Assembly (NCBI GenBank): GCA_964655245.1 | Contig: CAZZLQ010000003.1 | Span: 1,887 to 65,886 of the forward strand | From: an uncultured Bacteriovoracaceae bacterium | Lineage (GTDB): Bacteria; Bdellovibrionota; UBA2394 | Direction: 5' to 3' | DNA length: 64,000 nucleotides | Shown: piece after piece, positions 1 through 64,000 of the stretch | Layout of the letters: each line of letters opens with the position of its first letter | How positions within the stretch are numbered: position 1 is the first letter of the stretch | Translations under genes and position numbers: made by a program | The notes under the pieces: generated by a model | What the model saw: only the letters and a program-made list of their open reading frames with translations | What the model was told of the DNA's origin: nothing | Database searches by the model: none

Positions 1-70
1 AGATACGCACGATGAGACGCCTCAGGAATCTGAAACGCAGCAAAGACTCCGCATTTTTCTTTGAGCTCTC

Positions 71-2323
71 TCATGAAAAGCAAGCTCTCCACGACTGTCG
101 GAGCTCATTCACATCTCCCGCCAACAGCGGCTTCATCTGGAATCGACCATCGCCCGAAACACTCCCCAATCGCTTAGCCTGAACCTTTGTATCCATCGAA
201 AGACGAATCAGCTCCGCTCGGCGCTGCGGTCGAATCTCAACAATCACACGCCCCTGTGATTCGCCAAACAACAAGGCATCTCGTCGCTGCTGAGCCTTCA
301 GAAAATCTCCATCAAAACCAATCGCGGCATTCGAACCAAAACAGGCTTTGGCCAAGCTCACCGCCAAGCCTCCCTCGGAAATATCGCGACAGCTTAAAAA
401 CAATCCCTCTTTATGAGCCCGCAACAGTGCGTCTTGCAAGATCTTCTCCGCCCGCAAATCATACGGCGGCAACTGATCGAATCCGACTCCCACCACTCGT
501 GAATACAAACTACCAAGCGGTTGATCCTCCGATCTTCCCAGGGAATCGAGCATCCACACTTCCGATCCCACTTCCTGGAAATGCGAGGGAATTGCTCGGC
601 GCACATCGTCCATTGCTCCCACCATCACATAAAAAATCGTCGGATCGATATTTACTTTGCGATCATCCTCGGACGTCTGATTGTACAAAGAGACATTTCC
701 GGACACACAAGGCGTATCAAAAATTTCAATCGCCGCATTCATTCCCTGAACCGCTCGATCTAATGCACCGAGAGTTTCCGGCTCATGCGGATTCCCGAGA
801 TTCACACCGTCCGTAAATGCCAAGGCCTTGGCACCCACACACGCCAATGATCGAACCCCCTGCGCAAGAGCCATCTCAGCTCCTGCTCGAGGATCAATCA
901 GATTCCATGCTTCATGGCTTACACCCTTGAACGCAATTCCTCGATGCGGCTGATCGGATGAGGGCGTCCACACAACAGCCGCCTCATGCCCTGGGCCCAA
1001 AACAGTCGCAGCTCCCACTGTCGAGTCATAGCGCTCAAAAATCGTTTCTTTGCTCGCAACCGAAGGCTGCTTGAGCAGATATGTCAGCGCTCCCCACTCA
1101 TCTTGAATCTCGGGGAACTGAAACTGTGTTCGACGAGTAGGCAATTCCCACTCCGGCTCCGGCAAGTCCGCGTCCGGCGGATCCTGGACGTCCGCGACGG
1201 GGAGATCCACCAACTTCTCGCCTTTGAAGGTCATCTCGAGATTGCCGCCCTCTGTGGTCTCACCAATCACAACCGCCTCGCAACCCCATCGATGCATGAC
1301 TTCTTCAAACTTTTTCTCAGAGCCTTTCTTCACAATCGCAAGCATTCGTTCTTGAGACTCAGAAAGTAAGAGCTCGTAAGCCTCCATCCCAGGCTCGCGC
1401 GTTGGAACCAGGTCCAGCTCGACCTTCATGCCGACTTTGGATTTGTACGAAATCTCCATCGTTGAACACGTTAACCCAGCGGCCCCCATGTCCTGAATGG
1501 CCATCAGATCTTGCGGGTACAAGCGCATGACTTCAAGGCAAGCATCCATCAGACACTTTTCTTTGAAGGGATCGCCCACTTGCACTCGCACTTTTTGACC
1601 ATCAGCTTTGTTTTCTTCACTAAAATCCGCAGAGGCCAGAAGTGATGCGCCGTGAATTCCATCGCGACCTGTTTTGGCTCCCCAGACCATCACCGATTGC
1701 CCCGGTGAGGCTGTCGCTGAACGATAAATCTTATCTTTCTCTACCACTCCCGCTGCAAACACATTCACGAGAATGTTGGAGTTATAACAAGGTGACATTT
1801 TCACCTGACCCGCGACGGTCGGCACACCCACACAATTTCCGTAGTGAGCGATTCCAGAAACAACTCCCTCAAGCAGAAAGTCTTGGCGCGCAGCGGTCTT
1901 TTGTCCAAATCGCAGATAATTGCCAAGTGCAACGGGCTGAGCACCCATCGTAAAAATATCGCGCAAAATTCCACCCACTCCTGTGGCAGCTCCCTGAAAG
2001 GGCTCAACGAAACTGGGATGATTGTGACTTTCCACTTTGAACGCTACTGCGCGCTTTTCATCCAAAGAAACAAGGCCAGCGTTTTCACCGGGGCCCTGCA
2101 AAACATGAGAACCCTTGGTGATGATTTTTTTGAGAAAGCGTTTGGTGCTCTTGTAACTGCAGTGCTCCGACCACATGACACCAATCATCTGAAGCTCTGT
2201 TTCGGACGGCTCACGCTTGAGCGTCGAAACAAGATGCTCATACTCCCTGGAACTGAGGCCCACAAGCGATGCCAATTTCTCTATTCGCTCACTCATTTCA
2301 AATTCTCCACGGCATTTTTCCAC
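71..2323 (-). CDS. purL: phosphoribosylformylglycinamidine synthase subunit PurL (FGAM synthase II)
   Basis: 750 aa; AIR-synthase-related fold motifs (SEHCSYKS, GVGGILRD, DCLEVMR) typical of PurL; overlaps purQ in a purC-purS-purQ-purL operon arrangement. Confidence 0.9.
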   Translation of the reverse strand: MEKCRGEFEMSERIEKLASLVGLSSREYEHLVSTLKREPSETELQMIGVMWSEHCSYKSTKRFLKKIITKGSHVLQGPGENAGLVSLDEKRAVAFKVESHNHPSFVEPFQGAATGVGGILRDIFTMGAQPVALGNYLRFGQKTAARQDFLLEGVVSGIAHYGNCVGVPTVAGQVKMSPCYNSNILVNVFAAGVVEKDKIYRSATASPGQSVMVWGAKTGRDGIHGASLLASADFSEENKADGQKVRVQVGDPFKEKCLMDACLEVMRLYPQDLMAIQDMGAAGLTCSTMEISYKSKVGMKVELDLVPTREPGMEAYELLLSESQERMLAIVKKGSEKKFEEVMHRWGCEAVVIGETTEGGNLEMTFKGEKLVDLPVADVQDPPDADLPEPEWELPTRRTQFQFPEIQDEWGALTYLLKQPSVASKETIFERYDSTVGAATVLGPGHEAAVVWTPSSDQPHRGIAFKGVSHEAWNLIDPRAGAEMALAQGVRSLACVGAKALAFTDGVNLGNPHEPETLGALDRAVQGMNAAIEIFDTPCVSGNVSLYNQTSEDDRKVNIDPTIFYVMVGAMDDVRRAIPSHFQEVGSEVWMLDSLGRSEDQPLGSLYSRVVGVGFDQLPPYDLRAEKILQDALLRAHKEGLFLSCRDISEGGLAVSLAKACFGSNAAIGFDGDFLKAQQRRDALLFGESQGRVIVEIRPQRRAELIRLSMDTKVQAKRLGSVSGDGRFQMKPLLAGDVNELRQSWRACFS

Positions 2324-2955
2324 AAGAGCTGACCATCCATGAGCTTTAAGTCTTCAAACGAAGCTCGCTCGGGATGCGGCATCATTCCCAAGATACTGCC
2401 CTTGCCATGCCTTCGATAAACCCCCGCAATGTTTTGATGTGAGCCGTTAATATCTTCCAAATACGTCAGCGCAGGCTTCACTTCCGACACATCAATCTTT
2501 TGAATTTGGTAATTTCCAAACTTGTGCGCGACGGGAAACTTCAAAATCTTGCCGTGGTCACGAGGACAAAACCAAGGAAACGCCTCGCCCCCCACTTTGA
2601 GCTCCACAACTCGTGAAACAAACTTTAAATGAGAGTTCACCGTCAAATAACCTGGAAGAAGTCGGGCTTCCAACAAAATCTGAAAGCCATTGCACAAACC
2701 CAAACAGTGAGCACCGGCCTCAATAGCATCTGACAACCCCATGATGGCTGGACTTTGTTTGGCAATAGCTCCCGCTCGAAGATAATCTCCGAAACTAAAT
2801 CCACCCGGGATGACAATAAGATCATATTGGCCAACCTTGAGTTCATCCTCATGCCAATGAAAGCTCGCAGAAATTCCATTTTGATTTTGCAGGGCGCGCA
2901 GAGTGTCTTGATCACAATTGGAGCCAGGAAATCGGATGACTCCGGCGCGAATCAC
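2293..2955 (-). CDS. purQ: phosphoribosylformylglycinamidine synthase glutaminase subunit PurQ
   Basis: 220 aa; class I glutamine amidotransferase with 'RFPGSNCD' start and GLCNGFQ catalytic-Cys motif; 4-nt overlap with purS. Confidence 0.9.
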   Translation of the reverse strand: MIRAGVIRFPGSNCDQDTLRALQNQNGISASFHWHEDELKVGQYDLIVIPGGFSFGDYLRAGAIAKQSPAIMGLSDAIEAGAHCLGLCNGFQILLEARLLPGYLTVNSHLKFVSRVVELKVGGEAFPWFCPRDHGKILKFPVAHKFGNYQIQKIDVSEVKPALTYLEDINGSHQNIAGVYRRHGKGSILGMMPHPERASFEDLKLMDGQLLWKNAVENLK

Positions 2956-3203
2956 TTGAGAACCTCGACTTCGTAATTTTCCATCACGACATTGGCGAGA
3001 AGCTTCTGCGCCATTTCTCGTCCTAAGCTTACCGCTTGAGCCTCAGACTCAGCCGTCAGCGTCACCAAAAAAAGTTTTTGGACATGAACAGACTCCAGAG
3101 TCTTAAAGTTGAGTCGCTTGAGGGAACTCCCAATCGCTTCGGCTTGAGGATCCAAAATTCCTTCTTTAAATCCGACACGAATGCGCAGCTGAAATTTCAT
3201 CAT
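2952..3203 (-). CDS. purS: phosphoribosylformylglycinamidine synthase subunit PurS
   Basis: 83 aa small protein between purC and purQ, conserved operon position; PurS-like sequence. Confidence 0.8.
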   Translation of the reverse strand: MMKFQLRIRVGFKEGILDPQAEAIGSSLKRLNFKTLESVHVQKLFLVTLTAESEAQAVSLGREMAQKLLANVVMENYEVEVLK

Positions 3204-3931
3204 ACGGCCAACCTCTTTTCCAAACGAGCCAGGACCTCACGGTATCCACTCATGAGGTCTCCCAAATCAAAGCGAAAACGATCTTTATCGAATTTCTCCA
3301 GGGTTTTTTTGTCCCAGAGCCTGGAGGTGTCTGGAGAAAACTCATCTGCCAACAGGACTTTGCCCTCAGCGTCCTTTCCAAACTCCAACTTGAAATCCAC
3401 CAAGATCAAACCCAGCTCATCAAACAGCGGAGATAAAACATCATTCACTCGCAGTGCTTGGCGACGACACTCCGTCAAATCCTGAGCATGAACTCCATAG
3501 AAAGAAACCAATAAATCCTCGGAAACCTGAGGATCTCCTTTTTGATCGTTCTTCAGATACCATTCCACAAGAGGAGGATTCAGAGGTGCACCTTCGGGTT
3601 CTCCCAAACGACGCGCCAAAGATCCCGCCATTCGATTTCGAACCACCACTTCCACCGGAAGCATGCTTAGCTGTTTGGTCTCAAAGGAGCGATCATCAAC
3701 GCTTCGAACAAAGTGAGTCGGCACCCCGTTTTGGGTGAGATAGCGAAAAACCAACGTGCTCATTTTGATGTTGATGGCGCCTTTGCCCTCAAACTCGGCT
3801 TTCTTTTGGGCATTAAAAGCGGTGGCAGAATCCTTGAAATAATGGATAAGCGTCCCCCCTGGGGCTTTAAACACGATTTTAGCCTTACCTTCGTAGAGCT
3901 TTTGACCGTAATCCTTGGAGGGGGCCGTCAC
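3200..3931 (-). CDS. purC: phosphoribosylaminoimidazole-succinocarboxamide synthase (SAICAR synthetase)
   Basis: 243 aa; SAICAR synthetase length and motifs (LYEGKAK, PLVEWY); first gene of pur cluster. Confidence 0.9.
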   Translation of the reverse strand: MTAPSKDYGQKLYEGKAKIVFKAPGGTLIHYFKDSATAFNAQKKAEFEGKGAINIKMSTLVFRYLTQNGVPTHFVRSVDDRSFETKQLSMLPVEVVVRNRMAGSLARRLGEPEGAPLNPPLVEWYLKNDQKGDPQVSEDLLVSFYGVHAQDLTECRRQALRVNDVLSPLFDELGLILVDFKLEFGKDAEGKVLLADEFSPDTSRLWDKKTLEKFDKDRFRFDLGDLMSGYREVLARLEKRLAV

Positions 3932-4022
3932 GACGCGATCACTATAGAAAATGCCCCCTACCTTGGCAACGATTCGAACTATGAATTGATCAGAAAATCA
4001 TGAGTCGTTAGCGTCGGGGCCT

Positions 4023-6461
4023 ATGAGGGAAGGACCCATGGAAAGCAGCAAGCCTGAAGACGCCAAAGAAGCCCAAAAGGAGGCTTCCACCGCTCATGAC
4101 ACCCCCATGATGAGACAGTGGTCTGAGCTCAAAAGTCAGGCTAGCTCCTCGCTATTGTTTTTTCGATTGGGAGATTTTTATGAGCTCTTCGGTGATGACG
4201 CCAAACAAGCAGCTCCTTTGATGAATGTAGTTTTGACATCACGAAACGCCAAAGATGCCAACGCGATTCCTCTGTGCGGAGTTCCACTGTCTCAGTTCGA
4301 ACACTATGTCAGCAAAGTTCTCGATGCGGGATGGAAAGTTGCGTTGGCTGAACAAACAGAAGAGCCGAAGCCCGGAAAATCTCTTGTTCGTCGAGAGATT
4401 GTTCAGTGGCTCACCCCTGGCATGAGATTTCTGCCTCACGAAGAACGTCCTCACTATATCGCAGCCCTTTCTATGCAGTCCGATCAGTGGGTGCTTGTGG
4501 CCGCTGATGTTGGCACAGGAGATTTGCGAGTTTTTCGAGGACATCAACTGAGTGAAGTCGTTGAGCTCATCGAACGATTGCCCATTGAAGATCTCAGAAC
4601 CTTTCAAAATCTTTCGGTGACTTTGCCCGTGAAAAATATCGAGACGATTCATCTGATCACCGCTGCCGAAGCAGAGGTTCAGACTCTCCAGGGATTGAAC
4701 CTTGTCACACTCGCTGATGCCCCTACCGAGTCCAAATTGGAACTCCAGATTCTAGGAAGCCTCCTGAAGGTCATTGCCGATGCTCACCCTCGTGAGCGGC
4801 TTCGCTTTCGTGCCATCGGAAGCGATGAATCCGCCGTCATGATGTCAGCGGCGACTCGAAAAAATCTCAATCTGTTTGAGCCTGCTGGCAAATCACTTTT
4901 TGATTTCATGAATCAAACAACAACGGCCTTTGGTCGTCGTGAGCTCAAACGTATTTTGGCGGAACCCACACAGAACAGAGACTTAATTTCTCATCGCCAG
5001 ACTCTGGTTCAGTTTTTTAAAACCAATTCGTTTATTCGGAAAAAATTTCGAGAGCGATTGAGATCGGCTCTAGATTTTCATCGCCTCCTGAGAGGTAAGC
5101 TTCTAGCCAAACAGATTTTTCGATTTCACGAGAGTCTCAAAGCCGCACTCGAAGCCATTCAGGTCTTGGGTGGTCAGCATCCAACTCTTGAGCGATCACT
5201 CGAAGCAGCCAAGAACCTTACTCCTTTGTCCGAGCGTTTGCAGTCGACTCTTCAGTGGTCTGATCAAGAGGATGCAGGATGGATTCAAAGCGGAGTGCTG
5301 AGCGATCTTGATGAACTTCGCGCGCTTCAAAAGAACGCAGGGACTGTTCTGGCACAGATTGAAGAAAGCATGCGCGCAGAAACCAAGATCTCAACACTCA
5401 AAGTGAAGTTTCATCAGGTCTTTGGTTATGTCTTTGAAGTTACGGCTACTCACAAAGATAAAGTTCCAGCCTCGGCCCGTCGAATTCAAACACTTGCCAA
5501 TGCCGAGCGCTTCAAAACAACTGAACTTCAAGCTGTTGAGGAAAAGCTCTTAAGCCTCGAGTCTCGAGTTCGTGAAGCTGAGAGTGCTGAGATCAAGCGA
5601 TTGGCTCAGCAAATCGAAGAACAAATCGGCGTGATTGAGAGTCTTGTCGATGTTCTGTCCGAACTTGATGCCGCTCAGAGCCTTGCCGAAATCAGTGCAA
5701 CCCACGGCTGGACCACACCCGTCACATCAAATAGCGCACAAAGCATCTTTGATCTGAAGGACGGCGTTCATCCCCTCACTCATCCGTTTGTTCCTTTGAG
5801 CTTTGTTTTGGATTCTCACAAGCAATCTTTGATTTTGCTTACCGGCCCCAATATGGCTGGAAAGAGCACACTCATGAGAGTGTCTGCCCTGTGTGCATTG
5901 CTGCATCAAATCGGCTCTGATGTGCCGGCTCAGAGTTTTGAAGCGAGCTTGTTTGATCGCATCATGTGTCGAATGGGTGCTCAAGATGACTTGGTTTCGG
6001 GACAAAGTACGTTCTTTGTCGAAATGAAAGAAGTCTCTCAAATGATTCAAGGAGCCAGCGCTAAGAGCTTTTTGCTGTTTGATGAGATTGGCCGGGGAAC
6101 TTCGACCTTTGATGGGATGGCACTCGCGTGGGCGATCACGGAAGCTGTTCATGATCTTCGATCTCTGGGAATCATTGCCACTCACTATCTTGAAATGGCT
6201 GCACTCGAAGATCAGTGCGCTCGCTTGAAGGCTTATCACTTGGGGGTTGAGGAATCGAAAGGGCAACTTCTCTTCACCCGACGATTGCAATCGGGTCCAG
6301 CCTCAAGAAGTTATGGAATTCAAGTCGCTCGACTTGCGCAGCTACCAGAGGGAATTTTGCGGCGAGCTCAGGAGCGACTTCAAAGTCTTGAAGAAGCGCC
6401 CAAGGCAAAGTCAAAACAACTAAAGCTTTTTCAATTTCCCTCTCCATCTGATCAGAGTTGA
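4023..6461 (+). CDS. mutS: DNA mismatch repair protein MutS
   Basis: 812 aa; N-terminal 'TPMMRQW' mismatch-binding motif, Walker A 'GPNMAGKST', 'DEIGRGTSTFDG' motif. Confidence 0.9.
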   Translation: MREGPMESSKPEDAKEAQKEASTAHDTPMMRQWSELKSQASSSLLFFRLGDFYELFGDDAKQAAPLMNVVLTSRNAKDANAIPLCGVPLSQFEHYVSKVLDAGWKVALAEQTEEPKPGKSLVRREIVQWLTPGMRFLPHEERPHYIAALSMQSDQWVLVAADVGTGDLRVFRGHQLSEVVELIERLPIEDLRTFQNLSVTLPVKNIETIHLITAAEAEVQTLQGLNLVTLADAPTESKLELQILGSLLKVIADAHPRERLRFRAIGSDESAVMMSAATRKNLNLFEPAGKSLFDFMNQTTTAFGRRELKRILAEPTQNRDLISHRQTLVQFFKTNSFIRKKFRERLRSALDFHRLLRGKLLAKQIFRFHESLKAALEAIQVLGGQHPTLERSLEAAKNLTPLSERLQSTLQWSDQEDAGWIQSGVLSDLDELRALQKNAGTVLAQIEESMRAETKISTLKVKFHQVFGYVFEVTATHKDKVPASARRIQTLANAERFKTTELQAVEEKLLSLESRVREAESAEIKRLAQQIEEQIGVIESLVDVLSELDAAQSLAEISATHGWTTPVTSNSAQSIFDLKDGVHPLTHPFVPLSFVLDSHKQSLILLTGPNMAGKSTLMRVSALCALLHQIGSDVPAQSFEASLFDRIMCRMGAQDDLVSGQSTFFVEMKEVSQMIQGASAKSFLLFDEIGRGTSTFDGMALAWAITEAVHDLRSLGIIATHYLEMAALEDQCARLKAYHLGVEESKGQLLFTRRLQSGPASRSYGIQVARLAQLPEGILRRAQERLQSLEEAPKAKSKQLKLFQFPSPSDQS

Positions 6462-6862
6462 ATATGAGTCAGGCCATTGGACGATGTTACGACCTTCAAA
6501 GCCTCTTTCAGCGACTCAACAAACTTTATTTTGATAGCAGTCTTGAGCTGGAAGTCCGCTGGTCTCAGCGCGAAGTTCCTCGTGCCACCCGCAAAGTGAT
6601 CCTGGGCCGATTTATGCCCAAGGATAAACTCATCGTTCTTTCTCGCCGTCTGGATAATCCCCGGGTGCCACTTTACTTTGTGGAGCATGTGCTTTTTCAC
6701 GAGATGCTTCACGCCGTCTTTCCGCGAGACGATCATCGTATGCATACGGAATCATTTAGAAAATTTGAACGGATGCACCCTGATTACGAGCGAGCCCTTG
6801 AATGGGAAAAGAGCTCTATCAAAGTTCTTTTTGAAAAGTCTCAGACCAGCTTGCCGCTGTGA
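6458..6862 (+). CDS. SprT-like / DUF45-type zinc metallopeptidase-like protein
   Basis: 134 aa with HEMLH (HExxH) motif in SprT-like context; overlaps mutS stop by 4 nt. Confidence 0.45.
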   Translation: MNMSQAIGRCYDLQSLFQRLNKLYFDSSLELEVRWSQREVPRATRKVILGRFMPKDKLIVLSRRLDNPRVPLYFVEHVLFHEMLHAVFPRDDHRMHTESFRKFERMHPDYERALEWEKSSIKVLFEKSQTSLPL

Positions 6863-6865
6863 AGA

Positions 6866-7066
6866 CTAAGAGTGTTTTTCGTCGTCTTTTTTGGCTTCGT
6901 CTTTTTTGGGAGTCACATCGATCGCATCAGGCTCTTTCATCGCTTTCTTGAAATTGCGAATGCCTTGTCCAATGCCTGCGCCGAGCTGAGGCAACTTCGA
7001 AGCACCAAAAAGTAAAAACAAAATTCCAGCCAAAATGATAAGTTCCGTAGTACCTAATCCAAACAT
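6866..7066 (-). CDS. tatA: twin-arginine translocase subunit TatA/E
   Basis: 66 aa; N-terminal TM helix 'FGLGTTELIILAGILFLLFG' followed by amphipathic helix and charged tail; classic TatA. Confidence 0.8.
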   Translation of the reverse strand: MFGLGTTELIILAGILFLLFGASKLPQLGAGIGQGIRNFKKAMKEPDAIDVTPKKDEAKKDDEKHS

Positions 7067-7205
7067 CGCTAATCCTCTGTCAATCTCTCCAGTTTTTTGC
7101 CTCTGAGATTATTCTCTCACATCACCCTATTTCGAACCAGACTTGACGCGCCAAGTCATCGAAATTTCTCAATTAAATGAGGGATTTTCGGTAGACTGAC
7201 TTTGC

Positions 7206-9707
7206 ATGCAGTCTAGCATCAAAGCGGAGCGAGGGGCGAAACCCTTAGGGGCTATTATTTTAATCGTTGTCGGTCTCTACACTCTTTTGAGTCTGGTGAC
7301 TTATTCCGAAAGTGATCCTTCATGGAACTTCTCAAGTTCTGATGTCGACAAGATTCACAATTGGGGAGGACTCGTTGGAAGCTGGTTTGCCGACTCACTT
7401 CTACAGATCTTTGGAGTCGTGGCCTATCTTCTGACCTTCGGCGCAATCTTGGCTGGAGTGCAACTACTCAGATCAAAAACGATTTTGATTTCTGAACTTG
7501 CTCGCAAAAATCAAAAGCCCCACTGGGCGATTCCAACAGCGATTGCCATCATGGCGCTTTGTCTCTCAGGCCTGCTTTCCATGATTCCCGTTGAAATCTA
7601 TCACGAGCTCTCTCTTGGTGGAGTCCTGGGATTTTTGCTCGCAAAAGCTTCTGTGTGGGCTTTCAGCTCTGTGGGTGCCGTGATTATTTTGATGGGAGCT
7701 CTCTGGGCAGGGCTCTTTCTTCTAACGGATCGAATTTGGGTCGATCAAATTCTCAAACTCCCCATGGGTGAGTGGATGAACAGCCTCAAGGCAAGCATCG
7801 CAGAGTGGAGAGGCGAAACCCTCGACGCTCTCAAGTCCATCAAGTCTCTCAAAAAAGCAGGACCACAGGTTCATCAGATCAAAGTGGATGCAGCAAAGTC
7901 CGTCGCACCTGCACCCAAATCTTCTGAGGGCGCACCTCTTCAGAAAAAACTCGAGGATCTTTTTAAAAAGCGATCAGAGGAGAGGCCTGCTCATTCGGTT
8001 GATTCCAAGACAGGTGAAGTTTTAGAGACCAAGAGCCTGCGTGAAGAGCCTGTTGAGTTTGAAGCCAAGGCTCCTTCGCGAAATGAGCCCAAGGTTGTTG
8101 TGCCTCGTGAAGTTCCACACAAAAAACGAGCGACCGAGAAGCGAGAGATTGGAAAGTTTGAACTGCCATCGTTGCAGCTTTTGGATCTACCTCAAGAAAC
8201 CGGATTTGAAATCTCCAAGGAAGAGCTCATTGCCAACTCACGAGCGCTCGAACAAAAGCTTTTGGACTTCGGAGTTCAAGGTCATGTGTCAAACATTCGA
8301 CCGGGTCCAATCATTACGCTCTATGAGTTTGAGCCGGCGGCCGGGGTCAAAGTGAAGAACATCCTGAATCTCACCGATGATTTGAAGTTGGCCATGAAGT
8401 CGACCTCGATTCGTATCTTGGCTCCGATTCCTGGAAAAGCCGCTGTTGGAATTGAGATTCCCAATCCGCGTCGACAGCCTGTTTACTTACGAGAGATTCT
8501 CCAGTCGGCATTGTTTCAAAACTCTCAAAGCCCTCTCATCATGGGGATGGGAAAGAGTACATCGGGTGAGCCCTATGTGGCTGATCTTGCCAAGATGCCT
8601 CACCTTCTCATTGCGGGAGCCACGGGGTCTGGAAAGTCCGTCGGGCTCAATGCCATGATTGTAAGCATGCTTTTTAAAACAGCACCTGAGGATCTCAAGT
8701 TCATCATGATTGATCCCAAGATGCTTGAACTTTCGGTCTATGACGGAATTCCCCACCTGCTGTTGCCTGTGGTGACGGATCCCAAAAAGGCTGCTCGTGC
8801 TCTGGCCTGGGCCGTCAAAGAGATGGAGCGTCGATACAAACTCATCTCAAGTTTGGGCGCTCGAAATCTCAAGTCCTACAATGACAAAGTTGAAAAGCTT
8901 TCAGCCGAGGAACTTCGACAAGAACTGCAACGAGCCGCTGAATCCGAAGCAACCACATCCGCGATCTTCCAAGATGCCGAGGAAGAAGCACAGAAGGCAT
9001 TACAAGATGCCGCTCTTCAGGAGGCTGGCCTTGATCACTATGTGAAGCTACCCAACATCGTCGTTGTTATTGATGAGTTGGCAGACTTGATCATGGTTGC
9101 TGCACGTGAAGTGGAAGAAAGCATCGCACGACTCGCTCAAATGGCTCGTGCCGCAGGCATTCATTTGATGATTGCGACTCAACGACCGTCTGTCGATGTC
9201 ATCACGGGAGTAATCAAAGCAAATCTTCCGACACGCTGTGCGTTCCAAGTCGCTTCCAAAGTGGATTCTCGAACGATCATTGACTCGATCGGAGCTGAGA
9301 ACTTGATTGGCGAGGGAGATATGCTCTTCCTTCCTCCAGGAACCAGTCGATTGGAGAGATTACATGGTCCCTTTATCTCCGAGGATGAAATCGCTCGAGT
9401 CGTCCGCCATCTCAAGAGTCAGGCGGCTGCTGACTATAGCACTGACATCAATCTCGAAGATCCCGAAGCTCGGGACTTGGATGACGGAATGGACGGAGAC
9501 ATCGACGATGAGCTTTATGATCAGGCTCTTTCCGTGGTCTTTGAAACCAAAGCACCATCAGCCAGCATGCTTCAGAGACGGCTTCGTATTGGATACAATC
9601 GAGCCGCTCGTTTGATTGAGAGAATGGAGCGAGAAGGAATTGTTTCAGCTCCTCAGGCTGGCGGTAAAGGTCGAGAGCTCCTGGTTACGCCAAGCTACGA
9701 ATCCTAA
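7206..9707 (+). CDS. ftsK: DNA translocase FtsK
   Basis: 833 aa; N-terminal 4-TM region, Pro/charged linker, Walker A 'GATGSGKS' in a C-terminal motor domain and a C-terminal winged-helix (gamma) domain, the FtsK/SpoIIIE architecture. Confidence 0.9.
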   Translation: MQSSIKAERGAKPLGAIILIVVGLYTLLSLVTYSESDPSWNFSSSDVDKIHNWGGLVGSWFADSLLQIFGVVAYLLTFGAILAGVQLLRSKTILISELARKNQKPHWAIPTAIAIMALCLSGLLSMIPVEIYHELSLGGVLGFLLAKASVWAFSSVGAVIILMGALWAGLFLLTDRIWVDQILKLPMGEWMNSLKASIAEWRGETLDALKSIKSLKKAGPQVHQIKVDAAKSVAPAPKSSEGAPLQKKLEDLFKKRSEERPAHSVDSKTGEVLETKSLREEPVEFEAKAPSRNEPKVVVPREVPHKKRATEKREIGKFELPSLQLLDLPQETGFEISKEELIANSRALEQKLLDFGVQGHVSNIRPGPIITLYEFEPAAGVKVKNILNLTDDLKLAMKSTSIRILAPIPGKAAVGIEIPNPRRQPVYLREILQSALFQNSQSPLIMGMGKSTSGEPYVADLAKMPHLLIAGATGSGKSVGLNAMIVSMLFKTAPEDLKFIMIDPKMLELSVYDGIPHLLLPVVTDPKKAARALAWAVKEMERRYKLISSLGARNLKSYNDKVEKLSAEELRQELQRAAESEATTSAIFQDAEEEAQKALQDAALQEAGLDHYVKLPNIVVVIDELADLIMVAAREVEESIARLAQMARAAGIHLMIATQRPSVDVITGVIKANLPTRCAFQVASKVDSRTIIDSIGAENLIGEGDMLFLPPGTSRLERLHGPFISEDEIARVVRHLKSQAAADYSTDINLEDPEARDLDDGMDGDIDDELYDQALSVVFETKAPSASMLQRRLRIGYNRAARLIERMEREGIVSAPQAGGKGRELLVTPSYES

Positions 9708-10612
9708 AGATGGAATCGGATACCAAGTGCCACGATGAGTTGGGTTGGCCATCCGCCATTGGTGAAGTACTGACTCCAATTGCTTTGAGCGTTATATCCA
9801 AAGACAAAACTTTCGAACTCTGTGGCTAGAGTGAGCGCGAACTTAGGATACGCGTAGAAAAAAGTATCCGCGCCATATCTCACAACGAATCGACCTTCGT
9901 TGAATTTGGCGTTACTCGCTCGTCCGGCCCAGCCCATGGCTGCCATCGGAGCAATCTCGATTCGAATCGACTCTTCTGTTGTAAGTCGAAAGTACTGCTT
10001 ATAAGTCGCCATGAATCCTAGAATTTGATCGTCTCCATTACGATAGGCCAACAGAGCTCCAAACTCCTTGTCGGCTCGCCATCGGTAGTCCCCAATGAAA
10101 TCAAACGAGGCTTGATTGTTGCGTCGATTGACATTGAAAGCACCTCCCCCCGAAAAACCCAGAGAGATAGTTCCGACGGCCGTTGTCTGACTCGAAAGTT
10201 CTGACATGACGACTTCCTGACTTTTGGGTCCTGAAGGATTAGAAATCGCTGACGGGAACTCAAAGTTTTTCTTGGGAGTTAGCTCCGGAGTGGCCTCCTC
10301 AGGTGAAGGAATCAAGGCTGGCGCAGGCGTTGGAAGGCTGGGTGCCGAAGCAGGAGCTGGCTCTTCGGCTGGCTGCGCAAAAGGATCCGAAAACCGAGGC
10401 CGACTGGGAGAGCTTGAGGGTGCTGGTGACTGTGGTGCAGGCGATGGGCGCTGCTCAGTCGGTGGATTCGCGGAAGGCTCAAGAGGCTGAAGCTCCTCAA
10501 CGGGTTGTTCGCTCGCAAAGGGATCTGGTGGGGGCTCTAAGCTCTCGCTTTCCTGAGCCCAGAGATTTGAAAATTGAACAAAAAACAACAGACCAAAAGA
10601 TAAAAATCTCAT
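9704..10612 (-). CDS. hypothetical secreted/outer-membrane protein with Pro-rich N-terminal region
   Basis: 302 aa; signal peptide 'MRFLSFGLLFFVQFSNLWAQ', long Pro/Ser/Ala-rich low-complexity region, C-terminal beta-rich region. Confidence 0.4.
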   Translation of the reverse strand: MRFLSFGLLFFVQFSNLWAQESESLEPPPDPFASEQPVEELQPLEPSANPPTEQRPSPAPQSPAPSSSPSRPRFSDPFAQPAEEPAPASAPSLPTPAPALIPSPEEATPELTPKKNFEFPSAISNPSGPKSQEVVMSELSSQTTAVGTISLGFSGGGAFNVNRRNNQASFDFIGDYRWRADKEFGALLAYRNGDDQILGFMATYKQYFRLTTEESIRIEIAPMAAMGWAGRASNAKFNEGRFVVRYGADTFFYAYPKFALTLATEFESFVFGYNAQSNWSQYFTNGGWPTQLIVALGIRFHL

Positions 10613-11904
10613 TCTGAGGAACCTTCTCGAAGTTGATATTGCTTCATCCTAAGCTCTAGGATTCTTCGAGTTGTTCCGAGTGTCAATGCAATCTCTGTGT
10701 TGCTCTGGTCAGGAAACTTTTCCAAAGCTCGTTGAATGAGCTCCTTTTCCAGAGATTCCTTCAAAAACTCGAGGCGGTTCCAGCCGTTCTCAATAGGAAT
10801 CGTAAAAGGCAACAAGGCCTTAAGCTCTCCCAGGTCAAAGTGAATGTCCGATTCAGTAATCAGCTGAGCCTTGGCTTCGAGTGCCGCTCGCTCCAAAACC
10901 TGCTCGAGCTGTCGAACGTTGCCTGGATAGTTAAACGTCTTGAGCTTAGCCATGGCTGCTGGATGAACATCCAACTTCTTCGCCTGAAACTTAGCGGCCA
11001 ATCCCTGACAAAGGTGGCCAACGAGCGCTTCAAAATCTTCCGCCCTTTCTCGCAAAGACGGAACCTTAAGAACCATGGATGTGACAGCCTGAAACAAATC
11101 TTCTCGAAAATCACTTCGGCGCTGAAGCTCAACACCGGAACTCACCGAGCCAATCAGTCGCACCTTGCCCTCTTGAATCAAATCCCAAACCCGATCCTGA
11201 AGTCGCGTCGACAGACTCAAGACCTCCGCTACAAACAATGTGCCCGCTTTACTCAAATTTTGAGTCACAAGGGGCGAATCCTCATCATGAGCTCGACCAT
11301 CCACAGCAACAAAAGGCTTCTTTGATCTCTGAGAAGTTTCATGCATCCAACGAGCAGCTCGGCCCTTGCCAACACCTGTCTCACCCATCAAGAGGAGCGG
11401 AGTGGAAAGATCTTTGAGCTTTTCCGACTTAACCAAAAACTCCTGCATGATCCGTGAGTTACAAATCCAACCTGAGGGCATGGACCTCGATTCACCCGAC
11501 GTCAGTCCCTTGGACTGAATGGCTCTTTTCACAATCGAAAACAGATCATCATTTTCAAAAGGTTTAACCAGATACTCGAAAGCACCTTTGTGCATGGCTT
11601 CGACCGCCTGAGGGACGCTCGAAAAAGCCGTAATCACAATTACGGGGATCTCTGGTCGCTGAGCCCGAAGTCTTTCGAGAAAACTAATTCCGGACTCTTC
11701 AGGCATACAAACATCGGTAACGATGCAATCCACCGATCCCCACTTTTGAAGATATTCATCAGCCTCAGGAACCGAATAGGCCTTGAGCACTTGTCCCAAG
11801 GGCTTAAGTAAAAGCTCCAAAGAACGCACCATGGCCACTTCATCGTCAACGACCATGATGAGAGGAGACTTAGTTTTAGAGTCGGCTGACATGATCGACT
11901 CCAT
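10609..11904 (-). CDS. NtrC-family response regulator (REC + degenerate AAA+ + HTH), GAFTGA loop absent
   Basis: 431 aa; REC domain with 'MVVDDE' start; Walker A 'GETGVGKG'; C-terminal Fis-type HTH; the '[15 protein letters not shown]' segment is missing between 'PFVAVDG' and 'GTLFVAEV'. Confidence 0.75.
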   Translation of the reverse strand: MESIMSADSKTKSPLIMVVDDEVAMVRSLELLLKPLGQVLKAYSVPEADEYLQKWGSVDCIVTDVCMPEESGISFLERLRAQRPEIPVIVITAFSSVPQAVEAMHKGAFEYLVKPFENDDLFSIVKRAIQSKGLTSGESRSMPSGWICNSRIMQEFLVKSEKLKDLSTPLLLMGETGVGKGRAARWMHETSQRSKKPFVAVDGRAHDEDSPLVTQNLSKAGTLFVAEVLSLSTRLQDRVWDLIQEGKVRLIGSVSSGVELQRRSDFREDLFQAVTSMVLKVPSLRERAEDFEALVGHLCQGLAAKFQAKKLDVHPAAMAKLKTFNYPGNVRQLEQVLERAALEAKAQLITESDIHFDLGELKALLPFTIPIENGWNRLEFLKESLEKELIQRALEKFPDQSNTEIALTLGTTRRILELRMKQYQLREGSSE

Positions 11905-14116
11905 TCAAAACAAATCCCGACGAAAAAACGAGGTTAAAAGTGGCACCCTGACTACCGGGCCGACTTTCTGTTTTGATGTGCGCGTGATTTCGGTCCACAA
12001 ACGACATCACTTGAGCGAGTCCTAGACCCGTGCCCGACGGCTTGGTTGTCACGAAGGGCTTAAAGATATCGACGTTCTTGGGAAGGCCAGGCCCCTTATC
12101 CGTCACCTCAATGCTAAACTGATCTCCATTCAACAAAAGCGTGACCTTTACCCAAGGGCTCCCCACTTCAAAAGCGTTCATCACAAGATTAAGCAAGGCT
12201 TGTCGGAAACTTTCCTTCTCCGTCCACAAAATCAACGCGTCAGTGTCTGCAAATCCGCGGCGCTCCATCACCAGCTCGCGATCTGGGAATCGGCTCTCAC
12301 ACTGATCCTTGAGATAGTAAAGAATCTCATCCAGCAGCACTTTCTCTTTGTGCTCAACCTTACCGGATTGATCAAAGATCCCCTGCACGGTGGAGGTCAC
12401 TCGCTTGACTTCGTTTTGGATGGTCTCCACAAGCTCTTCGGCCTCTTCGTCAGCCTTGAGACGATTTTTTAAAAGTCCCGAGCAGACTTTGATAATGGCG
12501 AGAGGGTTTTTAAGCTCATGGGCAAGAAGCGCCTGCATTCGCCCCACAGCGAGTAAGCCCTGCTGAAGAGCGATGAACTCTCGCAAGGCCAAAGCCTCTA
12601 GGCATCGCGAAAGCAAAATCAAAACCTCAGCCCACTCAGGAGAAGTGGCAGGGTCAAATGCGAGCTGATCGCCCCCATCAAAGTGAATCTCACCGATCGC
12701 CACATCCCCGCGCATGAGAATGTTTCGATAAAGTCCCTCTTTGATCCGACTACTTTGCGGATACAGATGTCCGGATTCAAACGTCCAGATTTCCTCGTTC
12801 TCCGCCGTCCAAGCTCGGGTGGGGTCTTTGAAAAATCGAATCTGAAGATCCTTCATCGCTAAAAATGTTTCACAGTGCGCAAAAAATTTATTCAAAAACT
12901 CTTCAAGAGAGTGAGCCTCTTCAAAGAAGGTGTTGACCGGGGGGTACTTCACTTTGGTTTTGATCAAGGTGTGAATACTCTCTTCAATCCAATTGGAGAC
13001 GGGGCGAGCCAAAGCGATCACGACGATGGAAATCGCCACCCACAGCATCCAATGATCTCGCGAGTTGCTAAACCACGACGACCAACCCAATCCCACAAGA
13101 AGTGCAAAACTCGCAGCCACCGTAATCAAGGCAATTTGATGCAGACCTCGTCGAAATGCTCGCTCAATCTCAAGCACGTTAGACTTCAAGAAAATAGCCA
13201 AGAACGCAGAGGGGAAAATCAAAGAGATGGCGAGGATCCTCTCGATGGAAATCCGTGGGCCCTCCCAAACAAATGCGACGAAGATTCCTGAGACGGCAAG
13301 AAAGCTCACAAACAAAACAACACTCAAAAGACGGGCACGTCTTCGAGCCCAGAAATCTCTTGAGGTAAAAACTGTGTTCCCAAAAATCCCCAGCGCGAGA
13401 ATGAAACAAACCGCCACAAAGTACATATGGAAATCCTCGAGCGATCGAAAGCTGGAAAGAACAGCGGCAACACCGTATCCACCCCCCAGAACGAGACGAC
13501 GAAGCCAAGGCTGACCCTTCTGCTTGGGATAAGACATCGACAGATGCACGAGGGCAAAACTCAACAGCGGAACAACGAGTGAAAGCCCAATAGGCGCCCC
13601 AAAGGTCAACATGGGAAAGAGTCCCAGGAAAACTAAGCTCAGCAACATACATAAACTTGAGAAGACAACAATGGCTTCACGATTGGTTCGATTCGCCCCT
13701 CGCTGCAAAAGCACACCAATGGCGAAACTCAAAAAAATCAAAGATAGGGCCAGCGGAATCACAAAAAGCGTGAGAACGGATTGACGTGAGTGTCGCTTCA
13801 ACTTGGTCGAAACAATCTGCTCCGCGCCCTGACGCTCGATGGTGATTTTGACAATATCGCCAGACTTCTTACCTTTAAGAAAATCGCGAACACTTTTGAG
13901 ACTTAAGGGGCGTCCCTCGACAGCAACCACTCGATCGCCGGGCTGTAAAATCTGAGGTTTATGGAACCATTCCTCGTATTGAACAACGGAAACACGACCG
14001 TTAGGCCCGGAGAAGAAATCAAATCGCGCGGACTTTTGGTTGTGAGTGAAATAATAGCTCGACCAGGCCGCCACAAGACCCCAAACAACAACGACGGCTA
14101 GAACTCTCCACCTCAT
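11876..14116 (-). CDS. sensor histidine kinase with N-terminal periplasmic PDZ domain and multi-TM region
   Basis: 746 aa; PDZ-like 'GDRVVAVEGRPL...GDIVKITIERQG'; at least 8 hydrophobic segments; H-box 'HELKNPLAII'; HATPase G-boxes 'DKGPGLP', 'GTGLGL'; overlaps the downstream response regulator. Confidence 0.75.
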   Translation of the reverse strand: MRWRVLAVVVVWGLVAAWSSYYFTHNQKSARFDFFSGPNGRVSVVQYEEWFHKPQILQPGDRVVAVEGRPLSLKSVRDFLKGKKSGDIVKITIERQGAEQIVSTKLKRHSRQSVLTLFVIPLALSLIFLSFAIGVLLQRGANRTNREAIVVFSSLCMLLSLVFLGLFPMLTFGAPIGLSLVVPLLSFALVHLSMSYPKQKGQPWLRRLVLGGGYGVAAVLSSFRSLEDFHMYFVAVCFILALGIFGNTVFTSRDFWARRRARLLSVVLFVSFLAVSGIFVAFVWEGPRISIERILAISLIFPSAFLAIFLKSNVLEIERAFRRGLHQIALITVAASFALLVGLGWSSWFSNSRDHWMLWVAISIVVIALARPVSNWIEESIHTLIKTKVKYPPVNTFFEEAHSLEEFLNKFFAHCETFLAMKDLQIRFFKDPTRAWTAENEEIWTFESGHLYPQSSRIKEGLYRNILMRGDVAIGEIHFDGGDQLAFDPATSPEWAEVLILLSRCLEALALREFIALQQGLLAVGRMQALLAHELKNPLAIIKVCSGLLKNRLKADEEAEELVETIQNEVKRVTSTVQGIFDQSGKVEHKEKVLLDEILYYLKDQCESRFPDRELVMERRGFADTDALILWTEKESFRQALLNLVMNAFEVGSPWVKVTLLLNGDQFSIEVTDKGPGLPKNVDIFKPFVTTKPSGTGLGLAQVMSFVDRNHAHIKTESRPGSQGATFNLVFSSGFVLNGVDHVSRL

Positions 14117-14142
14117 GATGCGCCTCTCTATATAATGCGCCT

Positions 14143-16122
14143 CTATAGAAAATGATAGGGATCTCGATCAAGCTTTACCTTGGCGTTGAGGGGCTTACTG
14201 TCGATGGCATCAAGAACTGAGGTTATAAGGGCTGTAGTCGGCGTTTTGGTGTCCGAGCGGCTCAAAATCTGGTAGCGATAGTAACCTTTCCAGCGACTTA
14301 AGGGGGCTGGAGTGGGACCCCGATTAAACAGCTTATAAGCAGTCCCCATGCGGTCTAGAGAGTTTTTAAGCGTTTCCGCAGATTGGCGTACCACGGACTC
14401 GGATTTGTGACTGAGGGTCCAGAGCGTGAGCTTTTTGTACGGTGGAAGCTCTGCGACCCAGCGAACAGCCAGCTCTCCTTGGGCAAACTTCTCAAAGGCA
14501 TCATCCCCTTCAAGTGAAGCAAAGAGTGGGTGGTCTTTTTGGAAAGTCTGAATAATGAAGCGAGAGTCCTGACCTCGCCGCCCCACTCGCCCGCGCAACT
14601 GCTTAAGCAGCTGAAAGCTTCTCTCCATTCCTCGAAAGTCTGGAACTCCCCAACCTTGATCAGCCAGGATCACACCCAACAAAGAAAGTTTAGGAATATC
14701 GATCCCTTTGGAAATCATTTGCGTGCCGATCAAGATATCGATTTTGCCTTGAGCAAACTTATCAATCACTTCGGCCAATTTGTTGGTCTGTGCCGTTTCA
14801 TCTCGGTCAAGACGCGCTACTCGTGCGTCAGGGAATCGAGCCTTGATCTGCATTTCAACTTCTTTGGTCCCGATGCCGCCCTCAAAAAACTCTTTGTGGC
14901 CGCAAGATCGACAAGGCTGTGAGAGCTTTTGCTGAAAGCCGCACCAATGACAAATCGCAACTCCTCGATCCCGATGCACCGTCAACGTGGTACTGCAATG
15001 CTGACAGTTGGTTTCCTGTCCACAGCTTGTGCAAAGACGCTGGGAAGCTGAGCCTCGGCGATTGAGGAACAGCAAGCTTTGCTCCCCCTTGGTGAGATTC
15101 TCAATGAGGGCCTCGTGCAAAACGGGAGAGATAAAAGATTTATCCCGATCCTTAAACTGGGCCTTGAGATCCACGACTTCTTGTTTGATGTCTGGCGTTT
15201 TGAAAAAAGGTTTGAGGCGATGAATGGGAAGATTTTGAGATTTCATTCGCTCATAGGTTTCAAGGCTCGGGGTCGCAGACCCCATGACAATTGGAATGCG
15301 AAGCATCTGAGCCTTCCAAATGGCAAGGTCTCTTGCGTTGTAACAACCGCGCTCGTTTTGTTTGTAGGAATTATCGTGTTCTTCATCGACAACAATGGTC
15401 TGAAGATTTTTGTAGGGCAAAAACAATGCCGATCGCGTTCCCAAAAAGATTCCAGGCTTACCCGAGGCAGCGAGAGCAAAACACTCTTCGCGACGCGACT
15501 CTTTGAGCTGGGAGTGAAACACACTGACCTCAGCACCGAGTCGCTCTTTCATTCGCTGCTCAAACTGAGGAGTCAGAGCGATCTCAGGAACCAAAAACAA
15601 GGCCTGGCCACCGCGCTCATAAATCTTCTTGAAAACATGGAGATAGACTTCTGTCTTTCCACTCCCCGTTTCTCCCAGCAACAGATGCTGAGTGAAATCC
15701 TGCTTCGAAAGCACATCTTCAACGACTGCGTTTTGCTGAGGTGAGAGATCCAAAAGATTGAACTTAAAGTTTTTGGGCTCAACTTCTTTGAGCGGTTTTC
15801 CATCGGCGACACGCTTTGGAATCGAAAAATTCAAAAGCTCCCCAAGCGAAACACCGTAGTAGTCACTCGCCTTTTGATAGAACTCAAGATCCTTGGCACC
15901 AAACATCGGCGCTTGATCGAGAATCTTGGTGATACGCTTAAGACCCTTGGGTTCTGCAAAAGCAGTTCGCCAGACAACTCCCAAAACCTCTCGACGTCCA
16001 AACGGAACGCGCACACGAGTTCCCTGAGTGAGAGGAACGTCCGACTCGTAAGTGAACAAGCGGCGAAGCGGAGAGCGAACGGCGACTTCAACTAGGCTTC
16101 GAGACAAAGAGACCTCGATCAC
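14143..16122 (-). CDS. priA: primosomal protein N' (replication restart helicase PriA)
   Basis: 659 aa; Walker A 'GETGSGKT', 'DEEHD' box, 4-Cys zinc-binding region '[20 protein letters not shown]...CHWCG', the PriA hallmark. Confidence 0.9.
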
Positions 16123-17756
16123 ACTTCCCGCATCGGAATGCGAACTTTGGTTTTGGCCGCGTAATCAATGGCTTCTTGATAGCCTGCATCCACATGGCGA
16201 ATCACGCCCATGCCCGGATCGGATGTCAGCGTTCTCTCCAGTCGTGCGTCGGCATCGGCGGAGCCATCGGCCACGATCACAACTCCTGAGTGCTGAGAGT
16301 ATCCCATGCCTACTCCCCCGCCGTGATGAAAACTCACCCATGAAGCCCCATTGGCTGTGGCGATCATGGCATTAAGAATCGGCCAATCACTGACAGCGTC
16401 ACTGCCGTCCTTCATGGCTTCGGTTTCGCGGTTGGGTGAAGCAACTGAGCCGCAATCCAGATGATCGCGACCAATCACGATCGGAGCTTTGACTTTTTTG
16501 GTGCGCACAAGCTCGTTGAACATCAAACCCGCTTTGGCGCGCTCACCGTATTTGAGCCAGCAGATTCGAGCCGGCAAGCCTTGGAACTGCACGCGTTTGC
16601 CTGCTTCTTCGAGCCATCGATGCAATCGATGGTGATCGGGGAAAAGCTTGATGAGAGCTTGATCGGTAACTTTGATATCTTCGGGATCTCCGGAAAGCGC
16701 TACCCACCGAAACGGACCATTGCCTTCACAAAACATCGGGCGAATAAAGGCAGGCACAAAGCCCGGATACGCAAAGGCGTCTTTGTATCCCGCTTCCAAA
16801 GCATGTCCGCGTAAGTTATTGCCGTAATCAAACACAATGCTGCCGCGTTTTTGGAACTCCACCATGGCTTGGCAATGTTTGACCATGGTCTGCAAACTCA
16901 TCTCTTTGTATCGAGTGGGATTCCTGCGAGCCTCAGCAAGAGACTTCATGTCAACGCCTTCGGGAACGTAGCCGTAGACAGGATCGTGAGCTGACGTTTG
17001 ATCCGTCACCATGGGTGGCAGAACATTGCGCTTAAGCAGCTCATGATAAACCGTGGCCGCATTGCCGACGAGACCGACTGAGATGGGCTTTCGGCTTTGG
17101 GTGGCTTCGTTGATCCATTTCAGCGCTTCATCCAAGGAGTGAGTCATTTTGTCGAGATACTTGGTGTCGAGTCGCTTTTGAATTCGAGAGGGATCGACAT
17201 CCACGCCCAGAAAACTTGCGCCCGCAATGACAGCGGCCAGAGGCTGAGCTCCACCCATTCCTCCTAAACCACCAGAGAGAATCCATTTGTTGGTCAGGTC
17301 GCCATTGAAGTGCTTTCGACCACACTCAGCAAAAGTTTCGTAAGTGCCCTGCAAAATTCCCTGGGTCCCGATATAGATCCAAGAGCCTGCGGTCATTTGG
17401 CCGTACATCATGAGACCTTTGGCTTCGAGCTCATCAAAGTGCTGCCACGTGGACCAGCGCGGAACCAAGTTGGAGTTGGCAAGCAAAACGCGAGGAGCAT
17501 CTTTGTGAGATTTAAAAATCCCAACGGGCTTACCGGATTGCACAAGCAAGGTTTCATCGGAATCCAAATTCTGAAGCGACTTAATGATGGCCTCAAGAGC
17601 TTTGGGATTTCGAGCCGCTTTTCCCCGGCCTCCGTAAACCACGAGGTCTTCGGGTCTTTCGGCCACCTCGGGATCTAAGTTGTTTTGAAGCATTCTCAAA
17701 GCTGCTTCTTGAATCCATCCTTTACAGTGAAGTTCCGTTCCTCGATATGCGCGCAT
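16119..17756 (-). CDS. hutU: urocanate hydratase
   Basis: 545 aa; strongly conserved urocanase sequence throughout (e.g. '[14 protein letters not shown]', NAD-binding region). Confidence 0.9.
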
Positions 17757-17797
17757 AAGTCAGTTTTGGCATAGATCGAGGGGGGCCGTCACCAGAC

Positions 17798-17833
17798 AAA
17801 AAAAGACCCCGATGCCTAAGAGGCAGCGGGGTC
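17798..17833 (-). terminator. rho-independent terminator (minus strand) after the TIGR02147-like gene
   Basis: Inverted repeat GACCCCG(17805-17811)/CGGGGTC(17827-17833), followed on the minus strand by T7 (plus-strand A-run 17798-17804). Confidence 0.6.
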
Positions 17834-18065
17834 GAGGTTGAGGCGGCACTGTTGATATTTGCTTTTTCAGTGTTGAGCCACCACGCCGGCAGCCAACGCT
17901 GACAAGAGAGTGCGAGGAGTGAGCCAATTGAGCTCTTGAGAATAAACGGAGGATAAACGCCTCCGAAGTGAGCACCCATCAAGGTCTTTAAAAAATGCGG
18001 ACAATCCCGGCAAGAAGCGGCAATCCTCGTCTCAGGATCTTTCAATTGAGGGCTGCCGAGTTTGA

Positions 18066-18959
18066 CTACTTGGTGAGAGGAAACATCTGAAGATTGATCT
18101 GATAAACCCGGTTGTGAGAGGGCTTCACTTGACCGTACTTCTGAAACACGCGGCGACGAAACTCCGTCACTTCCTGCTTGAGCTGATCGAGCTCATCATC
18201 CCCCAAGGTGATCGTCATCCCCGTGATCTCTCGCAGGGAAACGGCAACAAGGTCCTGGGCCTCTTGGGCCTTCTTCATCATCGCTCGATGAAACTCAGGA
18301 ATCAGAGCTGAGATATCCGTGACATCATCCGTCTCCACTGTGGGCTCAGACTGCACAACATGAGAGCCCTCTGATCGAATGAGACCGAGACTGAACAGGG
18401 TTTTCAGCGCCTGAGCCACTTCCAGCGCGGTGACCTTGCCAGCAAGCCGTGAAGCAATCCATTGAGGATCCATTTTAAAATCCGACAAACCCACCATTTC
18501 TCGAATCACAGGATAGTACCAATTCGTAAAATAGGAATACTGCTGCTCTTTGAGCTTGGTTTTTTTGCGATGTAGACGCTCATCCAAAATCCTATGCTTG
18601 AGACCCTCTTTGACCGACCCATCGGAAAGGGTTTCCAGTAAAACCAAATCTAAAAATGCTTTGGATTCCACCTTGTTCAAAGCAAATCCCTGAGCCAACT
18701 TCCGCGCCACCTTCTCGGACAAAGCAATCCGACCTGAGACGATATTGTGAATGTGACCTGAACTCGACATTCCGATTTCTTTGGAAAACTTGCGGAAGCT
18801 AAATCCGGTTTGAGACTGTTGAAGATGATTCAAACGAGCACTGACAAAAGATCGAGCATCAACAAAGTCAAAAACGCTTGGTTCGGTGAGATTGAGTGAT
18901 TCAACAGCCTGAGCTCTCATAACGCACCTCCCTGGCCGCTCAAGTCTACTCCCAAGCAA
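18066..18959 (-). CDS. TIGR02147-family (Bdellovibrio/Fibrobacter-type) HTH protein; probable true start at ATG 18920
   Basis: N-terminal 'VFDFVDARSFVSARLNHLQQSQTGFSFRKFSKEIGMSS' matches the characteristic TIGR02147 N-terminal pattern (YxDYRxFLxDYY...FSxRxFAxKAGxxS-like); ATG at 18920-18918 overlaps the upstream TGA (ATGA coupling). Confidence 0.55.
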   Translation of the reverse strand: MLGSRLERPGRCVMRAQAVESLNLTEPSVFDFVDARSFVSARLNHLQQSQTGFSFRKFSKEIGMSSSGHIHNIVSGRIALSEKVARKLAQGFALNKVESKAFLDLVLLETLSDGSVKEGLKHRILDERLHRKKTKLKEQQYSYFTNWYYPVIREMVGLSDFKMDPQWIASRLAGKVTALEVAQALKTLFSLGLIRSEGSHVVQSEPTVETDDVTDISALIPEFHRAMMKKAQEAQDLVAVSLREITGMTITLGDDELDQLKQEVTEFRRRVFQKYGQVKPSHNRVYQINLQMFPLTK

Positions 18960-19549
18960 TTGAGCACAATCGCCACATCAAACTGGTCAACGAACTGATC
19001 CTGATTGATGTCCCCTCGAGAATCACCAAAAGAGAAATAGGAATTGATGATTGCAAGATCGGCTCCCGTGATTGATTGATCTTGATCTAAGTCAGCCGCT
19101 TCACACTTCTGCTGTCCAACAGGTTGCCGTGGTCCCACAGACCCTCCATAGGGTCGGCACTCAAACGTATCGAAGGATGGATAGTCCGCGGCATTGAAGC
19201 TAACCGCTGCGCCAACCTGCCGACTCAAAAAGATCCATTGTTCAATAGTGGTCAAACCATAAAGCTCAATCCCAAGGGGCCAGCTCTCTGGAGGGGTTCC
19301 TTCAGCAGGATAGAAATGACATGTGATGAAATCCCCAGCTCTTGTCATCACCATGCTTCCGGGGGAATTCCCCACAAAGGTCCCACCGTTTCCAAATTTG
19401 TCTTCTAAACTCCAGTCAGAGTTGGAGTCCGCAGACCCAGCTGGCGAGAATTCCGAAGCACAGCCAGAAACGATCAAGGAAAAAACAATCAGATGAAAAA
19501 ATGATTTAGAGAAAACATCCCACACGCCCATACCGGGACAAGAGAGCAA
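18917..19549 (-). CDS. secreted hypothetical protein with C-terminal dockerin/EF-hand-like Asp-rich calcium-binding repeats
   Basis: 210 aa; signal peptide with lipobox-like 'IVSGCAS'; C-terminal 'DLDQDQSITGADLAIINSYF...GDINQDQFVDQFDVAIVLNCLGV' resembles paired dockerin-type Ca-binding loops. Confidence 0.4.
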   Translation of the reverse strand: MLSCPGMGVWDVFSKSFFHLIVFSLIVSGCASEFSPAGSADSNSDWSLEDKFGNGGTFVGNSPGSMVMTRAGDFITCHFYPAEGTPPESWPLGIELYGLTTIEQWIFLSRQVGAAVSFNAADYPSFDTFECRPYGGSVGPRQPVGQQKCEAADLDQDQSITGADLAIINSYFSFGDSRGDINQDQFVDQFDVAIVLNCLGVDLSGQGGAL

Positions 19550-19604
19550 GGGATGTGCCAGAGCGATTCGGCTCTAAAGCCTTAAGAACCGCATCGAGAG
19601 ACCG

Positions 19605-19641
19605 TCAAAACCCTGACTCCGAAAGAGATGTGGAGTCAGGG
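19605..19641 (-). terminator. hairpin terminator (minus strand) downstream of katG
   Basis: Perfect 10-bp inverted repeat CCCTGACTCC(19611-19620)/GGAGTCAGGG(19632-19641), 11-nt loop; minus-strand hairpin followed by TTTTGAC. Confidence 0.5.
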
Positions 19642-19670
19642 TCTGACGATTCAAGGTCTGTTTAGATTAA

Positions 19671-22001
<2,331 letters not shown>

Positions 22002-22055
22002 TTAGAAAAGCAGCAAAAAGTTGCTGTGCTTAGTACCTTTGTGCGAGCGGCAATC

Positions 22056-22997
22056 TCAACGATCTTTGACGATCAACCGGAGCGGCTCAAGGCCCACGTT
22101 CGTAAACTCATCCTTGCAAAGAAATCCAGAGAGGTTTTTCACGCTGATCGCCACTTGCAAGCTTGAGATTGCCTCCCTCCCCCTGGCAAGAGCTCCCGTG
22201 ACGCTGATATGGCGCTCAGTATCATCAGGATTTTCGGCAAAGAAGTCTGTCTCGTTTGAAAGTTGTCCGACAGCTTGCACCCCTTGAAATCGAGCGCCAA
22301 CAGTCCCAGGAGTATTATTGGCTTCAGACACGAACTCCAGGATCTCTAACTCAATTGAGTCGCCAACGACACGGGTTCTTAGCGTGACTCGATACGGACT
22401 ATGATCCGAACCGTCACAGCTGCTGAGCAGTTTCACTTGGCCCGAAAAAGTCGATGTGACCCCCGCCGACTGTGAGGAGTTTATCTTCTCAACGAGGTTT
22501 TGAGCATTTCTTCGCACCTTCGCGTCCGCATCAGTTTGAGCAATTTCCTCGAGAGTGGCGAGTGCAGGAGAGGCAACCTCACTCATGCTCGAAAGAGTCT
22601 TGATCGCTTGGCGGCGAAGAATCGGGTCAGATGACTTCAGAGCTTTGGTGAGAGCAAGAACAGCCGAGGGCTCTCGAGTTCCAAGTTTGCGGAGCGCAAT
22701 GGCCGCCTCCGTGCGACTTTGAGTTGATGCACTGAGCTCAAGGCTGTCGATCAATTGGGGAACGACCTTAGAAGCATTCCTTCGTAGTTCTTTGCAGGCT
22801 TTTTTGCTAACGGGGGAAGTGGAACCAACACAGTCCGAGACAAGCTTCTGGGGCTCCTTGTCCAGGATCTGCTCCCCACGCACCTGACTCAATCGAGCTT
22901 CCTCAATGATAGCTAACGGCTCTTCCGTCTCCGGGCCGCGGCACTCGCCCGATTTAGGTTGAATGGAAACTAAAAAAGATAAAGCGATAAGAATCAC
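22056..22997 (-). CDS. HEAT-repeat protein (secreted)
   Basis: 313 aa; signal peptide; repeated 'xxVRxxAxxALxxLG' HEAT/PBS-lyase-like helices. Confidence 0.5.
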   Translation of the reverse strand: MILIALSFLVSIQPKSGECRGPETEEPLAIIEEARLSQVRGEQILDKEPQKLVSDCVGSTSPVSKKACKELRRNASKVVPQLIDSLELSASTQSRTEAAIALRKLGTREPSAVLALTKALKSSDPILRRQAIKTLSSMSEVASPALATLEEIAQTDADAKVRRNAQNLVEKINSSQSAGVTSTFSGQVKLLSSCDGSDHSPYRVTLRTRVVGDSIELEILEFVSEANNTPGTVGARFQGVQAVGQLSNETDFFAENPDDTERHISVTGALARGREAISSLQVAISVKNLSGFLCKDEFTNVGLEPLRLIVKDR

Positions 22998-23259
22998 GGG
23001 TTCTCCTTTTTGAAACAGTAGCCGAGTAAGCGCACATGTGCCGAGGAGGTTGCAAGTGGTATGCCATTCAAAGTTTGTTTTGTGATGGACAGCTTAAGTA
23101 AAGGAACTTTCAATCACTTACACTCGAGCACTCGAAAAGAAGGAAAACATCGCTCTCTTCGAAACTGCGGCAAGTTGGCCTCAGGAGGCACGCCAGAGTC
23201 TCAGAGTCTGCGTTACGTTCTTGTGGCATGCTCGGCGCTGAAGATTCCCCAAGGAATGC

Positions 23260-24741
23260 TTAACTCATTAGCTCTTCAAGCTGCTGAAGATCATCCGAAA
23301 AAACTCGATCGCCAGATCGGAACAATGACGGAACTTCAGACTGAAGCTGCTTCAAAAACTTCTCAACAGCCGGAGCAAATGAGGCCTTGGACTTTCGAGA
23401 CTCCAAAACACACGCTCGCACACCACAGAGAATCTCACCCGCCACCATTCGGCGCAAATTGGTCACCACAAGGTGTGCCTTTCGCGCAGCCCACGGCGCC
23501 ATGCTCACATGATCCTCTTGATTGCCGTTCGTGGAAATCGTATCCGCCGAAGCCGGAAACGCGAGCGTTTTGTTTTCACTCGCCAACGCCGACAAGGCCG
23601 TATGCACAATCATCAGCCCGCTCTCCACTCCGGGGCGATCCGCCAAAAAACTCGCCGATCGAGTTGTAGAGGGGTTAACCACCTGATCCACCCGTCTTTC
23701 AAGCAAATTCCCCATCGTCACCATCGCCATCGTCAGCAAATCAGACGCCATGCTCACCGACTGAGCATGAAAATGCCCACCCGACACAAGCTCTGATCCA
23801 ATCAAAACAGGATTGTCGGAAACGGAGTTGACCTCATCCTGCAAAATCTCCTCAGCTCGCTCCAAAATTGACAAGCAAGGACCCATCACCTGAGGAATAC
23901 ATCGAAACGAGTAGGCATCTTGAACGATCTCACAATCTTCATGAGATTTCATATGCTGAGAGCCCTTCAAAAGATCTCGAATCTGTTTGGCCACCATCTG
24001 CTGATGCGGATGTGCCTTCAACGAATGCAAATCCTCGCGATACACGGAATCCGTCGCTCGATGCCCTTCCACAGAAACAGCAATCGCATGAAGCATCCAA
24101 GGCCAAAGATCTTTGATCTCTCTCATTACCTGAAGCGAAAGCGCCAATGAAAACTGAGTACCATTGATGAGAGCCAATCCCTCTTTGGCATAAACTGTCA
24201 GGGGCTTGAGCTTCTTGGCTTTGAGCGCAGCTGCAGCTTTGAGCTTTCGATCTCCCACCCGAAACGCCCCTTCACCCATGAACGTCAAACCCAAATGCGC
24301 AAGAGGCGCCAAGTCTCCCGAAGCTCCCACACTTCCTTGAACCGGGATCCACGGAATCAAATCGTGATTAAGATAATCCAAATGCCGCTGAACCATTTGC
24401 GGAGAAAGACCTGAGTAGGATTTGCCAAGAGAAATCGCTCGAAGCAACAACAAACGACGCACCACCTCTTCAGAAGTAGGTTCGCCCATACCTGAAGCAT
24501 GCGAGCGCAGCAAATTCACCTGCAATTCATAGAGCGAATCCCCAGAAATTTTGACCTGAGCCAAACGACCAAAACCCGTATTCACTCCGTAAATCGCTTC
24601 ATTGGAGACCGCCAACGCCTGAACACGATCAAACGCACGTTGGCACTTTTGTGCAGCCTTGGTGGAGAGTTTAAAGCTGCTCTCACCCAGAATTTCTTCA
24701 ACTTCATCGACGGTAAATTTTGATTGAGGCTCCAGGATCAT
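23260..24741 (-). CDS. hutH: histidine ammonia-lyase
   Basis: 493 aa; MIO-forming 'GSVGASGDLAPLAHL' (Ala-Ser-Gly) motif and overall HAL conservation. Confidence 0.9.
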   Translation of the reverse strand: MILEPQSKFTVDEVEEILGESSFKLSTKAAQKCQRAFDRVQALAVSNEAIYGVNTGFGRLAQVKISGDSLYELQVNLLRSHASGMGEPTSEEVVRRLLLLRAISLGKSYSGLSPQMVQRHLDYLNHDLIPWIPVQGSVGASGDLAPLAHLGLTFMGEGAFRVGDRKLKAAAALKAKKLKPLTVYAKEGLALINGTQFSLALSLQVMREIKDLWPWMLHAIAVSVEGHRATDSVYREDLHSLKAHPHQQMVAKQIRDLLKGSQHMKSHEDCEIVQDAYSFRCIPQVMGPCLSILERAEEILQDEVNSVSDNPVLIGSELVSGGHFHAQSVSMASDLLTMAMVTMGNLLERRVDQVVNPSTTRSASFLADRPGVESGLMIVHTALSALASENKTLAFPASADTISTNGNQEDHVSMAPWAARKAHLVVTNLRRMVAGEILCGVRACVLESRKSKASFAPAVEKFLKQLQSEVPSLFRSGDRVFSDDLQQLEELMS

Positions 24742-24789
24742 AACGCCTAAAGTAAGCCAAACAGACCGGAAAGAGAAGGAAGGGTTTTT

Positions 24790-26154
24790 GTGATCTACGA
24801 CAATATTCTCAAAACAATCGGGGACACCCCCATCGTCAAACTCAATCGCCTGACGGCGGGTCTTCCCACGGATCTCTACGCCAAAGTCGAGTATTTTAAT
24901 CCCGGCTCAAGCGTAAAAGATCGAATGGCAATCAAGATCATCGAGGAAGCCGAACGTCGAGGGGAACTCAAACCTGGCGGAACGATTGTCGAGGCAACGT
25001 CTGGAAATACAGGAATGGGACTTGCGCTGATTTCTGCTGTTCGCGGATACAAAGCGATTTTTGTGATGCCCGACAAAATGTCGATCGAAAAAATTCAAGC
25101 TCTTCGCGCCTTTGGCGCCAAAGTCGTGGTCACTCCGACCAATGTTGAGCCCGAAGATCCTCGCTCTTATTATTGCGTGGCCAAGCGCATCGCTCAGGAA
25201 ACGCCTAATGCATTTTACTCCAATCAATATCACAATCCCGACAATCCCAAAGCTCACTATGAAAGCACGGGTCCTGAAATTTGGAAGCAAACCGACGGCA
25301 AGATCACTCACTTCATTACTGGCATGGGGACGGGCGGAACGATTTCGGGTGTGGGAAAATATCTCAAAGAAAAAAACCCGAACATTAAGATTGTTGGCGT
25401 AGATCCGGAAGGTTCTGTTTATACAGAGTTCAAAAAGACGGGCAAAATGGGGCCAGCTTGGGTCTATAAGGTCGAAGGTATTGGAGAGGACTTTATGCCC
25501 TCGACCATCGACTTCAAATATATAGATGAGGTCGTCACCGTGAATGATACCGAGTCCTTTCAATACACTCGAAAGCTCGCTCGAATGGAGGGCCTCTTCT
25601 GCGGAGTTTCCTGCGGAGCGGCCATGGCGGGAGCGGTCAAATGGGCTCGCCAGCAAAAAGGACCTTCTTTCCCGGTCGTACTCCTGCCCGATTCAGGGTC
25701 TCGATATCTCAGCAAAGTCTACAACGATGACTGGATGAGAGAAAACGGCATGCTCGAAGATGCGGAAGTGTTGGTTGCTGATTTCTTCAAAGCACCCAGC
25801 AAACTCATTACATGTAAGCCGAAAGATCTTGCCAAGGATTGCATTGCAAACTTCAAAACTCACGGGATTTCACAAATGCCTGTGATTAACGACGATGGCT
25901 CACTCTTTGGAATCATCGCCGAGTACGATCTGATGCAAGGAGTGATCGGTGGATCCGCAAATCTCACTAAAGCCATCGAACCCTTTGTCGTTCGAGATGT
26001 GGAAACTGTAACCCCACAGTCGCCCCTTCAGAAGGCTCAAGAGATTCTCAAAAAAGATCGAGTGCCCGTGGTCTTGGACAAAGGCAAAGTAGTCGGGGTC
26101 ATCACCAAGATTGATCTACTCGAGTATCTAGCTCAAAGGAGTTTTAACGGATGA
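24790..26154 (+). CDS. cystathionine beta-synthase (PLP-dependent CysK-like domain + tandem CBS domains)
   Basis: 454 aa; 'NPGSSVKDRMA' PLP-lysine motif, 'GTGGTISG' glycine loop, C-terminal CBS pair; 4-nt overlap with downstream gamma-lyase. Confidence 0.85.
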   Translation: MIYDNILKTIGDTPIVKLNRLTAGLPTDLYAKVEYFNPGSSVKDRMAIKIIEEAERRGELKPGGTIVEATSGNTGMGLALISAVRGYKAIFVMPDKMSIEKIQALRAFGAKVVVTPTNVEPEDPRSYYCVAKRIAQETPNAFYSNQYHNPDNPKAHYESTGPEIWKQTDGKITHFITGMGTGGTISGVGKYLKEKNPNIKIVGVDPEGSVYTEFKKTGKMGPAWVYKVEGIGEDFMPSTIDFKYIDEVVTVNDTESFQYTRKLARMEGLFCGVSCGAAMAGAVKWARQQKGPSFPVVLLPDSGSRYLSKVYNDDWMRENGMLEDAEVLVADFFKAPSKLITCKPKDLAKDCIANFKTHGISQMPVINDDGSLFGIIAEYDLMQGVIGGSANLTKAIEPFVVRDVETVTPQSPLQKAQEILKKDRVPVVLDKGKVVGVITKIDLLEYLAQRSFNG

Positions 26155-27320
26155 AAATTCCAAAAGATTCAAAGATTGAAACTATCGCTATCCACGCCGG
26201 CCAAGAACCCGATCCATTGACCGGCGCCATCATGACGCCGATTTATCAGACCTCCACCTATGTGCAGGCAGGTCCTGGAGTACACAAGGGCTATGAGTAC
26301 GCTCGCTCACGAAATCCCACCCGAGAAGCACTTGAAAAAAACCTAGCCGCTCTTGAGGGCGGAGAGTTTGGGCTGGCTTTCTCGAGTGGCTGCGGCGCCA
26401 TGACGTCGATCCTCCATTGCTTTCAAACGGGAGATCACTTTGTTGTTTGTGATGATGTCTACGGTGGAACCTTCCGCTTGTTTGATAAGGTTTTCAAAAA
26501 ATGTGGCTACAGTTTTACCTATGTCGATATGACCAAACCCGAGTTGGTGGAAAAGGCCATCACGCCTCAGACCAAACTTCTTTGGGTGGAAACTCCCACC
26601 AACCCCCTGCTGAAGATCATTGATATTCAAAAGATGGTGGAAATCGCCAAAGCTAAGTCCTCGGGAAACACGAAGATCAAAGTTCTCGTCGATAACACCT
26701 TTGCGTCCCCTATTTTGCAGCAGCCCATCACGATGGGTGCCGACTATGTTTTGCAATCCACGACCAAGTATCTCGGAGGCCACTCCGACGTGATCGGCGG
26801 CTTTGTTTCGTGCAAAGATGAAGAAACTTACAAACTTCTCAAGTTTACTCAGAATGCCGTGGGCGCAACACCCGGACCCTTTGACTGCTTCCTTGTGATG
26901 CGAGGAACAAAAACTTTGGCCGTTCGAATGGATCGTCACAATCAAAACGCAATGGCCGTGGCGCGCTTTTTGGAAAAGCATCCCAAAGTGGAGAAGGTTT
27001 TCTATCCAGGACTTGAAAGTCACCCTCAATACGCTCTGGCCAAGAAACAAATGAAGGGCTTTGGCGGAATGATGAGCTTTGTGATCAAAGGCGGACTTCC
27101 TCAGGCTCGGTCACTTTTGGAGAAGGTCAAAATTTTTGCCTGTGCGGAAAGCCTTGGAGGCGTTGAAAGTCTGATTGAACATCCCGCCATCATGACTCAT
27201 GCGTCTGTGCCCAAAGAGATCCGCGAGGCCAATGGAATCTCCGATGGCTTGATTCGAATTTCAGTCGGCGTTGAGAACATTAATGATTTGATTGCAGACC
27301 TTGAACAGGCCATGAAATGA
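26151..27320 (+). CDS. cystathionine gamma-lyase/gamma-synthase family PLP enzyme
   Basis: 389 aa; Cys/Met metabolism PLP family, 'QSTTKYLGGHSDVIGG' PLP-Lys motif; operon with CBS implies reverse transsulfuration. Confidence 0.85.
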   Translation: MKIPKDSKIETIAIHAGQEPDPLTGAIMTPIYQTSTYVQAGPGVHKGYEYARSRNPTREALEKNLAALEGGEFGLAFSSGCGAMTSILHCFQTGDHFVVCDDVYGGTFRLFDKVFKKCGYSFTYVDMTKPELVEKAITPQTKLLWVETPTNPLLKIIDIQKMVEIAKAKSSGNTKIKVLVDNTFASPILQQPITMGADYVLQSTTKYLGGHSDVIGGFVSCKDEETYKLLKFTQNAVGATPGPFDCFLVMRGTKTLAVRMDRHNQNAMAVARFLEKHPKVEKVFYPGLESHPQYALAKKQMKGFGGMMSFVIKGGLPQARSLLEKVKIFACAESLGGVESLIEHPAIMTHASVPKEIREANGISDGLIRISVGVENINDLIADLEQAMK

Positions 27321-28111
27321 AAGAACTCAAGGTTGCCATCACTGCAGCGAGAGCTGCTGCCAAAATTATCAACAAGTTTTACGGCAAAAAGTTCAAGGTC
27401 AAACGCAAAGGCGAAATCGATCTTGTCACTGAAGTCGATGAGCGAGCGCAAAAAGAAATTTGCCGAGTGATCTGGAAAGCCTTTCCTAAGGATGCCATTT
27501 TGGCTGAGGAGTTTGAACTCTCTAAAACAGCCGGGGCTGCTCGCCGCTGGATCGTGGATCCGATTGATGGAACCACAAACTTTGCGCATGGCTATCCCAA
27601 GTTCTGCGTCTCGATTGCGTTTGAAAAAAACGGAGAGCTTGAGTGCGGCGTGATTCTTGATCCTGTGATGAAGGAAGTTTTTACGGCCGCTCGAGGAAAG
27701 GGCGCCTTTCTCAACGGCAAGAGATTAAAAATTTCAAAAGCACAAACGCTCAAGGAATCCCTACTCGTTACTGGATTTCCTTATGATCTTGATGATCCTC
27801 GAAAAAACAATATTCCGTTTTTCCTCCATATGATTCGAAAGGCGCAAGCCATTCGTCGCGATGGATCCGCAGCACTCAATCTTGCGTATGTGGCCGCTGG
27901 TCGATTTGATGGATTTTGGGAATTGGGACTCAACGCTTGGGACGTGGCCGCTGGTATTCTTCTGGTCAAAGAGGCGGGCGGTGAAGTCCGACACATCACA
28001 GGTCGCGCCAATAGAATTTCTGATCCCGAGTTGATTGCCGGCAACACCTTGATTGCTCAGCAACTGACAACGGAATGTTCCAAGGTCTCTGAGATTCAAA
28101 GATATTCTTAG
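27317..28111 (+). CDS. inositol monophosphatase family protein (SuhB-like)
   Basis: 264 aa; 'WIVDPIDGTTNF' and 'WDVAAG' IMPase motifs. Confidence 0.8.
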   Translation: MKELKVAITAARAAAKIINKFYGKKFKVKRKGEIDLVTEVDERAQKEICRVIWKAFPKDAILAEEFELSKTAGAARRWIVDPIDGTTNFAHGYPKFCVSIAFEKNGELECGVILDPVMKEVFTAARGKGAFLNGKRLKISKAQTLKESLLVTGFPYDLDDPRKNNIPFFLHMIRKAQAIRRDGSAALNLAYVAAGRFDGFWELGLNAWDVAAGILLVKEAGGEVRHITGRANRISDPELIAGNTLIAQQLTTECSKVSEIQRYS

Positions 28112-28151
28112 AAACAATCGGCTCATCAGGCTTGCTACTCCGTTCGAAGAC

Positions 28152-28167
28152 ACAGACATGTGTCTGT
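28152..28167. promoter_or_regulatory. perfect 16-bp palindrome ACAGACATGTGTCTGT upstream of pilin-like cassette 1 (candidate operator)
   Basis: Read directly from the sequence; located 45 bp after the suhB-like stop and ~150 bp before cassette 1; no T-run follows, so it is not a typical terminator. Confidence 0.3.
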
Positions 28168-28191
28168 CGACTGCCCTGCGTAGAGAGCCCT

Positions 28192-28220
28192 TTGACAGTC
28201 AGTTTAAGAGTTTATAAACT
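28192..28220 (+). promoter_or_regulatory. possible sigma-70-type promoter (TTGACA-N17-TAAACT) for cassette 1
   Basis: TTGACA at 28192-28197, 17-nt spacer, TAAACT at 28215-28220. Confidence 0.25.
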
Positions 28221-28288
28221 GCCATTTTATTCATTCGTTTCAATAGTTTAGACGTCTTTCACCCTAAACTCACGCCCGCCTCCCCCTG

Positions 28289-28304
28289 TGGAGATCAACT
28301 TGCA
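28289..28304 (+). promoter_or_regulatory. sigma-54-type -24/-12 element (TGGagaTCAACTTGCA) before modular pilin 1
   Basis: GG at 28290-28291 and GC at 28302-28303 separated by exactly 10 nt, perfect TTGCA -12 box; lies just upstream of the ATG at 28318. Confidence 0.35.
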
Positions 28305-28317
28305 AATCCACTCTGGC

Positions 28318-31059
28318 ATGAGGCGTCTGTGGTTGAATATCAGCATTTCTCGGTTCAGACTTTCCCAAAGCGGATTCAGTCTCGTTGAACTGCTCATGAG
28401 TCTTTCAGCACTCTTTGTCATCATCGGACTGAGTGTTCTCGGACTCAATCATCTTCGCTCAGGGCAATCGTTCATCATCAAACAAAATCGATTTCTTTCA
28501 GAGCTAGCCAAAGTCAAAGAAATCATTCGAGACGACATCCGAGTCGCTCTCTTAAACAATGGCTATACTTCAACAGAGGGCTTCGACGACCCAACAGCAG
28601 ATCAGTTTTACTTTGGCCTTGGAACGCAGACTCAAACAACGTCCCAACCTCAACTTCAAATCTTCAAGCCCCTCCATCAATCGCTGACAGTGCCTGTTTC
28701 TATTGCGGGCAATCAAGCAACCCTGACCACGATCCCCCGACTACGAGATTCGAGCGACCCACAGGCGACTCAACTTGCACAGTATTGGATTTCGGCTCTG
28801 CAAGAAGCAAAGTTCTTTACGATCACCAATGCGAGAAAAACAACTCTCATTGAAAAAGGCGCCGTTTCGGAAGCAGAGGAAGGTCCGTCGCTTGAAGCCA
28901 TTGGTGACACTCCTTTGAGCGAGGGAAACTCTGACTTTGTCAACTCAAGCAATCTCATTCGAACAGCTGAGAAGATCGAGTACTCATTTTCAGATCTCGA
29001 TGGAAGAATCACTCGAAAGAACCAGGCTCGAATCGATCAATCTGAGAACGTTGTTCTTCTTGAACGAGTTCGATCATTCAAAGTGGGCTACACCTTTCGA
29101 GACATGGACAGCGCCGGCATGATCATCCCTCGGCGGCCAAGTGAACCTTTGACTGCCGAGAATCTCCCCAACTCCTTTCAAGACGCCTGGAGTACACCCG
29201 ATGAAACCGGCCGAACCTGCCTCGTTGATGGACAGTTCGATCCTAGTAAGTGCGTCCAATCAAAACACATTGATCGAGTCTTTGTCAGAATCGAAGTTGA
29301 AACAGATTTCCCGCTGAGTTCCATTCCAACTCAAGCGAGCGACTATCAAGACATGAACATTCGCTGGGATCTCTCAACTGCCGATGGCAGAGCGATAGCC
29401 ATCGTGGACTTTCAAACTCAACCTGAAAACTTCAATCACCTGAGCGCTGGTCTCTTATCCTCAGGAACGAGTGTGAGCTGTTCGCCGACCCTTGAGAACC
29501 GATGCACACCCTCTTGCTCCAGCGCGTTTACTAATCCCAATCGCAATTCCAACGATTGGATTGGCTACGGCCGACACATTGGCCACCCCCATGGAGCCTC
29601 GAGCTACTGCCAATGCTGGACAAATCCCTCCAACCCAGCAGATGTTTCGATCGGAGATTGGAGTCGAGTGCCCACAATCAACTCCTGGATCAACGCCTCG
29701 CTCAGCGATCGAGATCGACTCACCGCCTGTGGCAAAGAGTACGGCTGTCACCATCCTGAGTCTTACAAACTCTTCGAAAGGAACCCCGCTTACCGACTGG
29801 CTTGCGGATGCTTGAGATCTTCAGACTCAATTCAAACGGATAACTACTACGTCAATCGCACAAGCGAGAATGCTCCCAAGTTTGAAAGCACAACGAGTCC
29901 AGAGCTTTTGGGCCATACACTCAACTCAACGCTGAGCTTGACCGATCCATCACTCTCAACGCTGAATCCGCTGAACCGATCTCTTCGCTGCGTAAACTAT
30001 CAGGCTTGCGATGCAGCCATGAATGCCTACTTTGGCGCCGGAACCTCAAACGGTCTTTTCATCAACCGCTGCCAATGCCTTAGCAATGACATCTCTGTGA
30101 AATGTGATACTCAAGCCATCAACGCCAACCCCAGCTCGATGACGGAGGAATGCAAAATGGCTCAAGGCGAGCCGATTAGTCCCTCGCACATCAACTACGC
30201 CAAAGTATGTAATCGAGATTTCCGAAATGGCACCGGCCCGATGACCTGCGCAAACACATGGAGCTCGACAGCTGGCCCCACCGCACCGAGTACAGTCCAG
30301 CCACCGTTTACAGGTGTGAGCATCACGGCGTGGAATCAAATCCCTATCAACAGTGACGTCACTGCTTTCAATCAAGCCACTCAAGAAGGTGGTGTGTATC
30401 AATTCCTATCGACGGGCTCGATCGATTTTAGTTCCAAGCTCGGAATCTCTCGAAGCGTTGCCGACGCTTGTGAGTGCCTCGAGAAGAAGATTCAAGGAGT
30501 CTTTGTTTCCGGCACAAATCAAACATCAACCTATGATTCTCTTACAGAGAATGAGCTGAGATCTTTTGCCTACCAAAACCTCAGCATCCTAGACTTTCGC
30601 CAGCCGCTTTTGAATCCACCCGCTGGAGCGCCCAGCTCTGCGCAACAAGACCGAAGCACTTTTGCATCTTATACGGACTCTCAACCATCCTCGTACAAAG
30701 CTATCTCAGCCTGCTCAGTCTTGGGAGATCCCAATGCTCCGTGCTTCAGCGTTGGAGCAGTCACTCCGACCGCGGGCTCGAAATCCTGTGGCCAATACTT
30801 TTGCAGCAACGTCACCGGCTCGGGACCGGGCTGCTGCACGATACCCAAGCCAGCAGCTCACAGCGCGATTGTTGATTCACTTGAAGCATGGAGTGGATTT
30901 TGCCACTCGAGCTGTCAGATTTTTAGCTCGACGCATCCGGCATTCAATCACGACGAAGTGGATGCCATTCGACGATGGATGACGGGAACTGCCGCAGGAG
31001 AGGAACTGCCAATCACCTGCGGTGGCAATGTTTCCGGCGATTCGCAACAGGCGTTTTAG
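28318..31059 (+). CDS. giant modular type IV pilin-like protein 1 (prepilin-type N-terminus, Cys-rich secreted C-terminal modules)
   Basis: ORF track frame 28288..31059; probable start is the ATG at 28318, giving leader 'MRRLWLNISISRFRLSQSG|FSLVELLMSLSALFVIIGLSVLGL' (G-1, E+5, hydrophobic helix = class III prepilin signal); paralogous to the 32880 and 37554 genes (shared blocks IFKPLHQSLTVPV, FRVGYTF, WIGYGR.GHP.GAS.YC.CWT, YxLACxCL, RCQCLS). Confidence 0.6.
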   Translation: MRRLWLNISISRFRLSQSGFSLVELLMSLSALFVIIGLSVLGLNHLRSGQSFIIKQNRFLSELAKVKEIIRDDIRVALLNNGYTSTEGFDDPTADQFYFGLGTQTQTTSQPQLQIFKPLHQSLTVPVSIAGNQATLTTIPRLRDSSDPQATQLAQYWISALQEAKFFTITNARKTTLIEKGAVSEAEEGPSLEAIGDTPLSEGNSDFVNSSNLIRTAEKIEYSFSDLDGRITRKNQARIDQSENVVLLERVRSFKVGYTFRDMDSAGMIIPRRPSEPLTAENLPNSFQDAWSTPDETGRTCLVDGQFDPSKCVQSKHIDRVFVRIEVETDFPLSSIPTQASDYQDMNIRWDLSTADGRAIAIVDFQTQPENFNHLSAGLLSSGTSVSCSPTLENRCTPSCSSAFTNPNRNSNDWIGYGRHIGHPHGASSYCQCWTNPSNPADVSIGDWSRVPTINSWINASLSDRDRLTACGKEYGCHHPESYKLFERNPAYRLACGCLRSSDSIQTDNYYVNRTSENAPKFESTTSPELLGHTLNSTLSLTDPSLSTLNPLNRSLRCVNYQACDAAMNAYFGAGTSNGLFINRCQCLSNDISVKCDTQAINANPSSMTEECKMAQGEPISPSHINYAKVCNRDFRNGTGPMTCANTWSSTAGPTAPSTVQPPFTGVSITAWNQIPINSDVTAFNQATQEGGVYQFLSTGSIDFSSKLGISRSVADACECLEKKIQGVFVSGTNQTSTYDSLTENELRSFAYQNLSILDFRQPLLNPPAGAPSSAQQDRSTFASYTDSQPSSYKAISACSVLGDPNAPCFSVGAVTPTAGSKSCGQYFCSNVTGSGPGCCTIPKPAAHSAIVDSLEAWSGFCHSSCQIFSSTHPAFNHDEVDAIRRWMTGTAAGEELPITCGGNVSGDSQQAF

Positions 31060-31073
31060 AAAGGAAGTGGGTG

Positions 31074-32702
31074 ATGCTTTTGAGATTTCAGCGGAGAATT
31101 CAAAATCGAGGACTTGCGATAATCACAGCGCTTGGCTTTCTTGCGTTGAGCTTGGGAATGGTTTTGTCACTTGCCTTCATGACCACTCGATTCAAAATGG
31201 AATCACGCTACTATGCGAGTCAGATTCACACTCAGATCGAAATCAAAGATCTCGCCAACCGAGTCCGAAAGGCTCTGCTTGCCGACGTGCAAGAGGCGAT
31301 AGCCACTTCTCGCGAACTTGATCTTGATCAGCTAAGAATTCAAATCGAAACTCAGATACAACAAGATGACCCCCATCAAACAAGTCCCTTCAAACTTTTG
31401 AGTTTACGCTGCATCGGCCAGGGAAGCTCTCCCAATGGTCTGTGCGATTCAAGTTCCGTTCTCCCTAAAATCTTTGACTTCAGCGTCCAAACAACCGATC
31501 GAGCAACGTCAGCGAACTCCCTGGTGAGCGCTGAGGTCCAAGTTCAAAATGCAGGACTAAGTTCATATGCCTTCCTCATCAAAAACGAAATGCGCCCCTC
31601 AGTAAGCCTCGGATCTGCTGTGTTTGCAGGGCTTTTTGGTATCAACTTCAATCGTCCGGCAGAGGAAGGCGAATTCGAAAGAAGAAGAATCAGATTTGAA
31701 ACACAGAATGGGGACATTACCTTTCAGAATGCTTTTGTGACAAATCTCAGCAGCCCGCAAGAGCAATTCGTCATTCCCAACGCCTCGCGAGTCCGCTTCG
31801 AGCAAGGAATCATCTCAAATCCCGAGGGAGTAAACTTCCAAAGCATTGATAACCTGTTTCCTCAGCTCAAGTCAGCGGCAGAAGATCTCAAGAATACAGC
31901 AGCCATCGGTGGCGAGCAAACATCACCTGAGTGCTCAAGAGTTGTCTTTCATGCAAACAGCTCGGCATTTGATTATTTTGAGTACATCGATCGAGATTGT
32001 TCCATTCCAAATTCAGCAGCGCAGCCCAATGGACCTATTCTCGGCAAAGCGATTGCCTCCAATGAAGTGATTTATGCTCGCGGCAACAAAGTGATTTTGG
32101 AAACTCAAAATCCCGACGGAAGGACAGGAATTGATAATATTGGAATTGTCGCGGATGGAAATGTGCATTTGCATTCATCGATTAGGCGCTCAGCCGCACT
32201 TGATCCTCTCAGCGGATTTCCATCTGTGATATCTCCCAAAGACCTGATTGTCAGTGCTGAAATGAGATCGCTCCTTCCGGGCAATCCAAGACTTCGTGAT
32301 ATCAGCGCCATTCCAGCAAATCATGACGAGCCCACGATTCAAGTCGATCTGAGTTACATCTCGGTCTCCAATGGAATCAGTAGCGGCTCACTTCAGGTGG
32401 ATCCTGCTCTACTCTCTGCAAGCCATCTGAGCGAAGCAACCGATTTGGGGAGAGCGAAGTTTTCTGGGCTCTACATCAGCGATCAAACACCGACGACACG
32501 AATGCTCTTTCCTGGCAGCGCATCTGTGGAAGGATTCTCTGAAACCGAATGGTCATACCCCTCAGCACTTTCAGCCGTTTCAACCGATTGGTTTAGAACT
32601 CAATTGGCAGGGGGCGCTCTTCAAGCACACGTCACTCGATACGAGATTCAAACCACTCAAATTCAAGAAGCTTTAGGCAGATTTTCAAACTCAGGCCACT
32701 AA
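31074..32702 (+). CDS. PilX-N-like transmembrane protein 1 (large PilX/minor-pilin-associated family), coupled to modular pilin 1
   Basis: Start ATG 31074 preceded by SD AAGGAAG (31061-31067), 14 nt after the pilin stop; N-terminus 'RRIQNRGLAIITALGFLALSLGMVLSLAF' resembles the PilX N-terminal domain; paralogous to the 35725 and 40424 genes (CIGQGS, NYAFLIKNE, IAIVADG, QVDLSYIS, GLYISDQTPTTR, WTYPxALSA..TDWFRTQL.GGAL). Confidence 0.55.
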   Translation: MLLRFQRRIQNRGLAIITALGFLALSLGMVLSLAFMTTRFKMESRYYASQIHTQIEIKDLANRVRKALLADVQEAIATSRELDLDQLRIQIETQIQQDDPHQTSPFKLLSLRCIGQGSSPNGLCDSSSVLPKIFDFSVQTTDRATSANSLVSAEVQVQNAGLSSYAFLIKNEMRPSVSLGSAVFAGLFGINFNRPAEEGEFERRRIRFETQNGDITFQNAFVTNLSSPQEQFVIPNASRVRFEQGIISNPEGVNFQSIDNLFPQLKSAAEDLKNTAAIGGEQTSPECSRVVFHANSSAFDYFEYIDRDCSIPNSAAQPNGPILGKAIASNEVIYARGNKVILETQNPDGRTGIDNIGIVADGNVHLHSSIRRSAALDPLSGFPSVISPKDLIVSAEMRSLLPGNPRLRDISAIPANHDEPTIQVDLSYISVSNGISSGSLQVDPALLSASHLSEATDLGRAKFSGLYISDQTPTTRMLFPGSASVEGFSETEWSYPSALSAVSTDWFRTQLAGGALQAHVTRYEIQTTQIQEALGRFSNSGH

Positions 32703-32814
32703 GGTCGCCTGAGCAATACCTACCGTCTCTGCAAGCTCATTCAAAGTCGGGCAAAACGGCCCGACCCTTATTCTAAGGGAATGGCTTTCTTGCCGGTTTT
32801 AAGCCGAAACAGCC

Positions 32815-32832
32815 TAGGCACCGGTTTTGCAA
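32815..32832 (+). promoter_or_regulatory. sigma-54 promoter (TAGGCACCGGTTTTGCAA) before modular pilin 2
   Basis: GGCAC-N5-TTGCA with GG (32817-32818) and GC (32829-32830) 10 nt apart; near-consensus -24/-12 element ~48 nt upstream of the ATG at 32880. Confidence 0.55.
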
Positions 32833-32879
32833 TCTCTAAACCTTGGTGTTGCAATAGGCGTGGCGACAGGAGTCGCCGA

Positions 32880-35699
32880 ATGCTGAGCCGTTTCATCCGC
32901 ACAAGAAAAATTCGAGCATTCACTCTCACCGAGTTCATGGTGTCTTTTGGCATTCTGGCCATTCTCGTTCTCGTTCTCGTGTTTGGAGTTGGCCGACTCA
33001 GAAGCACTCAAAGGAACGAACGACTTCGAGTTGATTTCCTTAACAGTCTAACGAATCTCAGAGCTGAATTCAAAAAGGACATTGAGGTTGCGCTTCTCAA
33101 CAATAGCCCTACGGCTGATGTGAATGTTTCCACGACGAATCAAAGTCGATTCTATGGAATTGGAACAAACATTGATACCACCGAGCAGTTTAGCTTTCAG
33201 ATCTTTAAGCCTCTTCATCAATCACTGACTCTGCCAGTAAAAGCTAACTCGCAAACCAATACTCTCACCATCGTTCCGTCCTCATCCGCCAGCGCCGCTA
33301 ACGAACGCACCTATCTGCAGCGAGCTCTGACCTCAGGAAAGTATTTTGTCATTTCGAATCAAACAGCTCAGGCGATTTTTGAGAGGCCCGCATCGTCATC
33401 CTCCAACAGTTCCTCCGCTCTCAGACTAGGCGCAATTCCCGCTGTGTCTTCATTTGGGACTCAGTTCACCGCGCAGAGCAATATGATTCGAACGGCCGAA
33501 AAAGTGACATTCGATTGGAATCAATCAAGCAAACTTCTGACTCGAACGTCGGATTACAGAACTGATTCCGCTCCCACGCAAGAACTGCTCTTCTCTAATG
33601 TGCTCGACTTTCGGGTGGGCTATACCTTTCGAACAAGGCAGGATACAGGAGTACAGGACAATGCCATCATTCCATCAAGGCCTGTGGGAATCCTCAGTGC
33701 ACTTAATCTACCCAATACTCTCGATGAGGCTTGGGCTCTGTCCAACTGCGTCGTCTCTGGACAACCCGCTGTTGTCAACGGACAGATCGTGCCGAACTGC
33801 GTAAAGCCCAAGAATATTGATCGCATTTATGTTCACCTTAAGATTCAAACTGATTTGCCAGTATCTCAGTTCGCCAGTCTGGATGCCGGAATCGAGGGCC
33901 TTCGAGTTCGCTTTGATTCCGCAACAAATGCAGCTCTTGTTGATTTCGAGCTCAGCTCACGAGCGTTCTCCCTCATGCAAGTGGCGCTCGCGAGCGGACA
34001 AAACATTACCTGTCAGCCAAACTCGGCAAGTCATTGTAAGCCAGAATGCTCCGAGATTTTTACGTCGCGCAATTCCAACGACGCCAATTGGATTGGCTAT
34101 GGTCGATATCGAGGTCATCCCCAAGGAGCTTCAGACTATTGCCTGTGTTGGACCGATCATGCGACGAATCAGATTGAAACAACAATGGGCAACTGGAGTC
34201 TTTTGCCCAACTGGACCGCCGGCGGAGACAACACACCTGAGAATAATCAAGTGGAGGCCTGCGGAAGACACTACGGTTGTGATGCAACCTTTCTGAGGCC
34301 TGATAACAATTGGCAAAGTGCGACCCCTGGACGAATCGTTCATCCGGGCTACAAACTGGCGTGCGATTGTTTGCAAGGTCCAAGCACAAACACCAACTTC
34401 TTTGTCAATCGCACAACTGATTTCAAACCCCGTTTCGACTCATCCACCGGACCACAACAAGGCGGCTTTACACTCAATAGCACGATCACTCAGTACAAAA
34501 ACAATTCAACATCGAATCCCTATCTGGAGCCTCAAGATCGCCATCTGAGTTGCGAGAAGCCGAGTCAATGTATCACGTCAATGAATCGCTACTATGGAAT
34601 TCCAAGTACAAGCACGGCCGCTCAGGATACCTTGAATGCTCGCTGCGGCTGTCTCACTCAGAACATTCCTTGGTCCTGTGACACTCGAAATCCCTCTCAA
34701 GCGCAAAGTGATGCCTCTTGCCGATCCGCCACCGGCAGTATCATTTCCTATCAAGAGCTGAACTTTGCAAGACTCTGCAACAGAGACTACCGACACAATT
34801 CGAATCAAAACCCCCTGTCATGTCCCAACACTTGGGCGCCGCGGGACCAAACGGGCACGGTCAATCTCCCTCACTTCAACTTAAGTCTCGATGTCTTTGC
34901 CACTAACAATCCTGATCCCGCTCTACCAGCCGATCGATACAATATTGAAAATGCTTCAGGCAATATCGCCTTCTCTCGCCGCTTTGGCATCACCAGAACC
35001 GTGGCCGAAACTTGCGAATGCTTAGCAAACAATATCGCTGGCGAATTTCATACAACGGGCAGTGGCAGCTCGCTGAGCTATGGTTATAGCCCGAATCTCG
35101 ACACGAGCAATAATCCCAATACAAACACTCTCTATCCGCCAACTCTGGTCGAAGGTATCGCCAACCTAGATTTTCGAGCTCCAAACAGGGCCCCCACAAC
35201 TGCAGTGTCAGGCCTAAGCTCTCCGGCATTTCCCACGAGCCATCCAATGATGTCAGTCTCCTATCCTACTTTCGGCTCCAATGTTTCTCAAACATCTCCC
35301 AACTACTCTGTGGTGACCACTGATGGCGCAGGTGCGAGGACATTTAGTACGTGGGCTCCGAGCCAAAGCTGCGGTGCCAATCACTGTACCATCAACACAA
35401 GCGCCGGACTGGGCTGCTGCCTTCAACAGCAAGCTTCAAACGTCGCATCAATCACTGCGGTCAGCAATTTGCTACAGCCTTGGAATGGATTCTGTCGGAC
35501 AGCAATCCTGCCAACGTGCACCGCCATCGGCGCCGTAGGGAGCACCACCATAATTGCCCAGAATGCAGTCTCAGCAGAAATGAATAGCATCCGTCGGTAC
35601 ATCACCCAGCGAACAAATCCCACCGGTGCTGCTAACTCAAATGCCAATCTCCCCGCTGATTGCGGTGGACCAGCAGGATCCGGAGTGGCTGGACAATAG
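32880..35699 (+). CDS. giant modular type IV pilin-like protein 2
   Basis: ORF track frame 32781..35699; probable start ATG 32880 with SD AGGAG (32868-32872); leader 'MLSRFIRTRKIRA|FTLTEFMVSFGILAILVLVLVFG' (A at -1, E+5); paralog of pilins 1 and 3. Confidence 0.6.
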   Translation: MLSRFIRTRKIRAFTLTEFMVSFGILAILVLVLVFGVGRLRSTQRNERLRVDFLNSLTNLRAEFKKDIEVALLNNSPTADVNVSTTNQSRFYGIGTNIDTTEQFSFQIFKPLHQSLTLPVKANSQTNTLTIVPSSSASAANERTYLQRALTSGKYFVISNQTAQAIFERPASSSSNSSSALRLGAIPAVSSFGTQFTAQSNMIRTAEKVTFDWNQSSKLLTRTSDYRTDSAPTQELLFSNVLDFRVGYTFRTRQDTGVQDNAIIPSRPVGILSALNLPNTLDEAWALSNCVVSGQPAVVNGQIVPNCVKPKNIDRIYVHLKIQTDLPVSQFASLDAGIEGLRVRFDSATNAALVDFELSSRAFSLMQVALASGQNITCQPNSASHCKPECSEIFTSRNSNDANWIGYGRYRGHPQGASDYCLCWTDHATNQIETTMGNWSLLPNWTAGGDNTPENNQVEACGRHYGCDATFLRPDNNWQSATPGRIVHPGYKLACDCLQGPSTNTNFFVNRTTDFKPRFDSSTGPQQGGFTLNSTITQYKNNSTSNPYLEPQDRHLSCEKPSQCITSMNRYYGIPSTSTAAQDTLNARCGCLTQNIPWSCDTRNPSQAQSDASCRSATGSIISYQELNFARLCNRDYRHNSNQNPLSCPNTWAPRDQTGTVNLPHFNLSLDVFATNNPDPALPADRYNIENASGNIAFSRRFGITRTVAETCECLANNIAGEFHTTGSGSSLSYGYSPNLDTSNNPNTNTLYPPTLVEGIANLDFRAPNRAPTTAVSGLSSPAFPTSHPMMSVSYPTFGSNVSQTSPNYSVVTTDGAGARTFSTWAPSQSCGANHCTINTSAGLGCCLQQQASNVASITAVSNLLQPWNGFCRTAILPTCTAIGAVGSTTIIAQNAVSAEMNSIRRYITQRTNPTGAANSNANLPADCGGPAGSGVAGQ

Positions 35700-35724
35700 A
35701 GACAGGTGTGAAGAAGGAGTTCTT

Positions 35725-37416
35725 ATGATGGCAATCACTCAAACAAAAATCAAAAAACAAAATCGCGGAATGGCTTTGATGCTGATTCTCGGATCTCTTT
35801 TGTTGGCGACGGCCGCTTTTGTGGGATTCTATCGAGCCTCTCAAAGCTTTCTTCGAAAAACGACGAGCTATGCTTCTCAAGTGCAGACGGAGTTTGATAG
35901 CGCTCACCTTGCCGAACGAACACGACGAGCGATCCTGAGAGAGGCTCAAATGAGAATGGCTGGCAATGGCGCCACCAATCTCATGAATACTCTCACTCCT
36001 GAGGTCCTTCAAACTTCTGTTTTTTTGCAACCCGGTGAAAGAATCTTGCAGGTTCGATGCCTTGGACAAGGAGCAGAAGATGCCTTCCAGCATGAAGTTT
36101 GCACAGCTTCAAGCGTCCTGCCCAAAGTCCTAGAGTTCTCTGTTCAATCGACGGATCCTAGCACTCAACAAATGAGAGTCGTTCGACAGGAAATCCATCT
36201 TAACAATCCCTCGCTGAACAATTACGCCTTTCTCATTCGAGCGGAGGATCGAGAGCAACAGTTTACGCTCTTTCCAGCCACGTATGCAGGCCTCTATGGA
36301 ATCATTTTCACCAACCCCAATCTCGTCCTTCCACCCCCCTCGGGAAGCTCCATTTCACCTCGCAGAATCAAACTGGCTCCGGATCAGTACACGGGAAATC
36401 TCATTTTTCAGAAGGCTTTCATCACTAATCTTCCGAACCCCCGGGACCAAATTGAGATCCCCAGCTCCGCTGCCAACTATCTCCAAATGCCAGCAGGTGT
36501 AGTCTCGGCAGCCACTGGCGGTCTAGACTTTGGTCGAGTCAACTCAGTCTATGACGATCTCAAAAGCTCCGCCGTCAATGCCTCAGCGCTCGCTACTCTC
36601 CCACCAGGAACAGTGATCAACTGCTCAAGAGTAACCCTCATGAGAAGTGCGTCGCGCGTTCGATATCAAAACTTCAGTGATACTGGGTGCACAACGGCCA
36701 TTGACTCACCCACAGAGTATCCCATGCAAGCCAACCAATCGATTTATGCTCGGGGCCAAAACGTTCTTCTCAATTCCGAAGTCACCTCAGGCGGAATAAC
36801 ATCCGACAATGGCATGACCAAAGTAGATAATATCGCCATTGTCGCCGATGGAACCGTCCAACTCCTCAGCTCCATTCGAAGGGATTCAACCATGGATCCC
36901 CTCAGCGGATATCCTGCGGTGATGACACCCGGACAGCTGATGATTTCTCAAAACATGACGACCTTGCTGAGCGGATCTCAAACTCTGGGGCAGATAACTC
37001 AAAATCAAGGTCTTTCATCAAGCAGTACTAATCCAACGATTCAAGTGGACCTCAGTTTCATCGCTGCGGGAAACAGTCTCGGCCAAGCCAACGTCGTCGT
37101 CGATCCTCAACTCTTTGGATCAAGTGGAGTGCAGTCAGCTGGAAATGCTGTCAGCCTGGGCAAAGCCGTCTTCAATGGAATGTACATCAGCGACAAAGTG
37201 CCAACGACTCGAGTTGTTTATAGTAGCGTGATAACGGACGGATTTAACAAGATCGATTGGACTCATCCAGCGGCGCTTTCGTCTGTCCAAACCGATTGGT
37301 TCTCAGCACAATTGGGAGGAGGTGCACTTCAGGCTTCAGTTGTACGATCCGAGCAGACGACTCTCGATTTGAGTCAGGCTCTGAGCGCCTTCAATGGACC
37401 CTCAATGGGGAACTGA
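35725..37416 (+). CDS. PilX-N-like transmembrane protein 2, coupled to modular pilin 2
   Basis: Start ATG 35725 with SD AAGGAG (35714-35719), 25 nt after the pilin stop; N-term 'KQNRGMALMLILGSLLLATAAFVGFY'; paralog of the 31074 and 40424 genes. Confidence 0.55.
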   Translation: MMAITQTKIKKQNRGMALMLILGSLLLATAAFVGFYRASQSFLRKTTSYASQVQTEFDSAHLAERTRRAILREAQMRMAGNGATNLMNTLTPEVLQTSVFLQPGERILQVRCLGQGAEDAFQHEVCTASSVLPKVLEFSVQSTDPSTQQMRVVRQEIHLNNPSLNNYAFLIRAEDREQQFTLFPATYAGLYGIIFTNPNLVLPPPSGSSISPRRIKLAPDQYTGNLIFQKAFITNLPNPRDQIEIPSSAANYLQMPAGVVSAATGGLDFGRVNSVYDDLKSSAVNASALATLPPGTVINCSRVTLMRSASRVRYQNFSDTGCTTAIDSPTEYPMQANQSIYARGQNVLLNSEVTSGGITSDNGMTKVDNIAIVADGTVQLLSSIRRDSTMDPLSGYPAVMTPGQLMISQNMTTLLSGSQTLGQITQNQGLSSSSTNPTIQVDLSFIAAGNSLGQANVVVDPQLFGSSGVQSAGNAVSLGKAVFNGMYISDKVPTTRVVYSSVITDGFNKIDWTHPAALSSVQTDWFSAQLGGGALQASVVRSEQTTLDLSQALSAFNGPSMGN

Positions 37417-37520
37417 AATGCCTATGAAAGCTTTGCACTCTTCGGACAATTTTGGTCCCTCCTCGCAAGCCATCTCAGCCAAAACCCTGACGGTAAGCGC
37501 CTAAACCTCGATAGAGCACG

Positions 37521-37536
37521 GGGCATTAGTTTTGCA
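37521..37536 (+). promoter_or_regulatory. sigma-54-type -24/-12 element (GGGCATTAGTTTTGCA) before modular pilin 3
   Basis: GG-N10-GC spacing with perfect TTGCA; 17 nt upstream of the GTG start at 37554. Confidence 0.45.
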
Positions 37537-37553
37537 GTCGCTAAACGGTTGGC

Positions 37554-40424
37554 GTGGTTTGGCAACGATCGATATGGAATCCCCAGAAGGGATTTAGTCT
37601 TACGGAATTGCTCATCTCAATAGCACTTCTGAGTCTTCTCGTTGCGGTGGCCTACCTCGGCGTTTCAAGCTTACGAGAACGGCGAAACATTGAATCTGCG
37701 AGACTGAACTTTTTCCGAACTGCCGCGGAGATCAAAAACAAAATCAAAGATGATATCGAAGTGGCTATTCTCAACAACGGTTTTACTGCCTCAAGAAACC
37801 TATCCGCTCAGCAATTACAAAATGCTAATAGCCAAAAGTATTTTGGCCTCGGAACAAGCTTCCTCACGAATGACTATGCCAACGTCGAGCTCCAGATCTT
37901 TAAGCCATTCAATCAATCTCTGTCCGTTCCCGTTCGAGTTGATGCCAAAAAGGCTCGGATCCTGGGATGGCCGAACGGCTTGGACGCCACCTCCAGACAG
38001 TACTGGGAAAAAGCAGCAACGTCGGCCAACTATTTTGTGATTAGTAATGAACGAAAAAACATTATCTTCCCGCGAGGGTCACAGAGCTCAGCTTCCGCGG
38101 CGCAGGCCGAAATATTTCCGATGACTTCCTCAGCCCTCGACGGAACGCCGTTTAGCAGCCCATCAGCAGTTGCGGATTTCAGTCAGTCGGCCAACATTAT
38201 TCGAACCGTTGAGAAAGTTCGCTATGTTTACGATTCCGAGACTCAGCGCCTGACTCGCTCGGGTCACTATCAGCAAAATCAAAATAGTCAGAGCCTTATC
38301 GCTGACAGAGTTCTTGGCTTTCGCGTTGGCTACACTTTCAAACGCATGGACGCCAATGATCTTGCCATTCTCCCCCCTGATCCCGAAACTGATCCCACTG
38401 ATCCCGAAACTGCCCCTTCCGCCCGAAATCTACCCAACAGCTTTACTGAGGCCTGGGCAGTTTCGAATTGTGCAGGAACAGGAAATCCCATCGATGCATC
38501 AGGTCAGATCATTCCAACATGTGTGAAGCCCCAAAACATCAATGATGTTTACATCAGCCTCACTATGGAAACCGATCTTCCGATGCGTGCAGCTCAAGCG
38601 TTGGATCAATACGAAGATATGCAGATCGAAATGGGTGGCAATATCGAGACCAATCAAGTGATTGCGACGATTAGCTTTCGAATCAAGCCTCGAAGTTTTT
38701 CAAACTCGCTGGGCAGCGATCTCGCTTCAGGCCAAGCTGTCACCTGTGCCGCGACGGAAGCGAACCGATGTAAGCCATCTTGCACAGCGGCCTTCAAGAA
38801 TCTCAACCGAAATGCTGATGATTGGGTTGGCTACGGACGATACGTTGGGCATCCGGATGGAGCATCGAGCTACTGCAAGTGCTGGACAGACCCTGATACC
38901 AATGAAGTTCATCTGGGAGATTGGACAAGAATTCCTCAGTGGAGTAGCGCCCCCACAGCCGAGCAAAAATCCCGAACGGAAGCTTGCGGCCTTGAGTATG
39001 GCTGCCATTGGGGAACCGTTTGGAAGCATGAAGGTTATCAGCTCGCGTGCAATTGTCTTCGCACACAAGACGCCGTGAGCGAGCATTTCGTTCTTCGTGA
39101 CGACCAAAACAGACCTTCGTTTGCCAACGCGACTGCATCTGAAACCGGCGGATTTGCTCTGCGCAATCTCAATTGGAGTGATCCGCATCTCTCCAGCATC
39201 AAAGACGATGGAGCTCTGAGCAAAGCCATTCGTTGCTACAACTATCCTGCCTGTTGGGCTGCCATGACCACGTACTTCAATGAAATTGGTCAAGGAGGCG
39301 AATTACCAAGTGGCACTCCCGAGAACAACTTGTTTACCGAACGATGCCAATGTCTTTCACGAGATATCCCCTACGCTTGTGATGTCAAAACAATCTCTGA
39401 GGGAGAAAAACCTTCAGATGCTTGTCTCAACAGTGAGGGCGAAGCAATCGCCCGAGGCTATATTGACTTCTCCAAGATCTGCAACCAAAACGCCCGAAAC
39501 GGCACAGGACCTGTAGCTTGCGTGAACACTTGGATGAGCAAAGCCCCCTCCGGAGAGGTCATGATGCCACCGTTCAATGCCAATCTTAGTGAAAATCTTA
39601 CAGATTTTCGAAACCCTCTAGGCATCCAGATCAACGATGAGGGATTCTACTTTGGCTACGGCTCAGGTGACTTTGCTTCTAAACTGGGGCTGGAGGAGGA
39701 TCTGATCAAAGCCTGCGAGTGCATGGAAAAGCGCGTTTCAGGACAACAACAAGGCACATCCTTCCAAGAAGTTAACGATCCAAGCTCCTTCATCTATCCT
39801 TCGTGGCCTGGCTATCTCGACTTCCGACTGCCAAGCACAACTACGCAGAGCTACTCTCCACCTGGTTACCAGCGACTCTACGCAACAGATGGCTCCTACA
39901 AAGACAGCACGATTCCCACCTATAAAGTTGTGACCCGAACTCAGTTTACTTATCACACCGTTCGACCGGCTGATTGCACAAGCTGGGGATCCTGGGTGAT
40001 CGGCGAATGCAAACTCGGTGGAGCGTTTCGACTTTGCGATAGTAGTTTTTGGCCAGAAGCTCTCTCAGACGCCAATCGAGATACGATGATTGGGCAGTGC
40101 CGAGTTTCTGCAGCGAACAATTCCGCATTCACTGGTGTCCCTACTCTGATTGAACGAACTGAAGATGCCTCAAACACCTGCGGCGACAATCTCTGCAGAA
40201 TGGGATTTGGCGGAACTCACTGCTGTACGAACCAATATCCAGATGCCAATGGCTTGATCTATGACTCGATGGAGAGCTGGAGTGGCTACTGCAGAGCTGA
40301 GTGCGGGGGATCCAATTACCAAATGGATCGGGTCAACAATCTCAGAGATCTGATCACAGAGGTTCCGGGACTGCCCTTTGGATGCGGTGGAAATCAGCAA
40401 TCTAACGGCGAGGGAGCTCTGTAA
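37554..40424 (+). CDS. giant modular type IV pilin-like protein 3
   Basis: GTG start; leader 'MVWQRSIWNPQKG|FSLTELLISIALLSLLVAVAYLG'; paralog of pilins 1 and 2; contains a DPETDPT tandem peptide repeat and a Cys-rich C-terminal half. Confidence 0.6.
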   Translation: MVWQRSIWNPQKGFSLTELLISIALLSLLVAVAYLGVSSLRERRNIESARLNFFRTAAEIKNKIKDDIEVAILNNGFTASRNLSAQQLQNANSQKYFGLGTSFLTNDYANVELQIFKPFNQSLSVPVRVDAKKARILGWPNGLDATSRQYWEKAATSANYFVISNERKNIIFPRGSQSSASAAQAEIFPMTSSALDGTPFSSPSAVADFSQSANIIRTVEKVRYVYDSETQRLTRSGHYQQNQNSQSLIADRVLGFRVGYTFKRMDANDLAILPPDPETDPTDPETAPSARNLPNSFTEAWAVSNCAGTGNPIDASGQIIPTCVKPQNINDVYISLTMETDLPMRAAQALDQYEDMQIEMGGNIETNQVIATISFRIKPRSFSNSLGSDLASGQAVTCAATEANRCKPSCTAAFKNLNRNADDWVGYGRYVGHPDGASSYCKCWTDPDTNEVHLGDWTRIPQWSSAPTAEQKSRTEACGLEYGCHWGTVWKHEGYQLACNCLRTQDAVSEHFVLRDDQNRPSFANATASETGGFALRNLNWSDPHLSSIKDDGALSKAIRCYNYPACWAAMTTYFNEIGQGGELPSGTPENNLFTERCQCLSRDIPYACDVKTISEGEKPSDACLNSEGEAIARGYIDFSKICNQNARNGTGPVACVNTWMSKAPSGEVMMPPFNANLSENLTDFRNPLGIQINDEGFYFGYGSGDFASKLGLEEDLIKACECMEKRVSGQQQGTSFQEVNDPSSFIYPSWPGYLDFRLPSTTTQSYSPPGYQRLYATDGSYKDSTIPTYKVVTRTQFTYHTVRPADCTSWGSWVIGECKLGGAFRLCDSSFWPEALSDANRDTMIGQCRVSAANNSAFTGVPTLIERTEDASNTCGDNLCRMGFGGTHCCTNQYPDANGLIYDSMESWSGYCRAECGGSNYQMDRVNNLRDLITEVPGLPFGCGGNQQSNGEGAL

Positions 40425-42106
40425 TGAAACGAGGTCACTCTATGACTTTCTCTTCCCTTCAACGGAAGCAATCTAACGGAATGGCAATCGTCGTCGTCCT
40501 AGGAATACTTCTGATCGGGATAGGATTAATGATTGGTTTCATGAAGAGCTCTGCTCGATTCAATCAAAGCAATGTGCAACGCTCCGCTAAAATTCAATCA
40601 GATCTAAAGACAGACAGTCTTTCGGACCGCTTGCGAAGAGCGATACTCCAAGAGGTTCAAGCCCGAATGGCTGAAACGGGAATGACTCAAGCAACGGTTA
40701 GCCTGGGTGGACAGCAAATCCTCGACTCTCAATCCATCCAACGTCTTCCCATGGAAGTCAATCAACGGATCTTATCCATTCGATGCATTGGACAAGGCAG
40801 CACGCCCTCGGGTGTCTGCACAAGCCAAAACATTCTTCCAAAGATTTATGATTTTGCCGTGCAAACCATCGATCAAGATACCGGAACCATCACAATGGCA
40901 CATACAGAGTTCCAAATTCAAAATGCAAGCTTGAGCTCATACGCTTTCTTTATCAAAAATGAAATGGCCCCATCTGTGACTTTGGGATCCGCCATCTTTG
41001 ATGGGATTTTTGGAATCAACTTTGCTCCAACTCCTAATGGTCAAACTCCTCCCCCCCAGCAGCGCATACGATTTCGACCAGGAGCCGGCAATATCACCTT
41101 CAAAAATGTTTTAATGACCAATCTTCCCAATCCCCAAACTCAGTTTGATCTGCAACAAAACTCTCAAGTTCATTTCGAGCAAGGTGTGATCTCAAATCCT
41201 GAGGGGGTAAGCTTCTCCAATCTCGACAACCTTCATAACACCCTCGTCAATCAAGCTGTGAATGCTGGGTTCTCTGCACCCCCAGGAACTCCGACGCCTG
41301 AGTGCTCATCCATCGTCCTTCAGAGTGATGGAAAGCTCCAGTACAATGAATTTTCTGATGTCGCCTGCGAGGATTCTTCGCTCCAAATGTCTGATATCTC
41401 GATGGTGGCAAATCAAGCCTTCTATGCTCGGGGCAACAAAGTTCTCCTCTCAGCAAACGATCCTCAAGGAATCACGAGAGTCAAAAACATTGCCATTGTC
41501 GCTCAAGGAAATGTTGAACTGAGATCATCGATCGTTCGCGATGCGGAAAATCTCAGCGCGCTTGAGGGCTATCCCACAGTGATCACTCCCGGAAATCTTG
41601 TCATTCCAAAGGAAATGAAAACCCTCCTTAACAGCGGCACCTCTACTTTAGAGGACATCAATCCTGGCGTTGGAAGTGATGTTGAATATCCAACGATTCA
41701 ACTCGATCTGAGTTATATCTCCGTCAGACCTCAAGGATCTCAAGGTGTGATGGGAGGATCGGTTAGATTTGATCCAGAGCTCAGAAATGCAGGAACAAGT
41801 GATGACGCCATCAATCTTGGCAAAGCCCACTTCAATGGTCTCTACATCAGCGAACAAACCCCCACGTCCCGAGTTCTCTTTCAAAACTCCGATCGAGTCG
41901 ACGGCTTTAAAGAAGTCAAATGGACCTACCCTCCAGCTCTGTCAGCTATCGGAACTGATTGGTTTCGAACCCAGCTCAACGGTGGGGCCCTGAGAGCCAC
42001 AGTGACTCGATACGAAAAACAGTTTACCGACGTACAACAAGCTCTGACCGCTTTTCGAGGCGGCACCTCCGTCACGGAGATCAAGCAAGCAGAGACCTTT
42101 GAGTAG
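40424..42106 (+). CDS. PilX-N-like transmembrane protein 3, coupled to modular pilin 3
   Basis: ATG overlaps the pilin 3 TAA (TAATG); N-term 'QSNGMAIVVVLGILLIGIGLMIGFM'; paralog of the 31074 and 35725 genes. Confidence 0.55.
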   Translation: MKRGHSMTFSSLQRKQSNGMAIVVVLGILLIGIGLMIGFMKSSARFNQSNVQRSAKIQSDLKTDSLSDRLRRAILQEVQARMAETGMTQATVSLGGQQILDSQSIQRLPMEVNQRILSIRCIGQGSTPSGVCTSQNILPKIYDFAVQTIDQDTGTITMAHTEFQIQNASLSSYAFFIKNEMAPSVTLGSAIFDGIFGINFAPTPNGQTPPPQQRIRFRPGAGNITFKNVLMTNLPNPQTQFDLQQNSQVHFEQGVISNPEGVSFSNLDNLHNTLVNQAVNAGFSAPPGTPTPECSSIVLQSDGKLQYNEFSDVACEDSSLQMSDISMVANQAFYARGNKVLLSANDPQGITRVKNIAIVAQGNVELRSSIVRDAENLSALEGYPTVITPGNLVIPKEMKTLLNSGTSTLEDINPGVGSDVEYPTIQLDLSYISVRPQGSQGVMGGSVRFDPELRNAGTSDDAINLGKAHFNGLYISEQTPTSRVLFQNSDRVDGFKEVKWTYPPALSAIGTDWFRTQLNGGALRATVTRYEKQFTDVQQALTAFRGGTSVTEIKQAETFE

Positions 42107-42200
42107 CGGAAACTAGACATCAGCGCCCCAGTTGCTGGCGATTGGGGCATCAAGTCCCCGCGAACCCTCATATAACATCAGTAGTTTCAATATCTTAGGC

Positions 42201-42217
42201 TTGGCAACAATCTTGCT
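42201..42217 (+). promoter_or_regulatory. sigma-54 promoter (TTGGCAACAATCTTGCT) before the MshEN-like gene
   Basis: TGGCAa-N5-TTGCt, GG (42203-42204) and GC (42215-42216) 10 nt apart; ~55 nt upstream of the ATG at 42273, which has SD AAGGGAG. Confidence 0.5.
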
Positions 42218-42272
42218 TTATGGGGTGAGATTTGGAATTCGGGGAATAAGAGTTTAAAGGGAGTAGCGTTGC

Positions 42273-42563
42273 ATGTCTGATTTATCACCTCGGCCATTGG
42301 GAGAAGTGCTGATCCATCGAGGGCAGCTGAGAAAGCTTCAACTGGATTTTATCTTGGACCTTCAAAAGGCTTACAAATCCATTGCTCGACACTACAAACT
42401 CGGTGATCTGCTCATCAAACACCGAGTGATCTCAGAAGTCGCTCTCAAGGAAGCTCTGCTCGTTCAATCTGAACTGCCCCGTGAGGGAATCACCGCCATT
42501 CTGGCCCGCTACCAAGAAGAGGTCAGCTTTCAAACCAAATTGATCGACTCGCCTCAAAGCTAA
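42273..42563 (+). CDS. small standalone MshEN/T2SSE_N-like domain protein (candidate c-di-GMP-binding)
   Basis: 96 aa; two ~24-aa repeats 'PLGEVLIHRGQLRKLQLDFILDLQ' and 'KLGDLLIKHRVISEVALKEALLVQ' fit the [RK]LGxxL[LIV]xxGx[IL]x(4)Lx(2)ALxxQ tandem motif of the GspE/MshE N-terminal domain. Confidence 0.45.
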   Translation: MSDLSPRPLGEVLIHRGQLRKLQLDFILDLQKAYKSIARHYKLGDLLIKHRVISEVALKEALLVQSELPREGITAILARYQEEVSFQTKLIDSPQS

Positions 42564-42579
42564 GCGATCTGATCCCTCT

Positions 42580-43680
42580 CTACTTTGGCCATTTTTGACG
42601 AATGATCTGTTTACCACGCTCAACGCCCGGCTGATCAAAGGCATTGATTTCAAGAACCTTCCCTGAAAACTCAATGAGCGCTTGAAATCGAGCAATCAAG
42701 ATTCCCAAATCGGATTTAGATAAATCGGATTGTCCCAGCACCAACGGAAGTGAGGTCTCAGAATGACTCAGTCGCTCACGAAATGATTCATAGATGGAGT
42801 CACAAAAGAGACTACGCAAACGATCAAGACTATCCTTGGAGTCAGCTCTATCTTCAAAAAACCAAATCGAAAAATCCTGAGGACCATCCATCAAAAGTTG
42901 CAAAACAGAATGCTGATCCTGAGGTCCCCTCAACAGAATGGGAAACACCCCCACTCGCTCGCCTGAGGACTTCTTCTTTCCAAGACTTTCTGCAACAGCC
43001 TGCTGAAGCCATTCCGCAAAACCACGAAATCTCTCCCCGTAGGTCCACAGTACCATCTTAGTCTTACCGCGCTGAAACATCGCCTCATGCATCTGCTGCA
43101 AGATTGTCGCATCCATCTTTAAGCGATCTCTCTCAGATCGAGCTGAATTCAACATTTCCTCAAACGAAATCTCAAATCGCTCAAGCAAAGCTCGATGAAA
43201 AACAGTGAAATGAGTAAACCGCCCACCCATATTGGATGGAATCGGCAAAGTCGGCAAACCTTGATCCAAGGCAAACTGACGAAGCTGACCCGTTTGAGGA
43301 TCTGTCACAACTAAGAGATCCTGCTTTCGATAAGCCCTCAGCAACTCCTGAAGTAATGCCTGAATCTCAATGGTCTCTCCCGACTTGCTGACGACACAAA
43401 AAAGGGTCCTAGGCATTCGAAGAAGTTTATCAAGCCAAGATCGATCCAGACGGTCGAGAAAGAGAATCTTTTCGTCGAGGCTCAAGGCAGAGACAAAAAC
43501 CTTCAAAGGCAAAACGCTTCCCCCGAGTCCTACAACAACGAAGTGATCGTAGGACCGCATCAGTTTGGCAATGTCGGATGGCACGGCATCCACATGATAT
43601 TCAAACATCGGGTGCCCTGCGTCAAAACGCGCGGTCGGCTTTGATGATTCAATTCCTAAGATAGAGAGTTTCACCTCCAT
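42580..43680 (-). CDS. short glucose-6-phosphate isomerase-like SIS-domain protein
   Basis: 366 aa; 'VVVGLGGSVLP' SIS glycine loop and C-terminal 'INAFDQPGVERGKQI' resembling the PGI 'AFDQWGVELGK' motif. Confidence 0.5.
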   Translation of the reverse strand: MEVKLSILGIESSKPTARFDAGHPMFEYHVDAVPSDIAKLMRSYDHFVVVGLGGSVLPLKVFVSALSLDEKILFLDRLDRSWLDKLLRMPRTLFCVVSKSGETIEIQALLQELLRAYRKQDLLVVTDPQTGQLRQFALDQGLPTLPIPSNMGGRFTHFTVFHRALLERFEISFEEMLNSARSERDRLKMDATILQQMHEAMFQRGKTKMVLWTYGERFRGFAEWLQQAVAESLGKKKSSGERVGVFPILLRGPQDQHSVLQLLMDGPQDFSIWFFEDRADSKDSLDRLRSLFCDSIYESFRERLSHSETSLPLVLGQSDLSKSDLGILIARFQALIEFSGKVLEINAFDQPGVERGKQIIRQKWPK

Positions 43681-43735
43681 AGATTTATCGTGATTCGGCG
43701 CATCAATCTAGTTCTGAGCAAAAATTGTTTGGAAA

Positions 43736-45958
43736 GTGACCCATGGATGCCTCAGAATGTTAGAATATCGTATGCGACACATCTTCCTCGTTTTAGCCTT
43801 CAGCCTTGCTTTTGTCGCATGCCAGAAGACACCTCCCGTCCTCCAGCCCAATAGCGAAGCCGTTCAAGATGCGGCCAAAGCCATCACTCAAAAAAACTGG
43901 AATGAACTCATTAACGAAACAGCTCGTGCTGAGGACCCCCTCCTTCAACTCGCTCATGTCTATTCCCTCTTTCAGAGTAACAAGTTTCAGGAGATTCTCG
44001 ACTTCAAATACACACCGTCGGCTCTGGATTCCTACTTTCGATATCTTTCACTCTTGTCTGCCTACCAGGTCAAAAAGTTCGACTACCTGAGAACCCAGGA
44101 GATTCCTCACGATCTTCCCAAAAAACTGAAGAACAACATTATCATTGCGATTGCTGACTCCTATCTCGATGAGAACAAGCTCAAAGAGGCACGAAAAGCC
44201 TATCTCGATTATTTCAACTCCAAAGATTCTCATCGGCGAGCTCAAGTCCTCCTAAAGCTCGCGGGCGTGGAGTGGGAACTCGGCCTGAAGGAAGCCGCTC
44301 TGGAGCACTATCAGACTCTCTACGAAAACTTTCCTCTGGATGACAGTGAGGATCTTGCGCTTCTGCGTCTAGTGAGCGGAAACAAATTTCAAGAAATCGA
44401 TACCTCTAAGCACTTGCAACGCGTCCAACAACTGCGGCGATCAGCCCAATTCGAACGGGCCGGTAATTTACTCGAAACTCTCAACCGAGCACTCGACGCC
44501 AAAGACCGTGCCAAGCTTGAATTTGCTGAAGCCCAGCTTCAGTTTGCTCAAAAACAATACACTCGAGTTGAGACAAGAGCAAAAGAGGCTATCAAACAGA
44601 GTCGGGACCACACTCTCAAAACAAATTGGATTGAGCTCATGGGTTGGGCGCAACTGAGACTAGGGCGATATGAAGATGCCAAAAAGACCTATCAAGATCT
44701 GCTCAATACCAAGATCCCCTCAAGTATGAGAGAAGCAGTGCTCTTTCGACTTGGGGTAGCTGCCGTTGATTTCGAGGACTACAAAGCGGCTGTGCCCGTC
44801 TTCGAAGATCTTTTGAAAAATCACTCCCGCGGACGATTTGTGGAAAGTAGTCACTGGTTTGGTGCATGGTCTCTCTATCAACTTTCGCAATCCCAAAAGC
44901 CCCCAGCACCTGAAGGGCTTGAGAAAGCCATTCGGTATCTTGAAAAACTCCCGAGCTTATCCAGCGGAGGTCATTTCATTCCGCAAAGTCTTTATTGGAG
45001 ATACCGAGTTTATGAGGCCCTCGGGCAAAAAGACAAACAAGAGGAGATTCTTCAAGAGTTGCAGTCCAAATGGAGGCTGTCATTTTACAGCTCCCTCATT
45101 CAACCCAAGTCTTTTAATGCCGTCACACGTCGAGACGTAGAGATTAACAATGAAGTTCCTCAATACGCTCCTGAGAGCTTCGCAAGTTATCAGGAATCAC
45201 CGACTTGGCAGCGACTTGAATCTTTCCGCGCTCTTCATTTGATGGAATGGGCTCGCCTTGAGCTCGAGTTGTTTTTAAATCAAAACAGATCGCTCAGCCG
45301 TGAAGACAAAATCGTCGTTGCTCAGCGGCTTCGTGACATCGGCGATTGGCCGGACCTCATCCGCTGGACCGAGCGGAATATCGTGCCCTCACTCGAAAAG
45401 GCCGATGAGGATCAAGTTGCCCTCAAGCTTCTCTACCCCTTGGCCCATGAGAAGTATGTTTTAAGATCCGCTGAGGAAGCACGAATCTCACCCTTTATTG
45501 TTTGGGGGGTGATGCGAGAGGAAAGCCGCTTTGAAGTGGAAGTGCGATCGGGAGCTGGTGCCGAAGGCCTCATGCAATTGATGCCATCCCTTGGAAAGCG
45601 CCTTGCACAAGCCTTAGGAGAAAAATCACACCGAGGTTTCTTACTTGATGCCCGTCGAAACATTCGCCTGGGAACCTATCATCTTCGAGAGCTTTTGGAT
45701 GAAGTCCGAGAACTTCCCGTTTCTCCTGAACTGCGCATCGTACTGGCGGTTGCCGCTTACAACGCTGGCATTGATCCTGTTCGACGCTGGGTTCAAGAGC
45801 AAGACACCACCCAAGTGGATGTATTCATCGAAAATATTCCCTATACGGAGACTCGACAGTACGTGAAGCGAGTTCTTCAAACCGCAATGATCTACTCAAA
45901 GCTTTACGAGCTTCCTCAAAAAACGGTGGCTCGTACACTCAATCGAGGAGACCTATGA
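43736..45958 (+). CDS. soluble lytic murein transglycosylase (Slt70-like, superhelical TPR-like region + SLT domain)
   Basis: 740 aa; signal peptide; C-terminal SLT motifs 'EESRFEVEVRSGAGAEGLMQLMPS' and 'AYNAG'. Confidence 0.8.
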   Translation: MTHGCLRMLEYRMRHIFLVLAFSLAFVACQKTPPVLQPNSEAVQDAAKAITQKNWNELINETARAEDPLLQLAHVYSLFQSNKFQEILDFKYTPSALDSYFRYLSLLSAYQVKKFDYLRTQEIPHDLPKKLKNNIIIAIADSYLDENKLKEARKAYLDYFNSKDSHRRAQVLLKLAGVEWELGLKEAALEHYQTLYENFPLDDSEDLALLRLVSGNKFQEIDTSKHLQRVQQLRRSAQFERAGNLLETLNRALDAKDRAKLEFAEAQLQFAQKQYTRVETRAKEAIKQSRDHTLKTNWIELMGWAQLRLGRYEDAKKTYQDLLNTKIPSSMREAVLFRLGVAAVDFEDYKAAVPVFEDLLKNHSRGRFVESSHWFGAWSLYQLSQSQKPPAPEGLEKAIRYLEKLPSLSSGGHFIPQSLYWRYRVYEALGQKDKQEEILQELQSKWRLSFYSSLIQPKSFNAVTRRDVEINNEVPQYAPESFASYQESPTWQRLESFRALHLMEWARLELELFLNQNRSLSREDKIVVAQRLRDIGDWPDLIRWTERNIVPSLEKADEDQVALKLLYPLAHEKYVLRSAEEARISPFIVWGVMREESRFEVEVRSGAGAEGLMQLMPSLGKRLAQALGEKSHRGFLLDARRNIRLGTYHLRELLDEVRELPVSPELRIVLAVAAYNAGIDPVRRWVQEQDTTQVDVFIENIPYTETRQYVKRVLQTAMIYSKLYELPQKTVARTLNRGDL

Positions 45959-47373
45959 AAGACGACGACAAAACATCGACAGGCAAAACCAAAGTGATCC
46001 GATGGGAGGAGCAACCCACAAAGCTAACCCTTTCAAAGTGCAAGCTCACGGTCACTTCTGGCGATAACAAAGGAAAAGAATTTGTCTTAAGTCAGCCAGT
46101 CATTCGTGTGGGAACAAAGAAAGAAAATGAAATCGGACTCAAAGACGAAACCATGAGTCGAATTCACTTTGAAATTCTGCAAACAAAAGAAGGCTATCTA
46201 CTTCGGGATGCTGAATCTCTGAATGGAACCTTCATCAACGGGGTCCGCGTCAAAGAAGCCTTCCTCTCTTCTGGGACAACCATTCGAGCAGGAAAAACTG
46301 AAATGAAGTTTGCCCCCCTTGATGAAATATTCGAGATCGTTCCAAGTAAAAAAACTAAGTTCTCCAACCTGATTGGTGGAAGCACCGCCATGAGAAGAAT
46401 CTACTCTATCATTGAGAAGGTGGGGCCCACCGATGTCACCGCGTTGATCGAGGGGGAATCAGGAACGGGAAAAGAGCTCATTGCCAGCGCTATTCACGAA
46501 AAATCGAAGCGAAACAAAAAGCCATTTGTCGTCTTTGATTGCTCCGCCGTCGCTGAGAATCTGATCGAGAGTGAGCTATTTGGACACGAGAAAGGATCGT
46601 TCACGGGTGCCACCGGCATGCGCCACGGGGCCTTCGAATTGGCCGATGGCGGAACCATCTTTCTTGATGAGATTGGAGAGCTTACTCTGGAGCTTCAACC
46701 CAAGCTCCTTCGAGTTCTTGAGTCTCGAACGATCAAGCGAGTCGGAGGGGATCGCCCGATCAATGTGGATGTGAGAGTGGTTGCTGCGACCAATCGAAAC
46801 CTTGAAGCAGAGGTCAAAAAGGGAGCATTCAGAGAAGATCTGTTCTATCGACTCAATGTCGTTCCCATTCATCTTCCACCGCTTCGACGACGCAAAGATG
46901 ATATCGAAATGCTCGTCGATCATTTCATTGAGGAATACACCAAACAAAATCCAGACAAGAAAGTTCAAGGCGTCACGGTTCCAGCCATGGAGATCCTCAA
47001 ATCCTACGACTGGCCAGGCAATGTTCGGGAACTTCGAAACACCATGTCCCGGATCCTGAGCTTCATGGAAGGTGAAAAGATCACTCCCGATGATGTTCCC
47101 GAGAGAATCAAAGTTCCTGTCGCCAAAGCAGAATTGGATATCCGAGAAGACCTCGGGTTCAAAGATGCCAAGGAGCAGTGGATTTCAACTTTCGAGAAGC
47201 AATATCTTCAAGAGGTTCTTAAGCGTAACAACAATAACATCTCAGCCACTGCCAAAGAGGCTGGAATTGATCGAAAGTCTGTTCAACGCTTAATTAAAAA
47301 ATACGGCCTCAATACTGGCGGTCGATTCAGTGATGAAGATCTTGAGGATGAAGCATCCGCCGAAGAGACGTAA
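45955..47373 (+). CDS. sigma-54-dependent transcriptional activator with N-terminal FHA domain
   Basis: 472 aa; FHA '[14 protein letters not shown]...SRIHFEIL...GTFINGVRV'; AAA+ 'GESGTGKE', intact 'GSFTGA' (GAFTGA) loop, '[10 protein letters not shown]', arginine finger region, C-terminal HTH; ATGA overlap with the slt stop. Confidence 0.85.
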
Positions 47374-47398
47374 CAACGTGCTGGGTCTGAACCGCTAA

Positions 47399-47806
47399 TC
47401 AGTGTCCTTCACGTGCGAGATTTCGGTTCCAACCCGGAATCTCTACCACGAGATCGACACTTCCGTTGGGACATGCCTGGCAGGACAGCCGCGAATTGAC
47501 CGAATTTCCAGGAGCATTGTCTAACATATCGAGCTCATAATCCTCGGCTTCATTGCACGAGGCTCCACCCTCTTTCACAATGACATGGCAGGTCGAGCAG
47601 GCAGAAACGCCGCCGCATGCATGATCAATCTCAATACCGTGAGCCATGGCTATATCCAGCAAGCTTCCCGGAAGACCGGTCTCACCAAAAGGCAGCAAAT
47701 CAGGATCAACCTCGACGACTTTGTTCATGGGCATAAAGCGCACCTTGAACCTCTTCGAAGGCTTCTTGATCTGAGGATACTTAATATAGGGGTTGGATCC
47801 GCCCAT
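47399..47806 (-). CDS. 2Fe-2S ferredoxin (adrenodoxin/Fdx type)
   Basis: 135 aa; 'ACGGVSACSTCHV' plus downstream 'LSCQA' Cys ligands; N-terminal extension of uncertain reality. Confidence 0.65.
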   Translation of the reverse strand: MGGSNPYIKYPQIKKPSKRFKVRFMPMNKVVEVDPDLLPFGETGLPGSLLDIAMAHGIEIDHACGGVSACSTCHVIVKEGGASCNEAEDYELDMLDNAPGNSVNSRLSCQACPNGSVDLVVEIPGWNRNLAREGH

Positions 47807-47829
47807 AAACTGCTCTAAATAAATGTCTT

Positions 47830-48081
47830 ATGGAAGATGAAGTCAAAGCCGGGATCGAGAAATTTAAGGCCGAGTGCTCTCGTCAATTACCCGGCATCGC
47901 ACTCGTCATTCCGGTCCGCCCCACAGGTGCTAACTTCTTGGTTTCGCTCACTTATAATGGTCAGCGCTCCTATATCACCATCCACGAGGACGACTTTGCC
48001 GAATGGGGTGAGAACTCCGAGAGCACATCCTCTGTGTCGTCTTTTGTGCAGGAGACCCTTCGCGCTAAGAGCTTTCTTTGA
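47830..48081 (+). CDS. hypothetical small protein
   Basis: 83 aa ORF in an otherwise empty interval; no recognizable motif. Confidence 0.25.
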   Translation: MEDEVKAGIEKFKAECSRQLPGIALVIPVRPTGANFLVSLTYNGQRSYITIHEDDFAEWGENSESTSSVSSFVQETLRAKSFL

Positions 48082-48091
48082 TTCTGAGCCC

Positions 48092-50278
48092 TTAAGAAAG
48101 GCGAATGCGCTCAGCGGAGATGATTCCGTCGACTTTTTCAATGTTGATCAAAAGCGAGTGAAGCATCGGCAGACTTTTCACTGCTACTTCAAGAGAGATG
48201 ATGGCCTTCTTGTCTCGAGTCGTTGCCACGTTGGCATTGGTGATGTTCCCACCCATATTCGAAATGACCTTGGTCACTTCGGCCAAAACGCCTGGGCGGT
48301 CAACGGAAGTGATTCGAATACCCGTTCGAAACTCAGCGCTTTCTCCTGATTCCCATTCAAGATCGACCTTTCGAATCGGATCGAAGTTCAAAGCTTTTTC
48401 GCATTCGGCTGAATGAACAGAAATCCCTCGCCCTCGTGAGACAAATCCCACAATCGGCTCACCAGGAATGGGATTGCAGCACATGGCAAATCGAACGAGC
48501 ATATTGTCGATACCCTGAACTCTGACGGGAGACTTGCCTTTCTTCGCAGTAGCTGCCTTAAAGACCTTCTGCATGAAGGTTGCTCCCGGCTCTTCCTTGG
48601 TCGACTCTTCGACCGCAGCGGCAACAGCCTCGGGAGCAAGATCCTTGGCTAAGTGCCGGGCCACTTCCACGGCCAGAACCTTGCCGTAGCCAATCTTCAC
48701 CAGCAAATCTTCTTCGTTCGACGCACCAAGCTCTGAGGCCCGCTCCGAAATTTTGCCTTCTTTGACAATTCGAGAGTAATTGATCTTGAGCTTTCGAAGC
48801 TCTCGCTCAAGCAACTTCATTCCCATTTCTTTGGATCGCTCGCGCTGCTCTTTTTTGACAATACTGCGAATCTTAGAACGCGCTCTTGAGGTCACTACAA
48901 AGTCGAGCCAGTCTTTACGCGGAGTCTGGGCCTCTGAGGTGATAATCTCAACAACATCTCCACTCTTAAGCTTTTCTCGAAGAGGGACAATCTTTCCATT
49001 CACTCGGGCTCCGACGCAGCGATCTCCCACTTTGGAGTGAATCGAGTAGGCAAAATCCACAGGAGATGAACCCTTGGGAAGAGCCATCACATCTCCCTTA
49101 GGAGTAAAAACAAAGACCTCTTCTTCAAAGAGATCAATCTTTAGGTTTCGCAAAAACTCTTCGGGATCTTTGGTGTCCTCTTGATCCTCAATCAGCTTCC
49201 GAATCCACGCAAACTTCTCAATCGACTTTTTCTCAACAGCGCCGTCTTCCTTATAAGTCCAGTGAGCAGCCACCCCTTGCTCCGCGATTCGATGCATTTC
49301 CTTGGTTCGAATCTGAATTTCGATTCTCTCCCCGAGCGGACCGACAACCGTGGTGTGAAGCGACTGATAGAGGTTGGCCTTTGGCATCGCGATAAAATCT
49401 TTGAATCGACCGGGAACGGGCTTCCACATTGAGTGCACCATTCCAAGCGCCTGATAGCAGGCACGGATGTCTTCACAGACAATTCTAAATGCAATCAAAT
49501 CGTGCACCTGATCAAAAGTCAGTTGCGATTGCTCCATTTTTTTGTAGATCGAATAAAAATTCTTAGGCCTTCCTGTGACTTCGTAATCCTGAAAACCATT
49601 CTCAACTAATCGCTCTTGAAGGATCTGAATAACATCTTCGATGTATTTCTCTCGGCTTTTTCGGCTTTTCGCAATGAGCTGCACAAGTCTGAAGTAAACA
49701 TCAGGCTTCAAATATCGAAGACACAAATCCTCAAGTTCATTTTTAATCCAGTTAATCCCGAGTCGATGAGCGAGAGGAGCATAAATCTCCACCGTTTCTT
49801 CGGCCACTTCAATTTGCTTCTCAGCACTCATGAACTGAAGTGTTCGCATATTGTGCAAGCGATCGGCGAGTTTGATCAAAATCACTCGAATGTCTCGCCC
49901 CATGGCGAGAATCATTTTTCGAAAGTTTTCCGCTTGAGCGGTGTGCTTGGAATGAAATGAAAGTTTCGAAAGCTTTGTCACTCCATCGACCAAAAAAGCA
50001 ATCTCAGGACCAAAATCTTTTTCGATCTCTGGCAGAGTCACCATCGTATCTTCAACGGTGTCGTGCATAAGACCCGCCACGAGAGAGGGCAAATCCAAAT
50101 TCATTTCGAGCAAAATGCGGACAACTTCAACGGGATGAACAATATAGGGCTCGCCACTTTTGCGAAGTTGATCCCCATGAAGCTTATGCGCCAAGTCAAA
50201 AGCTTTCGCCAAAGGTTCAAGTGGAAATTGCGGGTGAGCAGCGCGGACTTCAGCCAGCAGCTCTTCTCGGAGCTTCAC
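48092..50278 (-). CDS. bifunctional (p)ppGpp synthetase/hydrolase RelA/SpoT (Rel)
   Basis: 728 aa; HD hydrolase 'HDTVEDT', synthetase domain, TGS and ACT regions; conserved gmk-rpoZ-spoT neighbourhood. Confidence 0.9.
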   Translation of the reverse strand: MKLREELLAEVRAAHPQFPLEPLAKAFDLAHKLHGDQLRKSGEPYIVHPVEVVRILLEMNLDLPSLVAGLMHDTVEDTMVTLPEIEKDFGPEIAFLVDGVTKLSKLSFHSKHTAQAENFRKMILAMGRDIRVILIKLADRLHNMRTLQFMSAEKQIEVAEETVEIYAPLAHRLGINWIKNELEDLCLRYLKPDVYFRLVQLIAKSRKSREKYIEDVIQILQERLVENGFQDYEVTGRPKNFYSIYKKMEQSQLTFDQVHDLIAFRIVCEDIRACYQALGMVHSMWKPVPGRFKDFIAMPKANLYQSLHTTVVGPLGERIEIQIRTKEMHRIAEQGVAAHWTYKEDGAVEKKSIEKFAWIRKLIEDQEDTKDPEEFLRNLKIDLFEEEVFVFTPKGDVMALPKGSSPVDFAYSIHSKVGDRCVGARVNGKIVPLREKLKSGDVVEIITSEAQTPRKDWLDFVVTSRARSKIRSIVKKEQRERSKEMGMKLLERELRKLKINYSRIVKEGKISERASELGASNEEDLLVKIGYGKVLAVEVARHLAKDLAPEAVAAAVEESTKEEPGATFMQKVFKAATAKKGKSPVRVQGIDNMLVRFAMCCNPIPGEPIVGFVSRGRGISVHSAECEKALNFDPIRKVDLEWESGESAEFRTGIRITSVDRPGVLAEVTKVISNMGGNITNANVATTRDKKAIISLEVAVKSLPMLHSLLINIEKVDGIISAERIRLS

Positions 50279-50328
50279 GGCTTATAATATCATGAAATGA
50301 TTTGAATTTTAAGAAGTCCTGGAAATGG

Positions 50329-50541
50329 CTATTCAGCCGAAGGCTTTTGAGAGGCCGGACGCACGTTTCCAGCAGCCACTTCTCGCAAAGCTACGACGTT
50401 GGTCCGATTCTGAGTGAAGGTATTGTCGACCAGAGGACGTGAGCCTTTCAAAAGCTGTCGAACGCGCTTCGCCGCAACGTGAACGAGTTCAAATCGGTTT
50501 CGAACATGCATCAGACAATCTTCAACTGTAATACGTGCCAT
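50329..50541 (-). CDS. rpoZ: DNA-directed RNA polymerase subunit omega
   Basis: 70 aa; 'ARITVEDCL...[15 protein letters not shown]' RpoZ signature; between gmk and rel. Confidence 0.8.
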
Positions 50542-50591
50542 AGCCCTCTTAACTAAGCCCTTCAGGGGGGGACTTTCAAGCGCGTTTTAGG

Positions 50592-51200
50592 TCAAAATGG
50601 CAGGGTCATTCGCTCCAGCCTGAGTCGCTCAGACGCCACAACAGCCTTAAGCTCACTATAAGCCCTATCGAAGTCCAAATTAGTAATACCGTAGTGATAC
50701 TTGCGGGATTCCTTGATTTCGGAGGCAGCCTCTTTGAGGCGCATGGCGAGATCCTCAGGTGAGTTCTTACCCCTGGCAATCAGTCGCTTTTCGAGGTCTT
50801 CGAGCGATGGGGGGTAGATATAAACAAGCACTGTATCTTGGGGAAAAATCTTGGCGATCTTAAGGGCTCCTACCGTATCAATATCCATCACAATGACTTG
50901 GCCCTTGGACAGCGATTCCAACACGGGGGTCTTGGGAGTGCCGTACCAGTTACCAAAAACTTGTGCCGTTTCGAGCAACTGACCCTTTTCCTCAAGAAGC
51001 TTGAATTCTTCAACACTGACAAACTTGTAGTCGCGCCCAGAGACTTCTCCCTCTCGCTGCTTTCGTGTGGTCACCGAAACGGATCTCATCACATCGCGAT
51101 CTTCCAGCGCGAGCTTGTCGCACAAACTGGTCTTGCCGGTCCCACTTGGAGCGGAGACTGCCAGAATAAAACCTCGAGCTAAAATCGGCTGCAAATCCAC
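50592..51200 (-). CDS. gmk: guanylate kinase
   Basis: 202 aa; P-loop 'SAPSGTGKTSL', GMP-binding residues. Confidence 0.9.
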   Translation of the reverse strand: MDLQPILARGFILAVSAPSGTGKTSLCDKLALEDRDVMRSVSVTTRKQREGEVSGRDYKFVSVEEFKLLEEKGQLLETAQVFGNWYGTPKTPVLESLSKGQVIVMDIDTVGALKIAKIFPQDTVLVYIYPPSLEDLEKRLIARGKNSPEDLAMRLKEAASEIKESRKYHYGITNLDFDRAYSELKAVVASERLRLERMTLPF

Positions 51201-51226
51201 AGTTCAATCACCCTTGTAGTCTTATT

Positions 51227-52117
51227 TTATTCCACATTTTGAATCTGTTCACGCATTCTCTCGAGACAAGATTTGAGGTCCACAATCAGCGGAAGCGCCG
51301 CAGCATCAGGGCATTTGGTCCCCAAAGTGTTCACCTCTCGATGAAGCTCCTGAAGAACGAACTCAATCTTTCGCCCCACCTCCACACCTTTCGACATTGT
51401 TTCGTCAAAGGTCTGAAGATGATGCACAATGCGATCGATTTCCTCATGAAAATCTGAGCGAGAAACCCAAAAGACAACCTCTTGCTCCAATCGGTTGGGA
51501 TCAAAATTCTGTCCCTGAAAGAGCTGCTGAATGCGATCTTTCGCCTTCTGTCTAACGATCGCGAGCATGTCCTGGTGTCTCGCACGAATCTTTTCAAAAC
51601 TCGCTTCGAAGGCTTGTCGATGAGAGAGAATAGATGATTTCAAACTCTCGCCTTCAGCCAATCGACTCTTCACCACAGCATCGAGAGCTTTCTTGAAAAC
51701 TTTTTCGAGGAAGGCCCACTCCTCTGACTGATCAATTTCAACGTCGTGCTTCTGAAGCCAATCTGGCTGAGTCAGCAAATCAGAGATACTTACAGGAGTT
51801 TCCATCTTGAGAGCTTTGCGAACTTTATCGAGCCCCTCATACAAAGCATGCGCCTGAGTTTGATTGATAAAGATATCTCGCTCGCGCCCCTCAAGCACCT
51901 CAACCGAAACACCCACATCCACGCGTCCACGCTTGAGATACTGTCGAACCAATTTGGAGAACTGAGAGTCAAAAACTACGTAAGGACGCGGGGAACGAAG
52001 ATTGATATCCAAAAATTTGGAGTTCACTGTGCGAACCTCGATGGAAACCTCGAGTTTACCGCGAGCGCACTGAACCACCTCAGAAACCAGACCAAAACCG
52101 GTCATGCTAGACAACAT
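51227..52117 (-). CDS. YicC/YloC family endoribonuclease
   Basis: 296 aa; N-terminal 'MTGFG' and C-terminal 'ELHREVNTLGTK' YicC signatures; conserved position upstream of gmk. Confidence 0.8.
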   Translation of the reverse strand: MLSSMTGFGLVSEVVQCARGKLEVSIEVRTVNSKFLDINLRSPRPYVVFDSQFSKLVRQYLKRGRVDVGVSVEVLEGRERDIFINQTQAHALYEGLDKVRKALKMETPVSISDLLTQPDWLQKHDVEIDQSEEWAFLEKVFKKALDAVVKSRLAEGESLKSSILSHRQAFEASFEKIRARHQDMLAIVRQKAKDRIQQLFQGQNFDPNRLEQEVVFWVSRSDFHEEIDRIVHHLQTFDETMSKGVEVGRKIEFVLQELHREVNTLGTKCPDAAALPLIVDLKSCLERMREQIQNVE

Positions 52118-52161
52118 TCGGGAGATTTAGCGAATCCCCTAGAATCGGTCTAGCGTCAGTT

Positions 52162-52743
52162 CTAAAAGGAATAGCGTAGATAACTACTGGCTTGGAGAAT
52201 TGCACTCTTGTGATTTTGAATGCCCGAAATCGAAGGATTGAGGCCAAAGGAAATCCCTCGAGTTCTCATGAAATACTCAGCACTCAACTCGGCAGTAAAC
52301 ATTCCATGCGTTGCCGAGGTTCGGGTGGGCTTGCTGTTGGGATTCGTGATGAACGCTCCACCTCCCAAACCTCCCCCCACAAAAAGTCGTCGAGTGATGG
52401 GATAGGCACCCTTGAGAAGTCCGCCCACCTGATACGCAAAGAATGTCGGCGTTACCCCACTCGTCACCGTGAGGTTATTCGACTCGTGTCCGGAAAATCT
52501 CAGAAATCCTTCAAAGCCCAAAGTTCTAAACACGTCGTAGCCAGCCTTCACTCCAACAACCCAGCCGTTTGAAAACTCTCGATCGAGTCCGAGCATGAAC
52601 AATCCGCCGAGTTCAAGAGCTGAATAGAGCCCCTGCTTTCTTGCACCAGAGGTAAACTGACCAACTTCCTCAGCAGCAAAAACGGATCCATTCCACGCAC
52701 TCAGAGCGAGAAGAGAAGACAAGATCAATGACTTGAAATTCAT
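52162..52743 (-). CDS. outer-membrane beta-barrel protein (OmpW/OmpA-like small porin family)
   Basis: 193 aa; signal peptide 'MNFKSLILSSLLALSAWNGSVFA'; alternating amphipathic beta-strands; C-terminal 'LRYSF' with terminal Phe. Confidence 0.5.
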   Translation of the reverse strand: MNFKSLILSSLLALSAWNGSVFAAEEVGQFTSGARKQGLYSALELGGLFMLGLDREFSNGWVVGVKAGYDVFRTLGFEGFLRFSGHESNNLTVTSGVTPTFFAYQVGGLLKGAYPITRRLFVGGGLGGGAFITNPNSKPTRTSATHGMFTAELSAEYFMRTRGISFGLNPSISGIQNHKSAILQASSYLRYSF

Positions 52744-54726
52744 TTAGAGTCCTCCATGGAAGGTCCATGGCCATGTCACTTGGACCTGGCCTCCACCTCT
52801 TGGCTGAGGAAACTGCCATGTTGAGATCGCCTGTGCGACGCAATTGTAAAGTTGATCGCCTAATTCTTCCCCAGAAAGTCTGCTTGGATCTGCAACTCGC
52901 CCCGAAGGCATCACGGTCCAAAGAACGCGAAGACGTCCCTTCAAGTCACGGCCTCCGGCATTGATGAGAGCTTTTTCGTAGCACGCTTGCACTTGTCGCA
53001 TATTGGCGCGAACCACGCGTTCTACTTCTTCTCGGGTGAGACCATCTTGAACATCTACATCTTCCCCCGAATATGAAATCGCGGCTTCGCCCTTTTTGCC
53101 CGACGAGCCCAGACCGAATCCCTCTCGTCCACCACCTTTACCTTTGGTTCCAAGTCCACCTTGAACATCAATGGCCGTTCCTCCGCCACCAAGGTTCAAG
53201 CCTTTGGCTCCACGACCGCCAGCACCTTTGACATCCAAATCAGCACCGCGCTCCTGACCTTCCAGAGAGCCCTCAAGCTCACCGCCCAGTCCTTGACCGG
53301 CCATCGTGCCGCCTTGATTCGCTTTACCGCCACCGCCTTGAGCACCCAGCGCTCCAAGCAGTCCTTCATCTTCAACTTTGACGTCGGGCTTCATCTGCTT
53401 CGATGGCGCCTGACCACCCGTGCCTGCTGGCTTTGGCTTACCCGTTCCCACTCCTTGATCAGGACGAAGTCCTCGCTTTGCAAGATTGGGATCCGTTTCC
53501 TTTCCAAAAGCACCCTTTGGCGCCGACCGCAAAGGTCGATCAACTTCTGTCACAATGCCGAGAGGCTTGGCCTTGGCTTGAATACGACCGGTCGTTCGAC
53601 CCGCTTTACCTTCTTCACCTTTGGCACGCGCACCCTCACCCTGCTTGCCCGACATCTGAGCCTTTTGCTGAGGCACTTTGACGGCTTCCACCTTCTTGGG
53701 CTCCGACACTTTAGGTGGAGGCGGAGGAGGTGGCGGTGGTGGTGGAGGAGGTGGCGGCTTCATATTGGGATCGGTCGGTGCTTCCACCGTGACCACAATC
53801 TCTGCCTGCTCCGTTTTAGCCGATGCTTCAATCGCCAATCGATGGAGCATCAGAGCAAACGCTACAAAGGAAACAAGAATTACCGAAAAAATTCCAGCGT
53901 ACAGGGGCTCTCGCACAACAGGTGCTGTCAATGGAGCCGTCAGATTCAACCGAACGCTTTGAACGTAGATGGCAAATGGTCCAATCTCAATCAGGCATCG
54001 ATCGGAGAACTGCACAAAAGTGGATAGGCCCAAATCAGTCTGACGAGCCGTTGAGCGCAACTCATCGAGCTGCTTCACCGAACCACGAGTCTCAAGCATT
54101 CCCGTCATCGCGGGATGTAAATGAAGCTCAACACCATTTGGTAAAATTTTCAGAAGCTTAAAGCTCTTAGGCAGAGAGGGAATCTGGACCAGAAAGTCGT
54201 TATCAGCACTCTCACCGATCTGAACCAGATCTCCAATATCAAAGCATCGGATATCAACGAGATCACCCTTCCACAAAATAGAAACCTGAACCCAGTCTTT
54301 TGTTTGATAGCCGGCTTTGGGCTTGGTCTTCAAAACCGTCGGGGTCTTCAGAGTGACTTCAACGTTCTGACTTTTGGAAACTTCCTGCTCGAGGAGAATT
54401 TCCTCGAGGGTCTTCTCCTCAGCTTCAATCTCAATACGAAGAACAGAAACCTCAGTACGGCCGAGTTGAAACTTTTCGTTGAGCTTTAAAACTTTTTCAC
54501 TGACTTTTTGCCCGCCGACGAATGTTCCGTTGGCGGAGTCGAGATCTCGAAGCTTCACAGACTTTTCATCGACGATCTCAAGGCTGCAATGCTGCCGAGA
54601 CAGAATGGGGTCAGAGATGGGAACCTCACAAATCTTTGATCGTCCCAACAGGATTGGCGCACGATCTAAGATCATCTCTTGAGTTGATTGGTCATCCAAA
54701 TTCTTAAGATGAAGAACGATCTTCAA
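52744..54726 (-). CDS. FHA-domain protein with TM segment, poly-Pro/Gly-rich linker and AgmX/PglI-type C-terminal domain
   Basis: 660 aa; N-terminal FHA ('LGRSKICEVPI...SRQHCSLEI...SANGTFVGGQKV'); TM helix; run of 15 Pro; long G/K/A-rich region; C-terminal ~100 aa resembles the AgmX/PglI (TonB_C-like) domain. Confidence 0.55.
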   Translation of the reverse strand: MKIVLHLKNLDDQSTQEMILDRAPILLGRSKICEVPISDPILSRQHCSLEIVDEKSVKLRDLDSANGTFVGGQKVSEKVLKLNEKFQLGRTEVSVLRIEIEAEEKTLEEILLEQEVSKSQNVEVTLKTPTVLKTKPKAGYQTKDWVQVSILWKGDLVDIRCFDIGDLVQIGESADNDFLVQIPSLPKSFKLLKILPNGVELHLHPAMTGMLETRGSVKQLDELRSTARQTDLGLSTFVQFSDRCLIEIGPFAIYVQSVRLNLTAPLTAPVVREPLYAGIFSVILVSFVAFALMLHRLAIEASAKTEQAEIVVTVEAPTDPNMKPPPPPPPPPPPPPPPKVSEPKKVEAVKVPQQKAQMSGKQGEGARAKGEEGKAGRTTGRIQAKAKPLGIVTEVDRPLRSAPKGAFGKETDPNLAKRGLRPDQGVGTGKPKPAGTGGQAPSKQMKPDVKVEDEGLLGALGAQGGGGKANQGGTMAGQGLGGELEGSLEGQERGADLDVKGAGGRGAKGLNLGGGGTAIDVQGGLGTKGKGGGREGFGLGSSGKKGEAAISYSGEDVDVQDGLTREEVERVVRANMRQVQACYEKALINAGGRDLKGRLRVLWTVMPSGRVADPSRLSGEELGDQLYNCVAQAISTWQFPQPRGGGQVQVTWPWTFHGGL

Positions 54727-54831
54727 GGCAGCCCTCTCCCTCTCAAAATTCTAAAGAAATTTAGGTGCTTGGCCTAGTTATTTGAGAATGACGCGATGGG
54801 TCAGAATGATGCTCTGCTCTTGAGCCTTAAT

Positions 54832-55347
54832 TCAAGGCCAGGTGAAAGTCATGATCGATGTCGATCCCAACTTATCAAAGACTTTGGCTTGCGAGACCCG
54901 CCCCTTCGCCACGGTGACATCGATGTATTTGAACGTCACTTCATCTGTGCGAAGAGGAATCACTCGAAAAGCCTCAGAATTCAAACTCTCAATCTTGAAA
55001 ACTTTTGGATCCGGCTCTCCCCACAGAAACGAAAAACTTTGCTCAAGAGTCACAGCACCCGAAACAGATTGAACCTCGGTCTTGCCCCCTTCTTTCACTT
55101 TCAGCTTTCTGCCGTCATACTCAATCACTCGCGACCTGGGCTTTTCGTAGGTCCAAACGAGTTTATCAGGCCGCTGAAACTCCATCGTTCCAGAGGCCTC
55201 ATCAGGGGAATTGGGAAACAAATCCTGAACGACTTTTTGATGAAAGCTCGCGCGAATCTGCTTTTTATCTTTGAAGGATTTTTGCAGGGACTGAAGCCCC
55301 GGATGAGCCGACGACGTTAGACCCAGACTAAGAACAAGCCACAACAT
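54832..55347 (-). CDS. LolA-like outer-membrane lipoprotein carrier protein
   Basis: 171 aa; signal peptide; size and beta-rich LolA-like pattern; weak assignment. Confidence 0.4.
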   Translation of the reverse strand: MLWLVLSLGLTSSAHPGLQSLQKSFKDKKQIRASFHQKVVQDLFPNSPDEASGTMEFQRPDKLVWTYEKPRSRVIEYDGRKLKVKEGGKTEVQSVSGAVTLEQSFSFLWGEPDPKVFKIESLNSEAFRVIPLRTDEVTFKYIDVTVAKGRVSQAKVFDKLGSTSIMTFTWP

Positions 55348-55362
55348 GACTCTGATTCTTAG

Positions 55363-55710
55363 CTATTTTGCATCTTGAGCGGAAGTCTTGAGTTCAGGAA
55401 TGAAAGATCTTTTGAGATTCAAGGCACTCGAAAAACTAGATTGGTTCTTACGAAACACAAAAGAACCATCGGGCGCTCTTAGATTTCCGTTGACGATGGT
55501 GTCCTCAAAATCCAGATAGGTTTTCTCTTTATAAACAATACGCTTCCGCTTGGCGGGTTCCACGGGAGTCGCCGGAGCTATCGATTCAGTGGGCGCACTC
55601 GGGCTCTGAAGGGGCGCCAAATCTTGAGCATGAATCGCAATCATGATGCCCCAAAGAAATGATGCCAGCAGTGAACACAAGATGCAGCGCAAAACGACTC
55701 CCCTTTTCAT
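55363..55710 (-). CDS. hypothetical secreted protein
   Basis: 115 aa; signal-peptide/TM N-terminus 'VVLRCILCSLLASFLWGIMIAIHA'. Confidence 0.3.
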   Translation of the reverse strand: MKRGVVLRCILCSLLASFLWGIMIAIHAQDLAPLQSPSAPTESIAPATPVEPAKRKRIVYKEKTYLDFEDTIVNGNLRAPDGSFVFRKNQSSFSSALNLKRSFIPELKTSAQDAK

Positions 55711-55755
55711 GACTTCACCCTATCATAGGATCGAAACTTTCGCCCAGCATTCTGA

Positions 55756-58314
55756 TTATGTGCCTGAGAGATTGAGATCACGAGCTGTCTTTTCCGCAAG
55801 ACCACGGGCTTCCTGACCCTGAGTTTCAAAGCTCTGAGCTTTTTCAAGCACGAGATCTTGATACTTTCGCAGATTCTCACCGGCCAGCTGTGACGGAATA
55901 GGCGCTGTTCGAATGGTTGAGGACATATGCAAATAGGCATTGGCCAGGACTTGAAGAGCTTTGACTGTCACTTCTCCAACCTTAAGCTTTGCAATCTCTG
56001 TCACATCTCGCTTGAGCTGCTCGAGAAGATTGACCTTGTTGGCTGTATTCTTTTGCAGCGTTTTGAGGTTCTTCATGGAAACTTTTTCCATTTTGTCACT
56101 CAAAGCGACGATGTCCTTCAAGCGACCGGTGGCAATCGCTTCTCGGTTTGACTCCGACATCGGCAACTTAGCCATTTCAACTTCCATCGCGGAGCGCTGA
56201 GCATCCGATGAGAGTCTATAAACGAGCATGGTCATGGGACCTCGTTCCGAACGATTCTCTTTATCAATCAGTCTGGCCCACTCATCTCGATAGCGCCTGA
56301 AGTCTCTCAACTCCTGATCATCCAACCGTCGCATCGACAAAAACTTACCCATCAAATTCACGGCGGGCTGAACATGTTTGGAGGCTGAGTAATTCCCCGT
56401 CAACGCTCTAAATGCGGCCTTCATTTCTGAAGGATCTGAACTTCGATCATCCGCGGCAACCTCGGTCAAATTCACAAATGCAGCCCAAACAGCGTCATCT
56501 ACCTGCTGAGCGGTGGGATACTGTTGAGAGTACTCAAAGTACTTTCGCCCCACTTGCTTGAGAGCCTCAAGTCGAGCAGAACCCTGCATGGCTTTCGCCT
56601 GCTTTTCTTCTTCTTGAATACTCTTGAGCGCAGCCTTTTGCTCAATGCCCACGAATTCAGCTCGAGTTCCTGAGTCCACAGAGCCCGAAAGTTTCTTGGC
56701 ATACTCCGCCACTTGCTTGTAGTCGCTCTTCAAATTGTAAATATCTAAAACAAGTTGAGCCGAGAGCTTTCCTTCTTGAGTGTTCGGCATATTCTCAGCC
56801 AAATGCTTAAAGGCAGGAAGCGCTCGGTCATAGTCATTCAGCTGATACAACAAGCGGGCCGCTTGATAACTGGCTCTGATCTTTTGAGCCATCGTAATCC
56901 CCGCGATGTTTTGAATTATCTGAACCGCTGCCAGGTATTTCTCATCATTTGCGGATGTCTGTCTAAATTCTTTACCCTTGTGCTGAAAACCATCGGCAAG
57001 TTTTTCAGCTGTAAGGAGCCAGTTCCAAGCTGCCTGAGATTGGATTGGAGAAACAACTTGAGATGCGTTTTCATACGCCAAAGCTGCTTCTGAAGTTTTT
57101 TCACGAGCATAGAGAGCTTCCCCCAAATAAAAGTTCGCTTGCGCGGATTGGATGTCATTAGCCGGAATCTTCGAAACGTATGCACGATAGTAGACGATCG
57201 CCATATCGTACTGTTGATTTCGAAACGCCGGATCTTTGGACTTCTGACCTTCAGAGTGAAATTTTTGAGCACTTGAAAGCAGCATCTTCAAACTTTCGGG
57301 ACTGGCTGCTTCTGTACTCGTCGAAATCTGAGAAACGAGCTGAGCCACTTGCTCAGGACGTCCCAAAGCTTCCTCAGCTTTGATTTGACCCATCAAGTAA
57401 TCGCTCGACTGGCCAGAGGATGCAAATCGGGTTCGAAGAGAATCATAGACTTGAGAAGCTGCTTTATTTTCCCCTCGCTGAACAAGCCCCTGAGCCAGAG
57501 AGTTTAAGCTCGACTCAAGAAGTTGAGGATCTTGAATCACTCCCTCAAGGTATCGTGCTACATTCTGCGCGCCATGAACTTCCATAGCGGGCCAAATCAT
57601 TTCGCGAACAGCATCTTTGGAGTAATCACCGGCTCCTGTTTGATTTTTGATGGTTGCTTCAAACCACTTCAGGGCTTTGGCCGGCTGATCCATATTCTGA
57701 GCCACCCAGCCCAGTTTGTACTGAACATACGCACTCATCTTGGAGTCTTCCAACGCCTTCAGATAATAAGATTCAGCGCGAGGGAATTGTCCGACACTAA
57801 AGTAGTGATCTCCAAGTAACAAAGAGGCCTGCTGAATCACAGGCGAATCAGGAAATCGATCGGCGATATCCGCGAGAACAGCTCCAGCCTCTTGCATTTT
57901 CTTTTGCTCAACATAGGTGTTGGCCAAAACAAAGAGAGCTTCATCAAGCCGAGGAAAATGTGGGTATTGAGTTCGAAGTTCCTCAAGAACCTTGAGAGCC
58001 TGATCCTGCTTTTTGAGAGAACCCTGCAAGTCTCCACGCAACTCGTGATACTTGGCGGTTTCAAACAACGCCTCGCCCAATCGAAACAAAGTATCAGGGC
58101 GCTTGGGTGAGTTTGGATACTTCAGCAGGAATTGCTCCATCAAAGGAATCTGCTGCATGCGTATCAAATTGAGTTTTTCGAGCTTCTCGGAGGAGAGCTC
58201 AGTGGCCATTAAAGCAGGTTGCTGGGCTGCGACAACGAGTCCGCAAAGTGCGAGTCGACCCCAGAATGCGGTCCATCCTCTAAAAGTGCTGAAAATTCGC
58301 ATACTTAGATTCAT
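55756..58314 (-). CDS. large secreted TPR-repeat protein
   Basis: 852 aa; signal peptide; many TPR-like helical repeats (A..Y..A..G.. periodicity). Confidence 0.55.
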   Translation of the reverse strand: MNLSMRIFSTFRGWTAFWGRLALCGLVVAAQQPALMATELSSEKLEKLNLIRMQQIPLMEQFLLKYPNSPKRPDTLFRLGEALFETAKYHELRGDLQGSLKKQDQALKVLEELRTQYPHFPRLDEALFVLANTYVEQKKMQEAGAVLADIADRFPDSPVIQQASLLLGDHYFSVGQFPRAESYYLKALEDSKMSAYVQYKLGWVAQNMDQPAKALKWFEATIKNQTGAGDYSKDAVREMIWPAMEVHGAQNVARYLEGVIQDPQLLESSLNSLAQGLVQRGENKAASQVYDSLRTRFASSGQSSDYLMGQIKAEEALGRPEQVAQLVSQISTSTEAASPESLKMLLSSAQKFHSEGQKSKDPAFRNQQYDMAIVYYRAYVSKIPANDIQSAQANFYLGEALYAREKTSEAALAYENASQVVSPIQSQAAWNWLLTAEKLADGFQHKGKEFRQTSANDEKYLAAVQIIQNIAGITMAQKIRASYQAARLLYQLNDYDRALPAFKHLAENMPNTQEGKLSAQLVLDIYNLKSDYKQVAEYAKKLSGSVDSGTRAEFVGIEQKAALKSIQEEEKQAKAMQGSARLEALKQVGRKYFEYSQQYPTAQQVDDAVWAAFVNLTEVAADDRSSDPSEMKAAFRALTGNYSASKHVQPAVNLMGKFLSMRRLDDQELRDFRRYRDEWARLIDKENRSERGPMTMLVYRLSSDAQRSAMEVEMAKLPMSESNREAIATGRLKDIVALSDKMEKVSMKNLKTLQKNTANKVNLLEQLKRDVTEIAKLKVGEVTVKALQVLANAYLHMSSTIRTAPIPSQLAGENLRKYQDLVLEKAQSFETQGQEARGLAEKTARDLNLSGT

Positions 58315-58406
58315 AATTTCCCTTCAGAGATGACCCCTTTGCAGCCATAAAGTTGCAAGCGGCATGCCAGACCTGAGCGGCTCAAAACCACGTATAATAG
58401 GAGCTT

Positions 58407-59540
58407 GTGGGTGTCTTTGGTAACGATACGACCCGGGCGTTCCTCAGTCCGATTCTCGAATATCTTGATGACGATTCAGTCACTGAAATTCTGATTAATG
58501 CCTACGACAACATCTTCATTGAAAGAAAGGGCAAGCTCTCAAAAGCACCAACCGCCTTTGGCTCCGAAGATGAGCTCTTTGCTGCCGTTCGAAACGTCGC
58601 TCAGTTTGTGGGTCGACGAATCAGCGAGGAAGAACCGCTGCTCGATGCACGTCTGCCCGACGGTAGCAGGATTCATATCGTCATTCCCCCATGCGCCAAA
58701 GATGGCATTTATATGGCGATCCGAAAGTTCGGCAAAGAAGCTTTGCAAATCAAGGATCTCATCAGCGCTAATGCGCTTTCCGTGGAGATGGCGCGATTTC
58801 TCCACGCTGCCGTTCAACTCAAAAAGAATCTCATTGTTTCGGGCGCCACGAGCTCCGGAAAAACAACCTTGCTGAATTGCATCTCCAGCTTCATTCCACC
58901 GGATCAACGGGTGATTGTGATTGAAGACGCCTCTGAACTTCAACTTCAACAACCTCATGTCATTCGAATGGAAACGCTGAAAAATGAGAATGTTCATATC
59001 GACATTCGGGATCTTGTCAAAAGCTCCCTCAGACTTCGTCCTGATCGAATTGTGATTGGAGAGGTTCGAGGACCTGAAGCGCTCGACTTACTTCAAGCGA
59101 TGACGACTGGTCATGCTGGATCGATGTCGACCTTGCATGCCAATAATCCCAAACAAGCCATTGCTCGACTCGAAACTCTGATCATGATGAATCGGCTCGA
59201 AATGCCGCTGCTTGCGATTCGTTCGCAAGTAGCCTCCGCCATTCAGATCATCGTACAGGCCAATCGCTTACGAGATGGCTCGAGAAAGCTCACTCATGTC
59301 TCTGAACTCGTCGGAATTGATGAACATGGCAACTATATCATCAACGACATTTTCGCTCTTGAGGTTCTTGGAATTGATGACAAGGGCAATTTCAAAACAG
59401 CTTTCAGACCTACAGGTCATATGCCCAGTTTTCTGGAAGAAGCATCGCGATCAGGAATCAAACTACCAGAATCCATGTTCACTCCTGCAGAAGCAGAGCC
59501 AACAGTCACTCTCGTTAAAAATGAAAACTCCAATTCTTAG
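58407..59540 (+). CDS. cpaF: CpaF/TadA-family type II/IV secretion ATPase (Tad/Flp pilus ATPase)
   Basis: 377 aa; Walker A 'SGATSSGKTTLLN', Asp box, Walker B 'PDRIVIGEVRG', His box 'GHAGSMSTLHAN'. Confidence 0.85.
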   Translation: MGVFGNDTTRAFLSPILEYLDDDSVTEILINAYDNIFIERKGKLSKAPTAFGSEDELFAAVRNVAQFVGRRISEEEPLLDARLPDGSRIHIVIPPCAKDGIYMAIRKFGKEALQIKDLISANALSVEMARFLHAAVQLKKNLIVSGATSSGKTTLLNCISSFIPPDQRVIVIEDASELQLQQPHVIRMETLKNENVHIDIRDLVKSSLRLRPDRIVIGEVRGPEALDLLQAMTTGHAGSMSTLHANNPKQAIARLETLIMMNRLEMPLLAIRSQVASAIQIIVQANRLRDGSRKLTHVSELVGIDEHGNYIINDIFALEVLGIDDKGNFKTAFRPTGHMPSFLEEASRSGIKLPESMFTPAEAEPTVTLVKNENSNS

Positions 59541-60166
59541 TCGAGTTCTGCAACAGGTCTAATCACTGAGACAGGCGCGCAATAACGAATGGCTGAGGCA
59601 TTTCGGCTGAGAATGACCAGCTTCAACTGACATGCAGGACAAATCGAGCTACTCATCACAATCTTAAGCGTATACTCCCCTGCTGAGAGGAGATCCTGCT
59701 GCACTGACCGTTTGAGAACAACTGACTTATTGGATTGGGGATCCAGGAGCACTGCCTCCCACGCGGCGATCTCAGTTCGAGCCGGAAGTGAGAATTGAAC
59801 CACGACAGATCCATCCGCTCGAATAAAAGTGGGTCCGCGCTCAGCCGAATCACAGTTCGGCGAATTGACCAAAGGAACGGCCAGCTCTCCAACAAGCTCA
59901 GCATCGATTTCCGCGTGAGCAAAATCGAGAGACGAGCGCGGCTCGGGGACAACGCGGGAAACAGCTGCGTCCGCATCGATTCCAACCCCAATCAACAGTG
60001 ATATTGTTAAACCAACCCCAAGAACACTGAACTTAGTCCTGGTCACCATAAGGCCCCCCGCAGCCTCAAGTTTACGCGAAGCCCCAAAGAGCAAAAGATC
60101 TGCAAAAAGTAGGGGCCGCAAAAATTGCAAAAAAAAAGGGGCGTCTAAAAGACGCCCCTGAAACAC
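59537..60166 (-). CDS. hypothetical secreted protein
   Basis: 209 aa; internal TM/signal-like segment 'VLGVGLTISLLIGVGIDADA'; overlaps the cpaF stop. Confidence 0.3.
   Translation of the reverse strand: MFQGRLLDAPFFLQFLRPLLFADLLLFGASRKLEAAGGLMVTRTKFSVLGVGLTISLLIGVGIDADAAVSRVVPEPRSSLDFAHAEIDAELVGELAVPLVNSPNCDSAERGPTFIRADGSVVVQFSLPARTEIAAWEAVLLDPQSNKSVVLKRSVQQDLLSAGEYTLKIVMSSSICPACQLKLVILSRNASAIRYCAPVSVIRPVAELD
60126..60159 (-). terminator. rho-independent terminator (minus strand) after the RRM gene
   Basis: AGGGGCGTC(60137-60145)/GACGCCCCT(60151-60159) hairpin followed on the minus strand by T9+ (plus-strand A-run 60126-60137). Confidence 0.7.
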
Positions 60167-60183
60167 TTAGGTTTTTTGGCGAA

Positions 60184-60582
60184 TTAGTAGTTACCGCCGC
60201 GTGAGCCACCTCGGCCACCGCGTCCACCGCCGCCAAAGCCGCCGCGACTACCGCCGCCGCCGCCACCACCAAAGCCGCCGCGACTACCGCCGCCACCGCC
60301 GCCGCCACCAAAGGGACGTCGAGGACGATCGTTGGTTTGAGGACGAGCTTCGCTCACCACAATTTTTCGACCGCCCATATCGGAATTGTTCAAAGCTTCA
60401 ATCGCTTTGGTCGCATCCTCGGCATTTTCGTACTCAACAAAACCAAAACCTTTTGATCGGCCTGAAATCTTATCGATGATCAATCGAGCGCTCATGACCT
60501 TGCCATGGGGCTCAAATAGACCTTGTAGTTCTTGTTCGGTTACGGAGAAGGGCAAGCTTCCCACATAGAGTTTAGTAGACAT
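60184..60582 (-). CDS. glycine-rich RNA-binding protein (single RRM + RGG/GGF tail)
   Basis: 132 aa; RNP-2 'LYVGSL', RNP-1 'KGFGFVEY'; C-terminal (GGGxSRGGF)n. Confidence 0.85.
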   Translation of the reverse strand: MSTKLYVGSLPFSVTEQELQGLFEPHGKVMSARLIIDKISGRSKGFGFVEYENAEDATKAIEALNNSDMGGRKIVVSEARPQTNDRPRRPFGGGGGGGGSRGGFGGGGGGGSRGGFGGGGRGGRGGSRGGNY

Positions 60583-60752
60583 GGATTCAGACTCCTCTTA
60601 AGTCGGTTTGTTTTTGTTTATATGTTACGGAAATTTAAACTTTCGATGAAAACTAGGCCTCACTTGAGCGTGGTATTAATAGACAGAGAAAAGAACGAAA
60701 AAAACAACGGGGACTCACTTTCAAAAGGAGCATAACACAAGTTTCTAAAAAC

Positions 60753-60787
60753 CGGTAAAAAAAGAATGGGGACTCTTTGAGAGTCCC
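60753..60787 (-). terminator. rho-independent terminator (minus strand) after the S8 protease gene
   Basis: GGGGACTC(60767-60774)/GAGTCCCC(60780-60787) 8-bp stem, 5-nt loop; minus-strand hairpin followed by ATTCTTTTTTT. Confidence 0.65.
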
Positions 60788-60826
60788 CAAAACGGCTTCC
60801 AATCAGTGTTTAAACCGCCCAAAACC

Positions 60827-61918
60827 CTAGTTGCGGATCAATTTGGACACATTCAAAACGCCTTGAGAGAGCACATCGAGTGGATTTTCTCGATTGCGAT
60901 CATCCGTAGTCGAAAGCAAAGCCTTCTTCACTTCAATCGCTGAGCCCTTGCCAGGAAGAGTTGAAATCAATGCTGCAGCACCCGCTACATACCCAGCAGC
61001 CACTGAAGTCGTTTGAAGATCGCGTGAAACCTCGCCCCCTGGATAGAGTCCTATGCTTCCCATTGAAGGTGCAGCGACCGAGGCGATGTTTCGACCAAAG
61101 TTACTTGTTCGAGTGATCCGGCCCTCGTGATCCACTCCACTGACCACAACCACCTGCTCAATCTTTGAAGCCTCGGTGATCAAGGTTGGGACATCTTTAT
61201 TAGAGGTGTTGCCTGCAGGCACCACCACTAAAATATTTCGTCGAGCGGCAGTCTTCAAAGCATCCAAGACCAGGTTTACATGATCAGCCGCAAATCCCCC
61301 CGCAGGCCAATTCAAATAGATGATCTTGGCATTGTTCATGACGGCATACTCGATCGCATACGCTGCATCGATCCCACTGCCCGATCCATCGGGTCCAAGA
61401 TATCGAAGAGGCATGATCGCAGCATTGGGAGCAGTTCCCACCACAGCGGGGTCTGTCTTGCCAGAAGCAGCAATCAAACTCGCGATGTAGGTATCATGTC
61501 CGTGCCAGTCAAACGGCAGCCCATCTCCTGAAAAGAAGTCATAGCCAAAGAGATCGTCGGCATAGCCGTTTCCGTCCGAATCCGTAAGATCTGCGCGAGC
61601 TTCCTCGCCCATCTCACCGGTATTGATCCAAAGCGAATCTCGGAGCTCGGGAATCGTATAATCAATACCTGTTCCTATGATTGCTACAATCACTCGTGAT
61701 CCATCGGGATTCTTGCCTGTTGATTTTTTCCAGAGATCCGGAATCGACATTGCCGCAATGGGATTGTCTGATGTCACTTTCACTTTGGAGACATCCACAT
61801 CCAGTCGATTCGAGGGTCCTGCAAACGGAGGATCCTTTTGTGCTGGCCGACAAGCAGTCAGTTGACCCAGGAGCGCAAGGCTCGCCATCGATACGAGAAT
61901 TTTTGAAGCTTGTTTCAT
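60827..61918 (-). CDS. subtilisin-like serine protease (S8 family), divergent
   Basis: 363 aa; signal peptide with lipobox-like 'LTAC'; Asp region 'IIGTGIDYT', His region 'WHGHDTYIAS', Ser region 'TTSVAAGYVAG'. Confidence 0.65.
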   Translation of the reverse strand: MKQASKILVSMASLALLGQLTACRPAQKDPPFAGPSNRLDVDVSKVKVTSDNPIAAMSIPDLWKKSTGKNPDGSRVIVAIIGTGIDYTIPELRDSLWINTGEMGEEARADLTDSDGNGYADDLFGYDFFSGDGLPFDWHGHDTYIASLIAASGKTDPAVVGTAPNAAIMPLRYLGPDGSGSGIDAAYAIEYAVMNNAKIIYLNWPAGGFAADHVNLVLDALKTAARRNILVVVPAGNTSNKDVPTLITEASKIEQVVVVSGVDHEGRITRTSNFGRNIASVAAPSMGSIGLYPGGEVSRDLQTTSVAAGYVAGAAALISTLPGKGSAIEVKKALLSTTDDRNRENPLDVLSQGVLNVSKLIRN

Positions 61919-63798
61919 TATTTCACCACCTTCAGATAGCTGGTTTCAAATCCTTGAAGTCCACCCGTAGCTCCTTGATTCGAAAGTCTCAAGTGCACGG
62001 TATCTCCGAGAATAGGCGCCGAGCAAAGCTCTCGCGACTCATTCTTGTAGTTCTTGTCGCGATACTTGCCAGTCATCATATCTTTGACTCGGTAGTCTTT
62101 GGCCAAGACCTCGAGCCAGTCTGAGTCCGCATCCAGATCGATTCGGCTGAAGCACACGGCGATCTCGCGAGCGCCATCGACTTTGATTGTGGAAATCCAA
62201 TCAAAGGTCTTGGCGTCATTTCCTCGAGGAGACTCGAATCGATAGTCCATGTCATTCGGCACAGGCATCAACGAGGCATTGAGATCTCCACCCAAGGCTC
62301 TGGCCACATTGATTCGTCCAGAGGTCGTCACATTGCCGTGAAGCTGAGGAAGCACATCCACTGAGTTGATGATGCGATCTTTAATATCACCGGCGGAAGC
62401 GTTGAGATTTTGGCCCCACAACAATGCAGCCAAGCCCGTCACATGAGGAGTCGCCATGGATGTCCCACTCCATGAAGCGTAACCATGACCCCCAAACAAG
62501 AAAGCGGGTACGGTGGACATAATCTGCACTCCGGGAGCTGCCACTTGAACAAGACCAAATCCGTAGTTCGAAAACGAGGCCATTTGATCTCGGTTATTGG
62601 TAGCAGCTACAGAAATGAACGTAGGCAGCTTGTTGGAATAATTGCTGGGGAAATGTTCGGAGTACTTATTGCTGACTCCATCATTTCCAGCAGCAGCGAT
62701 ATTCAAGATGCCTTCTCGATCAGCTTCTGCAAAAGCCATCAACAAGAAGTCATCTTCATCGCCATTTTTGGACGATCGACCCGCTGAACCCCATGAGTTT
62801 GAGGTGATGAAGCGCTTCTCAGGAAATCTTTTCTTGAGATCAATCAAATAATAGAGAGCCATCTGAGCATCGAAGTCCGATCCTCCGCCCTCAGCGGCCA
62901 AGAACTTAAGTCCCATCAGCGAGACCTTCTCATTCATCCCTGCAATTCCTTTGAAGTTATTGCGAAGGGCGCCGATGACACCAGCCACGTGCGTCCCGTG
63001 TCCGTGATCATCCATTGGATCTCCATTCCGACCAACAAAGTTATAGCCGTGAACGTCATCAATGAAGCCCCAACCCACTCGAGTATCTCCATTGTTGTCG
63101 TTGTTAATTCCATCGCCGGCAATCTCACCGGGATTGACCCAGATATTGCTACCCTCTTTGATAACCGGTTTTCCATCCACCATCTCAACGACGGCAAGAT
63201 CCTCGTGATAGTAATCCAGTCCGGTATCAATGATTGCCACCACAACATCTTTGCTTCCAGCGGTATCAACACCACCCATTGAGATGTCAGCATTGTACTT
63301 TCCGGCAAGCGAGGAGGGAGCTTCTTGAGACTCGTTATTAAGAGCCCACTGAGTTGAAAAGAGCGGATCGTTTGTTTTGAATCGCACCCTTCTCTCTTGA
63401 ATGGGAGCCTCTTGAGATCGATTTCGCTCAACGCCAATTCGATAGGATTTGGAAGCCGCCATCACACGACCATCTCGCTTAGCCAGACTAACGACATCAT
63501 CAAGCTCTCGAGGGGAGCTCACCTCGAACAAGTAAATCGGTCGAGTGGGAACTTGATCGAGTAACTTGAGCGAAACTCCTTCTTTGCTTTGCATATCCAA
63601 AACAAAGCTGTCGATCTCAGATGCATCACTCAGTTGAATCTGAACCTGGCCCAAAAAGAAATGGCCCGATGGATCCAAAGCGGCAGTTGCCTTCTTCTGA
63701 ACGATCTCTGCATCCGAGGGCATGATTGTTCTTGTTGTTGTTTGACAGCCGACCAACGCAAGGCTGACGGCCCAAATTTCAAATCTTCGTGTTTTCAT
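61918..63798 (-). CDS. subtilisin-like serine protease (S8 family) with C-terminal extension domain
   Basis: 626 aa; signal peptide/lipobox 'LVGCQ'; 'VAIIDTGLD', 'HGHGTHVAGVIGA', 'GTSMATPHVTGLAALL' catalytic triad motifs; N-terminal propeptide-like region. Confidence 0.85.
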   Translation of the reverse strand: MKTRRFEIWAVSLALVGCQTTTRTIMPSDAEIVQKKATAALDPSGHFFLGQVQIQLSDASEIDSFVLDMQSKEGVSLKLLDQVPTRPIYLFEVSSPRELDDVVSLAKRDGRVMAASKSYRIGVERNRSQEAPIQERRVRFKTNDPLFSTQWALNNESQEAPSSLAGKYNADISMGGVDTAGSKDVVVAIIDTGLDYYHEDLAVVEMVDGKPVIKEGSNIWVNPGEIAGDGINNDNNGDTRVGWGFIDDVHGYNFVGRNGDPMDDHGHGTHVAGVIGALRNNFKGIAGMNEKVSLMGLKFLAAEGGGSDFDAQMALYYLIDLKKRFPEKRFITSNSWGSAGRSSKNGDEDDFLLMAFAEADREGILNIAAAGNDGVSNKYSEHFPSNYSNKLPTFISVAATNNRDQMASFSNYGFGLVQVAAPGVQIMSTVPAFLFGGHGYASWSGTSMATPHVTGLAALLWGQNLNASAGDIKDRIINSVDVLPQLHGNVTTSGRINVARALGGDLNASLMPVPNDMDYRFESPRGNDAKTFDWISTIKVDGAREIAVCFSRIDLDADSDWLEVLAKDYRVKDMMTGKYRDKNYKNESRELCSAPILGDTVHLRLSNQGATGGLQGFETSYLKVVK

Positions 63799-64000
63799 TT
63801 TCCCCTCCGTATTCCCGATACAGATTAAAGAGACTCAATTCTCAATCGTAGATTTCGAACAAGTTCCTCACCCGTCACTTTGGCTAGCTCAAGACGTTGC
63901 TCACCAAAACCTTTGTAATCTCCGAGTTCTCCACCGACGCGAACTTGATTACCCACAGCCATTCGCACTTGGAGTAGCGAATAAGAGAGAACTTTGGGAG

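Follow-up and report, generated by a model that had tools for sequence, protein, structure and literature searches.

Three tandem pairs of enlarged GspJ/PilW-class and ComZ-like GspK/PilX-class minor pilins, candidate type IV filament tips in an uncultured Bacteriovoracaceae bacterium

Introduction

Type IV filaments are required for predation by Bdellovibrionota, and how these predators recognise and grip their prey is still poorly understood. A contig of an uncultured Bacteriovoracaceae bacterium, of which a 64-kb stretch (the window) was analysed, carries three gene pairs in series, all on the + strand (28288-42106), each encoding a giant protein with a prepilin-like N-terminus (A) followed by a second large protein (B). 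What are these proteins, and on what structure would they act? We conclude that each A-B pair probably (at a rough estimate, 0.6) provides the two apical subunits of a complex that primes or tips a type IV filament, the type IVa pilus being the most probable kind.

Organisation of the locus

Six large ORFs account for the three cassettes.

28288..31059, + strand: A1, predicted giant minor pilin; 923 aa, the maximal ORF
31074..32702, + strand: B1, predicted ComZ-like GspK/PilX-class minor pilin; maximal ORF from 30975
32880..35699, + strand: A2, predicted giant minor pilin; 939 aa, maximal ORF from 32781
35725..37416, + strand: B2, predicted ComZ-like GspK/PilX-class minor pilin; maximal ORF from 35626
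37554..40424, + strand: A3, predicted giant minor pilin, the modelled copy; 956 aa
40424..42106, + strand: B3, predicted ComZ-like GspK/PilX-class minor pilin, the modelled copy; TAATG overlap with A3

The true start of A1 is uncertain, with candidates at TTG 28300, ATG 28318 and TTG 28333. The likely starts of the next three genes are ATG 31074 for B1, with GGAAG ahead of it and 15 nt past the A1 stop, ATG 32880 for A2, with AGGAG 7 nt upstream, and 35725 for B2, 25 nt past the A2 stop. A1 comprises a class III signal, a predicted GspJ/PilW-class N-domain and a Cys-rich C-terminal module. These ORFs, together with the end-to-end alignments of the paralogues, confirm the three consecutive pairs of one architecture proposed in a sequence-only reading of this DNA. 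The window holds no further prepilin-type ORF, the J-then-K gene order being kept without H-I genes, and Rfam and tRNA scans of it found nothing.

Age and distribution of the cassettes

The three A proteins align over their full length with 33-39% identity (BLASTP E values between paralogues of 1e-133 to 1e-155), and B1-B3 are 38-46% identical to one another, so that the similarity among copies on which the sequence-only reading depended is clear for both genes. The motif blocks listed there are borne out as invariant columns of the A alignment: QIFKP, IRT.EK, F.VGYTF, NLPN and W.GYGR..GHP.GAS.YC.CWT, followed by ACG..YGC, LAC.CL, RC.CL and a C-terminal CGG. At the DNA level only short blocks recur, with 60-84% identity and a period of 4.6-4.7 kb; the triplication is therefore old, and neither a recent duplication nor an assembly artefact. 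The cassette genes are under purifying selection. A dN/dS analysis covers the N-terminal part of A3, which gives a dN of 0.127 and a dS of 0.84 against its orthologue in a metagenome-assembled genome (MAG); in the comparison of cassette 2 with the MAG, synonymous sites are saturated.

A survey of distribution shows that the close family is very rare, with six A and 13 B matches in 5.8 billion proteins. When proteins were searched a second time by word index, with the alignment of A as query, the same six A proteins came back and no others. A1 has a counterpart in NCBI (protein P0006) that is 99.9% identical. One locus was found among the GTDB species genomes, and the predatory context comes from one MAG labelled Bacteriovoracaceae; at the MAG locus L002 the orthologues are 60% identical to A2 and 61% to B2. 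The scan of metagenome contigs yielded one short locus; the 56-member A alignment proved too divergent for seeding a scan. About 80 distant clusters share the architecture of A. The A-B pairing is conserved across this wide family: a B homologue lies directly 3' of A in all five distant members checked (B-profile E values of 4e-9 to 2e-26), and relatives carry tandem arrays of 1-3 pairs.

The prepilin signal and N-domain of the A proteins

Each A protein begins with a class III signal (the slash marks the cleavage position).

28372-28377, + strand: cleavage motif G/F of the A1 signal G/FSLVELL
32916, + strand: A2 signal KIRA/FTLTEFM, with Ala at -1
37590, + strand: A3 signal PQKG/FSLTELL

A1 and A3 thus show G/F with Glu at +5, and A2 shows A/F with Glu at +5. 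The type IV pilin-like character claimed for A from sequence holds up in profile searches: A3 exceeds the cut-offs of Pfam N_methyl (PF07963; 29.7 bits against 21.2) and TIGR02532 (26.8 against 16.3), A1 and A2 fall below that of N_methyl (14.8 and 18.4 bits) and likewise below the TIGR02532 threshold, and a profile of the 56-member A family matches pilin α1 helices in the PDB (E 3e-8 to 5e-4). An N_methyl-type motif is found at E<1 in 31 of the 56 members. In this wider family position -1 is Ala in 31 of 52 sequences and Gly in 21, and position +5 is Glu in 33 of 52 and Gln in 18; neither Ala at -1 nor Gln at +5 is typical of PilD substrates.

An AlphaFold2 model of A3, built from a shallow alignment of eight sequences (overall pLDDT 46.7, most of A being left unmodelled), has a 60-residue N-terminal helix followed by β-sheets; the pilin-like helix on which the earlier proposal turned is thus predicted, and no result of the kinds named there as refuting it was obtained. 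The best structural matches of the modelled N-domain are GspJ and other type II secretion system (T2SS) pseudopilins, and the N-domain of A is predicted to have a GspJ-class fold. The curated PilW and GspJ models (PF11612, PF16074, TIGR01711) do not match A1-A3; weak matches appear in the wider family, to PilW in 4 of 56 members (best E 1.5e-4), to T2SSJ in two and to gspJ in six. Most of the A3 model is of low confidence, and for this reason a Foldseek search of the PDB with the whole model returned nothing but TCR/MHC matches without meaning (E > 0.02). Assignment to the Verru_Chthon cassette proteins (TIGR02596-TIGR02600) was rejected, A3 scoring 20.7 bits against TIGR02599 (cut-off 256.5) over its N-terminal 75 residues only.

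The Cys-rich module

All 32 Cys residues of A lie in the remaining ~570 (about 570-650) residues that follow the N-domain. In profile searches of the PDB the C-terminal module matched nothing known, the sole match being to the pilin α1 helix. We therefore describe it as a new, predicted disulfide-rich extracellular domain of ~600 residues, without known relatives. Four CxC[LWM] motifs prompted a search for internal repeats within it, which was negative (hhalign, 3-14 columns, <7% probability). Readings of the protein as an autotransporter, the example of an unrelated known family against which the earlier proposal had been set, or as a PilY1, sortase-type or MYXO-CTERM-type protein were likewise rejected, since domains of these kinds are lacking and the C-terminal CGG is not followed by a transmembrane segment. 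The PilY1/PilC propeller domain (Pfam Neisseria_PilC) is absent from A, B, the 56 A-family and the 14 B-family members.

The B proteins as ComZ-like pilins

The B proteins begin QNRG/LAIITAL (B1), QNRG/MALMLIL (B2) and QSNG/MAIVVVL (B3). All three have a G/[LM]A junction and a hydrophobic pilin-type N-terminus without Glu5, as in GspK and PilX (PMC7541494). Sequence profiles add little: no protein of the window reaches the cut-off of the PilX_N (PF14341) or GspK models, the 14 B proteins have no Pfam match, and the sole B match is that of B2 residues 47-119 to NCBIfam GspK (NF037980; E 0.042, 13.4 bits, cut-off 130). Searches of the PDB with B profiles found neither ComZ nor GspK, nor anything else relevant.

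The AlphaFold2 model of B3, built from a shallow alignment of 14 sequences, is more informative (pTM 0.72). Its N-terminal helix spans residues 11-82, and its best structural matches are ComZ and GspK, in part T2SS pseudopilins. On this model, B is predicted to be a GspK-like pilin with an inserted, ice-binding-protein-like β-solenoid of the ComZ type; B1 probably shares the solenoid, to judge from B3.

The match to ComZ raises the question of whether the pairs are DNA receptors of competence pili, since in Thermus transformation requires ComZ, which binds DNA (PMC6561018). B has no sequence similarity to ComZ, so that the DNA-binding lysines cannot be mapped on to it. Moreover, three diverged copies and a Cys-rich partner point to varied ligands rather than to DNA, and the solenoid PilX of cyanobacteria occurs in motility pili as well. 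We regard a DNA-receptor function as very improbable.

T2SS pseudopilins are the best structural matches of A and, in part, of B, and GspK has been proposed to contact substrates (a proposal cited in PMC7541494). The pairs might accordingly cap a type II secretion pseudopilus with one GspJ-GspK tip or another, each selecting different substrates. The resemblance does not discriminate, however, since the minor pilins of true Thermus pili resemble T2SS pseudopilins too, and ComZ, the closest whole-protein match, comes from a pilus system (PMC6561018). There are no gsp genes nearby and no GspH or GspI with the pairs, and a pseudopilus, short and periplasmic, would have little use for a 60-kDa disulfide-rich module and a solenoid. 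A role in secretion is thus improbable.

Promoter-like elements and a small downstream ORF

Elements resembling sigma-54-type (-24/-12) promoters precede each cassette and a small ORF that follows the third.

28289..28304, + strand: -24/-12-like element TGGAGATCAACTTGCA, ahead of the annotated start of A1 or overlapping it
32746-32765: terminator-like hairpin preceding the AGGCACCGGTTTTGCA element
32816..32831, + strand: element AGGCACCGGTTTTGCA, 49 nt 5' of the start of A2
37521..37536, + strand: element GGGCATTAGTTTTGCA, upstream of A3
42202..42217, + strand: element TGGCAACAATCTTGCT, upstream of the small ORF and conserved in locus L003
42273..42563, + strand: 96-aa MshEN-like protein (c-di-GMP-binding motif), from NCBIfam and PDB profile matches

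The element TGGAGATCAACTTGCA is the weakest match of the four; it has both the GG and the TTGCA core, correctly spaced. Counted over the 709 nt that precede A1, A2, A3 and the small ORF, the pattern GG-N8-TTGCW is present five times where 0.15 would be expected (Poisson P 5e-7, computed post hoc). Such elements are conserved in loci L001 and L003, the counterpart of the A3 element being GGGCATTGGTTTTGCA, upstream of the L003 A gene. These observations suggest that the cassettes may be under sigma-54 control.

The 96-aa protein scores 35.2 bits (cut-off 38, E 7.9e-9) against NCBIfam NF053729 and matches the N-termini of PilF, MshE and PilB in the PDB (E 0.0015-0.2). In relatives, its orthologues (95-101 aa) stand at the equivalent place beside the cassettes, and the protein may belong to the system as a possible regulator.

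A proposed role at the filament tip

The A-B gene pair is the canonical J-then-K adjacency seen in pilW-pilX and pilA3-comZ, with both members enlarged. A and B would enter the inner membrane through their hydrophobic N-terminal helices, and prepilin peptidase would cut A after the Gly or Ala at -1, leaving Phe at +1 and Glu at +5. B, with its GspK/PilX-type N-terminus lacking Glu5, would take the outermost position, and A, of the GspJ/PilW class, would dock next to or under it. The complex would end up at the filament tip and there display two bulky modules, the ComZ-like ice-binding-protein-like β-solenoid of B and the disulfide-rich, ~570-650-residue module of A, which together might stand in for a PilY1-type plug and adhesin. 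Three old, diverged cassettes, each behind its own putative sigma-54-type promoter, would then allow the cell to choose among three tips that bind differently.

Pilus machinery, a major pilin and I/H-class minor pilins are absent from the window and from the surroundings of five distant pairs, and the tie to a particular filament is therefore indirect. This absence, the atypical Ala at -1 and Gln at +5, and the great size of A and B, with most of A unmodelled, would also suit non-filament envelope proteins in which the pilin-like helix is a mere membrane anchor or export signal. The models, however, predict complete pilin-type globular domains, of complementary J and K classes encoded in the canonical order, and the maintenance of this arrangement across a wide family is hard to explain without incorporation into a filament; we think it quite unlikely that the helices are only anchors.

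Another candidate is the Tad/Kil-type pilus, in which case the pairs would correspond, in Bdellovibrionota, to the KilL/M/N Tips, which are interchangeable and serve contact-dependent prey killing in Myxococcus. Kil Tips are encoded by paralogous minor-pilin clusters in a predator, and include a large pilin with a distal domain of no known kind and many predicted disulfides; tip-like complexes are predicted in B. bacteriovorus as well (PMC12075869), and depletion of TadG impairs Bdellovibrio predation (bioRxiv 10.64898/2026.07.08.737194). In the window, 16 kb downstream of the cassettes, lies a TadA/VirB11-like rather than PilT-like ATPase (58407-59540), and locus L007 has an ATPase 36% identical to it, two genes upstream of its distant A-B pair. 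On the other hand, an FHA domain (a KilF-like feature) suspected by eye in the L007 ATPase is not detected by Pfam. The signal of A is of the GFxxxE type (N_methyl, TIGR02532) rather than the TadE type, Pfam TadE/Tad (TadG-like) models have no match at E<=1 in A, B, the 56 A-family or the 14 B-family members, and the top structural matches are GspJ and ComZ/GspK. Kil and Tad tips, moreover, are three-gene TadE/F/G sets, and the tip predicted for B. bacteriovorus (Bd0114/0115/0148) is a different kind of set. Tips of a Tad-type pilus therefore seem unlikely.

Export is a difficulty for the preferred reading, that of type IV filament tips. PilW3 of M. xanthus loses its function when fused to the bulky sfGFP, possibly because the fusion obstructs passage through the secretin (PMC7541494), and so it is not obvious that a J-class pilin bearing a 60-kDa module could be exported.

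Alternative tips of this kind could be adhesive or receptor tips that differ in ligand specificity, and might form a prey-recognition repertoire. The fullest version of this proposal is that they are PilY1-independent, sigma-54-switched tips peculiar to a predatory Bdellovibrionota lineage, in which a PilW-class pilin bears a new, ~13-disulfide receptor-binding fold that sets, jointly with the ComZ-like solenoid of the partner protein, which prey or surface is gripped; we put this forward tentatively, as possible if rather doubtful. A conserved tip module of two genes in one to three diverged copies, each apparently under a regulated promoter of its own, would provide concrete candidates for specificity determinants. 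Should its role be adhesion to surfaces of the ordinary sort, it would add a further case to a well-documented theme.

Comparison with known systems

The earlier reading knew of no characterised system with this pairing, but J-then-K is the standard order of minor-pilin and pseudopilin operons, including pilA3-comZ of Thermus thermophilus (PMC6561018). There, with pilA1 and pilA2, a GspJ-like pilin is followed by a large GspK-like one, as here. ComZ, like B, lacks the usual pilin motifs and has an ice-binding-protein-like β-solenoid inserted late in the pilin fold, before the last strand, and the tip has been argued to be the only place for it (PMC6561018). In contrast, the J-class partner described here is ~4 times larger, with a Cys-rich module of ~570 aa, the pair is triplicated without I/H-class genes, and no sequence similarity to ComZ is detected.

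Multiple tip sets are known from Myxococcus, both for type IVa pili (PMC7541494) and for Kil/Tad pili (PMC12075869). M. xanthus has three paralogous FimU-PilV-PilW-PilX-PilY1 sets, with PilW followed by PilX; its PilX lacks Glu5, and it has been proposed that the tips formed by each set differ in their properties (PMC7541494). In the Bacteriovoracaceae locus multiplication is confined to the J and K classes, PilY1 is missing, and the adhesin-sized mass lies inside the pilins. The Kil Tips would share with our cassettes a predatory host, paralogous (in Kil, interchangeable) tip complexes and, as in A, one large pilin whose distal domain has no structural homologues and many predicted disulfides (PMC12075869), but they are three-gene TadE/F/G sets, whereas A-B is a two-gene set of predicted GspJ and GspK/ComZ classes with a GFxxxE-type signal in A and no Tad signal in Pfam.

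The cyanobacterial β-solenoid PilX resembles B in being a PilX-class pilin interrupted by a triangular, ice-binding-like solenoid, which is proposed to substitute for PilY1; specialised filaments there are primed by distinct minor-pilin sets (bioRxiv 10.64898/2026.02.12.705559). The phylum is different, its partner pilins are of ordinary size, and no Cys-rich J-class fusion has been described from that group. The solenoid design of ComZ and PilX would thus gain a third phylum.

Finally, the grafting of large modules on to pilins, at first thought unusual, is widespread, so that the claim was overstated: modular type IV pilins such as S. sanguinis PilB and PilC, and CofB, also carry a bulky functional module on a pilin module, and the tip is the one position that such proteins are predicted to fit (PMC8179133). 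The module of A has no Pfam/InterPro-type signature and so would escape the survey that defined that class (PMC8179133). The present case differs in that the module is borne by a core J-class minor pilin, always paired with a predicted K-class solenoid pilin. The cassettes most likely encode alternative tips built in this way; they vary an established idea rather than represent a new type of system, and they would extend the modular-pilin concept to the core J-class minor pilin.

Organisation and age of the array

Six large plus-strand ORFs occupy 28288–42106 in the order A-B-A-B-A-B. The Cys-rich, prepilin-like A proteins (A1–A3) comprise 923, 939–972 and 956 aa, and their downstream partners (B1–B3) ∼542–575, ∼563–596 and 554–560 aa. 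The A paralogues align end to end with 33–39% identity (BLASTP E = 1e-133 to 1e-155 between paralogues) and the B paralogues with 38–46%. These ORFs and full-length alignments confirm the triplicated two-gene cassette proposed in the sequence-only reading; every motif block listed there falls on invariant columns of the A or B alignment, and the close A-B spacing described there is also found, the likely B starts lying 15 nt or 25 nt past the A stop or in a TAATG overlap.

Repeats at the DNA level, with a period of 4.6–4.7 kb, are limited to short blocks of 60–84% identity, and we conclude that the triplication is ancient. In L002, a locus from a MAG labelled Bacteriovoracaceae, orthologues of cassette 2 (60–61% identity) are followed by those of cassette 3 (77%), so that the paralogues are older than the divergence from that MAG. 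Comparison of the N-terminal part of A3 with its orthologue there (dN 0.127, dS 0.84) indicates purifying selection. One pair is found at a second related locus (L001) and at least two at L002 and at a third (L003), compared with three in the window. A close relative's 435-kb contig (JGI 3300059473 / NCBI) has the flanking genes of the window and, between them, exactly two pairs, of 937+571 aa and 930+561 aa, showing that cassette number varies between close relatives.

The A proteins

The A proteins begin with class III signals, G|FSLVELL in A1, A|FTLTEFM in A2 and G|FSLTELL in A3, all three with Glu at +5. A3 exceeds the curated cut-offs of both Pfam N_methyl and TIGR02532, with A1 and A2 just under them. 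An exhaustive HMMER search of 1.84 billion proteins with a profile from eight close A proteins (E<1e-3) defines a wider family of 96 representative clusters, ∼80 of which combine a length of 700–1130 aa, a prepilin-type N-terminus, 20–36 cysteines and a C-terminal LPxxCGG. Within this family 31 of 52 sequences have Ala at −1, as does A2, and 21 have Gly; about one third (18/52) have Gln at +5. Ala at −1 and Gln at +5 are unusual for prepilin-peptidase substrates.

Searched against the PDB, a 56-member A profile matches the α1 helices of solved type IV pilins (E 3e-8 to 5e-4) and nothing beyond them. The AF2 model of A3, built like that of B from a shallow alignment, is poor overall (pLDDT 46.7) and usable at residues ∼15–380, where a 60-residue helix is followed by β-sheets. 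Weak matches of some family members to the PilW, T2SSJ and gspJ models point in the same direction. All 32 cysteines of A3 lie in the remaining ∼570 residues, after this N-domain; eight cysteines of the module are invariant across 56 sequences, and searches of Pfam, NCBIfam and the PDB found no match to the C-terminal module. From the class III signal, the family profile, the N-domain fold and the Cys-rich remainder, we conclude that A is a PilW/GspJ-class (J-class) modular minor pilin bearing a large disulfide-rich module, with no curated sequence model at threshold for this assignment or for that of B to the GspK/PilX (K) class.

The LPxxCGG motif is conserved at the C-termini of A1–A3 and of ∼80 family clusters, and leads into a short G/S/N/Q-rich tail whose last residue is usually F, L or Y:

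∼31020–31059 (+), C-terminus of A1 with the conserved motif
∼35650–35699 (+), C-terminus of A2 with the conserved motif
∼40380–40424 (+), C-terminus of A3 with the conserved motif

A sortase-type or MYXO-CTERM-type tag is ruled out, since no transmembrane segment follows the motif.

The B partners and the conserved pair

Searches of B against Pfam, NCBIfam and PDB profiles gave no sequence-family match at threshold; the AF2 model of B is of reasonable quality (pLDDT 76.8, pTM 0.72). The B N-termini read [QS][NR]G|[LM]A... and have no Glu5; judged by their sequence, they are of the GspK/PilX type, in which absence of Glu5 is a recognised property (PMC7541494). The K-class protein ComZ has no typical pilin sequence motifs, and its tip position has been argued on steric grounds (PMC6561018). 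That A-B is a ComZ-like DNA receptor is a less likely reading. A solenoid-PilX design like that of B and ComZ is reported to be universal in cyanobacterial PilX, where the solenoid is a proposed substitute for the PilY1 'plug' (bioRxiv 10.64898/2026.02.12.705559).

A followed by B reproduces the canonical J-then-K order of T2SS operons (gspH-I-J-K), T4aP operons (fimU-pilV-pilW-pilX) and the Thermus locus pilA1-pilA2-pilA3-comZ; we regard T2SS pseudopilus tips, too, as a less likely identity for the pair. Contigs were examined for five distant A-family members, and in each of them a B homologue of 547–659 aa lies directly 3′ of A, starting −4 to +27 nt from the A stop (E 4e-9, 3e-25, 2e-11, 2e-26 and 8e-21 against the B profile). 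The close family is restricted to 6 A and 13 B clusters among 5.8 billion proteins, a single locus in 185,579 species genomes and one further locus in a metagenome contig collection.

The distant pairs are flanked by unrelated housekeeping genes, as is the array in the window:

Upstream flank, cystathionine-pathway enzymes and inositol monophosphatase
Downstream flank, PGI-like gene, SLT-TPR transglycosylase and sigma-54 activator

No pilus machinery adjoins the A-B pairs, and a prepilin-motif scan of the 64 kb found no prepilin-type ORF besides the cassettes; a TatA-like small ORF that it picked up in the 7060 region (−), MFGLGTTELIILAGILFLLFGASKLPQ, is not a pilin. That A and B are anchored proteins outside filaments is again less likely. 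One distant pair (locus L008) adjoins a divergently encoded 1166-aa flagellin with an FG-GAP insert (2174–5674, −).

The most interesting alternative is that the pairs are Tad/Kil-type 'Tips', given that the KilL/M/N tip complexes by which Myxococcus kills prey number four, are paralogous and contain large, disulfide-rich pilins (PMC12075869). In its favour, 16 kb from the cassettes lies a T2SSE-family ATPase (58407–59540, +), TadA/VirB11-like rather than PilT-like. A second ATPase (345–1580 of locus L007), 36% identical to it, is encoded two genes 5′ of the distant pair there and has an N-terminal extension of ∼110 aa in which Pfam detects no FHA domain. However, the A signal is of the GFxxxE type, no TadE or Tad domains were detected, the folds match GspJ and ComZ/GspK, and the Kil-type tip predicted in Bdellovibrio is made up of other genes (Bd0114/0115/0148). 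We consider Tad/Kil-type tips unlikely. Elsewhere in the window, a gene (52744–54726, −) encoding a protein with both an FHA domain and, at its C-terminus, a GltG/AgmX-like domain of adventurous-gliding-motility type adjoins an OMP β-barrel gene (52162–52743).

Sigma-54-type elements and candidate regulators

Elements resembling sigma-54-type −24/−12 promoters (GG-N8-TTGCW) were found by motif scan just 5′ of each A gene and of a small ORF downstream of B3:

28289–28304 (+), sigma-54-type element 5′ of A1
32816–32831 (+), sigma-54-type element 5′ of A2
37521–37536 (+), sigma-54-type element 5′ of A3
42202–42217 (+), sigma-54-type element 5′ of the small ORF
42273–42563 (+), small ORF, 96 aa, MshEN-like (NF053729, 35.2 bits, below the cutoff of 38)
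45955–47373 (+), FHA-domain sigma-54 activator (FHA + AAA+ + HTH_8)

Of 27 occurrences of the motif on the two strands of the window, five fall within the 709 nt of the four upstream regions, where 0.15 is expected (Poisson P 5e-7, in a test made after the sites had been seen). Matching elements are also present in L001 and L003, 5′ of the A genes and of the small ORF. With its own upstream element, and with a terminator-like hairpin between B1 and the A2 promoter element, each cassette looks like a separate sigma-54-dependent unit. The A1 element, if real, places the A1 start downstream of the annotated ones, at ATG 28318 or TTG 28333.

The activator gene lies three genes 3′ of B3, past the small ORF, PGI-like and SLT-TPR genes, and is syntenic in relatives; that it regulates these promoters is our conjecture. 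All close relatives have a syntenic counterpart of the small ORF (95–101 aa), and its best PDB matches are the N-termini of the pilus ATPases PilF, MshE and PilB. With its MshEN-like c-di-GMP-binding motif, of a type that otherwise occurs on pilus ATPases, the product is a candidate for c-di-GMP binding.

Perfect sigma-54 sites also occur elsewhere on the minus strand. One, TGGCACATCCCTTGCT (19545–19560), is at a gene whose small product has a dockerin-type motif (18917–19549, −), beside a DUF4423 gene (18066–18959, −); in L001 a DUF4423 gene lies directly 5′ of the A-B pair. TGGCAT-N5-TTGCA sites precede a HEAT-repeat gene (site 23051–23066, gene 22056–22997) and an 852-aa TPR gene (site 58354–58369, gene 55756–58314).

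A possible mechanism and comparison with known systems

In the mechanism that we propose, B, having no Glu5, would cap a priming complex and A would dock beside it, as suggested by the fold classes found here and by the known GspI-J-K and PilVWX-PilY1 complexes (PMC6561018, PMC7541494). The B solenoid and the A Cys-rich module could then be exposed at the tip, where they would take the place of PilY1 as plug and adhesin, and the three diverged cassettes would provide three alternative tips. Tip display, ligand specificity, filament identity and sigma-54 control are our inferences; a caveat is that bulk on M. xanthus PilW3, as an sfGFP fusion, abolishes function (PMC7541494).

Each idea in the sequence-only reading has a precedent in print: pilins of modular build are described in PMC8179133, K-class tip pilins with a solenoid in PMC6561018 and bioRxiv 10.64898/2026.02.12.705559, and several alternative sets of tips in PMC7541494 and PMC12075869. 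New here is the fusion of a core J-class pilin to a ∼600-residue, ∼13-disulfide module without relatives, as are the strict stand-alone J-K two-gene module that ∼80 divergent clusters share, the multiplication of this module in tandem, each copy with its own sigma-54-type promoter, and its distribution, apparently confined to a rare lineage with kinship to Bacteriovoracaceae.

Follow-up and report, generated by a model that had tools for sequence, protein, structure and literature searches.

Probable sigma-54 promoters in front of giant pilin-like cassettes and an MshEN-like gene on a Bacteriovoracaceae chromosome

Transcription from a sigma-54 promoter does not begin until an ATPase activator acts on it, and in a predatory bacterium pili are needed for prey entry. 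A stretch of 64,000 nucleotides from an uncultured Bacteriovoracaceae bacterium (contig CAZZLQ010000003.1; hereafter the window) carries three tandem cassettes, each made of a large pilin-like gene and a partner gene, followed by a gene for a 96-aa MshEN-like protein. The locus raises the question of whether these genes are switched on from sigma-54 promoters of their own, as proposed in an earlier note, which had placed GG-N10-GC elements upstream of pilin-like genes 1 to 3 and of the 96-aa gene. All four elements (P1 to P4, Table 1) are present on the forward strand where that note had located them, with the same GG-N10-GC spacing, each inside the short non-coding gap preceding its own gene, 13-55 nt from the start codon and co-oriented with it; P2 and P4 are near-consensus as claimed, with one mismatch each. 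P2, P3 and P4 are quite probably genuine sigma-54 (RpoN) -24/-12 promoters, gated by an activator, on a Bacteriovoracaceae-type predator chromosome, with P1 as a once comparable promoter that has decayed; this reading draws on the presence, score, position and conservation of the sites and on a nearby activator gene.

Table 1. Genes, promoter-like sites and candidate regulatory elements of the locus (window coordinates).
Feature	Positions	Strand	Remarks
P1, TGGAGA-TCAAC-TTGCA (TGGAGATCAACTTGCA)	28289..28304	+	weak/decayed sigma-54-like site; 13 nt to ATG 28318, cassette 1
P2, AGGCAC-CGGTT-TTGCA (AGGCACCGGTTTTGCA)	32816..32831	+	probable sigma-54 promoter; 48 nt to ATG 32880, cassette 2
P3, GGGCAT-TAGTT-TTGCA (GGGCATTAGTTTTGCA)	37521..37536	+	probable sigma-54 promoter; 17 nt to GTG 37554, cassette 3
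P4, TGGCAA-CAATC-TTGCT (TGGCAACAATCTTGCT)	42202..42217	+	probable sigma-54 promoter; 55 nt to ATG 42273, 96-aa MshEN-like gene
Cassette 1 large pilin-like gene	28318..31059	+	ORF, translation; prepilin-type G|FSLVELL N-terminus
Cassette 1 partner gene (~542 aa)	31074..32702	+	N-terminal hydrophobic segment RGLAIITALGFLAL; paralogous to other partners
Cassette 2 large pilin-like gene (939 aa)	32880..35699	+	predicted model, weak fold match to pseudopilin EpsJ
Cassette 2 partner gene	35722..37416	+	paralogous to other partners
Cassette 3 large pilin-like gene (956 aa)	37554..40424	+	N_methyl motif 29.7 bits
Cassette 3 partner gene	40424..42106	+	paralogous to other partners
96-aa MshEN-like gene	42273..42563	+	possible c-di-GMP receptor; NF053729 and NfrB C-terminus matches; behind P4
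Candidate activator, sigma-54 enhancer-binding protein	45955..47373	+	FHA, AAA+ with GSFTGA, HTH_8; Pfam Sigma54_activat 3e-71
Palindrome ACAGACA-TG-TGTCTGT	28152..28167	.	candidate activator site; ~157 nt upstream of predicted P1 start
Inverted repeat GTCGGGC-N6-GCCCGAC	32746..32765	.	candidate activator site or weak cassette 1 terminator
Conserved 39-nt block	37417..37455	.	just past cassette 2 partner stop; 92-130 nt upstream of predicted P3 start
Sigma-70-like TTGACA-17-TAAACT	28192..28220	+	possible alternative cassette 1 promoter; 10/12 matches, 70 nt upstream of P1
Strong sigma-54 site TGGCATGCCGCTTGCA	58354..58369	-	17.4 bits, window best; 39 nt before TPR protein gene (55756-58314)
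Strong sigma-54 site TGGCATACCACTTGCA	23051..23066	-	17.3 bits; before HEAT-repeat gene (22056-22997)
Perfect-consensus sigma-54 site TGGCACATCCCTTGCT	19545..19560	-	past katG terminator; 13 nt before in-frame ATG (19531), dockerin-like gene

The large pilin-like proteins bear a class III signal peptide (G|F-x-L-x-E followed by a hydrophobic helix). The PF07963 profile (cut-off 21.2) matches cassette 3 above its threshold and cassette 2 below it (18.4 bits), and gives no match at E < 0.01 for cassette 1, though G|FSLVELL is visible there. An alternative start of the cassette 1 large gene, TTG at 28333, has GAGG 9 nt upstream. The cassette proteins are 33-39% identical to one another (36% between the large proteins of cassettes 1 and 3), and the giant pilin family is very rare, with 13 distinct proteins in all from 5.8 billion clusters. 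The predicted model of the cassette 2 large protein, confident only over residues ~15-360, shows a long N-terminal helix and beta sheets, and EpsJ is its only high-probability fold match (probability 0.93, target-normalised TM 0.53; E = 0.08, not significant). In their prepilin-type N-terminus and in the modelled helix and sheets these proteins resemble GspJ/GspK of type II secretion and PilW/PilX/PilY1 of type IVa pili, and, as in minor-pilin and pseudopilin tip modules, the gene is paired with one for a second protein bearing an N-terminal hydrophobic segment. They differ from such modules in the non-significance of the EpsJ match and in a Cys-rich C-terminal part of 580 residues with no detectable relative. 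No confident model was obtained for the C-terminal two thirds of the large proteins, which the earlier note had called adhesin variants and which are at most putative adhesins.

A position weight matrix (PWM) was derived from 54 published sigma-54 sites, 26 from E. coli (EcoCyc) and 28 from Desulfomicrobium (RegPrecise; S2 Table, PMC12316311). Among the ~128,000 positions of the window P4 ranks 3rd (16.1 bits), P2 7th and P3 8th (13.2 bits each), and a random 120-nt segment would score as high with probabilities of 0.0025, 0.006 and 0.007, respectively. P4 outscores 44% of the training sites and P2 and P3 13% each (10th percentile of the training set, 12.5 bits), and all three reach the level of validated promoters for TGGCAC-N5-TTGCW. 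P1 falls below every training site (3.95 bits, rank 187, p = 0.14), at the noise level of the window. So measured, three of the proposed elements stand within the top 8 and the fourth does no better than chance.

A chance origin of all four, as random matches to a consensus that is short and degenerate, is extremely improbable. P1, indistinguishable from background, would suit such an origin, as would the finding that TGGCACN5TTGCW with up to two mismatches is as frequent as in shuffled sequence (35 matches vs 34 expected), a count that is uninformative. At no more than one mismatch, there are six matches vs 2.2 expected, five of them intergenic and aimed at a gene, and six of the eight best PWM sites in the window are likewise intergenic and directed toward a gene. 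Moreover, upstream PWM scores are bimodal: six genes reach at least 13 bits, namely those behind P2, P3, P4 and the three reverse-strand sites of Table 1, and the best among the other 42 genes is 7.6 bits. Against a chance origin stand also the joint probability of P2 to P4 for three 120-nt upstream segments (~1e-7), the conservation of these sites in orthologues and paralogues, and the enrichment of high scorers in promoter zones, which make up 6.4% of positions in the window and 11 loci and hold 16 of the 29 sites of at least 12.5 bits (binomial 2e-12, the orthologues being non-independent).

For conservation, homologous genes from 11 other contigs were compared, with protein identities down to ~30%. 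Every homologous gene recovered has the GG and TTGC blocks upstream, with a variable spacer between them: GG-N8-TTGC lies 13-48 nt before the giant pilin start in L001, L002, L003 (two sites), L004, L006, L012, L013 and L014, and in L011 it precedes the gene ahead of the giant pilin gene. A matrix of 21 clade sites has G at positions 2-3, C at 4 and TTGC at 12-15 in 21/21, and every spacer base at 46% or less; because each site was picked as the best PWM match of its region, part of the constancy of GG and GC follows from the selection itself, and the fair yardstick is the p-value per region (0.0025-0.014). The -24 and -12 blocks do not change across the alignments, whereas spacer bases and flanks do, and of the spacer only the length is fixed. 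For P2, AGGCA and TTTTGCA are invariant around a variable spacer in L002, L003, L004 and the paralogous cassette X, and P3 is conserved in L001 (AGGCATCGGTTTTGCA) and L012 (AGGCATTGGTTTTGCA) with an identical 17-nt gap and the same GTG. Sites orthologous to P4 were found in L007 (TGGCCACAAACTTGCT, 55 nt), L013 (TGGCCAGAAACTTGCT, 35 nt) and L009 (AGGCCTAGAAATTGCA, 53 nt), so that four lineages retain P4, L009 with its unalignable flanks among them. L009 has no cassettes, yet it retains the MshEN-like gene with an equally distant GG-N10-GC/TTGCA site; P4, counted in the earlier note as part of the accessory block, belongs instead to this gene. A chance origin of P2 to P4 is refuted by these data. 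Score, position and cross-lineage conservation together give good support, at the level of sequence, for P2, P3 and P4 as real sigma-54 promoters.

A single long operon of the three cassettes and the small gene is an unlikely alternative. It would be read from one promoter ahead of cassette 1, such as the sigma-70-like site of Table 1, and the -24/-12-like strings would be inactive relics of duplicated spacers. The intergenic gaps are indeed short (137-177 nt) and the genes all co-oriented, the inter-cassette hairpins are without T tracts and form no canonical terminator, no stable structure forms between cassettes 2 and 3 (z = 0.15), and P3 and P1 lie too near the start codon for a normal 5' UTR. 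However, neutral spacer DNA should have been randomised between cassettes whose proteins are so diverged, yet both GG and TTGC persist at a constant distance from each other though spacer bases vary. The motif also precedes unrelated genes of the window (TPR, HEAT and dockerin-like) and the MshEN-like gene of the cassette-free relative, and L002/L004 do not share the sigma-70-like site; furthermore, internal promoters and read-through can coexist.

The closeness of P1 and P3 to their start codons, for which very short leaders or a misplaced start had been suggested, is real and no annotation slip: the short gap is kept in orthologues (cassette 1 in L002/L004, cassette 3 in L001 and L012). If transcription starts 12 nt past the GC, the predicted 5' UTR would be ~7 nt for P3 and ~3 nt for P1, and the former is awkward for a GTG start that has no Shine-Dalgarno sequence. 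For P2 the predicted transcription start is ~32842, and the Shine-Dalgarno GGAG of cassette 2 lies within a conserved hairpin (GGCGAC-AGGA-GTCGCC); the MshEN-like gene after P4 has GGGAG.

As a sigma-54 promoter P1 fares poorly in the window, with a degenerate -24 box (TGGAGA) and, by the clade PWM, 6.9 bits (rank 52, p = 0.04); only its orthologue in L002/L004 (AGGCCATCGCCTTGCA) scores well by that matrix (15.2 bits, p = 0.004), retaining GG and TTGCA at an equal 13-nt spacing from the gene. Since a good site occupies the same position there and P1 itself is at noise level, P1 looks like a decayed copy whose -24 box has drifted. Owing to this drift, cassette 1 probably has weak expression, driven by P1 or by the sigma-70-like site.

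The strings might also bind something else, either as a sigma-70 promoter with a TTGCAA -35 box (TTGCAA-17-TGCAAT at cassette 2) or as a recombination or junction element. Cassette number differs among close relatives (0, 2, 3, or the extra cassette X of L003), so junction sequences could be under selection, and in four lineages a TGCAAT lies 16-17 nt beyond the TTGCAA of cassette 2. However, TGCAAT does not have the critical A at position 2 of a -10 box and is missing at cassette X, cassette 3 and P4; what all sites have in common is GG-N10-GC, not a -10 box, and non-cassette genes show an identical motif architecture. A different binder is thus very unlikely.

On the sigma-54 reading, RNA polymerase with sigma-54 would bind the GG and TTGC blocks and remain in a closed complex until an AAA+ enhancer-binding protein, bound upstream, spends ATP to open it. 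From the established behaviour of such promoters, cassettes 2 and 3 and the MshEN-like gene would be off by default and turned on by the activator, and giant pilin-like and c-di-GMP-receptor-like proteins would be made only on signal. Control by an enhancer-binding protein, predicted in the earlier note, gains support from a complete activator gene 3.7 kb downstream, with Walker A/B motifs and a GSFTGA loop. As the nearest complete one, its FHA-AAA+-HTH product is by proximity the candidate for acting on these promoters, and, to judge from its FHA domain, it may be controlled through Ser/Thr phosphorylation. The order FHA, sigma-54 AAA+, HTH is that of the FHA-domain enhancer-binding proteins of Myxococcus xanthus, reportedly described by Jelsbak, Givskov and Kaiser in 2005, from which it differs in having GSFTGA rather than GAFTGA; no NCBIfam equivalog reaches its own cut-off. 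Another protein (10609-11904), 17 kb away, has a receiver and no GAFTGA loop. The rpoN gene was absent among the window ORFs scanned against Pfam (all except a few small ones); in relatives it is bd0843 of B. bacteriovorus (PMC3464611) and is also carried by Bacteriovorax marinus; this predator lineage, formerly counted among the Deltaproteobacteria, is rich in sigma-54 regulation (both PMC3526173).

The search for upstream activator sites yielded four conserved candidates, of which the hairpins could be terminators. The palindrome falls in a 22-nt block that is 100% conserved in L002/L004, with diverged flanks, and is unique in the window. The inverted repeat, centred ~87 nt upstream of the predicted P2 start, is invariant in four cassette-2 upstream regions and forms a stable, terminator-like hairpin with a poor T tail. 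The 39-nt block is 100% identical in L001, where the following 35 nt diverge, and resembles by eye the cassette 2 upstream block; lastly, exact copies of the 9-mer CTACGCAAG in L002, L003, L004 and L005 are confined to cassette upstream regions. Any of these may be where the activator binds. A conserved block (CTAYGCAAG...GGGCAAAACG) recurs in homologous form ahead of cassettes 2, X and 3, so that one activator could serve several cassettes, and between cassettes 2 and 3 no convincing terminator was found, which makes read-through possible; separate control of each cassette was thus an extrapolation. In a broader, rather doubtful scenario, the array of giant pilin and partner (0 to at least 3 units) in a small Bacteriovoracaceae clade would encode alternative pilus-tip modules, with own sigma-54 promoters and distinct enhancer sites, several of the sigma-54 transcripts being nearly leaderless; the cell could then select the module it displays, for instance to suit different prey.

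PilS-PilR/sigma-54 control of type IV pilin genes is known for pilA of Pseudomonas aeruginosa and Myxococcus xanthus, and its Xanthomonas oryzae version is RpoN2-PilRX. As in those systems, where an NtrC-family AAA+ activator is required, a GGN10GC promoter lies directly upstream of a prepilin-type gene. Unlike them, the targets here are ~930-aa pilin-like proteins with ~560-aa partners and no major pilin, in three tandem paralogous cassettes with a site each; no PilR/PilS pair is adjacent to the cassettes in the window, and the nearest complete activator has FHA in place of the receiver of PilR. Sigma-54 with a PilR-type activator is established as driving pilin genes in Xanthomonas (PMC7170775) and in Myxococcus, where sigma-54 sites have also been described within pil ORFs (PMC6211767). 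Counting against the present reading, nearly all pilus promoters of Xanthomonas contain GGN10GC, and just three of these promoters were bound by sigma-54 in vitro (PMC7170775). Sigma-54 control of pilus genes is well known, the mechanism being textbook and pilin genes classic targets, and the result therefore mainly improves annotation; more unusual are the variation in cassette copy number and the near-absent 5' UTRs. It also provides a testable regulatory handle for predator pili, namely rpoN, the FHA activator and the conserved upstream blocks.

The product behind P4 stands alone, unlike MshE and NfrB, without ATPase or glycosyltransferase, and differs from MshEN also in scoring under the curated cut-off of NF053729 (35.2 vs 38 bits) and in a spacer of 10, not 5, residues between its motifs. 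Like MshEN (N-terminus of Vibrio cholerae MshE; C-terminus of NfrB, which it also matches), its translation holds two 24-residue motifs of the type RLGxxhhxxGhhxxxxLxxxLxxQ (PMC5013675) with one deviation each, Q for the hydrophobic residue right after the conserved Gly in the first and R replacing the conserved Gly in the second.

Each of the four proposed sigma-54 (-24/-12) sites, P1 to P4, stands exactly where the earlier note had placed it, on the + strand, with the GG-N10-GC spacing in all four, and in a short non-coding gap preceding a + strand gene. The likeliest start codons of these genes are ATG 28318 (or TTG 28333), ATG 32880, GTG 37554 and ATG 42273. The locus comprises three paralogous cassettes followed by the 96-aa gene, and each cassette encodes a pilin-like protein of ~920-960 aa that begins with a prepilin-type N-terminus (G/FSLVELL, A/FTLTEF and G/FSLTELL) and a partner of ~540-565 aa, with identities between cassettes of 33-36% for the large proteins and 38-40% for the partners. 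PF07963 is matched by the large proteins of cassette 3 (29.7 bits) and cassette 2 (18.4 bits). The AlphaFold model of the large protein (12 sequences; mean pLDDT 44.5) is confident at residues ~15-360 only, a long helix plus beta sheets, and the Cys-rich C-terminal 580 residues are without a usable model. Foldseek against the PDB gave no significant match with this model, the sole high-probability one being the pseudopilin EpsJ (probability 0.93, TM 0.53 to target, E = 0.08), and PDB sequence searches with the large protein and the partner found nothing. The 96-aa protein is MshEN-like (NF053729, 35.2 bits for a cut-off of 38; NfrB is matched too) and carries two 24-residue motifs, with one deviation apiece, separated by a 10-residue spacer. 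No Rfam family was found in the window.

Coordinates of the sites and associated features, in the window unless a related contig (L) is named
Feature	Location	Strand	Sequence	Remark
P1 (cassette 1)	28289-28304	+	TGGAGA-TCAAC-TTGCA	gap to start 13 nt; motif end/start 28304/28318
P2 (cassette 2)	32816-32831	+	AGGCAC-CGGTT-TTGCA	gap to start 48 nt
P3 (cassette 3)	37521-37536	+	GGGCAT-TAGTT-TTGCA	gap to start 17 nt; motif end/start 37536/37554
P4 (96-aa gene)	42202-42217	+	TGGCAA-CAATC-TTGCT	gap to start 55 nt
Site before TPR protein gene	58354-58369	-		scores above P1-P4
Site before HEAT-repeat gene	23051-23066	-		scores above P1-P4
Site before dockerin-like gene	19545-19560	-	TGGCAC-N5-TTGCT	scores above P1-P4; motif end/start 19545/19531
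Close site, L006	4900/4915			motif end/start
Close site, L009	7537/7554			motif end/start
Three cassettes	28288-42106
Palindrome, cassette 1	28152-28167		ACAGACA-TG-TGTCTGT
Sigma-70-like site	28192-28220		TTGACA-17-TAAACT
Inverted repeat, cassette 2	32746-32765		GTCGGGC-N6-GCCCGAC
Hairpin, cassette 2 5' UTR	32857-32879		GGCGAC-AGGA-GTCGCC
39-nt block	37417-37455
Motif in partner genes	41011-41026	+	TGGAATCAAYTTTGCT	also L007 1822; L012 6977; L013 6699; L006 8297; L014 12856
Repeat at distant loci	L006 ~4815-4836; L014 ~9368-9390, ~14020-14040; L011 ~8395-8415		GTGATTACA-N3-TGTAAKCAC
Enhancer-binding protein gene	45955-47373
Site within SLT gene	45592-45607	+	TGGAAAGCGCCTTGCA	11-14 bits
Receiver-AAA+ protein	10609-11904	-		with kinase gene, 10609-14116
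Secretion ATPase gene	58407-59540	+
660-aa FHA-domain protein	52744-54726	-
Extra cassette region	L003 1-8166
MshEN-like gene region	L009 9700-11700

A consensus scan allowing up to two mismatches was uninformative (35 matches, with 34 expected), while with at most one mismatch six matches were found for 2.2 expected, five of them intergenic and aimed at the next gene, and P2 and P4 belong to these six. A weight matrix (PWM) trained on 54 published sites, 26 from E. coli (EcoCyc) and 28 from Desulfomicrobium (RegPrecise), taken from the S2 Table of PMC12316311, ranked P4 3rd (16.1 bits), P2 7th (13.2 bits) and P3 8th (13.2 bits) among ~128,000 positions on both strands; P1 ranked 187th (3.95 bits), and every training site scores higher. 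Scores as high as those of P2-P4 turn up in random 120-nt segments of the window with a probability of 0.0025-0.007, and one as high as that of P1 with a probability of 0.14; this null is conservative because the real sites are included in it. Moreover, the upstream scores of the window genes are bimodal: six genes reach at least 13 bits, namely cassette 2, cassette 3, the 96-aa gene and the TPR, HEAT-repeat and dockerin-like genes, and the next best reaches 7.6 bits. The site before the dockerin-like gene, which is followed by a DUF4423 gene, is a perfect match just past the strong katG terminator (CCCTGACTCC...GGAGTCAGGGTTTT). In the window and 11 loci together, 29 sites score 12.5 bits or more, and 16 of these fall in promoter zones, which cover 6.4% of positions (binomial 2e-12; the true significance is at most this strong, because orthologues are not independent). 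Three of the four promoters claimed in the earlier note, P2, P3 and P4, exceed chance and, judged from their sequences, appear to be real, and P1 has a noise-level score.

The pilin-like family is very rare: searching 5.8 billion protein clusters yielded 13 distinct proteins altogether. The comparison set consists of 11 usable related contigs reached by exact-protein look-ups; a scan of genome contigs gave one related locus, ending at the gene start, and a scan of metagenome contigs gave none. A GG-N8-TTGC site is found 13-48 nt 5' of the giant pilin start in nine loci. Cassette 2-type sites are AGGCATTGCTTTTGCA (L002), AGGCATCGCTTTTGCA (L004) and AGGCACCGGTTTTGCA (L003), cassette 3-type sites are AGGCATCGGTTTTGCA (L001) and AGGCATTGGTTTTGCA (L012), and an extra cassette of L003, cassette X, has AGGCACTCATTTTGCA; more distant genes carry GGGCATTGGTTTTGCA (L013), TGGCACTCCCGTTGCA (L006) and TGGCACCCCCGTTGCA (L014), and in L011 the site (TGGCCCCTGAGTTGCA) precedes not the pilin gene itself but the dockerin-like gene in front of it. 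When aligned, the sites keep GGCA and TTTTGCA without change, and the spacer and the neighbouring intergenic DNA vary; since protein identity among these genes goes down to ~30%, neutral DNA would be randomised. Sites orthologous to P4 precede the small gene in L007 (TGGCCACAAACTTGCT, 55 nt), L013 (TGGCCAGAAACTTGCT, 35 nt) and L009 (AGGCCTAGAAATTGCA, 53 nt), the last a distant MAG without any cassette, where the flanks of the site are unalignable. Aligning the four window upstream regions to one another with MAFFT was meaningless.

The number of cassettes differs among relatives: three in the window, two in the 435-kb contig of a related protein (P0003) and none in L009, in which the MshEN-like gene is kept, one gene from the inositol monophosphatase gene. 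Cassette X of L003 lies between cassettes 1 and 2 and is 49% identical to cassette 2, and L003 is, as judged by eye, near-identical to the window at the end of the cassette 1 partner gene. A sigma-54-like motif of 13-16 bits, TGGAATCAAYTTTGCT, which encodes G-I-N-F-A, is kept inside partner genes, and its synonymous positions seem less variable than the flanks (six sequences, too few to decide); an internal promoter and a merely conserved peptide are both possible readings.

As regards P1, its orthologue in L002 and L004 (AGGCCATCGCCTTGCA) has GG and TTGCA in identical register, 13 nt before the conserved ATGAGGCG. A second matrix, trained on 21 clade sites with the cassette 1 type left out, gave this orthologue 15.2 bits (p = 0.004) and the window P1 6.9 bits (rank 52, p = 0.04). 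The simplest reading of these sequences would be that P1 is an ancestral sigma-54 promoter with a decayed -24 box (GGCCA to GGAGA). The upstream sigma-70-like site, which is not kept in the orthologues, may now contribute to cassette 1 expression. In Xanthomonas, GGN10GC is present at nearly all pilus promoters, yet in vitro sigma-54 bound three only (PMC7170775), a result that calls for caution with a site as weak as P1. The cassette 2 site was also considered as a sigma-70 promoter (TTGCAA-17-TGCAAT) and rejected, its -10 box being poor and not common to the other sites.

The very short distances from P1 and P3 to the start codons, pointed out in the earlier note, are real, and they are kept in the orthologues of cassette 1 (13 nt; L002 and L004) and cassette 3 (17 nt; L001 and L012). 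Cassette 3 has no alternative start codon ahead of the prepilin cleavage motif; the alternative start of cassette 1, TTG 28333, is conserved and has GAGG 9 nt upstream. Were transcription to begin 12 nt after the GC, a figure that fits the 85-nt EcoCyc glnA entry given an assumed start at entry position 61, the 5' UTRs would be ~3 nt (cassette 1) and ~7 nt (cassette 3). An in-frame ATG of the dockerin-like gene likewise follows its site by 13 nt, and the gap is 14 nt in L006 and L014 and 16 nt at the PLD gene of L009; sigma-54-like sites 13-17 nt from the start would imply 5' UTRs of ~2-7 nt, that is, leaderless-like transcripts. The remaining sites have leaders of 35-55 nt with clear Shine-Dalgarno sequences. 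These predicted, near-absent leaders are what is most unusual about the locus. In the 5' UTR of cassette 2, a hairpin encloses the Shine-Dalgarno sequence and is kept in L002, L003 and L004 with a loop of AGGA or GGGA; this hairpin may control translation.

Sigma-54 holoenzyme on -24/-12 blocks forms a closed complex, which opens only when an enhancer-binding protein hydrolyses ATP. At P2-P4 the holoenzyme would thus sit closed until such a protein acts. Several upstream elements are candidate enhancer sites. The palindrome before cassette 1 lies in a 22-nt block kept at 100% in L002 and L004, where the flanks diverge; the window has no second copy of the palindrome, whether before the other cassettes or elsewhere. 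The inverted repeat of cassette 2 has its centre ~87 nt upstream of the inferred start and does not vary among four upstream regions of cassette 2, and the 39-nt block directly after the stop codon of the cassette 2 partner is identical in L001. A further candidate, the 9-mer CTACGCAAG, has exact copies in L002, L003, L004 and L005 confined to cassette upstream regions, forward before cassettes 2 and X and reverse before cassette 1, and is degenerate in the window. Weak terminators are another possible reading of the upstream hairpins, which are without T tracts; the gap between cassettes 2 and 3 is without stable structure, and read-through between cassettes is conceivable. Cassettes 2, X and 3 have seemingly homologous upstream blocks, which argues against a private activator per cassette; of the earlier interpretation, the sigma-54 promoters stand, and independent, differential control of three putative adhesin variants is an extrapolation. 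In the distant loci, an inverted repeat (GTGATTACA-N3-TGTAAKCAC) located 43-45 nt 5' of the GG of each sigma-54-like site, with its centre at ~-80, is a good candidate for an enhancer; neither in this form nor as GTGATTACA-N3-TGTAATCAC, upstream of the sites in L006, L011 and L014, does it occur in the window.

The window is chromosomal DNA; its genes include purL/Q/C, mutS, ftsK, priA, hutU/H, katG, relA/spoT and gmk, and the nearest named relative is a Bacteriovoracaceae MAG. Housekeeping genes (CBS-PLP enzyme, cystathionine gamma-lyase, inositol monophosphatase) lie 5' of cassette 1, and 3' of the 96-aa gene are found a PGI-like gene (- strand), a TPR/SLT lytic transglycosylase gene and a translationally coupled gene for a sigma-54 enhancer-binding protein. 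This protein combines FHA, AAA+ and HTH_8 domains and carries both Walker A and a GSFTGA loop; it is the complete activator nearest to the cassettes and would be the nearest candidate for their control; we only infer its pairing with the promoters. A second AAA+ protein, of NtrC type with a receiver domain, is encoded beside a PDZ-containing histidine kinase gene; it is without a GAFTGA-type loop, its Sigma54_activat match is restricted to profile positions 3-63 and no HTH was detected, and it is probably not a sigma-54 activator. The rpoN gene is absent from the window; among relatives, it is bd0843 in B. bacteriovorus HD100 (PMC3464611) and is also encoded by Bacteriovorax marinus (PMC3526173).

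Sigma-54 acting with an NtrC-family activator at pilin genes is classical, as in Xanthomonas RpoN2-PilRX (PMC7170775) and Myxococcus PilR (PMC6211767). By analogy, the locus would work like these systems, with which it shares sigma-54 promoters before pilin-type genes, yet it is not PilSR: it lacks an adjacent PilR/PilS pair, its nearby activator is of the FHA type, and giant pilin-like proteins take the place of a major pilin as targets. The TPR gene with a sigma-54 site and a TadA/VirB11-family secretion ATPase gene are divergently oriented, and a 660-aa FHA-domain protein is encoded nearby; together with the FHA activator, these hint at Ser/Thr-phosphorylation signalling around pilus/secretion genes. 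Finally, TGGAAAGCGCCTTGCA, within the SLT gene and 363 nt 5' of the activator gene, may represent a sigma-54 site, internal or autoregulatory, or else a match by chance.
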